IMG/VR virus record: IMGVR_UViG_3300033388_007403
Strand: one strand, 5' to 3'
Source of the DNA: an uncultured virus (IMG/VR IMGVR_UViG_3300033388_007403)
Taxonomy: Duplodnaviria; Heunggongvirae; Uroviricota; Caudoviricetes
Length of the DNA stretch: 20,000 nucleotides
Part shown: in pieces, positions 1-20,000 of the stretch
How the letters are laid out: each line of letters starts with the position of its first letter
Numbering within the stretch: the stretch's first letter is position 1
Program-made: the position numbers and the translations under genes
Notes under the pieces: model-generated
Seen by the model: the letters and a program-made list of their open reading frames with translations, nothing else
Told to the model about the DNA's origin: nothing
Database searches by the model: none

Positions 1-104
1 CTACTTCTGTCTTCGGTGCTGTAACTTCTGTCACATTCATTATGCATCTCCAAAAAAATCATCGTTAACAATTTATAAATTATAATTTTTTCACTCTGGC
101 GGAT

Positions 105-188
105 TGCCCAGAAGAGGACTCGAACCTCCAAGCCAATTAAGGCATATGCCCCTCAAGCATACGTGTTTGCCGATTTCACCACCTGGGC
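105..188 (-). tRNA. tRNA-Leu(GAG)
   Basis: Cloverleaf GCCCAGG...TCTGGGC-A; anticodon arm TATGC-TTGAGGG-GCATA; long variable arm; GGTTCGAGTCC T arm. Confidence 0.92.
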
Positions 189-192
189 TTAA

Positions 193-266
193 TACTCCTG
201 GTGGGATTCGAACCCACAAACCCTGCGTTTTAATCGCAGTCCATAAGCCAATTCTGGTACAAGAGC
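193..266 (-). tRNA. tRNA with TAA (Leu) anticodon, short variable arm
   Basis: GCTCTTG/CAGGAGT-A; CTGCG-ATTAAAA-CGCAG; GTGGGTTCGAATCCCAC. Confidence 0.8.
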
Positions 267-365
267 TTAAATTATTTTTATTATTATTTATTCTATCTCC
301 ATCAATATAATCAACTTCAAGAAGAATTAATTCCCCAAACCATTTTTTAAAACCACTACCAAAAA
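267..365 (-). pseudogene. HNH endonuclease remnant
   Basis: Reads KKWFGELILLEVDYIDGDRINNNKNNL, matching the LELDHIDGD..NN..NL motif of the HNH at 1557-2246; no start codon of its own. Confidence 0.6.
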
Positions 366-439
366 TACCCAGAAGTGGATTTGAACCACCAAACACGACA
401 TTTTAAATCTCGCGGCTTTGCCAATTAGCCTACCTGGGC
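366..439 (-). tRNA. tRNA with TAA (Leu) anticodon, short variable arm
   Basis: GCCCAGG/TCTGGGT-A; CGAGA-TTTAAAA-TGTCG (one mismatch); GGTGGTTCAAATCCACT. Confidence 0.75.
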
Positions 440-642
440 TTTATTTTATCTCTATACCCAATCAGTGCTTTATATATTCTCAACTGGATCTCAGAATCAA
501 ATTCTAAAACACCACTCTCCACTACTTCTATCATTACTTCCCTGGATCTCTGAAAGATATCACCATCAGTGCTATCTTGCACTAGAGTTGTAGCCGCTGC
601 AGTTGTTAAATTATTAATATAATCTTGTTGTAGTTTATTCAA
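430..642 (-). CDS. hypothetical protein (70 aa)
   Basis: ORF overlapping the upstream ORF end; GGAG RBS-like sequence. Confidence 0.6.
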   Translation of the reverse strand: MNKLQQDYINNLTTAAATTLVQDSTDGDIFQRSREVMIEVVESGVLEFDSEIQLRIYKALIGYRDKIKPR

Positions 643-838
643 CTATTACATCCTCCATCTCTATTATCTCTTTTATATGAACCTCTAAACCACATGCATC
701 ACATGAAAGATAATGATGCTCATTTGATTCACACTCATCAAACAAATGAATATCTCTTTTACAGAAATACTTCTTAAACAACCACCAAAAGAATTTATTC
801 TGCAAAAAAGAAAAATATGTTATACCTCTATATTTCAT
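635..838 (-). CDS. hypothetical protein, possible Zn ligands (C..H, CDAC)
   Basis: 67-aa ORF in an overlapping operon arrangement. Confidence 0.65.
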   Translation of the reverse strand: MKYRGITYFSFLQNKFFWWLFKKYFCKRDIHLFDECESNEHHYLSCDACGLEVHIKEIIEMEDVIVE

Positions 839-1043
839 AATTTTTCACTCCATGGACAAAATAACAATCATCATTAATCTTATCTACTTTTACCCTCTTC
901 CAAGGATTTGTATATTTATTTTTCTTACCATTATCATAACGAATAAAAATGATATCCCCTACTTTGGGGAGAGATCTCTTACTCTTCACAATAGCTGCAC
1001 CATAAGGCATAGTACCTAATTTTACATATGGTAATTTAATCAT
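828..1043 (-). CDS. hypothetical protein (MIKLPYVKLG...)
   Basis: ORF; start moved to ATG 1043 because the longer call overlaps tRNA-Trp. Confidence 0.6.
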   Translation of the reverse strand: MIKLPYVKLGTMPYGAAIVKSKRSLPKVGDIIFIRYDNGKKNKYTNPWKRVKVDKINDDCYFVHGVKNYEI

Positions 1044-1080
1044 AATGAGTAAGTGAGATTTTTTCTCACTCTGGCGGAAA

Positions 1081-1152
1081 CAGGCACACAAGGATTCGAA
1101 CCCTGAACTTTTCTTTTGGAGAGAAAAATGATAGCCATTTCACCATGCGCCT
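1081..1152 (-). tRNA. tRNA-Trp(CCA)
   Basis: AGGCGCA/TGTGCCT-G; TTTCT-CTCCAAA-AGAAA. Confidence 0.9.
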
Positions 1153-1157
1153 TTAAA

Positions 1158-1231
1158 CGTATGCGGAAAGAATCGAACTCTCCTCATCGGGATTTGGAAA
1201 CCCAATCGCCTGCCTTGGAACATTCGCATAC
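1158..1231 (-). tRNA. atypical tRNA, CCA (Trp) anticodon
   Basis: GTATGCG/CGCATAC-G acceptor; GAGAG-TTCGATT-CTTTC T arm; loop TTCCAAA; aberrant D arm and A8. Confidence 0.65.
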
Positions 1232-1236
1232 AATAA

Positions 1237-1309
1237 TATCCCTGGAAGGACTCTAACCCTCATCTTCGCGTCCGTAGCGCGATGTTCTATACAATTATAC
1301 TACAAGGAT
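1237..1309 (-). tRNA. tRNA-Arg(ACG)
   Basis: ATCCTTG/CAGGGAT-A; TCGCG-CTACGGA-CGCGA; T loop variant TTAGAGT. Confidence 0.85.
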
Positions 1310-1314
1310 CTAAA

Positions 1315-1387
1315 TGCTCTCGCCCAGACTCAAACTGGGATCTTTTCTTTAGGAGAGAAATATTCTATTCTGTTATACTACGAGAGC
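1315..1387 (-). tRNA. tRNA-Arg(CCT)
   Basis: GCTCTCG/CGAGAGC-A; TTTCT-CTCCTAA-AGAAA. Confidence 0.88.
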
Positions 1388-1391
1388 TAAA

Positions 1392-1464
1392 TACACCTGA
1401 GAGGACTCGAACCTCCAACACTCAGTTTAGAAATCTGAGACTCTTCCATTTGAGCTACAGGTGC
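1392..1464 (-). tRNA. tRNA-Arg(TCT)
   Basis: GCACCTG/CAGGTGT-A; loop TTTCTAA; GGAGGTTCGAGTCCTCT. Confidence 0.9.
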
Positions 1465-1469
1465 TTTAA

Positions 1470-1555
1470 TACCGAAGACAGGAATCGAACCTGCACTCCC
1501 TTAACGGGAACAAGGACCTAAACCTTGCGTGTCTGCCTAGTTTCACCACTTCGGC
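1470..1555 (-). tRNA. tRNA-Leu(TAG)
   Basis: GCCGAAG/CTTCGGT-A; CAAGG-TTTAGGT-CCTTG; long variable arm. Confidence 0.92.
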
Positions 1556-1556
1556 T

Positions 1557-2246
1557 TTATTCTAACCATTTTCTGATGCAAGTATCACTTACACCATATT
1601 TTCTTCCTACAGCACAATAATTAGTATCTTTAACTTCTTTTAATAATTGTTCTTTAGAAGGTCTATTTTTAACTTTTTTTTCTACATTAGAATAGTCTCT
1701 AGTTCTATTAAAACAAGAGCTACACAATCCAGTCTTTGATTTCTTTTTTGTGCTCTTCCCGCACGAATCACAATAAAATAATATTTTTGGTATTATTTTT
1801 CTTCTTCTAAAAGTAGAAGTTTGACTATGACAATGAAGACATAATATTCTTAAATTAGACAATTCATTATTATAAATATCTCCATCAATATGATCTAATT
1901 CTAATGTAAGAGGTTCATTATTCCAAATTGGTAATTGACCACATTTAGAGCACTTATTGTCTATCAATCCCTCTCTTATTAATCTTTTTTTTAAGTAAGT
2001 AGATTTTACAACAACATCTTTTTTAAGATAAAAACTTAATGGCTCCTTATATTTATTAAAATTATAAGATTGAGTCCCAAAATGAGTTGTATCTAAATCC
2101 AATTCTTTTATTTTATTCTTAATAACCTTATGAGTTCCACCAGCTGGTCTTAATCCCAATTTTCTAATAACCTGGGTTACACTAAAGCTTTCTTTTACAG
2201 ATAAAATTATATCTTCATTAGTATATTCTCTATATTGTCTTACCAT
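1557..2246 (-). CDS. HNH homing endonuclease with Zn finger and C-terminal HTH
   Basis: CSKC...LELDHIDGDIYNNELSNLRILCLHCHSQT HNH motif; C-terminal AVGRKYGVSDTCIRKW HTH; GGGAG RBS. Confidence 0.9.
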   Translation of the reverse strand: MVRQYREYTNEDIILSVKESFSVTQVIRKLGLRPAGGTHKVIKNKIKELDLDTTHFGTQSYNFNKYKEPLSFYLKKDVVVKSTYLKKRLIREGLIDNKCSKCGQLPIWNNEPLTLELDHIDGDIYNNELSNLRILCLHCHSQTSTFRRRKIIPKILFYCDSCGKSTKKKSKTGLCSSCFNRTRDYSNVEKKVKNRPSKEQLLKEVKDTNYCAVGRKYGVSDTCIRKWLE

Positions 2247-2283
2247 TTTTATTCTCCCATATAAATATCATTCTATCTATATA

Positions 2284-2310
2284 TTCGATATAAAATGGCA
2301 GATACCTTTA
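2284..2310 (-). promoter_or_regulatory. TAAAGG-N16-TCGAA promoter-like motif upstream of the HNH gene
   Basis: Same bipartite motif with identical spacing at five sites. Confidence 0.6.
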
Positions 2311-2320
2311 ATTATTTCTG

Positions 2321-2347
2321 GAACTTTGCCAGTTTGCCCACCCCCGC
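2321..2347 (-). pseudogene. 5' fragment of a Leu-type tRNA
   Basis: GCGGGGGTGGGCAAACTGGCAAAGTTC (acceptor 5' strand plus D arm) ends abruptly at the HNH upstream region. Confidence 0.65.
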
Positions 2348-2459
2348 TTTAGTGCTACAAAAAATATTCTCCCACCTAGTCTACGCAGCAAGGATCTTGT
2401 AAAACTGATCAATTCTCCCAACTAATCCTGAAGGGTGGTTTTTCAGTGACGAATATTAA

Positions 2460-2530
2460 TGCGCCTGCCCAGACTCGAACTGAGAAAGCTAGCTTGGAAG
2501 GCTAGCGTGTTACCATTACACCACAGGCGC
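2460..2530 (-). tRNA. tRNA-Gly(TCC)
   Basis: GCGCCTG/CAGGCGC-A; CTAGC-CTTCCAA-GCTAG. Confidence 0.92.
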
Positions 2531-2536
2531 TTTAAA

Positions 2537-2644
2537 GAATTGGTAGGGACGAAAGGTCGTGGGCTTTGACCCCACCTACCACACCACAGTCCAGAATCCA
2601 GTTTACTGTGATACTGTTTTCCTAGTGTACACCTACCCATTCTA
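2537..2644 (-). ncRNA. candidate structured RNA with T-arm-like hairpin
   Basis: Terminal stem AGAATGGGTAGG/CCTACCAATTCT; CACAGT/ACTGTG hairpin; GTGGG-GTCAAAG-CCCAC. Confidence 0.5.
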
Positions 2645-2645
2645 A

Positions 2646-2717
2646 AGTGGATGGTGGGAATCGAACCCACACATTACGGTGTTGCAAACCGCACCCTTGC
2701 CATTCGGGATCACCCAC
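2646..2717 (-). tRNA. tRNA-Cys(GCA)
   Basis: GTGGGTG/CATCCAC-T (U73); GCGGT-TTGCAAC-ACCGT. Confidence 0.88.
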
Positions 2718-2722
2718 ATAAG

Positions 2723-2795
2723 GACCAAAGACGGGATTTGAACCCGTACCGAAAGATTCACAGTCTTCCATGCTACCAATTACACCACCTTGGAC
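2723..2795 (-). tRNA. tRNA-His(GTG)
   Basis: GAAGA-CTGTGAA-TCTTT; G-1/C73. Confidence 0.88.
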
Positions 2796-2894
2796 ATCTA
2801 CGGTTTACTTTTAGTTATTGTGTAGGGAGTCTCACCGTTTAAAAACAACCCTTGCAGTTTATTCCCATTTGGCCAAATAGGACCGCAACTTACG

Positions 2895-2978
2895 TGAGAG
2901 CACTCGGAGTCGAACCGAGACACCCTTGCGGGAACGTTTTTACAGACCGCCGAGGTTCACCATGTCCCCTATACTCCC
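2895..2978 (-). tRNA. tRNA-Tyr(GTA)
   Basis: GGGAGTA/TGCTCTC-A; loop CTGTAAA; long variable arm CCC-GCAA-GGG. Confidence 0.88.
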
Positions 2979-2987
2979 TTTTGTAAA

Positions 2988-3061
2988 TACCCCTGAGTGG
3001 ATTCGAACCACCAAGACTTTCGGTTAAGAGCCGAATGCTTTGCCTAATAAGCTTCAGAGGC
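2988..3061 (-). tRNA. tRNA-Lys(CTT)
   Basis: GCCTCTG/CAGGGGT-A; TTCGG-CTCTTAA-CCGAA. Confidence 0.9.
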
Positions 3062-3066
3062 TTGAA

Positions 3067-3219
3067 TATAAGACAAAAATTTATGCAGTTAATATCACCG
3101 GGTATCTATCTCAGTTATATTAAATACATGAATCTTTTTCAAAACATATTATACTAAACATGTCTTCATGTCAAAGCTAGATACCATAGCTCCTAGTATA
3201 AAATATTTCTAGTCTTATA
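3067..3219 (-). ncRNA. candidate rod-shaped ncRNA
   Basis: Three nested inverted repeats (TATAAGAC/GTCTTATA, GGTATCTA/TAGATACC, ACATGAA/TTCATGT) separated by unpaired bubbles. Confidence 0.5.
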
Positions 3220-3220
3220 A

Positions 3221-3305
3221 TGAGAGTGGAGGGATTCGAACCCACACGTCCGTTAGGATCCTGGTTAAAAGCCAGGTACAGACTGCCAATATCTGCAACA
3301 CTCCC
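3221..3305 (-). tRNA. type II (long variable arm) tRNA with TTT (Lys) anticodon
   Basis: GGGAGTG/CACTCTC-A; CCTGG-CTTTTAA-CCAGG; variable arm ATCCTAACGGACGT. Confidence 0.85.
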
Positions 3306-3306
3306 T

Positions 3307-3606
3307 CTACTTCTTTGCTAACTGCTCATCTTCTATCTGGATCTTAACTTCTTTCAACTCATCCCGATATTTAGTAATAATCTCTAAAAGTCCTTGATAT
3401 AATCTGTAAGATATTTCAGGAAACATTTTAATCTTACTCATATTACTATCTAATATAGAAGCCATAATCACACCTTTATGACTAGTTATACTGATGTTCT
3501 CGACATTATCTAATAATCCATTACAATCATCAATTTCATCAGCAATTTCTAGCCTTTGTTTTTTATTATTTTTACACGCAAAAAAACCAGATGGTTTATG
3601 TCCCAT
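3307..3606 (-). CDS. hypothetical protein (99 aa)
   Basis: ORF overlapping the end of the upstream HNH ORF. Confidence 0.65.
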   Translation of the reverse strand: MGHKPSGFFACKNNKKQRLEIADEIDDCNGLLDNVENISITSHKGVIMASILDSNMSKIKMFPEISYRLYQGLLEIITKYRDELKEVKIQIEDEQLAKK

Positions 3607-4111
3607 TACTACTCTTCAGAATTCTATTACTTATATTTAATTTATCACCAAACGGTGCTACTGTTTTAATTATCCCATTATTAGAATGGGGAAGGGAGAG
3701 TATCTTACTACCCTTCCTATTATTACATTGATCACACATAGTCTGAAGATTATCCAGATGATTAGCTCCACCTTTTGACTTAGGCATTATATGATCCTTT
3801 GTCATAAGCCTTGCTTTTCCTTCAAATATAGCATAAAGATTAAAATGAGTACTATCTCGATCAGATCTACTTGTAAAAGTATCAGCACTGATTATAGTAC
3901 CTTCTAACCCACATCTTGTACATCTCCTGGATCTTTTAAAACACTGAAGTCGTAATGAGTCAATCCTTATAAGGTGCAACGTTCCTTTAATATCTACTTC
4001 AATAGAACCAGCATTAGGATCAACTAGATCTAATACACTTTCAGGTTCATATGACTGTAAGTGGATATATCCATTATACAATATTTCTTCATCAATTATC
4101 TTCAGCATCAT
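3596..4111 (-). CDS. HNH endonuclease
   Basis: CTRC...MTKDHIMPKSKGGANHLDNLQTMCDQCNNRKG HNH motif. Confidence 0.88.
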   Translation of the reverse strand: MMLKIIDEEILYNGYIHLQSYEPESVLDLVDPNAGSIEVDIKGTLHLIRIDSLRLQCFKRSRRCTRCGLEGTIISADTFTSRSDRDSTHFNLYAIFEGKARLMTKDHIMPKSKGGANHLDNLQTMCDQCNNRKGSKILSLPHSNNGIIKTVAPFGDKLNISNRILKSSNGT

Positions 4112-4122
4112 TTCCCTTTCAA

Positions 4123-4196
4123 TGGGTCTGACAGGAATCGAACCTGCGACAAATCGGTTAAAAGCCGAATGCTCTACCTAACTGAGCTACAGACCC
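4123..4196 (-). tRNA. tRNA-Lys(TTT)
   Basis: GGGTCTG/CAGACCC-A; loop CTTTTAA; canonical D and T arms. Confidence 0.93.
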
Positions 4197-4418
4197 TTAT
4201 AGGCTATCTGTTCCACTTTTTGTTCTACAATGTGGACACACTGGTTTTGCCTTCACTGAGATATCCCATCCACCCAATTCATCAACAGGAATATGACTCA
4301 GAGCTTGATCTCTGTTCAGATAATCATCTCCAATTAATAAGCTGTCCTGGATATTACACTCACAACATTCAAGTTCTAATGTGAACCTAGTAACTTGTTT
4401 TTTTTCTATTTTAAACAT
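4197..4418 (-). CDS. small Zn-binding hypothetical protein
   Basis: CCEC...CPHC motifs. Confidence 0.65.
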   Translation of the reverse strand: MFKIEKKQVTRFTLELECCECNIQDSLLIGDDYLNRDQALSHIPVDELGGWDISVKAKPVCPHCRTKSGTDSL

Positions 4419-4770
4419 TTATTCCTTCTTCTACTCTTTTCCAATTTACATGTTTCCAACCACCACCTTTAGATAATTGCAGCAAGTTCTTAGCTCTGTC
4501 TTTTCCAAAACTAAGGATCCTATCAGCATGTTCATCTGAACATAGCTTTTTCGGTGCTATATATGAATTTTCTTCTGAATGCTTCAGTAACTCAGCTATC
4601 TCTGGGCTGATATACTCTTTCTTGCCATTACCATTCTTCTTTTCTTTCTTTTCGGTGCTGGGCTTTTCTTTTTTCCGCGAAGAAAAATCAAATCCACATC
4701 CTGGACAGATTCTTGTTCTAACACCTAATTCAAGGCTACACTCTGGACAAGTTTTTTTACCTTTTGGCAT
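4411..4770 (-). CDS. Zn-ribbon hypothetical protein (MPKGKKTCPEC...CPGC)
   Basis: N-terminal double CxxC; AAGGAAG upstream of ATG 4770. Confidence 0.75.
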   Translation of the reverse strand: MPKGKKTCPECSLELGVRTRICPGCGFDFSSRKKEKPSTEKKEKKNGNGKKEYISPEIAELLKHSEENSYIAPKKLCSDEHADRILSFGKDRAKNLLQLSKGGGWKHVNWKRVEEGINV

Positions 4771-4832
4771 TCTTCTTCCTTTCAATAAATATTAACACCT
4801 TATTAATGTTATATTTTTTCACTCTGGCGGAA

Positions 4833-4906
4833 TGAGTCCTCCTGGATTCGAACCAGGAAATCGCCAAGTTATGAGCTTGGTGCTCTGCCAGTTGAGCTAA
4901 GGACCC
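4833..4906 (-). tRNA. tRNA(CAT), probably Ile2 or elongator Met
   Basis: GGGTCCT/AGGACTC-A; CCAAG-CTCATAA-CTTGG. Confidence 0.88.
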
Positions 4907-4909
4907 AAG

Positions 4910-4985
4910 TGGAGATGAGTGGAATCGAACCACCGACACCCGCCTCTTCAGGGCAGTGCTCTACCAAAAACTGAGCTACATCTCC
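4910..4985 (-). tRNA. tRNA-Phe(GAA)
   Basis: GGAGATG/CATCTCC-A; CTGCC-CTGAAGA-GGCGG. Confidence 0.9.
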
Positions 4986-4990
4986 AATAA

Positions 4991-5066
4991 TAGCGGGAGC
5001 AGGATTCGAACCTGCGTCAAACGGCTTATGAGACCGTGCTGGAACCAAACTCCAGTCCACCCCGCG
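4991..5066 (-). tRNA. initiator-like tRNA-Met(CAT)
   Basis: CGCGGGG start with a C1 mismatch; ACGGT-CTCATAA-GCCGT. Confidence 0.85.
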
Positions 5067-5073
5067 ATAAAAA

Positions 5074-5144
5074 AGCCGATGATAGGAGTCGAACCCACAT
5101 TTCCTGAGTACAAAACAGGAGTATTGCCATTATACTACATCGGC
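5074..5144 (-). tRNA. tRNA-Thr(TGT)
   Basis: GCCGATG/CATCGGC-T; loop TTTGTAC. Confidence 0.88.
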
Positions 5145-5154
5145 GTTTAAAAAA

Positions 5155-5248
5155 TTCCAGATACATTAGAGATAAAAGTGATTTCCAATTTCCCCAGTGG
5201 GGATGATAAGATTCGAACTTATGATAACTTTTATCATTCAACCTGGAT
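5155..5248 (-). ncRNA. Y RNA (YrlA)-like RNA, copy 1, reduced permuted tRNA module
   Basis: TCCAGGTTGA-N9-GTTATC...GTATCTGGA; GATAAAAGT/ACTTTTATC stem; T arm ATAAG-TTCGAAT-CTTAT precedes a TCCCC/GGGGA hairpin and a D-like AATTGG. Confidence 0.7.
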
Positions 5249-5250
5249 AA

Positions 5251-5323
5251 TGGATACATACGGGACTCGAACCCGTAATTCCTGGGTGCAAACCAAGTGT
5301 GTTCCCAATTACACCAATGACCC
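5251..5323 (-). tRNA. tRNA-Ala(TGC), bulged acceptor stem
   Basis: G3:U70; CTTGG-TTTGCAC-CCAGG; one extra T in the acceptor 3' strand. Confidence 0.82.
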
Positions 5324-5395
5324 ATAGTCCTTTGCGGTAGACCTATATTATCTACCCTTCAAGTGATCAACTAAGGCTATTTTCAAACAAAGGAA

Positions 5396-5466
5396 TGGAG
5401 ATACCGAGAATCGAACTCGGATTTGGACATTGCAAGTGTCCTGTGCTCCCGTTACACTATACCCCC
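5396..5466 (-). tRNA. tRNA-Ala(TGC)
   Basis: GGGGGTA/TATCTCC-A; GGACA-CTTGCAA-TGTCC. Confidence 0.9.
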
Positions 5467-5551
5467 AACTAATTAATCATTCATCATCATAAAAACAAAA
5501 ATTAAAATAATAATCCAAAATACTGACATCTCTCCCCCCCTAAATCTCTAT

Positions 5552-5725
5552 TTATTTCACTCTCCTAAAGAGATCCACAGTAGCAGTAATCGGTGCTAGA
5601 GCTGTATGAAATAAGAATTTGATAAACAAAAATGGTCCTACAGGATCAGCAGTATAAAAATATTCATCTGCTTTCCATTTTCCCCATTCCAAACACATCC
5701 ATGCATAACATACTTCCATAATCAT
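5552..5725 (-). CDS. hypothetical protein (57 aa, MIMEVCYAWMCLEWGKWKADEY...)
   Basis: Manually read ORF below the track cutoff; purine-rich RBS. Confidence 0.5.
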   Translation of the reverse strand: MIMEVCYAWMCLEWGKWKADEYFYTADPVGPFLFIKFLFHTALAPITATVDLFRRVK

Positions 5726-5790
5726 TACTCTTTCCTTTCTTTTTTACTTTACTAATGAGACTTTTTCTTACTCTGGCGGAATTAAAAAAA

Positions 5791-5919
5791 TGTGGATACG
5801 GTGTTAGAGAACATATTAAAACTCTACCAATTGAGATATACAGTGCCAGGCACTGCACCAGGACTCGAACCTAGATACTTTGATTTAACAGTCAGATAAC
5901 GTTCACTATTCAACCCACT
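5791..5919 (-). ncRNA. Y RNA (YrlA)-like RNA, copy 2, full permuted tRNA module
   Basis: GTGGGTTGA-N9-GTTATCT...GTATCCAC; order is T arm (CTAGGTTCGAGTCCTGG), then closed acceptor (TGCAGTGC/GCACTGTA), then D arm (CTCAATTGGTAGAG). Confidence 0.8.
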
Positions 5920-5923
5920 TTAA

Positions 5924-5996
5924 TCTCTCTAGAAGGATTCGAACCTTCACCCCACGGCCCCAAACCGCGCGTGCAACCAAGTAACACTTTAGAGAG
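5924..5996 (-). tRNA. tRNA-Pro(TGG)
   Basis: CTCTCTA/TAGAGAG-A; CGCGG-TTTGGGG-CCGTG. Confidence 0.9.
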
Positions 5997-6001
5997 TAAA
6001 A

Positions 6002-6070
6002 TAACGGATACGTTAATACAAAAAAGTTTTAGCCATTTCAAGTAGATAACTTTCTCATTTCAACCCGTTA
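6002..6070 (-). ncRNA. Y RNA-like RNA, copy 3 (minimal, stem only)
   Basis: TAACGGGTTGA-N9-GTTATCT...GTATCCGTTA. Confidence 0.7.
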
Positions 6071-6172
6071 AAATTAAGTAATAAGACAGAATCCAGCTCT
6101 GACATACACTTTCTTATGAAAGTGTGTTTTAATAAAAGATTAAATTAAACTATTATTACTTAATATATTAAA

Positions 6173-6247
6173 TAGCGGAGGATGGATTCGAACCACCGAC
6201 TTTTTGGTTATGAGCCAAACGAGCTGACCAGACTGCTCTACCCCGCG
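6173..6247 (-). tRNA. tRNA-fMet(CAT)-like
   Basis: CGCGGGGTAGAGCAGTCTGGTCAGCTCG; TTTGG-CTCATAA-CCAAA. Confidence 0.9.
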
Positions 6248-6283
6248 ATAAAAATATCTTATAAATAATTAAGGCTGACAATC

Positions 6284-6305
6284 TAACCAGACTGCTCTAC
6301 CCCGT
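6284..6305 (-). pseudogene. 5' fragment duplicate of tRNA-fMet
   Basis: CGGGGTAGAGCAGTCTGGT identical to the 5' part of the tRNA at 6173-6247. Confidence 0.7.
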
Positions 6306-6355
6306 AAATAGCGATATTCGGAATCGAACCGAAGACTCAGACGTATGATTTTTAA

Positions 6356-6427
6356 TAGTAGGGACTGGATTTGAACCAGCATTATCCTTCGTATGAAAAA
6401 GGAGCATTGTCATTATGCTACCCTACC
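6356..6427 (-). tRNA. tRNA(CAT) nested inside the insertion
   Basis: GGTAGGG/CCCTACT-A; CCTTT-TTCATAC-GAAGG; GCTGGTTCAAATCCAGT. Confidence 0.82.
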
Positions 6428-6430
6428 TTT

Positions 6431-7081
6431 TTAAAACAACCATTTATCAGAATTATCTTTTACAAACTCTTTAATCGAACCAAAAATTTGTTGAGCAATT
6501 CTTGTATTATTTATAGATACTGTGCATATACCATAAGGATGTTTTACTTTTGTATTATCATAATATTTACTTTTAAGTGTGCATTTTCTCAAACAACTGA
6601 CAGGTAGTTTTAATTGATTGCACCAATATGACTGAATATCTTCTAATGTTAGATTATTATTAAGATAGTATTGAAAAGTAATGCTAAAATCATTATCTTG
6701 AACATTAAAATATTTACGAAGAAATTTAACAAAATAAGAAATCATTTTAATATCACTATTTGTTAATCTTACATAATTTTTACATTTAGTTCCTTCTCCC
6801 CAGAATAAAGCACATCCAAATGCATATCCTTTATCTTCATTATGAATTTTTTCTCTTCCTTGAGCTTGATACTCTCTTCTTTTGTTCCTAAAATTTTCAG
6901 AATATTTTATATAAGATTTATCTCTCAGTTGTAGTTTCTCTCTTTGCTCATTTGTTAGATCAATATCTCTAACCCACAAACTTACTGAACTCTTAGAAAC
7001 TTTAACACTTTTTGCTATATCATTTAAAGATAATCCTTGTTGCCTTAATTTTCTACATTCTTCTTTTTCTTTTAATTTCAT
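6431..7081 (-). CDS. HTH plus LAGLIDADG-like putative homing endonuclease
   Basis: N-terminal LRQQGLSLNDIAKSVKVSKSSVSLW HTH; GCALFWGEGTK...LTNSDIKMISYFVKFL LAGLIDADG-like segment. Confidence 0.75.
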   Translation of the reverse strand: MKLKEKEECRKLRQQGLSLNDIAKSVKVSKSSVSLWVRDIDLTNEQREKLQLRDKSYIKYSENFRNKRREYQAQGREKIHNEDKGYAFGCALFWGEGTKCKNYVRLTNSDIKMISYFVKFLRKYFNVQDNDFSITFQYYLNNNLTLEDIQSYWCNQLKLPVSCLRKCTLKSKYYDNTKVKHPYGICTVSINNTRIAQQIFGSIKEFVKDNSDKWLF

Positions 7082-7118
7082 TATAAAACCCTTTATTAAT
7101 AGAACTCATATATATAAG

Positions 7119-7145
7119 TTCGACAATAAGGGTTAAATTCCTTTA
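7119..7145 (-). promoter_or_regulatory. TAAAGG-N16-TCGAA promoter-like motif
   Basis: Recurrent motif upstream of ORF 6431-7081. Confidence 0.6.
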
Positions 7146-7210
7146 ATTATTTTTAAAAATATGAAATCTGTGTGTTAACCGAACTATACCATATCGCTTT
7201 AAAGACCAAC

Positions 7211-7423
7211 AAGTGGATACATTATTAACATTGGACGCTCTGAAGAGCTAAAGTAATCGGTTAGAAGATTTTAAAGTCTCTTTTTTCTACTTTGTACCGG
7301 GGGACTCCACTGATCTCTTCTTTCTTAAGTTCCGTTGTTGGTCTAACTTCCTTTAAGAATTTCCTCAGCTTGTTTTTCCCAGTTTCCAATCAGGATAGAT
7401 AACCAATATTACTCAACCCACTT
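7211..7423 (-). ncRNA. Y RNA-like RNA, copy 4, ~150-nt non-tRNA module
   Basis: AAGTGGGTTGA-N9-GTTATCT...GTATCCACTT; AATATTGG/CCAATGTT covarying stem. Confidence 0.7.
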
Positions 7424-7425
7424 AA

Positions 7426-7497
7426 TAGCCTGAAGCGGTTACGATCCGCCTTCTTCTCATTGAAAGTGAGATATCCTATCCAGTAGACGACCAGGCC
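7426..7497 (-). tRNA. tRNA-Glu(TTC)
   Basis: TCGTCTA D arm; TCTCA-CTTTCAA-TGAGA; T loop variant ATCGTAA. Confidence 0.85.
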
Positions 7498-7551
7498 ATA
7501 ATGTTCTTTTTTGATGAAGCAAGAGAAACTGAATAAGAACCTGCTCTCAAA

Positions 7552-7623
7552 TACCCTGCTGAAGAATCGGACCCCAATCGTAACCTTGAGAGAGTTACAT
7601 CCTACCGATTAGAAGAGCAGGGC
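7552..7623 (-). tRNA. tRNA-Glu(CTC)
   Basis: GCCCTGC/GCAGGGT-A; TAACT-CTCTCAA-GGTTA. Confidence 0.82.
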
Positions 7624-7632
7624 TTATTATTT

Positions 7633-7661
7633 ACTATACCATATTTTTACTCACTTGTCAA
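7633..7661 (-). promoter_or_regulatory. sigma70-type promoter inside the array
   Basis: TTGACA-17 nt-TATAGT with extended TG. Confidence 0.75.
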
Positions 7662-7677
7662 GTAAAAAATAATTTAA

Positions 7678-7761
7678 CAGATGGTAAAGGAATCGAACCT
7701 TCAACCCTATCAAGGCTGGCATGGTTTTCAAGACCAATTATCCCCATGGATGCTACCATCT
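7678..7761 (-). tRNA. tRNA-Ser(TGA), shortened D arm
   Basis: AGATGGT/ACCATCT-G; loop CTTGAAA; long variable arm. Confidence 0.82.
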
Positions 7762-7794
7762 ATTTTAACGGAAACAAAGTTTTTTACAAAAAAA

Positions 7795-7821
7795 TAAAGA
7801 ATATTCTCTCCGTTTATCGAA
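7795..7821 (+). promoter_or_regulatory. TAAAGA-N16-TCGAA promoter-like motif
   Basis: Same motif, oriented with the plus-strand pseudogene. Confidence 0.6.
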
Positions 7822-7852
7822 TATATAATATAGAATACATAAGAAGAAATAT

Positions 7853-8198
7853 ATGAAAAGATCTTATACTAAAACAAATTGTGAACAATGTGGTAAAGAA
7901 TATAAAAAAAGAAACATTTGACTTTAAAAGAACAAAGCATAATTTTTGTTCTAAAAAATGTAGTGGTAAATATAATACTATTACAAATACTATTAAAACT
8001 TTATATGGAATAGTTCATTTTAAACCTATTTATGATCAAACAAAATTAAATAAAATTCAAAATAAAGATACTGAAAAATTGAAAATAGCAGCTAATAAAA
8101 ATATCAATTTAATAGTCATTCCTGACTTAGTATCTAGTGATAAAATACTTAAACAAGCTTTTGATGATGTAAAAGATATAATAAATAAATTACTTTAG
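7853..8198 (+). pseudogene. frameshifted, truncated Zn-finger endonuclease-like gene
   Basis: MKRSYTKTNCEQCGKEYKK in one frame continues as ...HNFCSKKCSGKYN...YGIVHFKPIY...NINLIVIP in another; the shift falls at an A run near 7904-7910. Confidence 0.65.
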
Positions 8199-8288
8199 CG
8201 GTGAGTATAGGATTTGAACCTATGCTACCCTTTTGAGGTAGACCACTGATTAGCAATCAGGTGCAATACCAAGCTCTGCCAACTCACC
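8199..8288 (-). tRNA. tRNA-Ser(GCT)
   Basis: GGTGAGT/ACTCACC-G; CTGA-TTGCTAA-TCAG; long variable arm. Confidence 0.92.
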
Positions 8289-8291
8289 AAA

Positions 8292-8438
8292 AAGAGTATG
8301 ATCAATAATTCCCTCAAATTATTTTCAAGTAAACGATATCCAGAAAGGGACTGGACTCTCGTCACGACGGTATCTATGTGCTAGCCGAGATCCGTTGATC
8401 GTAACACTCAATCGGTGCTACCTTCTTTACACTCTTCT
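8292..8438 (-). ncRNA. candidate multi-stem ncRNA
   Basis: GATCAA/TTGATC closes three hairpins (ACGG..ATCT/AGAT..CCGT; ACGA..TCCAG/CTGGA..TCGT; AATAATT/AATTATT). Confidence 0.5.
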
Positions 8439-8641
8439 TTCTTTCATTCAGTGCTAAAGGTTTTCATTAACTGGTATATTAATAAAAATTAACTCTAACT
8501 CTGAATGAAATATTTATAAGGATCTAAATTCACTCAAAAAATTGTAGGATTAGCTTGAGGTAAGAATTCGCTACCTGCACATCAAAACAAATCTTCAAAA
8601 AATTAATTTAAAATATTTAGGTTAACAATTTAGATCCTTAA

Positions 8642-8712
8642 CCCTGTATAGCAGTATCGATCTGCTGCTTCAACATAGACAATGTTGTGTGCTTCCATTA
8701 CACCAATACAGG
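8642..8712 (-). tRNA. tRNA-Asp(GTC)
   Basis: CCTGTAT/ATACAGG-G; CAACA-TTGTCTA-TGTTG; AGCAG-ATCGATA-CTGCT. Confidence 0.82.
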
Positions 8713-8718
8713 TAAAAT

Positions 8719-8789
8719 ACGGATACAGTGTTAAAAAGAGGTAAAATTAAAATTTAAAGGTTTTAGATAACTCTTTTCAGTCAACCCGT
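8719..8789 (-). ncRNA. Y RNA-like RNA, copy 5 (minimal)
   Basis: ACGGGTTGA-N9-GTTATCT...AACACTGTATCCGT; AAAAGAG/CTCTTTT stem. Confidence 0.7.
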
Positions 8790-8797
8790 TTTTTATA

Positions 8798-9541
8798 CTA
8801 TTTTAACCATTTTCTTATTGTGTTATCAGATACCCCATATTTCCTACCAACAGCACAATAATTAGTTTCTTTAATTTCTTTCAAAAGTCCTTCTTTTGAA
8901 GGTCTTTCAACTTTTCTTCTAACTATATGCCAACATTTTTGAGAACAATATTTTGTTTCCCTATTTTTTCCAACTTTTTTTGCTTCAAATTCTTTTTTAC
9001 ACATAGGACAAATTTTTATTTTTCTCTTTTTCTTAGGTCGTCCTTTAGATTTTTTAAACCATATATCTTTTAATTTTTTTATCCATTCTTCATCTAAATA
9101 GGCGATCTCAGACTCGAACTGAGGACCTTCTGAATGTAAACCAGAAATGCTTCCAACTGCACCAATCGCCTGTTTTTTAACTAATTCTTTTCTCCAATAG
9201 ATATCACTCTCCCATATATCTATTACTTTCCATCCATTTTTTTCCAAAAATATTCTTTTATTAATGTCTCTTGTTATATTGAATTGTTGAGATTTTGTTA
9301 AATTATCTTTCTGATATAGTTTCGGATTAGCATGCCAATAATCTCCCATAACTCTAAATACAATCTTTTTTTCAGGGAATACATAATCACAAATATATCT
9401 TTGGATAGGATATTGGAAATAAATTATTGCGTTTTCATCATCACATATTGAAAAAATAGTTTTAATGTCTTCTGGGAATTTTACTCCGTAGCCAAGAGAA
9501 GTTAAAATATCTCTAAATTCTCTTTCTGGTTTGGTCCACAT
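8798..9541 (-). CDS. Vsr/DUF559-like endonuclease with Zn finger and HTH, containing an in-frame tRNA
   Basis: TKPE...QYPIQRYICDY...GDYWH...GWKVIDIWESD; CPMC...YCSQKC; AVGRKYGVSDNTIRKW. Confidence 0.8.
   Translation of the reverse strand: MWTKPEREFRDILTSLGYGVKFPEDIKTIFSICDDENAIIYFQYPIQRYICDYVFPEKKIVFRVMGDYWHANPKLYQKDNLTKSQQFNITRDINKRIFLEKNGWKVIDIWESDIYWRKELVKKQAIGAVGSISGLHSEGPQFESEIAYLDEEWIKKLKDIWFKKSKGRPKKKRKIKICPMCKKEFEAKKVGKNRETKYCSQKCWHIVRRKVERPSKEGLLKEIKETNYCAVGRKYGVSDNTIRKWLK
9099..9171 (-). tRNA. tRNA-Val(TAC) embedded in a CDS
   Basis: AGGCGAT/ATCGCCT-A; TCTGG-TTTACAT-TCAGA; CTCAG-TTCGAGT-CTGAG. Confidence 0.88.
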
Positions 9542-9591
9542 TTTAGAACTATTCTTTATATTTTTTGAAAAGTAAGTGCAAATTAAAAAAT

Positions 9592-9725
9592 TGTGGATAC
9601 GGTGTTAGAAAACATAATTTTTTACTGTGCTAACCATTACACTAATCCCTGATTATTCGGGGATGGAGGAATCGAACCCCCACTAAATCTCCAATAGATA
9701 GATAACGTTTTCAAATCAACCCACT
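9592..9725 (-). ncRNA. Y RNA (YrlA)-like RNA, copy 6, full permuted tRNA module
   Basis: GTGGGTTGA-N9-GTTATCT...AACACCGTATCCAC; T arm GGGGGTTCGATTCCTCC, then ATCCCCGA-ATAA-TCAGGGAT, then D arm GTGTAATGGTTAGCAC. Confidence 0.8.
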
Positions 9726-9728
9726 TAA

Positions 9729-9854
9729 TGGATGTAGTTGGGTTCGAACCAACGACCTCTCCGTTATATTGTATAAATTATTTTTTCAACAAAAATAATT
9801 TAAATGTTATAGAATAATTGCAGCGGAGTGCTCAACCAACTGAGCTTCACATCC
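9729..9854 (-). tRNA. intron-containing tRNA-Ile (probably GAT), intron ~9768-9820
   Basis: GGATGTG/TACATCC-A; CTCCG-CTG[53 nt]ATAA-CGGAG. Confidence 0.82.
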
Positions 9855-9967
9855 AGAAACACAAGGGGCTTTATCTAGTGCTGGGTGAGCACATAGATCC
9901 CTCCCCTTGTGTGTAATTATAAAAGATTTTTGTGTGGCTTCTGCCACCCCTATTAACTTATAAAAGA

Positions 9968-10042
9968 AGAGCAATGAACAGGTTATACTCCTGTCTCTGT
10001 AGCGATAAAGCCACTATCCTAATTTACTAGACGATCATTCTC
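9968..10042 (-). pseudogene. degenerate tRNA-like gene
   Basis: Glu/Asp-like D arm TCGTCTAGT...AGGAT; GTGGC-TTTATC-GCTAC with a 6-nt loop; ACAGG/CCTGT T stem; bulged acceptor. Confidence 0.55.
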
Positions 10043-10044
10043 AA

Positions 10045-10115
10045 CTCCGGAACCAGGATTCGAACCTGGAATAGCTGATTAACAGTCAGTCGTGATACCA
10101 TTTCACCATTCCGGA
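10045..10115 (-). tRNA. tRNA-Asn(GTT)
   Basis: TCCGGAA/TTCCGGA-G; ACTGA-CTGTTAA-TCAGC. Confidence 0.92.
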
Positions 10116-10116
10116 A

Positions 10117-10240
10117 TTATATTAACCATTTTCTTATAGAGTTATCACTTACACTATATTTTTTACCTGTTCCTACATATCCTAATTCTTTTACTTCTTT
10201 TTTTAATGTTTCCATTAGAGGTCTAACTACTTTTCTTCTT
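10117..10240 (-). pseudogene. C-terminal HTH remnant of an endonuclease
   Basis: RRKVVRPLMETLKKEVKELGYVGTGKKYSVSDNSIRKWLI, similar to the C-termini of ORFs 1557-2246 and 8798-9541. Confidence 0.75.
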
Positions 10241-10254
10241 GAATACTGATTACA

Positions 10255-10281
10255 TTCGATACAAAAAGGAAGATATCTTTA
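10255..10281 (-). promoter_or_regulatory. TAAAGA-N16-TCGAA promoter-like motif
   Basis: Recurrent motif upstream of the endonuclease remnant. Confidence 0.5.
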
Positions 10282-10306
10282 AGTATTATGGTTCGAATGT
10301 TCAAAA

Positions 10307-10379
10307 CAAGGGAAGCAGGACTCGAACCTGCAACCTTCTGGCTCAAAACCAGATGTTCCACCAGTTGAACTATTCCCCT
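10307..10379 (-). tRNA. tRNA-Gln(TTG)
   Basis: AGGGGAA/TTCCCTT-G; TCTGG-TTTTGAG-CCAGA. Confidence 0.88.
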
Positions 10380-10449
10380 ATTAAAAAGGATAACTCTATT
10401 AAATTTTTAAAGATCAGGGTCTTGGATATTACCTCTACACCACAAGACT

Positions 10450-10478
10450 ATTATAACATATAACTATTCACTTATCAA
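10450..10478 (-). promoter_or_regulatory. sigma70-type promoter at the head of the tRNA array
   Basis: TTGATA-17 nt-TATAAT with extended TG. Confidence 0.75.
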
Positions 10479-10639
10479 ATACTTTTTTCACTCTGGCGGA
10501 ATTAATCTGCCTCATTTACTCAGTGCTACGATACTCACAACTCTCACACTCTTTACTTAGATGACACCAGGGAGTACAAAAACCATACTTCTCTGCCATC
10601 TCATAAAACTCACCATGAGCTTCATCTATCTCTGTGTGC

Positions 10640-10798
10640 TCAATCATCATCTTCAATAACTCTACTGTCATCTCTACTCTCTTCATTTAATTCTTTAAAT
10701 AACTCTTTTACAGTGCTAACTCTTTTAAGATCTATTCCCTTTTCAGATTCTTCTAATGCTTTTATTGTTTCTTTATTAGGTATTTTTCTTTTTCTCAT
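10640..10798 (-). CDS. small protein resembling the C-terminal part of RelB/DinJ antitoxins
   Basis: IPNKETIKALEESEKGIDLKRVSTVKELFKEL pattern. Confidence 0.5.
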   Translation of the reverse strand: MRKRKIPNKETIKALEESEKGIDLKRVSTVKELFKELNEESRDDSRVIEDDD

Positions 10799-10811
10799 TT
10801 TTATTTCCATT

Positions 10812-10839
10812 AAAAAAGGCAACCCTTTGGGTCGCCTTT
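10812..10839 (-). terminator. Rho-independent terminator
   Basis: AAAGGCGACCC-AAA-GGGTTGCCTTT followed by a T run. Confidence 0.8.
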
Positions 10840-11039
10840 GAACGAGGAAATATTATACTCGGTTGAAGGGAGCACCGACCAACTAATACATTCAAATTGA
10901 TCGGGACGTAATGTCTCTTCAACCGAATGTATCGGTCTATGTAAACCTTGTTTTGTAGTTAGTCTGACAGTCATCTCTTGCGACCCTATTCCTTAAAAAT
11001 ATATTATTTTATTCTCATAACTATACTATTATTATATAC

Positions 11040-11066
11040 TTCGATAAAATCCTTTATTTTTCTTTA
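11040..11066 (-). promoter_or_regulatory. TAAAGA-N16-TCGAA promoter-like motif
   Basis: Recurrent motif followed by GTATATAAT. Confidence 0.55.
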
Positions 11067-11375
11067 ATTTTTATTTTGAGAAGGAAGAAAAACCCATTGC
11101 AGATTTCTCTTCTCTTCCCATTTCCACATCATTATCCATCCACCTCCACTGGATAACAGTGCTACATCACAAGACTTAATCTTAAAGAATAATACTTACA
11201 CGCTCTAACAGATCTCTAGCCAATTTCAACCCTAGAACAACCACTTTGCTACTAACTCATCTCTGTTTCTAGAAGAGGTGTTCCAACCCCGTATCAAGAG
11301 CCTATCGTTTTTACATCCCATGAGTAAACTAGATTGACACATTTGCTTACTCACCTCAGTACTACTCTATTCACT

Positions 11376-11404
11376 ACTATAACATAATTCTACTCATTTG
11401 TCAA
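11376..11404 (-). promoter_or_regulatory. sigma70-type promoter
   Basis: TTGACA-17 nt-TATAGT with extended TG. Confidence 0.75.
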
Positions 11405-11503
11405 GGATAAAATTATTATTTTTTAAACTCTTTAAAACCCCAGAATTTCCTAAAATATCTTGTTGTCCTCATCTCATTATACCTTTAATAATTAAATTTT
11501 ATT

Positions 11504-12274
11504 TTATTTCCGAGAAAAAGAAAATCTCCCATGACTTTTCTTCCACTTCCTATCACTATTCCTACAAGAAGATACACAAATTACACCACTATCAGTGTGT
11601 TCCCATGTTGTCCTAAAAGAAGATCCAGTTCTACCATATCTGTTCTTAATGCCTACTCTTATAACAAATAATCCATCTGTCTGATGCTTCTCTATATTCA
11701 GTGCTACATCCACTAAATGTGGTAAGGCTGAACTACCCTTAATAGTACCATTCTGGTTCAACTGACCAAGAAGAATTACATGAGATCCTACATCTCTGCA
11801 TATATCTCTGAACTCATCTATAATACTCTCAATAATAGCGGCAGTTCCACTCTTGAACTCTTTAATCATATTAACACTATCAACTACTACTATATCAGGT
11901 TTATCAACATAAATGTCTTTCTTTATATCAGATAAGTGCCTACTATCACTCAACCTGAATCTATCAAATTTTATCTTCTGAGCAAAAGTACCAAGATCAG
12001 ACTCAGCTTGGAAATAGAGAATTTTCATACCTCTACTAGCCATTGCATTACATACAGCAATTGCTGTTCTAGTCTTTCCAGCTCCACTTTCTCCAGCCCA
12101 CAAAGAAATAGCTTTCATAGGAAGACCCCATGATACCTTATCAGTGCTACTCATCAACTTAATAAACTCTTCAGAACTACCATAGAGCCAATTCAGTTCC
12201 TCAGATCCAGTATCAATTCTTGTCACTGGAATAATATCAATTTCTTTTCTATTATAAGTTGCCATAATCATCAT
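11504..12274 (-). CDS. radA: RadA/Sms-like RecA-family ATPase (core only)
   Basis: Walker A GESGAGKT; Walker B IVVVDS; IKGSSALPHLVD; KNRYG (RadA KNRFG signature); lacks the N-terminal Zn finger and the C-terminal Lon-like domain. Confidence 0.82.
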   Translation of the reverse strand: MMIMATYNRKEIDIIPVTRIDTGSEELNWLYGSSEEFIKLMSSTDKVSWGLPMKAISLWAGESGAGKTRTAIAVCNAMASRGMKILYFQAESDLGTFAQKIKFDRFRLSDSRHLSDIKKDIYVDKPDIVVVDSVNMIKEFKSGTAAIIESIIDEFRDICRDVGSHVILLGQLNQNGTIKGSSALPHLVDVALNIEKHQTDGLFVIRVGIKNRYGRTGSSFRTTWEHTDSGVICVSSCRNSDRKWKKSHGRFSFSRK

Positions 12275-12398
12275 TCCTTTCTAACATATAAGAATGGAAA
12301 TTTTCCACTCTGGCGAATGAGTGAATATGGCAATTTGCCAAAGTAAAAAAAATTTATACTCATATACTCTATCCAATTAAATTGGATTAAAAAAAATT

Positions 12399-12438
12399 CA
12401 CTCTGGCGGATCAACAAATATGACCAACCGCCAGAGTA
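12399..12438. repeat. inverted pair of the dispersed ACTCTGGCG motif
   Basis: ACTCTGGCGG ... CCGCCAGAGT; the motif is also at ~93, 1068, 4821, 5770, 10490, 12307 and 18991. Confidence 0.8.
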
Positions 12439-12912
12439 AAAAAAATTAAAATAATAAGATTTTTTCTTATTCTATATAAAAGATGATTTATGTCATGAAT
12501 CTAAGGCGCGTCGAGAAATCTCTTTTTGTAAACTTAGATGAAGTAATTGTTGAACTTGAAATAGACTTTAAATATACCTTTGCACAGTGCTATATAATTG
12601 GAAAAAGTCCAATAAGAATTATACCTTATTACTCTTCTCTCTCTCTTCTTTTTCTTCTTTAATCTGCTTTATAACATACTTTATATCAAGATATGACATT
12701 ACTATAAAAGCTATTATGACCAGTATTAATACTATCTCTATTATCATAATAATCTTTCTTTAAATAAGATTTTATTTTATTATTTTTTATACTAATATCT
12801 TAGTACTGATAACCCTCAATTTCAGTGCTATAATGGATATTGATAGTTGAAATCACATTCTGATCTTCATTTAGTGCTACATTGCATTTTATTCTCTTAT
12901 CCCTGGTTCTAT

Positions 12913-13164
12913 TTAGCATGGGTTATCATACTCACTTTGAGAAGGATTTTGTGGATATAGTGGATTTTGCATCTCATCCATTCTCTCTCTAAGTTCTCTA
13001 TGTAGTGTTTCATTTCTTATATTACTTATTGATATCCATACTAGAACTGTTAATAGATGTCCTTCACTTGTTTCACTTGTTTCACTTATTCCATTTGTTC
13101 TATCTATTATACTTCCTATTAATAATATAGAGAATATTATTAAGCATATTAGCGACAATCTCAT
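12913..13164 (-). CDS. membrane or secreted hypothetical protein
   Basis: Hydrophobic N-terminus; SETSETSE repeat. Confidence 0.55.
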   Translation of the reverse strand: MRLSLICLIIFSILLIGSIIDRTNGISETSETSEGHLLTVLVWISISNIRNETLHRELRERMDEMQNPLYPQNPSQSEYDNPC

Positions 13165-13411
13165 TTATAGTATATATTGTGTTTCTTTAGTCATTTATTT
13201 CTTCTCTTTATATGTAATTATAATTCTTTTAATCTTCTTTTTTTAATGCTGGTAGGAAAACCTTTTTATACCATATACTTCTACGAAAGTTCTTTGCAAG
13301 TATCTTATGTTCTCTATTACAATACTTCTTTGCATGGTGCTATGCTTCAAACTCTTTTCCACCCCATTTACAGTACTTATAATACATTTTATTCATATTG
13401 TCTTTTTTTTG

Positions 13412-13762
13412 GTAAGGTTTATTATTTGTCCCAAAATTTTCTTTAATCTAGGTCTATCAGTTCAAATCTTGTTGTTTCTTTCACTTTTATGTTCAGAGTC
13501 ATACTTTTATTAACATTTATTCTTTCTGCGAAGAGTCCTGGACAGATATTAAATTCTGATTTACACTTATCACACATTATATTAACTGATACTCCTCCAT
13601 GTGGTCCTTCTAGGAACTTTTTTGTTCCACAGTCTGGGCATATTCCTTTTAATAATGTTTTTTCTTCTTTAGTTGTAAGTTTTGTTTTCATACTTAGTTC
13701 ATTTTTTAGTGTCATAATCATCTTTCTTTGTAAGGTTTATTATTTGTCCCAAAATTTTCTTT
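13412..13762. repeat. 33-bp direct repeats (13412-13444 and 13730-13762) flanking an ORF
   Basis: GTAAGGTTTATTATTTGTCCCAAAATTTTCTTT occurs twice. Confidence 0.9.
13443..13721 (-). CDS. Zn-ribbon hypothetical protein
   Basis: CPDC...EGPHGG...CDKC. Confidence 0.75.
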   Translation of the reverse strand: MIMTLKNELSMKTKLTTKEEKTLLKGICPDCGTKKFLEGPHGGVSVNIMCDKCKSEFNICPGLFAERINVNKSMTLNIKVKETTRFELIDLD

Positions 13763-14193
13763 TGTTCATCTTTTATCATTATTTCTTTAACTGTTGTTGA
13801 TCTTCCATCTCCTATATTGTATTCTTCATATAGTTGTTTTGCCACATCTATATAATATTGTCTGGAGCTTTCCCAATACTGTTTTTTTTGTTCTTCTGGT
13901 GACAATGGTAGTTCTTCTCCTCTCATTATTCTTATTTTTTGAAATATTTTTGCTATTTTCCCATCCCCCCAAAAGAGGAGTGAGCAGATACAATGTGTAT
14001 CAAAATATATATCTCTGATTTCCCAATTCATTCCTAATGGTAGTTTCAATCTATCAGGATGTTTAGTAGCAGCCGCTCTGGCCTCTAAAAATATTGTATA
14101 TAGTATAAGAGGAATTGCTATAATTCTTCTTATTATACATCCAATAATTTTTCCTATAAAACAAACAATTTTACCTATAAATTCTAATATCAT
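13699..14193 (-). CDS. hypothetical protein, hydrophobic N-terminus
   Basis: 164-aa ORF. Confidence 0.65.
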   Translation of the reverse strand: MILEFIGKIVCFIGKIIGCIIRRIIAIPLILYTIFLEARAAATKHPDRLKLPLGMNWEIRDIYFDTHCICSLLFWGDGKIAKIFQKIRIMRGEELPLSPEEQKKQYWESSRQYYIDVAKQLYEEYNIGDGRSTTVKEIMIKDEQKKILGQIINLTKKDDYDTKK

Positions 14194-14286
14194 TATTCTC
14201 TTTTTTAATAGTTCTATAGCATATACTAATCCTTCTTCTTTATATTCATTCTTACTGCGATTTCAGTATCTCTATCTATACTCATT

Positions 14287-14817
14287 TTATTCTCTACTAA
14301 TATCTATTTCTTTATAGTCATTTAGTTTATTACTACTATCATTATTACTGAGACACCTTATATACCTTCCCATTTGATTATTTTCTGCTTTAAACAGTTC
14401 TCTATTAGTCACAATAGCGGGAATATTAGTAAGGTTGGTAAATTCAGCGAAATCTGCAGTAGTTGATACTTGAACAACGACATTATTATGTGCAGTTGCT
14501 TCTGTTCCATATTTAAGAGTAACAGAGAATATCCTATATTCTTCTTCTAGATCAACAACTACACTTTGTGCAACTGGCCCTAAATCTACAGAATTAGTAC
14601 CTAGAGCGATCTTTTGTTCTGATGTTGTAGCGGGATAATCTTGATAAATAAGAGTCTCAAGATCGATAGATTCTTTAGGTGTTCCAGGATATATAGAGAC
14701 AATTGCTGGAGGTACAACATCTCCTCCAGCTGCTTTTATTTTATTCCCTGTATTCCCAAAGTATATCAAACTTGCTACAAACATTACTATTCCTATCATC
14801 AATACAATATTCTTCAT
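14287..14817 (-). CDS. secreted or membrane-anchored protein with a discoidin/F5-8-type-C-like domain
   Basis: Signal-like N-terminus; VVVDL...VVVQVSTTADF...GRYIR...EIDI pattern. Confidence 0.6.
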   Translation of the reverse strand: MKNIVLMIGIVMFVASLIYFGNTGNKIKAAGGDVVPPAIVSIYPGTPKESIDLETLIYQDYPATTSEQKIALGTNSVDLGPVAQSVVVDLEEEYRIFSVTLKYGTEATAHNNVVVQVSTTADFAEFTNLTNIPAIVTNRELFKAENNQMGRYIRCLSNNDSSNKLNDYKEIDISRE

Positions 14818-15045
14818 TTTTATTCTCCATTTGGTAATATCAATTCTGCTTCTACCAGTTCTATATCAACAATCTAGGATATTATTCCTCTTATACTATT
14901 TTTTGCTCTTTTAAAAGCTCTATCTGCTGAAGGTCTATTTACTTGTATACTTGCTTTTGTTTTATTCTCTCAGCTTTGTCACCTATTAAAGTAGCATATG
15001 CCGTATCATCATCAATATGAGTTATAAAACCTTCAAACTCTTCAA

Positions 15046-15405
15046 TCATTTTTTGTCCTTATATTTAGCATGAAGTTTGAGATACTGAGCATATTCTCTT
15101 TCTTCTTTTTTGATTGCTCTTGTCATTGCCGCTTTTCTCGCTGAAATTACTCTCTTCTTATTAGATTCTATTCTCTTAGCAAATTCATCATCGGTTTCGA
15201 GTCTTGTTCCATAGATGTAGTAAATATCATATCTATCTAAGTGATATCCGCACTCTACTTCTTTTTCTATGTCGAATTTGAAGAAACCATCTTTCTTATG
15301 ATTATTCATAATAGTTCGCAGACGGGTGATAACGATCTCAACATCTCCCTCAAAATCTAATAAGTCACGTTTTTTTCTAATTTCTTTTCTCTCATTTTTT
15401 TTCAT
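15046..15405 (-). CDS. hypothetical protein
   Basis: 119-aa ORF; GGAG RBS. Confidence 0.7.
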   Translation of the reverse strand: MKKNERKEIRKKRDLLDFEGDVEIVITRLRTIMNNHKKDGFFKFDIEKEVECGYHLDRYDIYYIYGTRLETDDEFAKRIESNKKRVISARKAAMTRAIKKEEREYAQYLKLHAKYKDKK

Positions 15406-15665
15406 TTTATATCTCCATCAGTTCAAATCTTGATATTTCTGGCAATAGTGCTATTACTGGTAGTTTAGCAACTGCTGGCAATGGATGAGCAAATACTTTT
15501 TCTGCAAATTGCAGTTGCAAAACTAATTCTTGATCTATCTCTTCTAAGCAAAGTTCTATTACCTATTTTGGTCTAATATGTATCATTCTTACAGATCCAG
15601 CAAGTGTAATTATATGTCCTACTATCAAAGGTTCATCAGTAAGATTCTCTATTCTTATTATCGCT

Positions 15666-16001
15666 TTACTCTTCATCCGTACAATCTTTCATAAACTCTT
15701 CAAATTTCGCATCATAGACGAAACCTGCATCTGTCAATTTGTCTTGTATTTCTTCTCTTGTGAGTTGTTCAACATCTACCATTGTGAGTCCATTATATTT
15801 TTGTTTAAGTAGTTTAAATACTGCATCCATTTCCTCTCCGAAGCCAAGATTCCCTAATACTTCAAGTTCTGCTTGATTGGTATAATCACTACAACATCTT
15901 TCTTCTTTCCATACTTTTGCATCACTCACATATAGACATAGTTCTCTACTTTCGCCATCATAAGTCTCTACTGTACCAAAACCAAATACGCTATTGATCA
16001 T
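15666..16001 (-). CDS. acidic hypothetical protein
   Basis: 111-aa ORF; AAGGA RBS. Confidence 0.7.
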   Translation of the reverse strand: MINSVFGFGTVETYDGESRELCLYVSDAKVWKEERCCSDYTNQAELEVLGNLGFGEEMDAVFKLLKQKYNGLTMVDVEQLTREEIQDKLTDAGFVYDAKFEEFMKDCTDEE

Positions 16002-16064
16002 TTTTTATTCCTTTTCTCTTAGATTCATTATTTACAGTATTATATTACATTTGTCAAGTGCTTT

Positions 16065-16691
16065 TTAATTTTGTCTTCCACCAAATCCATATCTCGGTTT
16101 TTCTTTTCCGTATCTCTTTCTTAGATATTCCTCTCTCTTTTTCTTTTTTTCGCTTTCTTCGATTCTCATTCTTTCTTCTATTTTCATTCTTCTTATTTCT
16201 TCCGGAGTTTTTCCTTCATATTTTTTTCTATATACTTCTTTAATATACTCATTTATTTGACGAACCATATCAGAATGGTCATAAGGCTCTGCTGGATTAG
16301 GAGGAACAAACACGAAACTCTCTGGTTTTGGTTTTGGTACAACTGGTTTTGGTTTTGATACAACTGGTTTTGGTGCTGGCTCTACTACTTCTGTAATTAG
16401 ATAATTTGGTTCTTTTGAGCTATAATAAGAAGAGTAATCATTTTTAGCAGTATCATCAAAAAAGTTATCTTTAATATATTCATAACCAAAAAAACATCCC
16501 ACTGACATAAGTGTCAGGAGCAACAAAGACATAAAAGGCGATTTTGGAAACATTCTAATAGCTTTTACAAACATAAACAATATCAAAATTACTGCTATAA
16601 TTATAAAATCTATAAGAATACCGATCATAAATACGACCACTATTGCAGTAATAAATTCCATAATATCTTCCATTCCTGGACCTCTATTCAT
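16065..16691 (-). CDS. membrane protein with a Pro-rich (PKPVV) linker
   Basis: Two hydrophobic segments; tandem PKPVV repeats; charged tail. Confidence 0.7.
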   Translation of the reverse strand: MNRGPGMEDIMEFITAIVVVFMIGILIDFIIIAVILILFMFVKAIRMFPKSPFMSLLLLTLMSVGCFFGYEYIKDNFFDDTAKNDYSSYYSSKEPNYLITEVVEPAPKPVVSKPKPVVPKPKPESFVFVPPNPAEPYDHSDMVRQINEYIKEVYRKKYEGKTPEEIRRMKIEERMRIEESEKKKKREEYLRKRYGKEKPRYGFGGRQN

Positions 16692-17092
16692 TATTTATTC
16701 TCCACTATTGATATCCCATTTTCAATTATCACGATCCAGTCACTATTTTTTACTCTTTGACAAAAGCTTTCTGAAACATACAATTTACGTGTTCTATACT
16801 TTTTATCTCCCTCTTCTTTATTCCTTATATTTACAAACCAATATTCATCATTAGTTATTGGTACATAAGTATATGTAGTTATTGATGTTTTCCCTACCAT
16901 TATAGTATTAGGAATTGGCATCATTGTAGTTGTTTCTGGTTGATATCCTTTAGAATAGACTTCTCCTTCTGTAATTTTTTTCTTTCCGCAACCACCACAG
17001 ATTATTATAGTAAAAAATACCGATATTAAAAGGATTATTTCGAAGGTTACTAATACTTTTAAGGGTATTTTCTTCATTTTATTCTTCCTCAA
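16691..17092 (-). CDS. putative lipoprotein or membrane protein
   Basis: Hydrophobic signal followed by ICGGCG. Confidence 0.65.
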   Translation of the reverse strand: MRKNKMKKIPLKVLVTFEIILLISVFFTIIICGGCGKKKITEGEVYSKGYQPETTTMMPIPNTIMVGKTSITTYTYVPITNDEYWFVNIRNKEEGDKKYRTRKLYVSESFCQRVKNSDWIVIIENGISIVENK

Positions 17093-17375
17093 TCATATCT
17101 ATAAATGTTATTATTGCGAAGTCCAATACTTCTTTAGTTTCTAACCAGATATTAAGACGATCTTTTGCTCTTTCTTTTTTACTCTCTACATGGTATGGAT
17201 TTGTTGTTCCGAATGTTCCTACACCATTATCCTTATTTCCTTCTTCCCACAAATTATGTCCAGTTTTTGCAGCGGCAATTTCAGAAGCAGCCCTGATATA
17301 TTCCGTTTGTGTATATGTAACTTCTCTATTAAGAGTGTCAATGATATATTTTATTTTTTCTTTCTTTGTCATCAT
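17079..17375 (-). CDS. hypothetical protein
   Basis: 98-aa ORF in the operon. Confidence 0.65.
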   Translation of the reverse strand: MMTKKEKIKYIIDTLNREVTYTQTEYIRAASEIAAAKTGHNLWEEGNKDNGVGTFGTTNPYHVESKKERAKDRLNIWLETKEVLDFAIITFIDMIEEE

Positions 17376-17439
17376 TTTTGACTCACAATCAAATATTCTA
17401 TTTTTATTTGCAGGTTATTTGCCGTTAAATTTGCCGGTT

Positions 17440-17928
17440 TTAATTTATACTTTCACCGAGTATTTTCACTTCCACAATTTTTTCTTTTGCTTCTTCATAT
17501 CTGTCATGATTTGGCACAATAACTTCGTAGAACCAGCTATCTCCATTATCATATTTTATCCATTTAACTTTAGCCTGATATCCATATCTTCTTAGTATTG
17601 AATTATCAGGATACACTTTTGCTGCGTTTATTGATTTCTCTCCTATTGCACCAACATTTATCATTTTTTCATTTGGAAGAATAGCAATTTGTTTAGAAAC
17701 TCCATTACCGATATCCATTTTAACAATTCTATAAAAAGTTTCTCTATTAGGGTCTTGTACCGATGGTTGATTTGTCCACACTTGATGCAGTAAAATTCCG
17801 AATATTATCCATATAAAAAGTCCTGTACCGATAATCCCTAAAGAATTTTCATTAGCCCCGCAACGTATAACCAATACACCTATTATAAGTAGAAAGATCA
17901 TAACTATAATTAAAAATACAATACTCAT
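17440..17928 (-). CDS. membrane protein (two N-terminal TM segments)
   Basis: 162-aa ORF. Confidence 0.7.
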   Translation of the reverse strand: MSIVFLIIVMIFLLIIGVLVIRCGANENSLGIIGTGLFIWIIFGILLHQVWTNQPSVQDPNRETFYRIVKMDIGNGVSKQIAILPNEKMINVGAIGEKSINAAKVYPDNSILRRYGYQAKVKWIKYDNGDSWFYEVIVPNHDRYEEAKEKIVEVKILGESIN

Positions 17929-18238
17929 GATTCATTCCCTTCACATATAAATTTGTTTCTCTTCTTTTTGACTCCGCATCTTGTACATTTTTTCCCATTA
18001 AATCCACCATATTTACAACACACTGGACAAATGAGATCTTTTATTTCTTTGTTATTCTCCATCATTTTCCCCCCATTACAATATCAGTCATATATGGCAA
18101 GCCATGATCAGTTACAAGTCTCCTTACAACATCACATTTAAATTCAATGTTCAGGAACAAAGCATCCCTTGCTCTTTCTTCTGGTGTTATATTCTCAATT
18201 TCTGTTTTTAATTCATCCCAATTCATAATTACTCCATT

Positions 18239-18448
18239 TCAATATCTACACAAATCTTCTAACACTTTACAGGCAGCACAAATATTTTTTCCATCATTAT
18301 TAGGCATTACCATTCTTCTTTTCTTACAGGTTTTACACCATCCACGCTTAGCACCACTATTTTTGAAACAACTTTTTCCATTACGTTTAATTGTATGCTG
18401 AGTCTCTCCATTTACAAGGCAATCCGCAACTGTATAATAATCACTCAT
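18239..18448 (-). CDS. small Cys-rich hypothetical protein
   Basis: CKTC...CAAC; TAATG coupling with the upstream ORF. Confidence 0.6.
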   Translation of the reverse strand: MSDYYTVADCLVNGETQHTIKRNGKSCFKNSGAKRGWCKTCKKRRMVMPNNDGKNICAACKVLEDLCRY

Positions 18449-18729
18449 TAAAATCCCTCTACAGCATCATCTACTGCCGCACATACTGTGCTTTTTACTG
18501 CATCGATAAATCTTCTATCTGATTCTGTTTTTGCCTTTTTCTGGAATGTTTCATCAGCTTGTAAGAGCCAAGCTACAATAGCGGATATACGAGTATAGTA
18601 ATTATCCTCTGTATATTCTTCTTCACAAGAATTAAGAATAGCCTTAAAGACTAAATACTTATCACAATTACCTTGTGCAAAAGCCTTGTCTATCCATTTT
18701 TCCAATATTCTTTTTCGTATCATATTCAT
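18448..18729 (-). CDS. hypothetical protein
   Basis: 93-aa ORF; AGGAG RBS. Confidence 0.7.
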   Translation of the reverse strand: MNMIRKRILEKWIDKAFAQGNCDKYLVFKAILNSCEEEYTEDNYYTRISAIVAWLLQADETFQKKAKTESDRRFIDAVKSTVCAAVDDAVEGF

Positions 18730-19001
18730 GTCACATCTCCTGTTATTTCATTCTCATCAATACTGCGTAGATTTGATTTCCCTTGTCACATAATCAAGAG
18801 ACTCAGCTACCATAGCACCTGCTTTTTCTATTGCTTTTGCTTGTATCAATGCTGCTAAAATAACATCTTATCCAAGCAAACCCGAACTTGATTTCTGTGC
18901 TTGCTTACAAAGTTCATCCAATTCTGATTTCTTCATTCTTCTTTCCTTTCAAAAATTATCATTTATATAACATAAATAATAATTTTTTTCACTCTGGCGG
19001 A

Positions 19002-19451
19002 TCACTTTTCAAAATACTCATCACCTTCTACAAAATCAAATCCTCTTGTAATTATCACTATATCTCCATATTCATCACCTATATCTGTTATGAATTTTTT
19101 AGGTATTTTACATTCAAGAGTCAGTCCCTTGAATGATGCTTTTCTCCATCTTTCCGTAGATTTTTTCTCCAGAAATAAATGGAAGTAAGCAACATAAGTC
19201 GTTTCCCCTTCAGGGCTTACAGCATATTCTGTTTTAGAAACATCTGTTGTCTTTTTAATTCTATTCTCTTTTTCAAAAAAGACATTATGTCCTAAATTTT
19301 GAAATGGTGGAACAATTTTTTCTTCTCCATCTTCCCATCTTTTTATACTCTTTCTTTCAACTTTCACAAATTTATAAGCAGTTATTTCATCTGGTTGCGT
19401 TTTCAGCCATTCGATTCTTTTTTCTCTAGACCATACGGTACTAAGACACAT
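19002..19451 (-). CDS. hypothetical phage protein
   Basis: 149-aa ORF; GGAG RBS. Confidence 0.7.
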   Translation of the reverse strand: MCLSTVWSREKRIEWLKTQPDEITAYKFVKVERKSIKRWEDGEEKIVPPFQNLGHNVFFEKENRIKKTTDVSKTEYAVSPEGETTYVAYFHLFLEKKSTERWRKASFKGLTLECKIPKKFITDIGDEYGDIVIITRGFDFVEGDEYFEK

Positions 19452-19571
19452 TATATCTCCATTAAATTTAACAATTCTCTTTCATGTTTTTTTATCAATC
19501 TATTTATAATTATATCCAGTTCTTCTGATTTCTCTTGTTCTGATATTCTCACTAACACTTCTATTATACCT

Positions 19572-19862
19572 TTATGATTCATTATTTATCATCGTCATAA
19601 TTTCATCCATCAATTCCCTGATCGATTTAGGTTTAGTAGTTCTTTTTGGTTCTGTTGGATAGTATTTACCTATAAGCCATCCAAATATACCACTCCATAT
19701 AAGAACTACAAGAACAACAAAACTCAACAGTAGAAATGACGAAAGAGTTGTTATAATAATTCTAGATATAACAAAAAAAATTACAAAGATAACAAAGATA
19801 CATGCTATCATTGCTGGTACTGATCTAAGTTTATTCATCCATTTCATTGTCATTCTTTCCAA
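19572..19862 (-). CDS. membrane hypothetical protein
   Basis: Two hydrophobic segments. Confidence 0.6.
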   Translation of the reverse strand: MERMTMKWMNKLRSVPAMIACIFVIFVIFFVISRIIITTLSSFLLLSFVVLVVLIWSGIFGWLIGKYYPTEPKRTTKPKSIRELMDEIMTMINNES

Positions 19863-20000
19863 AAACTTCTTCTCTTCTTTTTTCTATTATTAACAAATAT
19901 GGCTTGTTGTGTGCTTGTATCCTTCCTAATCGCTCAGACTCACTAAGAAAAGTAAATGTTGGAATATCTGTTTTTCCGTCCCAGGTGTAATTGGCATAAG

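Follow-up and report, generated by a model that had tools for sequence, protein, structure and literature searches.

What are the six related elements that recur among the tRNA genes of an uncultured Caudoviricetes virus (IMGVR_UViG_3300033388_007403), of which one stretch of 20,000 nt, hereafter the window, was analysed? We suggest that they are probably genes for Y RNAs, carried by a huge (megaphage-class) bacteriophage and acting through docking to Ro60, an RNA-quality-control protein. Most likely they form a relocated, variant phage Y RNA set sharing one docking stem, as this stem matches the Y RNA stem but for one base. The elements (E1 to E6, identified by exact motif and fold, with coordinates taken at the closing stem's outer pair), the array that houses them and two putative promoters are as follows:

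105-10380, minus strand: tRNA array housing the six elements, 31 tRNAs by ARAGORN
5157-5246, minus strand: E1, handle with outer stem CCA/UGG, and a reduced tRNA-like module (T arm, short acceptor-like hairpin, single-stranded AAUUGG where the D arm would be)
5792-5918, minus strand: E2, handle and full tRNA-like module
6004-6068, minus strand: E3, minimal member, handle and A-rich loop of ~20 nt
7213-7421, minus strand: E4, handle and structured distal domain of ~170 nt
7633-7661, minus strand: putative sigma-70-like promoter TTGACA-17-TATAGT (11/12, consensus match only)
8719-8789, minus strand: E5, handle and 39-nt A/U-rich loop
9593-9724, minus strand: E6, handle and full tRNA-like module (extra hairpin at the variable-loop position, T arm, closed acceptor hairpin, UA linker, D arm)
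10450-10478, minus strand: putative sigma-70-like promoter TTGATA-17-TATAAT with TG extension (11/12, consensus match only)

The minus strand carries all six exact matches to GGTTGA-N9-GTTATC in the window. With as many as two mismatches allowed there are 8 matches, compared to a mean of 1.52 and a largest value of 5 in shuffled sequence (0/200 shuffles reach 8). Every element continues downstream with GTATC and then the complement of the three bases preceding GGTTGA, giving an outer stem, and every one holds a second helix of 6–9 consecutive pairs. An earlier, sequence-only reading had placed six minus-strand elements with a shared closing stem here and listed six pairings of N9 with its partner; all six have the exact motif and 3′ half, and the pairings are correct as listed. 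The distal modules are three YrlA-type tRNA mimics, two short loops and one domain of about 170 nt, which that reading had underestimated at ~150 nt.

E1 is located between tRNA-Ala and tRNA-Thr and matches model R1, seeded on E3 (89 bits), at 30 bits; its orthologue in contig L172 retains the D arm and scores 34 bits with YrlA. E2 begins 5 nt past tRNA-Pro and is followed by a T-run. The CUGUUAA loop of its extra hairpin resembles the tRNA-Asn anticodon loop, and the element matches Rfam YrlA at 24.1 bits over model positions 1-114 (24.6-37.2 bits for its orthologues). E3, alike in size to YrlB, ends 7 nt ahead of tRNA-Pro and has orthologues in L165, L166, L167, L171, L172 and L173. E4 begins 3 nt past tRNA-Glu(ttc) and has no Rfam match at E≤10, its distal domain belonging to no known family; in alifold predictions 6 of 44 pairs (three orthologues) or 5 of 25 (five orthologues) changed on both sides. 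E5 ends 6 nt ahead of tRNA-Asp (R1 match of 36 bits) and looks like a decayed tRNA-like module, because its orthologues in L172 and L173 retain a T-arm-like hairpin. E6, with a T-run after it, begins 4 nt past an intron-bearing tRNA (9729-9854), matches R1 over its full length at 27.5 bits and has orthologues in L166, L165, L172 and L173.

The structure of these RNAs is under selection, with both stems strongly covarying across 17–23 copies. In 17 copies, helix P2 pairs in 152/170 cells. Shuffling the partners 1000 times gives 113 on average and never more than 124, and sliding the register gives 82–92; the comparison confirms the covariation of N9 with its partner that had been proposed. Helix P1 is paired in 102/102 cells in the same number of copies, with 3/6 columns changed on both sides. 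Further to that, 23 copies aligned to a covariance model, an alignment fitted to and thus biased towards that model, show 96.4% of cells paired versus 80.8% in shuffles and 11/17 pairs changed on both sides, and 0/500 shuffles reach any of five measures. As chance controls, none of 120 IMG/VR loci selected only by the 5′ motif had a matching 3′ half, and none of 44 loci fitting both the 5′ and 3′ patterns had a complementary outer stem. The lower stem consists of 6 bp, with the outer three pairs covarying, then GGU-U-GA opposite Y-G-U-AUC(C/U) with a one-base bulge; above it lie an asymmetric internal loop and a freely covarying upper stem of 6–11 bp. The loop domain opens, on its 5′ side, with a conserved UUAUC(U).

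About 35 copies make up the family, spread over 8 contigs of a single huge-phage lineage. Without exception they share the strand of the tRNAs and occupy syntenic slots between the same tRNAs, and this synteny is kept although the neighbouring ATPase is only 35–59% identical between contigs. The 9-nt spacing once described as invariant is so in the window, but ranges from N8 to N11 across the family. Likewise, the 3′ GTATC is limited to the window's subgroup, with A[C/T]ATC in more distant relatives. The C of the CGAA motif is U in 35/35 copies, and the motif is therefore GNCGAA-like, as had been stated, without being the canonical one.

The handle is homologous to one found next to Ro60 genes of other phages. 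A search of 80 further phage Ro60 loci, each taken as the gene with 500 nt on either side, gave 47 occurrences of GNCGA-N7-13-GTTATC. Every one is on the strand of Ro60 (reversed control, 1), 36 have N9 spacing and 40 lie in the upstream flank; at least one is present in 25/80 loci. As GNCGA-N9-GTTATC is common beside phage Ro60, the window motif is, to all appearances, the standard handle of phage Y RNAs with a C-to-U substitution. Bridging forms, GGGTCGA-N10-GTTATC...TTATCC(C/A), are seen in two Ro60-encoding phages, one of them on the Ro60 strand, ~0.9 kb downstream of the gene. The U variant itself (GNTGA) gave 5 matches in the 80 loci, 3 of them mid-locus rather than in the flank and with scattered spacings, and no Ro60-adjacent RNA in this set shows it convincingly.

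No Ro60 gene was found in the window, as had been noted before, nor in L164-L167 or the array loci. A search for Ro60 had been named beforehand as a test of the Y RNA assignment, which the assignment survives: the gene (TROVE + vWA_Ro60, ~575–592 aa) is present in all three related records of 298–548 kb that carry the same RNA family, compared to TROVE in 0/5 unrelated large viral contigs of 187–252 kb. The protein of one of them, G001, matches Xenopus Ro60 at E 1.9e-107. The Ro60 subfamily of this lineage is at least 61% identical internally and at most 47% identical to other phage Ro60s. In the three relatives the Ro60 genes lie 44–51 kb from the tRNA array with nothing of interest adjoining them, and the canonical handle GGNCGA-N8-10-GTTATC has 0 matches in these genomes. 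The sub-threshold YrlA matches there all fall in or within 3 kb of tRNA-array loci, as do all R1 matches except a single weak one (E 0.57). The closest ATPase relatives are on contigs of 93,640 nt and 386,529 nt, and no contig of either length is among the best 120 of the 1163 Ro60 homologues found, which is weak counter-evidence, both lists being incomplete. Together with the handle shared, apart from C-to-U, with 25/80 other phage loci, the distribution of Ro60 lends weight to the earlier proposal of an expanded phage Y RNA repertoire among the tRNAs. A role in RNA repair, proposed alongside it, found no support (RtcB in 0/3 relatives).

How might such RNAs be made and used? The array is broken up by HNH and other homing-endonuclease ORFs; one putative promoter (10450-10478) is upstream of its first tRNA and the other (7633-7661) upstream of tRNA-Glu(ctc), tRNA-Glu(ttc) and E4. 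One tRNA neighbouring the elements has a 53-nt insertion at position 37/38. The elements lie 3–12 nt from tRNA ends and most are trailed by U-rich tracts. From this tight packing and the two sigma-70-like promoters we infer co-transcription with the tRNAs. The RNAs would be produced by tRNA-operon read-through and released by the enzymes that trim the tRNAs on either side, with RNase P cutting where the next tRNA starts and RNase Z or E where the previous one ends. The handle would then dock the phage-encoded Ro60, while the interchangeable loop domain may act as an adaptor, so that each RNP has its own partner or its own gate on the cavity of Ro60.

Speaking against Y RNAs are the U in place of C in the defining GNCGAA/CGAA motif in all copies, the distance from Ro60 in the relatives, the missed Rfam thresholds and the lack of RtcB, the usual repair partner, in the three relatives. 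It may be, although we consider it unlikely, that a Y RNA-derived scaffold no longer uses Ro60, and that the C-to-U change and relocation mark a switch to a phage RNA-binding protein or to a host tRNA-processing or decay enzyme recognising GGUUGA/UUAUC, the RNAs then serving as stable decoys or sponges for tRNA-binding factors, e.g. anticodon nucleases. This would account for the absent C and for genes that do not adjoin Ro60; the E2-type hairpin copies the tRNA-Asn anticodon loop, and tRNA-elbow mimics could titrate tRNA-binding proteins. However, the lineage retains an intact Ro60 without any other Y RNA candidate in three genomes, the two blocks of the handle and their spacing are otherwise as in Ro60-adjacent RNAs, and the handle variant co-occurs with a distinct Ro60 subfamily.

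The short distances to tRNA ends, the U-rich tracts and the decay of some modules (E1 without a D stem, E5 without its T-arm-like hairpin in the window) would also agree with elements that punctuate the tRNA operon in cis, for its processing or stability. Here a nuclease such as RNase III would enter at the double-helical handle, or the handle would block exonucleases, and the distal modules would be functionless tRNA debris. We regard this as improbable. Neither an invariant single-stranded UUAUC nor a fixed bulged lower stem is needed for a barrier or cleavage site, nor are six syntenic paralogues, yet these are kept across contigs as divergent as their ATPases indicate; E2 and E6 preserve the T/D elbow nucleotides and the UA linker, and the 170-nt domain of E4 is conserved with compensatory changes. 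Permuted tRNA genes occur in some algae and archaea, and E2 and E6 do have all the cloverleaf arms, an anticodon-like hairpin among them, in permuted order and close to a tRNA with an insertion at 37/38. That the handle is removed and the ends joined into working tRNAs is nevertheless hardly credible, given an acceptor stem closed by a 3–10-nt loop, no discriminator, CCA or RNase P/Z spacer, an 'anticodon' hairpin of only 3–4 bp that is not conserved among orthologues, three of six members without any tRNA part, and no RtcB ligase in the three relatives.

Returning to Y RNAs, among the closest known systems are the Ro60-adjacent Y RNAs of other uncultured phages (IMG/VR L187-L255; e.g. L193, L203, L260, L261). 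These share the 5′-strand GG(G)-Y-CGA-N9-GUUAUC plan with its lower and upper stem, and likewise form tandem sets (2–4 copies), some with tRNA-like modules (L193, L203). Unlike the window elements, they have the canonical C and lie directly beside Ro60, mostly upstream; their short forms match the nematode sbRNA model RF01656 at 25.7–38.1 bits, while for E3 and E5 none of the Y RNA, YrlB and sbRNA models gives a match at E≤10. No window element or orthologue reaches the YrlA gathering score of 69 bits, but YrlA-like RNAs directly beside other phage Ro60 genes score 28–38 bits, in the same range as E2 and its orthologues (24–37).

In bacterial and mycobacteriophage YrlA/YrlB (Rfam RF02553; PMC4201824; 10.1101/312249), the paired ends form a long stem with the Ro60 site, as they putatively do here. 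The tRNA-like modules align full-length to YrlA, in line with the effector domain suggested earlier: in both, the T arm precedes the D arm, the acceptor stem is closed off, a UA linker is present and the variable loop differs in size. Both systems also have short loop-only members beside tRNA-like ones and several paralogues per genome. The motif differs (GGUUGA versus GNCGAA(N0-1)G), known Y RNAs typically lie within about 4 kb of Ro60 rather than inside a tRNA operon 44–51 kb away in relatives, and a set of six including a ~170-nt non-tRNA domain is unlike YrlA/YrlB. According to Chen et al. 2014 (PMC4201824), only matches ≤4 kb from Ro60 were reported and those overlapping tandem tRNAs were thrown out; genes like those of the window would therefore have been removed.

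In Thermus phage phiLo, as in this lineage, a phage-encoded Ro60 (phiRo60) accompanies phage-encoded Y-like RNAs (Yrl1/Yrl2), with a proposed role in co-opting host PNPase (PMC12135203). There, the RNAs contain CGAA and their genes immediately precede that of Ro60, with no location in a tRNA array; a C8U change in the CGAA motif of Yrl2 raised the Kd about threefold, which also speaks against the Y RNA reading. phiRo60 is not among the PDB sequence matches to the Ro60 of this lineage at E≤0.001. None of the window elements matches the Rfam Y_RNA or sbRNA model, and compared to animal Y RNAs and nematode stem-bulge RNAs (PMC4726728, PMC4450293) they differ in having U as the bulged base, followed by UGA in place of CGA, in their lack of Pol III context and in their loop domains, which are tRNA mimics or a large domain. 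Even so, the animal RNAs and the window elements have in common a conserved lower stem in which one pyrimidine is bulged out and the opposite strand has a bulge too, an upper stem of conserved length, a U-rich 3′ tail and UUAUC starting the variable loop domain on its 5′ side, a sequence that nematode sbRNAs conserve highly at this position and that vertebrate Y RNAs also have.

The tRNA array on the minus strand of the window, which holds 31 tRNAs by ARAGORN and 30 Rfam tRNA matches and is broken up by HNH, Vsr-like and other homing-endonuclease ORFs, contains six exact copies of GGTTGA-N9-GTTATC, all six on the tRNA strand. With up to two mismatches allowed, the motif scan of the window gave eight matches, against a shuffle mean of 1.52, and a count of eight was reached in 0/200 shuffles. 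In each of the six copies, GTATC together with the complement of the three bases preceding GGTTGA lies 33-177 nt downstream, and the N9 segment pairs with the 3' side over 6-9 consecutive positions to form a second helix. The exact motifs, 3' halves and outer stems confirm the six-member family with a shared closing stem (the handle) described in the sequence-only reading, whose coordinates differ from the re-measured ones by no more than 2 nt. A metagenome scan returned four further contigs with the same elements (a fifth match was due to chance); their tRNA arrays are syntenic with that of the window, and each element type holds its own slot, as follows.

E1: 5157-5246, minus strand; reduced tRNA mimic, slot after Ala
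E2: 5792-5918, minus strand; complete tRNA mimic, slot after Pro/Ile(tat)
E3: 6004-6068, minus strand; bare loop, slot after Met-Met
E4: 7213-7421, minus strand; ~170-nt domain, slot after Glu(ttc)
E5: 8719-8789, minus strand; bare loop, slot after Val
E6: 9593-9724, minus strand; complete tRNA mimic, slot after Ile(gat)/intron-bearing tRNA

Across 17 copies from these arrays, all 102 cells of the lower helix pair, with changes on both sides in three of the six columns. In the upper helix 152 of 170 cells pair; 1000 shuffles averaged 113 and never exceeded 124, and sliding the register gave 82-92. Because MAFFT shifted the 3' strand of the upper stem by one column in some copies, a covariance model of the handle family (R1) was seeded on four in-register copies of the E3 type. 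Under default filters it recovered 23 full-length copies, every one on the tRNA strand and none elsewhere, compared with 13 rows, only five of them good, with the filters off; the long E2- and E4-type members are missed by this model. In the 23-copy alignment, which was fitted to R1 and is biased in its favour, 96.4% of cells pair, 11 of 17 pairs are changed on both sides, and every covariation measure was unreached in 500 shuffles (0/500). The covariation previously claimed from the window alone thus holds for both helices, and the covariance model proposed as its check beats the shuffled controls.

Folds and covariation show the 5' and 3' ends of the elements forming a long stem that an internal loop or bulge interrupts, which is a feature of the Y RNA class. 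The lower stem starts with three outer pairs that covary and continues with an invariant set of G-C, G-U and U-A pairs; above these, a one-base irregularity fits two pairing readings: either a U is bulged on the 3' side, giving pairs U6-G and G7-Y, or U6 is bulged on the 5' side and G7 pairs with the pyrimidine immediately 5' of AUC. The bulged-U6 reading fits distant relatives and CGA-type RNAs too, and resembles the helix with a bulged C that serves as the Ro60 site in vertebrate Y RNAs (PMC4726728). An asymmetric internal loop and the upper stem come next, and then GUUAUC, invariant in 35/35 copies (with N9 spacing in 24/35), whose G closes the upper stem and whose UUAUC(U) begins the loop domain. 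UUAUC at this position, combined with CGA-N9-GUUAUC-type spacing, is another class feature, and UUAUC opens the loop domain in sbRNAs and vertebrate Y RNAs as well (PMC4450293, PMC4726728). The canonical Ro60-binding motif of the 5' strand, GNCGAA(N0-1)G (Chen et al. 2014, PMC4201824) or CGAA in bacteria and phage and GGUCCGA in vertebrates (PMC4201824, PMC12135203), is absent: all 35 copies read GGUUGA, with U in place of the motif C and a variable base after GA. A phage Ro60 is reported to bind CGAA RNAs, with C8U lowering binding about threefold (PMC12135203).

Above the handle the elements diverge. E2 and E6 are complete tRNA mimics with the features that define the YrlA effector domain (preprint 10.1101/312249), namely a T arm 5' of the D arm, a closed acceptor hairpin, a UA linker and an equivalent of the anticodon stem leading into the handle, plus an additional hairpin at the variable-loop position that is only 3-4 bp long and differs among orthologues. 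E1 lacks the D stem and matches a YrlA-type domain only in part, and the tRNA-like domain is absent from E3, E4 and E5. The ~170-nt domain of E4 has no Rfam match; it is conserved across five contigs, and some of the changes between them are compensatory. Judging by orthologues, these modules turn over in time: on the related contigs L172 and L173 the E5 orthologues retain a T-arm-like hairpin, and the E1 orthologue in L172 retains a D arm. E2 aligns to the full length of YrlA (RF02553, model positions 1-114) at 24.1 bits and its orthologues at 24.6-37.2, below the gathering score of 69 bits, so that the family falls outside YrlA by the Rfam threshold; it also lacks the canonical CGAA motif. 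Phage YrlA-like RNAs adjoining Ro60 reach no more than 28-38 bits either.

Several other readings of these sequences were considered. TTGA...TATC resembles a promoter, a reading rejected because the two halves are ~8-10 nt apart instead of 17 and because the helices covary. By eye, the lower stem fitted neither a K-turn nor a loop E. The T-arm and D-arm modules might be taken for functional permuted tRNA genes, and these were rejected for their lack of processable acceptor ends or a normal anticodon arm, the acceptor stem being closed by a 3-10-nt loop with no discriminator or spacer for RNase P or Z. Separately, two Met-like tRNA fragments, a 3' half at 6249-6355 (-) and then a 5' half at 7100-7212 (-), surround a 216-aa HTH endonuclease-like ORF (6431-7081) and illustrate how rearrangement of the array could yield permuted T-arm/D-arm units.

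The array has further peculiarities. The tRNA at 9729-9854 (-) carries a 53-nt A/U-rich insertion in its anticodon loop; it scores 49.9 bits over 126 nt with the Rfam tRNA model and is called by ARAGORN in intron mode as tRNA-Cys(GCA) with an intron at 37/38, unusual for a bacterial virus, and a similar 116-nt tRNA match lies at 3422-3537 of the related contig L166. A single 247-aa ORF (8798-9541, -) runs through tRNA-Val (9099-9171). Its N-terminal half is Vsr/DUF559-like, and its C-terminal part combines a zinc ribbon with a tail that matches the C-terminus of the HNH ORF at 1557-2246 almost exactly. The tRNA may lie between two fragments of endonuclease genes, or it may be embedded in a homing endonuclease gene. 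The ~350 nt that separate tRNA-Ser(gct) from tRNA-Asp (8289-8641, -) include a stretch that is rich in hairpins and locally G+C-richer; they match nothing in Rfam and may hold another structured RNA. At 7679-7761 (-) lies a likely tRNA-Ser(TGA), missed by ARAGORN, matched only by the Rfam tRNA-Sec model (33.7 bits) and syntenic with tRNA-Ser(tga) of L166.

Gene and profile searches detected no Ro60, the TROVE and vWA protein partner of Y RNAs, in the window, as had been stated before, or in the four syntenic contigs. The window belongs to a huge-phage lineage: homologues of the RecA/DnaB-like ATPase neighbouring the array occur on contigs as long as 386,529 nt, and an alignment-based scan identified three IMG/VR records (G001-G003, 298-548 kb) that share the ATPase-plus-tRNA-array synteny. 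A single ATPase query returned no loci, and the alignment-based query was needed to recover them. Motif scans of IMG/VR gave chance matches only (of 120 loci with the 5' motif, not one had a matching 3' half; of 44 with the 5' and 3' patterns, mostly coding sequence, not one had a complementary outer stem); the true relatives, whose 3' motif is A[C/T]ATC, escaped the two-part scans for that reason. Both loci from the genome-contig collection were likewise chance matches, and blastn and tblastn against the phage collection found only tRNA matches or distant ones (<30% identical).

All three large relatives carry the same RNA family in their arrays (two, six and six copies, with N9 or N10 spacing) and all three encode Ro60 (TROVE E 2e-24 to 4e-31), compared with 0/5 unrelated viral contigs of 187-252 kb, so the TROVE/Ro60 search suggested by the sequence-only reading was positive in the relatives. 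The vWA_Ro60 domain is present in the one lineage Ro60 checked, and the G001 protein, encoded by a 584-aa ORF at L176:859-2613, matches Xenopus Ro60 at E 1.9e-107. These Ro60s form a distinct subfamily, at least 61% identical within itself and at most 47% to other phage Ro60s, which co-occurs with the UGA-type handle. The RNA copies lie 44-51 kb from Ro60, well outside the ~4 kb of the usual adjacency. In G001-G003 there was no canonical CGA-type handle, no above-threshold YrlA match and nothing recognisable adjoining Ro60. A possible link to RNA repair, also raised from the window, fared less well: RtcB was found in 0/3 relatives and the linkage was rejected. At the Ro60 loci of G001 and G002 a conserved AAA-ATPase gene lies upstream and an ankyrin-repeat protein gene downstream, and the G001 copy has, by eye, its own TTGACA-17-TATAAT promoter. 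In sequence, the G001 Ro60 lies nearer to the proteins of Xenopus (E 1e-107) and human (E 1e-103) than to Rsr of Deinococcus (E 7e-78). TROVE proteins are known from a small subset of jumbo phages (PMC7824862).

Ro60 is common in IMG/VR (107 relatives found), and 80 of these loci were kept, each gene with 500 nt on either side. GNCGA-N7-13-GTTATC occurs 47 times in 25 of the 80, always on the Ro60 strand, in the upstream flank in 40 cases and with N9 spacing in 36; the reversed-sequence control gave one match. Phage Ro60 genes are thus commonly preceded by one to four tandem GNCGA-N9-GUUAUC RNAs, several of which run on into T arms. The short forms match the model of nematode sbRNA, a Y RNA homologue (RF01656), at 25.7-38.1 bits (gathering score 38), and the tRNA-like forms match YrlA at 29-38 bits, the same range as the window family. 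Bridging forms, GGGTCGA-N10-GTTATC...TTATCC, occur in two Ro60-encoding phages, in one case ~0.9 kb downstream of the gene. Since the GNCGA-N9-GUUAUC pattern recurs at phage Ro60 genes and bridging forms exist, the window motif is the phage Y RNA handle with a C-to-U change; no convincing U variant was seen beside Ro60 among the 80 loci. The Rfam tRNA model also spans some of these Y RNAs (L203:206-303, L211:143-272, L223:216-335, L228:251-337), its matches containing 20-61 nt of inserted sequence in the anticodon region. In at least L203 the match joins a Y RNA's handle 5' strand and T arm to a D arm from upstream sequence, so a tandem of tRNA-like Y RNAs can pass for tRNAs with introns.

The presence of the six elements is an observation; that they are Y RNAs, as the sequence-only reading had it, is likely on comparative evidence, namely Ro60 in the relatives and the handle at phage Ro60 loci. 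From this we infer Ro60 binding, a Ro60 in the window's own genome, processing by tRNA-maturing enzymes, and function. The family is best filed under Y RNAs; its distinguishing marks are the UGA handle, the location in a tRNA operon, the six syntenic paralogues and the new ~170-nt domain.

We further propose, tentatively and as a rather unlikely reading, that in three steps this lineage remodelled the Ro60/Y RNA system into an orthogonal hub with multiple adaptors. Y RNA genes would have left the Ro60 locus for the tRNA operon, so that the RNAs would be made and trimmed like tRNAs; they would have expanded to six syntenic paralogues with differing cargo domains, including the ~170-nt one; and the recognition base would have changed from CGA to UGA along with a divergent Ro60 subfamily, so that the phage RNP would avoid cross-talk with host Rsr/Y RNA. 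If so, the CGA-N9-GUUAUC of phage and animal Y RNAs would be an ancient bipartite mark of the Ro60/Y RNA system.

As a natural specificity variant, the family could help to reveal the Ro60 residues that read the conserved C. Of its six candidate adaptors, three are tRNA mimics and one has the new 170-nt domain; the set could serve to probe the tethering partners of Ro60 RNPs in phage infection.

Surveys for Y RNAs look for CGAA beside Ro60 and drop matches overlapping tandem tRNAs. In the parts of Chen et al. 2014 (PMC4201824) drawn on here, phage YrlAs are reported only within 4 kb of Ro60 and matches over tandem tRNAs were thrown out; Listeria phage Y RNAs figure as speculation in the portion of PMC12282133 cited. 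The window family lies tens of kb from Ro60 (as placed in its relatives), sits inside a tRNA operon and has UGA instead of CGA. Because it breaks all three habits, comparable sets in the genomes of phages and bacteria probably go unnoticed. We found no paper on UGA-motif Y RNAs or on Y RNA sets within phage tRNA operons, although the supplementary tables of Chen et al. might list cases of either. The Ro60-flank RNAs indicate that phage Y RNAs share UUAUC and its spacing with those of animals, a point that we did not find stated in the consulted parts of the papers cited. UUAUC and its spacing thus link prokaryotic, viral and animal Y RNAs more tightly than does the published bacterial consensus.

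Follow-up and report, generated by a model that had tools for sequence, protein, structure and literature searches.

What becomes of a tRNA gene that is broken in its anticodon loop by a nuclease gene, when the break also contains a complete second tRNA gene with that anticodon? The question is raised by a tRNA(CAU) locus at 6309..7198 of a 20,000-nt stretch of DNA (the window) from an uncultured Caudoviricetes virus (IMG/VR record IMGVR_UViG_3300033388_007403). The favored explanation, with a probability of roughly 0.7, is a homing-type cassette that knocks out the tRNA gene it targets and provides a replacement, with cleavage of the target and immunity of the nested copy as predicted steps. 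As the cassette splits a tRNA of the same anticodon and travels with a spare tRNA, the damage is seemingly paid for by replacement, not by splicing. This agrees with one part of the original prediction, which was made from the sequence alone: a selfish element that disrupts its target gene while carrying a substitute fits the comparative evidence, while the protein-spliced intron offered as its alternative gains little support.

The split tRNA gene

The outer tRNA(CAU) is present on the minus strand as two orphan halves (7198-7160 and 6348-6309) that form a good cloverleaf when joined. With long introns allowed, ARAGORN at the default threshold recognizes 6309..7198 (minus strand) as a 74-nt tRNA-Met(cat) interrupted by 816 nt. 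The stems pair at 7/7 positions of the acceptor, 3/4 of the D stem (one A.C), 5/5 of the anticodon stem (one G.U) and 5/5 of the T stem; the pairs that bridge the insert (7 in the acceptor and 5 in the anticodon stem) are all formed (12/12). The sequence TCATA is read at both junctions (7164-7160 and 6348-6344), which leaves the outer halves separated by 811 nt. The original prediction of halves 811 nt apart, joining into a cloverleaf and flanked by a TCATA duplication, is thus borne out. The 5' half (7160..7198), which has homologues in the related loci L117 and L001, includes the acceptor strand, the D arm, the 5' strand of the anticodon stem and the loop as far as TTCATA. The 3' half (6309..6348) includes the duplicated TCATA, the loop C, the 3' strand of the anticodon stem, the variable loop, the T arm, the acceptor and the discriminator A. 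The insertion point is compatible with position 37/38 of the tRNA.

Split tRNA calls were controlled on 117 sequences at the default ARAGORN threshold, with halves that touch no intact tRNA: six calls span the ORF on the same strand, none are on the opposite strand and one is elsewhere. The relaxed settings -ps90 and -ps85 give 53 and 144 split calls off the ORF, respectively, with 3 and 5 on the opposite strand. As many of these relaxed calls are chimeric or unsupported, only the default-threshold calls and hand-checked acceptor/T-arm matches are used here. A 7/7 acceptor complement is weak when taken alone, with about 0.5 chance matches expected per 480 nt and one found in L009. The split calls of L095 and L157 (Leu(gag), GC-rich, with acceptor mismatches), of L002/L003 (Leu(cag), seen at -ps95 only) and a second call in L117 (Lys(ttt)) are probably false.

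The insert, read on the minus strand, opens with an AT-rich spacer (7082..7159) that starts with the letters TTTTTAA and carries AAAGGG 8 nt ahead of the ATG; it is followed by ORF P0001 (6431..7081), a nested complete tRNA(CAU) (6356..6427) and a terminal 7 nt, TTAAAAA (6349..6355), that are the reverse complement of the first 7 nt of the insert. The spacer is 72% identical to that of L117 and 77% identical to that of L001, where shuffled sequences give a mean of 62% and a maximum of 72%. The insert outside of the ORF and nested tRNA amounts to only about 90 nt. A search of 5800-7700 against Rfam finds no group I, group II or other ribozyme model at E <= 10, in keeping with the earlier statement that no group I or II core is evident.

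Two smaller features fared less well. The 7-nt inverted termini are present; at their spacing, such ends occur in 5 of 19,189 position pairs, or in 3 of 76 when the arms are composed of A/T only. They are absent from the homologous junctions of L117 (L001 lacks a 3' junction for comparison) and, not being conserved, are rejected as a functional feature of the element. The inverted ends could lengthen the anticodon stem, though they are not conserved in L117. The promoter-like motif (7178..7149) is a 9/12 match in a region that has 13 such sites compared to 8.0 +/- 2.6 in shuffles; an internal promoter is unsupported.

Further along the minus strand, the 5' part of an initiator-like tRNA(CAU), orphaned by a break after loop position 33 (6270..6305), lies just ahead of an intact initiator-like tRNA(CAU) (6172..6248). 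The fragment is an older scar of the same kind. When 5800-7700 is compared by blastn to 50,697 phage records, the sole match is the conserved initiator-like tRNA.

The nested tRNA

The nested tRNA-Met(cat) starts 3 nt past the stop codon of ORF P0001, at 6427, and is detected by ARAGORN and by Rfam (56.3 bits). Its identity is 55% to the outer tRNA and 83% to the nested tRNA of L001, which confirms the original description of a complete and divergent tRNA. The nested and outer tRNAs have a common loop but differ in all five pairs of the anticodon stem. The outer Gly(tcc) of L011 is, likewise, 89% identical to an adjoining Gly(ccc) and 55% identical to the nested Gly(tcc). Across the compared loci the outer and nested tRNAs are merely 55-73% identical and, thus, are not duplicates of each other.

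The ORF P0001 and its nuclease assignment

LAGLIDADG homing endonucleases have an alpha-beta-beta-alpha-beta-beta-alpha core, in which the motif helix ends in a metal-binding Asp/Glu followed by Gly. These enzymes make site-specific double-strand cuts with 4-nt 3' overhangs, and the single-motif types act as homodimers. ORF P0001 (216 aa, minus strand) is intact, with its own start, stop and ribosome-binding site, and is assigned on the basis of sequence profiles and a structural model as an N-terminal helix-turn-helix (HTH), a long helix and a single C-terminal LAGLIDADG-like domain, a putative homing endonuclease. The HTH-LAGLIDADG-like assignment made earlier holds up in two comparisons. 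The P0001 family profile has as its best match in the PDB the second LAGLIDADG motif of I-DmoI (E 0.003), and the motif of P0106, a protein in which the HTH of P0001 is fused to the Pfam domains LAGLIDADG_3 and LAGLIDADG_1, aligns with that of P0001 within the P0106 match to LAGLIDADG_3. The residues E96-G97, within a conserved LYWAEGxK motif, are invariant in 48/48 family members. Similarly to I-DmoI, the motif helix of P0001 terminates in an invariant acid-Gly; P0001 differs from I-DmoI in its single domain, additional N-terminal HTH and 38-residue helix.

The AF2 model of P0001 (pLDDT 93.9) matches LAGLIDADG proteins as its top two hits in VIA-align (7qsu, Z 7.5; I-DmoI, Z 6.4), followed by WhiA, I-Vdi141I, PI-PkoII and E-DreI (Z 4.9-5.6), with all scores below Z 8 and the LAGLIDADG matches intermixed with YjgF-like and OmpA-like folds. 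The I-DmoI fold match has an rmsd of 2.7 A across 82 residues. Foldseek of the model against the PDB finds no match at E <= 0.001, and phmmer of P0001 alone against the PDB finds only chance matches. The Pfam models LAGLIDADG_1/2/3 do not match P0001 at E <= 1 and no LAGLIDADG model is among the 25 Pfam families most matched by the 48 family members, results which for a protein as divergent as P0001 do not rule out LAGLIDADG membership. No GIY-YIG family is detected in the Pfam or PHROGs scans of P0001.

Alternatively, the ORF may encode, instead of a nuclease, a regulator that binds DNA or a LAGLIDADG-like protein that has been domesticated, comparable to WhiA, and the segment may have been moved by something else. 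Pfam detects HTH families only in P0001, the source annotations of its relatives read 'transcriptional regulator' or 'transposase', and WhiA, a LAGLIDADG relative that is not a nuclease, is among the fold matches (Z 5.1-5.6). This alternative is improbable, however, given that E96, at the position of the metal-binding acid, and G97 are invariant and align with the catalytic motif of I-DmoI, that the HTH is fused to a double LAGLIDADG in P0106 and to an HNH nuclease in P0107, and that a position inside target genes with a presence/absence pattern is typical of homing nucleases.

Recurrence in related loci

P0001 is a member of a large unnamed family that almost always adjoins tRNA genes. A tRNA is present in 95/98 unique loci of the family, and 58/98 have a tRNA on the same strand no more than 200 nt upstream or 60 nt downstream of the nuclease ORF. 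The nuclease clades track the tRNA isotype, with Glu(ttc) in 14/15 and Gly(tcc) in 18/22 cases, and the group that includes the nuclease of the window has Met(cat) in 5/6 rows. Relatives of P0001 in viral_contigs are found by an alignment-based scan and are not found by a single-protein scan.

While most family members merely adjoin a tRNA, both orphan halves surround the nuclease gene in 9 of 178 loci (98 unique plus 80), and other phage-like contigs carry this cassette at the identical junction. Nested and outer anticodons agree in 5/5 loci where both are readable (the window, L038, L009, L011 and L117); each of these five loci pairs the ORF with a diverged version of the gene that is displaced, the native part of which is left behind. 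In addition, Gly-like halves enclose a nested Gly(gcc) in L006 and Val-like halves enclose a nested Val(tac) in L031. L007, with halves around the nuclease gene, is ambiguous, and in L072 a tRNA-Ile(gat) is split by a truncated ORF alone, with no nested tRNA. A usable outer anticodon arm is absent from L006, L007 and L031, and L011 lacks two loop bases.

The cassette of L117 resides inside a tRNA(CAU), with TCATA at both junctions, in a gene order unlike that of the window. Between the two, identity is 72-77% for the cassette parts, 63-68% for the outer halves and 53-57% for the flanks, differences that are modest for such short pieces, with no clear excess of the outer halves over the shuffle maximum of 0.71; the array contexts differ. 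Three double compensatory changes in the anticodon stem separate the window from L117, yet both retain all 12 cross-insert pairs. The closest relative, L001 (74% aa identity, syntenic), has kept the 5' half, and no 3' half is seen. The junction repeats differ among loci (3, 5 and 6-12 nt, with a 2-nt loss in L011), and no single insertion chemistry is evident across the loci, given these differing details.

Another explanation does without a dedicated cassette; in it, nuclease-provoked recombination or segmental amplification of the tRNA array left debris, the nested tRNA being a native neighbor and the halves the remnants of a collapsed duplication. Fragments that have no nuclease lie nearby, including the fMet-like 6270-6305 of the window and, in L117, a tRNA-Glu 5' half directly ahead of an intact Glu(ttc). 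The examined loci carry 79 orphan T arms, the junction repeats vary in length, and segmental amplification driven by the nuclease SegB is described for phage T6 (PMC13096335). The low identity of outer to nested tRNAs, the agreement of their anticodons wherever both can be read, the isotype tracking of the nuclease clades, and the occurrence of this cassette in L117, again bordered by TCATA on either side but amid another gene order, argue against this origin, which is considered unlikely.

It is extremely improbable that misassembly of a repeat-rich tRNA array created the junctions. The contig is of a metagenome type, and a search of sequencing runs with the window returned no high-share run (the best contained 0.06 of the sampled words); however, the same architecture is found in the independent assemblies L117, L038, L009 and L011, and the 5' junction is found in L001.

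A probable empty site and the fate of the outer tRNA

One contig of the public run X1 joins 6343 to 7160 and skips 816 nt, which yields an uninterrupted outer tRNA. The join comes with 5 ambiguous letters and at least 61 letters on each side, and the contig has flanks that extend at least 22 nt and at least 26 nt past the tRNA ends. The joint is seen in this single contig, at a depth of 2.7 and aligned at a likeness of at least 80; stretches of the window without X1 coverage are uninformative. No RNA run is among those listed as containing words of the window. X1 itself may be DNA or RNA, and the joined contig is read as an empty site and, less likely, as spliced RNA. Presence/absence polymorphism at the cassette site is, thus, documented by one contig, from a run that is possibly DNA or RNA. 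This contig is the one candidate for an empty-site allele; exact-match scans of viral_contigs with 28 nt of the 3' half and 31 nt of the 5' half gave 0 matches each. The exact 816-nt skip in another sample is also at odds with recombination debris.

The same contig bears on whether the outer tRNA is still used, with the insert removed at the RNA level as a protein-dependent intron or by the rejoining of a split tRNA. In one such route, RNase P/Z would free the nested tRNA and RNA ligation would then rejoin the halves. Across the insert, the halves form a perfect fold in the window, L117, L038, L009 and L011, the junction is compatible with position 37/38, and the retention of 12/12 cross-insert pairs through three double changes could reflect selection on a split tRNA that is used; the X1 contig could, in turn, be RNA. 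RNA-level removal is nevertheless very improbable. No ribozyme model matches at E <= 10, and the insert has just some 90 nt that are neither ORF nor tRNA. The 3' half is lost in L001, the outer anticodon arm is unusable in L006, L007 and L031, L011 is without two loop bases, and the junction position differs from locus to locus. The flanks of the X1 contig reach beyond the ends of the tRNA, unlike a processed tRNA. In the MFE and centroid folds of the 890-nt precursor only the acceptor ends pair, the outer anticodon stem is not formed and no bulge-helix-bulge motif is found; the archaeal splicing endonuclease is not known from bacteria or their phages. A particular form of tRNA intron, ribozyme-free and of phages or bacteria, in which the cassette would use its own tRNA as a processing signal and the stem-held halves would be trimmed and ligated, is likewise very improbable.

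A homing-type cassette with a substitute tRNA remains the preferred reading. The element would be a mobile cassette of 811-816 nt that interrupts, at the anticodon loop, a native tRNA(CAU) belonging to a tRNA array of the huge-phage type. It would be composed of a free-standing homing endonuclease gene whose stop codon is directly followed by a complete tRNA that shares the anticodon. The enzyme, probably homodimeric, may cut an intact tRNA gene of the outer type in the anticodon arm, which is naturally an inverted repeat. Repair of the break from a cassette-bearing genome would rely on homology to the tRNA halves, each about 36-39 bp long, and the insertion would abolish the cutting site. The nested tRNA is proposed to escape cutting and to take over the lost function, so that the insertion would cost the phage little. 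The outer halves would decay afterwards, as in L001.

Comparison with known systems

Among the closest known systems, SegB of phages T4/T6 is a free-standing GIY-YIG homing endonuclease within a tRNA gene cluster (PMC2330249, PMC13096335), and in T6 it drives the segmental amplification of a tRNA gene plus segB itself (PMC13096335). SegB resembles P0001 as a nuclease gene free of introns and inteins in a phage tRNA cluster with a co-oriented tRNA; its use of tRNA genes as targets and its co-inheritance with neighboring tRNA genes are likened to the P0001 cassette. In both systems the end of the ORF meets the 5' end of a tRNA and, thus, processing of the tRNA would sever the mRNA, in T4 between the last codon and the stop codon of segB, compared to a nested tRNA that begins 3 nt past the stop of P0001. 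By contrast, SegB recognizes a T-psi-C motif and cuts the 3' ends of tRNA genes, whereas P0001 combines an HTH with a LAGLIDADG-like domain; and SegB sits between tRNA genes, whereas P0001 sits within a tRNA gene that is split at the anticodon loop, accompanied by a second tRNA with a matching anticodon. By analogy, the cassette would work in a SegB-like way, yet P0001 is outside the GIY-YIG family.

The bringing of a replacement is paralleled in mitochondria. Mobile endonuclease ORFs that carry a replacement gene part are described for Allomyces macrogynus atp6 and for Glomus atp6, atp9, cox2 and nad3 (PMC3630166, which cites Paquin et al. 1994). These elements and the P0001 cassette share an endonuclease ORF and a divergent foreign copy, with the native part left unused, and it is the native part, not the inserted one, that is similar to close relatives, as in L011 (89% vs 55%). 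The mitochondrial elements swap a C-terminal coding part in frame; the P0001 cassette instead carries a whole RNA gene, breaks an anticodon loop and has a phage as its host. The P0001 cassette is by analogy of the same logic as the Allomyces atp6 type but outside that group.

I-Ssp6803I is an example of the homing endonucleases of bacterial tRNA group I introns. Such introns reside in the anticodon loops of bacterial tRNAs, some with homing endonuclease genes (PMC3984707). They are similar to the P0001 cassette as mobile, nuclease-bearing inserts of the anticodon loop, tRNA(CAU) genes included; the group I introns are neutral through splicing, while the P0001 cassette has no ribozyme core and its spare gene would give the neutrality. 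The split and intron-containing tRNA genes of archaea (Nanoarchaeum, Caldivirga) rely on a bulge-helix-bulge endonuclease plus ligase and on complementary leaders (PMC10714607). The window is similar in that the halves are apart in the DNA and the break is in or near the anticodon loop; it is dissimilar in that the folds have no bulge-helix-bulge and the relative L001 is without one half. No published description of a nuclease and spare-tRNA cassette that splits a tRNA of the same anticodon was found in the literature searched.

Implications

Homing endonuclease genes are known to be accommodated inside genes in two ways, within a self-splicing intron or within an intein. The element described here suggests that RNA genes permit a third, in which the target is broken and a functional copy, presumably resistant to cutting, is brought along. 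Engineered 'cleave-and-rescue' gene drives follow the same logic. If the mechanism holds, it would explain the tRNA halves and 'Russian-doll' nests that litter phage tRNA arrays, and tRNA genes would be swapped between unrelated phages with homology limited to the halves of about 36-39 bp. It would also explain why, across phages, bacteria and archaea, this HTH-LAGLIDADG-like family has diversified together with tRNA isotypes, and its members would be compact nucleases directed at conserved tRNA gene sequences.

The interrupted tRNA gene and its insert

ARAGORN, run at its default threshold with long introns allowed, calls a 74-nt tRNA-Met(cat) at 6309..7198 on the minus strand with an 816-nt insert inside. 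The stems of this outer tRNA are paired at 7/7 (acceptor), 3/4 (D), 5/5 (anticodon) and 5/5 (T) positions. TCATA is present at each of the two junctions; thus, the halves (7198-7160 and 6348-6309) lie 811 nt apart and form a cloverleaf, as the original prediction held. The insert includes, on the minus strand: (i) a 216-aa ORF, P0001 (7081..6431), (ii) a complete tRNA(CAU) (6427..6356) that starts 3 bases past the P0001 stop codon, and (iii) about 90 nt outside the ORF and tRNA. Identity between the nested and the outer tRNA is just 55%, in agreement with the divergent copy foreseen; the loop is identical and five stem pairs are different. No ribozyme family is matched at E <= 10 across 5800-7700, consistent with the absence of a group I or II core claimed earlier. 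Two other proposed features of the element found no such backing. The inverted 7-nt ends are rare by chance in the window (5/19,189 position pairs), yet are missing from the related locus L117. The promoter-like motif of the insert is a 9/12 match in a region where such sites are about two standard deviations above shuffles and no richer. A strong promoter-like site (11/12, TG-extended) is located at 7661..7633, upstream of the array segment.

A probable uninterrupted form of the gene occurs in X1, a public sequencing run of a kind not on record, whose contigs were compared with positions 5900-7700 at a likeness of at least 80. One contig connects 6343 to 7160 and skips exactly the 816 nt; 5 letters are compatible with both sides, and the shorter side has at least 61 letters. 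From the depth bins, this contig appears to extend past both tRNA ends, by at least 22 and at least 26 nt. The simplest reading of this single contig, from a run of unrecorded kind, is a related phage in which the outer gene is uninterrupted, i.e., the empty-site allele that the original prediction had proposed as a check. A second X1 contig represents a different tRNA(CAU) with similar ends, and X1 also covers part of the HTH region of the P0001 ORF.

The P0001 protein

Pfam detects only an N-terminal HTH in P0001. A LAGLIDADG-type domain is assigned because of motif conservation, a profile match, structural modeling and a related fusion protein. Residues E96 and G97 are invariant among 48 aligned family members, inside a conserved LYWAEGxK motif, and the best PDB sequence match of the family profile is the second LAGLIDADG motif of I-DmoI (E 0.003). 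The AF2 model of P0001 is confident (pLDDT 93.9). Its top two VIA-align matches are LAGLIDADG proteins (7qsu, Z 7.5; I-DmoI, Z 6.4) and five more follow at Z 4.7-5.6, with all Z values below 8 and other alpha/beta folds interspersed; Foldseek gives no PDB match with the model at E <= 0.001. In the related protein P0106 this HTH is fused to Pfam LAGLIDADG_3/_1, and the motif of P0106 aligns with that of P0001. Thus, P0001 is read as an HTH with a single divergent LAGLIDADG-like domain and putative nuclease activity, in line with the initial description of the ORF. Another related protein, P0107, is an HNH domain fused to a P0001-type HTH. The family comprises 107 clusters in the protein collection and 36 viral loci, with at least 561 confirmed matches in the metagenome collection and at least 561 in the species-genome collection.

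Recurrence of the split layout

Split calls were counted at the ARAGORN default threshold where neither half touches an intact tRNA. Six of them span the nuclease ORF and share its strand; the opposite strand gives none, and one more call lies elsewhere. A nested tRNA of the same anticodon is present in four of the six spanning calls: the window (Met), L038 (Met), L009 (Thr cgt) and L011 (Gly tcc). The fifth, L006, has a nested Gly(gcc) between Gly-like halves, and the sixth, L095, is regarded as false. L117 (61% aa identity) is a near-exact repeat of the window layout: its tRNA-Met(cat) has an insert of 817 nt, both junctions show TCATA, and the nested tRNA(CAU) overlaps the ORF end. Three more loci come from orphan T arms checked by hand for complementary acceptor strands: L031, with a nested Val(tac) between Val-like halves; L007, with both halves but an ambiguous isotype; and L072 (2132-2784), where a truncated family ORF (residues 47-214 matched) splits the anticodon loop of a tRNA-Ile(gat). 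L072 has no nested tRNA; either the nuclease gene arrived by itself or a later deletion removed the front of the cassette.

Loci with both halves total nine, and the outer and nested anticodons agree in 5/5 loci where both are readable. In L011, the outer gene shares 89% identity with the neighboring Gly(ccc), against 55% with the nested gene; thus, by sequence, the outer tRNA looks native and the nested one foreign. Junction repeats vary by locus (3, 5 and 6-12 nt, with a 2-nt loss at one locus), and no one insertion chemistry is apparent from them.

Divergence of the cassette and its target

Between the window and L117, identity is 72% in the spacer, 72% in the ORF (nt), 77% in the nested tRNA, and 63% and 68% in the outer halves, while the 60-nt flanks are at shuffle level (57% and 53%). 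The order of adjoining tRNA genes also differs. These values, from short pieces with modest differences, fit entry of the cassette into tRNA(CAU) genes that had diverged beforehand. Between the two outer tRNAs there are three double compensatory anticodon-stem changes and two one-sided acceptor-stem changes, and the pairs formed across the insert are intact (12/12) in both. Homing into intact diverged targets would account for the kept pairs, as would exchange with intact alleles; selection on a split outer tRNA that is still in use would also do so, a less likely reading. L001, the closest relative (74% aa identity, same gene order), retains a 5' half that can fold and lacks the 3' half, a pattern that argues for decay of the outer halves.

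In place of the 3' half, L001 (3725-3800) has a hairpin with a 7-nt loop, where TTA could be exposed as an ochre-suppressor-like anticodon; a full cloverleaf was not found there. Just downstream of the L117 Met cassette (~2385-2497) is a tRNA-Glu 5' half, broken in the anticodon loop, directly ahead of an intact tRNA-Glu(ttc).

Neighboring elements in the window

The window is AT-rich, and its 31 tRNA genes, every one on the minus strand, are interspersed with HNH-type nuclease genes; its best relatives are IMG/VR contigs reaching 548 kb. Besides P0001, the array has three nuclease genes (1557-2246, 3596-4111 and 8798-9541, minus). Two are HNH (phrog_10822, E 8e-48; Pfam HNH_5, E 5e-13), and the third shows weak Vsr/DUF559-like matches together with an HNH-associated C-terminus. 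A tRNA at 9729-9854 minus (Rfam 49.9 bits; ARAGORN Cys(gca)) has a 53-nt AT-rich insert in the anticodon loop that looks by eye like a long A/T hairpin; this may be what a lost cassette left behind, or else a small intron-like insert. At 6270-6305 minus, an initiator-like tRNA(CAU) is represented by an orphan 5' fragment, broken after loop position 33, which precedes an intact initiator-like copy (6248-6172) by about 22 nt. The D and anticodon arms of the fragment are closer to the L001 copy than to the window's own, and it has the look of an earlier scar of this kind that lacks a nuclease gene.

Repeated tRNA-like elements at 5835-5925, 9645-9735 and ~7330-7420 minus start TTAAGTGGGTTGA...GTTATCT, and two of them terminate in an orphan T arm. 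Rfam reports a weak Y RNA-like (YrlA) match at 5801-5909 (23.2 bits, E 0.05, below gathering). At 7675-7760 minus, a sequence resembling tRNA-Ser(UGA), called by neither ARAGORN nor Rfam, has acceptor strands that match each other as well as a T arm and a long variable arm, and occupies the position of the L001 tRNA-Ser(tga), ahead of Glu(ctc).

Association of the family with tRNA genes

Counting complete ORFs only, a tRNA is present in 95 of the 98 unique family loci, and 58/98 have a same-strand tRNA within 200 nt upstream or 60 nt downstream of the ORF. The species-genome loci (n=80) are mostly from Chloroflexota and Actinomycetota MAGs, with one from Nanoarchaeota; a small set of partner tRNAs recurs here too, namely Gly(tcc) (24), opposite-strand Glu(ttc) (19), Met(cat) (11) and Val(tac) (10). 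Within this set (L118-L196), the family is common in MAG chromosomes of Anaerolineae (Chloroflexota) and of Gaiellaceae and Solirubrobacterales (Actinomycetota), where the ORF typically adjoins one single tRNA. In a quick maximum-likelihood tree of 96 proteins, made without bootstraps, clades follow the partner tRNA: Glu(ttc) in 14/15 rows (support 99) and Gly(tcc) in 18/22 (support 96), while the window's group (n=6) has Met(cat) in five rows and Ile(tat) in one. L004 and L014 have, about 56-58 nt past the ORF, a tRNA-Glu(ttc)-like piece not called by ARAGORN, with an anticodon arm, T arm and 3' acceptor strand; no matching 5' acceptor strand occurs within 500 nt upstream.

Known systems and proposed mechanism

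No description of a nuclease-plus-spare-tRNA cassette inside a tRNA gene was found in the full-text literature outside subscription journals. The known system closest in mode of action is T4/T6 SegB, a GIY-YIG nuclease that is free-standing in the tRNA cluster, cuts tRNA genes and drags adjoining tRNA genes along (PMC2330249, PMC13096335). In logic, the nearest known cases are endonuclease ORFs of mitochondria, which displace part of a gene and supply a foreign substitute for it (PMC3630166, citing Paquin 1994). The window element belongs to neither group. Because the P0001 ORF runs up to the 5' end of the nested tRNA, tRNA processing would cleave the mRNA at this point, as proposed for T4 segB in the Discussion of PMC2330249.

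The original reading of a selfish element that breaks its target and supplies a resistant substitute gains from the likely empty-site contig and the same-anticodon nested tRNAs (5/5); cleavage of the target and resistance of the nested copy are what we infer. P0001, probably as a dimer, would cut the intact outer-type tRNA gene in the anticodon arm, which is a natural inverted repeat. Repair of the break, with a filled genome as template and the tRNA halves serving as short homology arms, would copy the cassette, and insertion would abolish the target site. The nested tRNA, with the same loop and five differing stem pairs, would escape cutting and supply the tRNA function.

Follow-up and report, generated by a model that had tools for sequence, protein, structure and literature searches.

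We describe a phage gene that probably encodes two products in the same nucleotides, a homing-endonuclease-like protein and, within the linker between its two domains, a functional tRNA-Val(UAC) through which translation reads. The gene lies in the window, a stretch of 20,000 nucleotides from an uncultured tailed phage (Caudoviricetes) (Table 1). Judged from the alignments of relatives, the tRNA evolves as a tRNA, both flanking halves evolve as protein, and the reading frame between them is held open against the odds.

Table 1. Position of the nested tRNA, its host ORF and related features in the window
Feature	Position	Strand	Basis or remark
ORF of 247 codons (stop counted): nuclease domain, tRNA-coded linker, zinc-ribbon/HTH module	8798..9541	(-)	5'-truncated family member
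Vsr/DUF559-like nuclease domain: codons 1-123 and base 1 of codon 124	9172..9541	(-)	Pfam, AlphaFold, Foldseek, profile
tRNA-Val(UAC), 73 nt	9099..9171	(-)	ARAGORN (Val(tac)), Rfam, fold, alignment of relatives
Last base of codon 148 to codon 247 and stop: helix, basic stretch, zinc ribbon, C-terminal HTH	8798..9098	(-)	Pfam, alignment, AlphaFold
Eight in-frame codons (KNIKNSSK) ahead of the ATG, still family-like	9542..9565	(-)	Homology ends here (5' truncation)
Candidate sigma-70-like promoter, 11/12, with TG extension	10450..10478	(-)	Best match in 8500-10500; upstream of tRNA-Gln
HNH endonuclease, 229 aa	1557..2246	(-)	Stop abuts tRNA-Leu (1470-1555)
Remnant (32 codons) of the focal HTH module	10117..10215	(-)	Stop abuts tRNA-Asn (10044-10116)

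The nested tRNA and its host protein

ARAGORN, Rfam and the predicted fold agree on a complete tRNA-Val on the sense strand of the endonuclease ORF, as an earlier note on this DNA had proposed. The match to Rfam RF00005 scores 57.8 bits, where the gathering score is 29, the cloverleaf is the minimum-energy fold, and 20 of 20 stem pairs hold. The anticodon loop UUUACAU has seven nucleotides, with U33, the anticodon UAC and a purine at position 37. The discriminator is A (A73) and CCA is not encoded; A73 and the anticodon together form the identity rule of ValRS. ARAGORN detects 31 tRNAs in the window, each encoded by the minus strand; the nested tRNA is the only one for valine, which bears out the earlier note for these 20 kb, and the remaining array covers 18 further amino acids. 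The array extends to the left edge of the 20-kb window, and the count of a single valine tRNA refers to that window.

The first base of the tRNA is base 2 of codon 124 and its last is base 2 of codon 148. In this registration the tRNA is translated without a stop as residues 124-148 (QAIGAVGSISGLHSEGPQFESEIAY), exactly the 25-residue peptide that had been read from the sequence before. The protein of 247 residues includes ...KKQAIGAVGSISGLHSEGPQFESEIAYLDEEW..., and ...LHSEGPQFESEIAY... is an example of a stretch that spans the linker. The AlphaFold model has a mean pLDDT of 83.6, with values of about 78-93 in the nuclease domain and below 50 for residues 133-147; the tRNA-coded peptide is thus modelled as an unstructured, low-confidence loop or hinge between the nuclease domain and the zinc-ribbon/HTH module. 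Because a given frame is open in 23-50% of free tRNAs, the window by itself would not exclude chance, and the nesting becomes significant because of the comparison with relatives.

The proposed order of domains around the tRNA, Vsr-like and then zinc-finger/HTH, proved roughly right. In Pfam, the window protein yields weak matches at residues 43-123 that stay below the cut-offs (DUF559 18.8 against 20.6; Vsr 16.5 against 27; MTES_1575 18.8 against 38.2), and the zinc-finger and HTH matches at residues 170-247 are also under theirs. The assignment is backed by fold and profile searches, for which membership in the endonuclease superfamily was judged by Vsr (PF03852) and DUF559 (PF04480). DUF559 is matched by 18 of 26 family members at E<=1e-3, the best at 4.2e-8. 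Foldseek retrieves I-Bth0305I (3r3p, E 9.8e-4, TM 0.75-0.78 normalised to the target) and Vsr (1cw0, E 1.5e-3, probability 1.00). The family profile matches Vsr with an E value of 1.7e-4, aligning the DF[VA], G[CD]FWH and WE core, and gives a weak match to the sequence of I-Bth0305I (E 0.034). Family-invariant residues of the nuclease half include D52, G66, D67, W69, H70, N72, P73, W110, E111 and S112, and the invariance of D52, D67, H70 and E111 agrees with a Vsr-type fold; within the D...FWH core, the Asp and the His that are conserved presumably act in catalysis.

Downstream of the tRNA, a conserved helix (DEEW..LK.IWFKK) begins 5 nt past the tRNA in the window, and the corresponding family motif DWSE..K.LWFKK starts 0-9 nt past it. 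The zinc ribbon of the focal protein consists of the four cysteines C178, C181, C199 and C203. In PHROGs, the C-terminal module matches 'HNH endonuclease', while the N-terminal part matches 'endonuclease' and 'homing endonuclease'. The same HTH module recurs in the array: the last 42 residues of the 229-aa HNH endonuclease are 76% identical to it, and the 32-codon remnant is a further copy. Endonuclease modules are shuffled within the array. A modular nuclease, a shared DNA-binding module and varying neighbours, with flanking tRNAs that differ from locus to locus, are traits of free-standing phage homing endonucleases, a class to which the protein may belong.

Conservation of the nesting among relatives

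The comparison covers 26 homologous loci with DNA, drawn from metagenomes and viral contigs; about 40 homologues are represented by protein only. The earlier note had named stops or frameshifts at the tRNA in homologues as the observation that would speak against it. None was found, as the ORF is open through the tRNA position in all 26 loci, and 22 of them carry a cloverleaf at the same place, with the anticodon TAC in 21 and TAT in one. Together, these two counts mark the in-frame nesting as a conserved, selected feature and, on the evidence of the aligned loci, not as a chance fusion. A whole tRNA on the sense strand, a conserved frame and a remnant in some members are the marks of a tRNA nested within an ORF, and all are present here.

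ARAGORN itself calls a tRNA inside the gene, at the same place, in 17 of the 26 full-length loci (16 Val(tac), one Ile(tat)), and all 17, like the window, have one open frame across it. Of 121 free tRNAs from these loci, 28 and 37 are open in the respective frames (23-31%), compared with 17/17 of the nested ones, and a long open frame surrounds just two of the remaining 158 tRNAs. In 15 of the 17, the nested tRNA is 73, 74 or 80 nt long, lengths that are not multiples of three, and the flanks are still in frame. Five further loci (L015, L016, L020, L025, L027) have 20/20 pairs and the anticodon TAC, for which reason we rejected the label of relics for them, and are missed by both ARAGORN, because of an unusual T-loop, and Rfam (E<=1). 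The T-loop and D-loop of these five deviate from the tRNA consensus, and it is uncertain from their sequences whether they function as tRNAs. The tRNA is lost and the ORF kept in four of the 26 relatives (L017, L018, L028, L031), L018 retaining a tRNA remnant with 11 of 20 pairs; the protein therefore does not need the tRNA. One other locus, L029, had been suspected of being broken downstream; it is intact, and a second ORF with a DNA-binding module farther on had lengthened the tblastn match.

Constraint on the tRNA and on both protein halves

In the 17 ARAGORN-called sequences, 99.1% of 340 stem cells are paired, against 39.2-49.1% when the partners are slid; part of this pairing follows by construction, as the 17 were chosen for tRNA folding, which does not apply to their position, anticodon and compensated differences. 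Changes on both sides are seen in 18 of 20 stem pairs, all four stems are compensated, and none of 500 shuffles reaches the covariation score. The alignment shows no variation at T34, A35 or the discriminator A, and six of the 17 tRNAs encode CCA.

The protein shows 26 invariant columns distributed across both halves, and the window has all 26. Across nine pairs, pN/pS is 0.11-0.38 for the nuclease half and 0.22-0.57 for the half after the tRNA, values to be read with pS close to saturation (0.5-1.0 in most pairs); they indicate purifying selection on both halves. These signals persist over considerable divergence, with a mean column identity of 41% for the protein and 62% for the tRNA. The two protein halves diverge together (Mantel r 0.50, 0/5000), as do the tRNA and the nuclease half (r 0.35, 6/5000), and the correlation between the tRNA and the C-terminal half is not significant (r 0.15, 430/5000).

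A tRNA-less gene, L031, is nested in a clade of six tRNA-bearing genes (support 98/96). With a weak backbone of the family tree, in which 11 of 22 inner branches are open, the parsimonious reading of these sequences is that the sampled family inherited the nesting from its ancestor, with about four later losses. Locus L001 has a syntenic Gln-Asn-Ile-Ile-Val-Asp array with a free Val(tac), and is too distant for a direct comparison (shared tRNAs 57-78% identical, Val 63%). Neither this comparison nor a search of viral_contigs, in which an exact 30-mer of the neighbouring tRNA-Asp had 0 matches, yielded an empty-site allele in a close relative. An insertion model based on a spare tRNA end found no support; the upstream pieces that resemble tRNA 5' halves are not consistently similar to the nested tRNA or to the one that follows the stop (local scores 5-14).

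Wider searches returned the parts of the protein separately. A scan of genome_contigs with the family alignment found 24 loci, all distant and with the nuclease domain alone (full architecture 0/24). In tblastn against phage GenBank records, none of 40 records covered 80% of the protein and the halves were matched separately, likewise in a single-protein scan of viral contigs. Among the public runs that match the window, two DNA runs from one study contain 5% of its sampled words, and no RNA run is listed.

The copy in the window and alternative explanations

Family members are usually about 330 aa long, and the copy in the window is missing the HTH domain at the N terminus (about 75-85 aa), its homology starting just eight codons before the ATG. 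This ATG is not preceded by a GGAG-type Shine-Dalgarno sequence, which most other genes of the window have, and the hairpin that ends 0-15 nt ahead of the start codon in many relatives is absent. In addition, tRNA fragments lie directly upstream of the gene, suggesting a rearrangement. With the domain, the hairpin and the Shine-Dalgarno sequence missing, this phage probably uses the gene chiefly as a source of the tRNA, and the nuclease is probably weakly expressed or being lost; the copy may even be untranslated. There is no conspicuous promoter or terminator match between array and focal gene, and the candidate promoter upstream of tRNA-Gln may drive a transcript spanning both the tRNAs and the focal gene.

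These features are what would be expected if the ORF of the window were a relic, with tRNA-Val as the sole working product and the 247-codon frame as its undecayed remainder, the nesting in the family being real. Two database proteins, P0149 and P0145, which end or change sequence just past the tRNA-coded stretch, further illustrate decay around this retained segment. Against it, all 247 codons are intact in a sequence of 33% G+C that is rich in stop triplets, every family-invariant residue is present, and comparison with L011, the nearest relative, gives pN/pS values of 0.38 and 0.41. Moreover, P0002, a protein with 72% identity, starts with Met at nearly the same point, and the short form may thus be a variant that is being kept. 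We consider a relic in the window unlikely, albeit a serious contender.

A different possibility is that the cloverleaf does not decode, but acts in cis, for instance by directing RNase P cleavage or stabilising the mRNA, or merely codes for a linker. The rejection of the T- and D-loops of five relatives by ARAGORN and Rfam would fit such a role, and tRNA-like structures in mRNAs are known, according to Mukai 2021 (PMC8124441). A cleavage signal, however, needs no fixed anticodon, while the anticodon is TAC in all cloverleaves except the single TAT, the discriminator A does not vary, the stems are compensated throughout, and some members encode CCA. The tRNA is also the sole one for valine in an otherwise broad array. 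A cloverleaf without a decoding function is accordingly improbable.

That two separate remnants, one of a nuclease and one of a DNA-binding protein, are in frame by chance across an unrelated tRNA would not be surprising for one genome, given the share of free tRNAs that are open and the shuffling of endonuclease modules in the array. The family renders it very improbable: every homologous locus is open at the same place, 40 of the best 44 database proteins align over at least 97% of its length, the halves co-diverge under purifying selection, and no conserved Met or other start codon follows the tRNA in the family alignment. Finally, RNase P and RNase Z leave 3'-OH and 5'-phosphate ends, the substrate of phage RNA ligases, and the tRNA might be excised like an intron with ligation of the mRNA halves into a message for a linker-free protein; we rejected this model on the tRNA lengths and regard it as the least credible of all, because removal of 73, 74 or 80 nt (15 of 17 tRNAs) shifts the frame, whereas read-through is always in frame.

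A model for expression and inheritance

In the dual-coding reading, which we prefer, the focal gene would be co-transcribed with the tRNA array. Ribosomes that traverse the transcript would produce the full-length nuclease, in which the 25 or so residues encoded by the tRNA bases would be a passive linker. If the tRNA folds instead, RNase P and the 3' processing enzymes would cut it out, releasing tRNA-Val and two dead pieces of mRNA, the downstream one without a start codon. The cutting of the mRNA, and with it the coupling of tRNA maturation to silencing of the nuclease that the earlier note had suggested, is the most likely consequence of the arrangement, because these enzymes act in this way on any tRNA precursor. 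The supply of tRNA and the dose of nuclease would then draw on one RNA pool and be mutually exclusive for each molecule, by which a potentially harmful nuclease would stay scarce. In full-length relatives, the hairpin over the ribosome-binding site would limit translation further.

Somewhat less firmly, the protein may be a free-standing homing endonuclease, in which case a useful tRNA would be linked to the nuclease and inherited with it. We tentatively extend this to an alliance of nuclease and tRNA, a possible mobile cassette that ferries tRNA-Val(UAC) between phage arrays in its own hinge: the usefulness of the tRNA would guard the nuclease against loss, and competition between ribosome and RNase P, together with the hairpin of full-length copies, would set its dose. 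The proposal that the nesting makes the nuclease gene hard to delete holds only in part: four relatives lost the tRNA and kept the ORF, the window copy dropped its N-terminal domain and start signals and retained the tRNA, and P0149 and P0145 are altered past it; the two functions are therefore separable in evolution.

Relation to known systems

To our knowledge, overlap of a structured RNA and a protein code on the same strand is very rare beyond compact organelle genomes. A full-text literature search, with subscription journals outside its scope, turned up no account of a homing-endonuclease gene, or any other phage nuclease gene, with a tRNA nested in it, and the only bacterial same-strand overlap of a tRNA and a protein code that it found in print is tRNA-Sec in selB, a bioinformatic prediction. 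As given in Mukai 2021 (PMC8124441), selC (tRNA-Sec) is nested in the selB ORF of Alphaproteobacteria by bioinformatic inference, and alternative expression of the tRNA and the full-length protein is proposed. Both cases share a whole sense-strand tRNA in an ORF, conserved in relatives and reduced to a remnant in some. In selB, however, the tRNA belongs to an extension at the C terminus of a cellular translation factor, which binds this very tRNA, whereas in the focal gene an elongator tRNA-Val separates two conserved domains of a phage nuclease that has no obvious functional connection to valine. Because of this interdomain position, the entire DNA-binding module depends on read-through.

The T4 endonuclease gene segB also lies among phage tRNA genes and promotes inheritance of the tRNA region with itself, as reported in Brok-Volchanskaya 2008 (PMC2330249), a linkage of the kind proposed above. 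SegB is a GIY-YIG enzyme in an intergenic slot of its own, with no tRNA inside and with cleavage and homing shown, whereas both activities are putative in the focal family. I-Bth0305I is intron-encoded in a phage recA and belongs to a Vsr-like homing endonuclease family, according to Taylor 2011 (PMC3239194) and Dassa 2009 (PMC2677866). It shares its nuclease fold, like Vsr, with the focal domain in Foldseek; the DNA-binding modules differ and the sequence match to I-Bth0305I is weak. Homing endonuclease ORFs also occur in introns of tRNA genes. There, too, a tRNA and an endonuclease are nested in one transcription unit, but the topology is the reverse of an RNA gene within a protein gene, and in-frame splicing is neither needed nor possible in the present case. 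A last parallel, cited in Mukai 2021 (PMC8124441), is tRNA-Lys in cox1 of Armadillidium vulgare mitochondria, likewise a whole tRNA in direct orientation within a coding region; it reflects compaction of an organelle genome, whereas the focal array has ample spacer DNA.

The family offers an ordinary elongator tRNA that is constrained, across deep divergence, both to pair as a cloverleaf and to leave a frame open. It is a natural system for studying competition between ribosomes and tRNA-processing enzymes on one transcript, the restraint or stabilisation of a selfish nuclease by a useful passenger, and the sequence freedom left to a tRNA that must stay translatable. If the alliance outlined above were true, elongator tRNAs in nuclease genes would represent a recurrent, hitherto undescribed way in which useful RNA genes share phage DNA with selfish genes. 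For annotation, pipelines that forbid overlap of CDS and tRNA will split or drop such genes, and as five nested tRNAs escape both ARAGORN and Rfam, phage tRNA counts are underestimated.

A tRNA gene within an endonuclease reading frame

Comparison of related loci shows that a single DNA segment of the endonuclease gene is selected as a tRNA and at the same time as an open coding sequence, and that it lies between two protein modules that are themselves under selection. In the window, the minus-strand ORF of 247 codons contains a tRNA-Val(tac) that folds into a cloverleaf and reaches 57.8 bits in Rfam against a gathering score of 29. Running from the second base of codon 124 to that of codon 148, the tRNA is translated exactly into the in-frame peptide that the earlier note had given, QAIGAVGSISGLHSEGPQFESEIAY, and it is indeed the sole Val tRNA within the window, as had been claimed. 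Judged from the window by itself, in-frame nesting could arise by chance, because, of 121 free tRNAs from related loci, 23%, 31% or 50% are open, depending on which frame is read.

Conservation of the nesting among relatives

In a large protein database, 40 of the 44 best matches span 97% or more of the query with identities of 38-71%, and most family proteins are about 330 aa long due to an additional N-terminal HTH domain. In an alignment of the window protein with 25 of these 44 matches, the tRNA position is occupied by an in-frame stretch, which is kept in close relatives and is present, though different, in distant ones.

Full-length matches were available at 23 metagenome loci (L011-L033) and on three viral contigs (L091-L093), of which L091 and L092 are identical in the compared region. 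ARAGORN calls an in-gene tRNA at the equivalent position in 17 of these 26 loci (16 Val(tac) and one Ile(tat)), each within a single open frame, and Rfam at E<=1 finds no in-gene tRNA in the remaining nine. Both programs miss the nested cloverleaves of L015, L016, L020, L025 and L027 because the T-loop is odd (GAGCGTWAC) and the D-loop lacks GG. In an alignment with the nested tRNAs, L015, L020, L025 and L027 have 20 of 20 stem pairs and the anticodon TAC, and the L016 sequence is the same as that of L015. These five are either unusual functional tRNAs or tRNAs that no longer make elbow contacts. In total, 22 of 26 loci retain a cloverleaf whose anticodon is TAC or TAT, and it is gone in only four, namely L017 (short linker), L018 (11 of 20 pairs), L028 (5 of 20) and L031 (3 of 20), all with an intact ORF. 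The frame, whose conservation in homologues the earlier note had proposed to check, is open across the tRNA site in all 26 loci. On the sequences compared, this conserved nesting decides the question of chance in the window.

L029 was considered as a broken gene and rejected, since its ORF is intact; right behind it lies an extra zinc-ribbon/HTH module ORF, a tandem duplicate of the DNA-binding module. The phage contig L033 carries a tRNA with a CTA anticodon, which would read amber.

Selection on the tRNA, the frame and the protein

The tRNA alignment comprised 17 sequences, from the window and 16 loci (duplicate L092 left out), with a mean column identity of 62%. Standard pairs occupy 99.1% of 340 pair cells, compared with 39.2-49.1% after a shift of the 3' partners by 1-3 columns, although part of this pairing is given by construction because ARAGORN-called sequences are selected for folding. 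The common position, the anticodon and lineage-specific compensated stems, such as the acceptor stem of L027, are not explained in this way. Both-sided changes occur in 18 of 20 stem pairs (118 cells), and the covariation score was matched by none of 500 shuffles. No variation occurs at T34, A35 or the discriminator A, and CCA is encoded in 6 of the 17 sequences. Judged by its substitution pattern, the nested tRNA is shown to evolve as a tRNA.

T54 falls on codon position 1 in 11 nested tRNAs and on position 2 in six; the same frames are open in 28 and 37 of the 121 free tRNAs, respectively, versus all 17 nested ones. The nested tRNAs measure 73 nt (seven), 74 nt (seven), 75 nt (two) or 80 nt (one), and despite this variation the flanks are in frame in every case. 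A survey of 171 sources placed 20 of 176 tRNAs in open frames that are 150 or more codons long and extend for 40 or more codons to either side of the tRNA. Eighteen belong to the endonuclease family, and the other two, tRNA-Tyr and tRNA-Phe, share one 172-codon frame in L032, which is probably due to chance. The comparison of nested with free tRNAs shows that the open frame across the tRNA is maintained by selection.

The family alignment has 26 invariant columns, including Q43, Y44, Q47-Y49, D52, G66, D67, W69, H70, N72, P73 and W110-S112 of the nuclease core and, downstream of the tRNA, the helix residue W153, the zinc-ribbon cysteines C178 and C181, C203, and HTH positions. Across nine pairs, the nuclease half has pN/pS values of 0.11-0.38 and the post-tRNA half values of 0.22-0.57 (0.11 and 0.22 in the closest pair, L019/L021), ratios that overstate dN/dS because pS is near saturation. 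The conserved motif DWSE..K.LWFKK starts 0-9 nt past the tRNA 3' end, or immediately after CCA if encoded. No conserved Met is found at this motif in the family loci compared, so that the DNA-binding module can be produced only by reading through the tRNA. The two protein halves co-diverge (Mantel r 0.50, 0/5000), as do the tRNA and the nuclease half (r 0.35, 6/5000), and co-divergence of the tRNA with the C-terminal half is not significant (r 0.15, 430/5000).

Comparison with known nested tRNAs

According to Mukai 2021 (PMC8124441), a tRNA-Sec is predicted to be nested in selB; this is claimed as the first entire tRNA in a bacterial coding region, alternative expression is proposed, and a mitochondrial tRNA-Lys within cox1 is cited. 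Compared with the selB case as described there, which lies in a terminal extension, the present one differs in its position between two domains, in being a standard elongator tRNA and in its host gene, a mobile-type phage nuclease. Full-text searches outside subscription journals found no report of a tRNA nested in the gene of a homing endonuclease or of another phage nuclease.

Protein family and history

The AlphaFold model based on the protein alignment has a mean pLDDT of 83.6 with two confident modules, residues 1-129 and 150-247. Values fall below 50 at residues 133-147, within the tRNA-coded stretch, which is consistent with a flexible hinge. Among PDB structures, Foldseek matches it best to the catalytic domain of the homing endonuclease I-Bth0305I (3r3p, E 1e-3, TM 0.75-0.78 normalised to target) and to Vsr (1cw0, E 1.5e-3); the family profile matches Vsr with E 1.7e-4 and an aligned DF[VA]...G[CD]FWH...WE core. 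Among the members, Pfam-level matches are to DUF559 (18 of 26) and HTH_23 (14 of 26), and every Pfam match of the window protein is below cut-off. The PHROGs annotation is 'HNH endonuclease' for the C-terminal module, and for the N-terminal part it is 'endonuclease' and 'homing endonuclease'. Module shuffling is typical of free-standing homing endonucleases. By its domain matches the present family shows shuffling of this kind, with a putative homing role.

The family is of modest size, with 61 representatives at E<=1e-30 among 1.84 billion; its members come from metagenomic and viral contigs only, and none was found in the genome collection and GenBank phages searched. A tree of 25 proteins (linker removed, duplicates L016 and L092 left out) has a weak backbone, with 11 of 22 inner branches open. 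Its supported parts place tRNA-less among tRNA-bearing members, such as L031 in a 98/96 clade with six tRNA-bearing ones. Ancestral nesting with about four later losses is the economical reading, unlike recurrent capture of one and the same isoacceptor at this hinge. Besides its nested tRNA, L012 carries a free tRNA-Val(tac) that shares 57% identity with it and starts at the stop codon of the gene, and in L031, where the nested tRNA is lost, a free Val(tac) lies about 60 nt upstream of the open frame. Both hint that tRNA-Val(UAC) loci may be the home of the endonuclease gene. In the window, L012, L018 and L021, endonuclease genes with the C-terminal HTH module stop within 0-5 nt of the next tRNA 5' end, with an overlap in L012, suggesting a fixed junction between the two.

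The window copy and its proposed expression

Family homology starts 8 codons upstream of the ATG of the window copy, which accordingly lacks the N-terminal HTH domain. This ATG is without the GGAG box present at most window genes, and the 5' hairpin of the relatives is absent. The frame is intact with all invariant residues, and a database protein 72% identical to it begins at nearly the same point. Loss of its expression as a protein appears rather unlikely, and its tRNA looks fully functional whether or not the protein is made.

The strongest promoter-like site of the region lies upstream of tRNA-Gln, and nothing convincing as a separator is present between the tRNA array and the focal gene, which therefore probably belongs to the array transcript. 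From established tRNA biology, we infer that tRNA folding and RNase P and 3'-end processing would cut the message into a nuclease fragment lacking a stop and a DNA-binding fragment lacking a start, whereas a passing ribosome would open up the tRNA and make the complete protein. The tRNA and the protein would thus be mutually exclusive per RNA molecule, which would hold the nuclease level low. Excision of the tRNA followed by ligation is excluded as a path to the protein, because in 15 of the 17 tRNAs the length is not divisible by three.

Full-length relatives have a long hairpin that reaches to within 0-15 nt of the endonuclease start codon, as seen in the 85 nt preceding this codon in L012, L016, L019-L023, L029, L032 and L093 (z = -2.0 to -5.6 for the ten clearest). 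Its conserved outer arms, TTCGAACC...GGTTCGAA, resemble a T-loop and its complement; the inner stems vary in sequence by locus and covary to keep complementarity. The 3' arm contains a GGAGG or GAGG box at several loci. The hairpin is a candidate element for sequestering the ribosome-binding site and would be a second brake on translation in these relatives. T4 intron endonucleases have a translation brake of comparable kind.

The tRNA array

The region is phage-like, with 33% G+C in the window. ARAGORN finds 31 tRNA genes in 105-10380, every one on the minus strand, and Rfam gives 30 tRNA matches in the window. Endonuclease-type ORFs are interspersed among them, and phage-type genes, e.g. for a DnaB-like helicase, follow past 10.6 kb.

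Coordinates of features in the window and, where a locus is named, in related loci
Feature	Position	Strand	Remark
Focal endonuclease ORF	8798..9541	-	
Nested tRNA-Val(tac)	9099-9171	-	
HNH endonuclease	1557-2246	-	tail 76% identical to last 42 residues of focal protein
171-aa HNH enzyme	3596-4111	-	endonuclease-type ORF in array
216-aa protein	6431-7081	-	endonuclease-type ORF in array; N-terminal HTH, no clear nuclease match
105-aa fragment	7881-8198	+	endonuclease-type ORF in array; partial match to HNH PHROG
tRNA-Cys(gca), uninterrupted	2646-2717		second Cys(gca) of window
tRNA-Cys(gca) with insertion	9729-9854	-	ARAGORN intron search; Rfam 49.9 bits
tRNA fragments	~9600-9728	-	between intron-bearing tRNA and focal ORF
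Promoter-like site	10478-10450	-	
Stop/tRNA 5' end junctions	1557/1555, 10117/10116		window
Stop/tRNA 5' end junction	L012 3253/3252		
Stop/tRNA 5' end junction	L021 1770/1775		
Stop/tRNA 5' end junction	L018 1880/1883		
Nested Val(TAC) cloverleaf	L015:620-692		unusual loops; L016 same sequence
Nested Val(TAC) cloverleaf	L020:2877-2949		unusual loops
Nested Val(TAC) cloverleaf	L025:1255-1327		unusual loops
Nested Val(TAC) cloverleaf	L027:1483-1555		unusual loops
Zinc-ribbon/HTH module ORF	L029:1493-1700		
tRNA-Tyr and tRNA-Phe	L032:1473-1648		one open frame
CTA-anticodon tRNA	L033:5240-5310		ARAGORN label Pyl
Free tRNA-Val(tac)	L012:3252-3325		
Free tRNA-Val(tac)	L031:300-374		

The interrupted tRNA-Cys, overlooked by standard ARAGORN, carries an AT-rich insert of 53-55 nt in the anticodon loop at position 37/38. 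Many relatives have comparable tRNA pieces, resembling 5' halves, some 80-115 nt ahead of the start codon; these matched neither the nested nor the downstream tRNAs with which they were compared. The tRNA fragments in front of the focal ORF are arranged with a T-arm and acceptor 3' end first, followed by an acceptor 5' end and D-arm.
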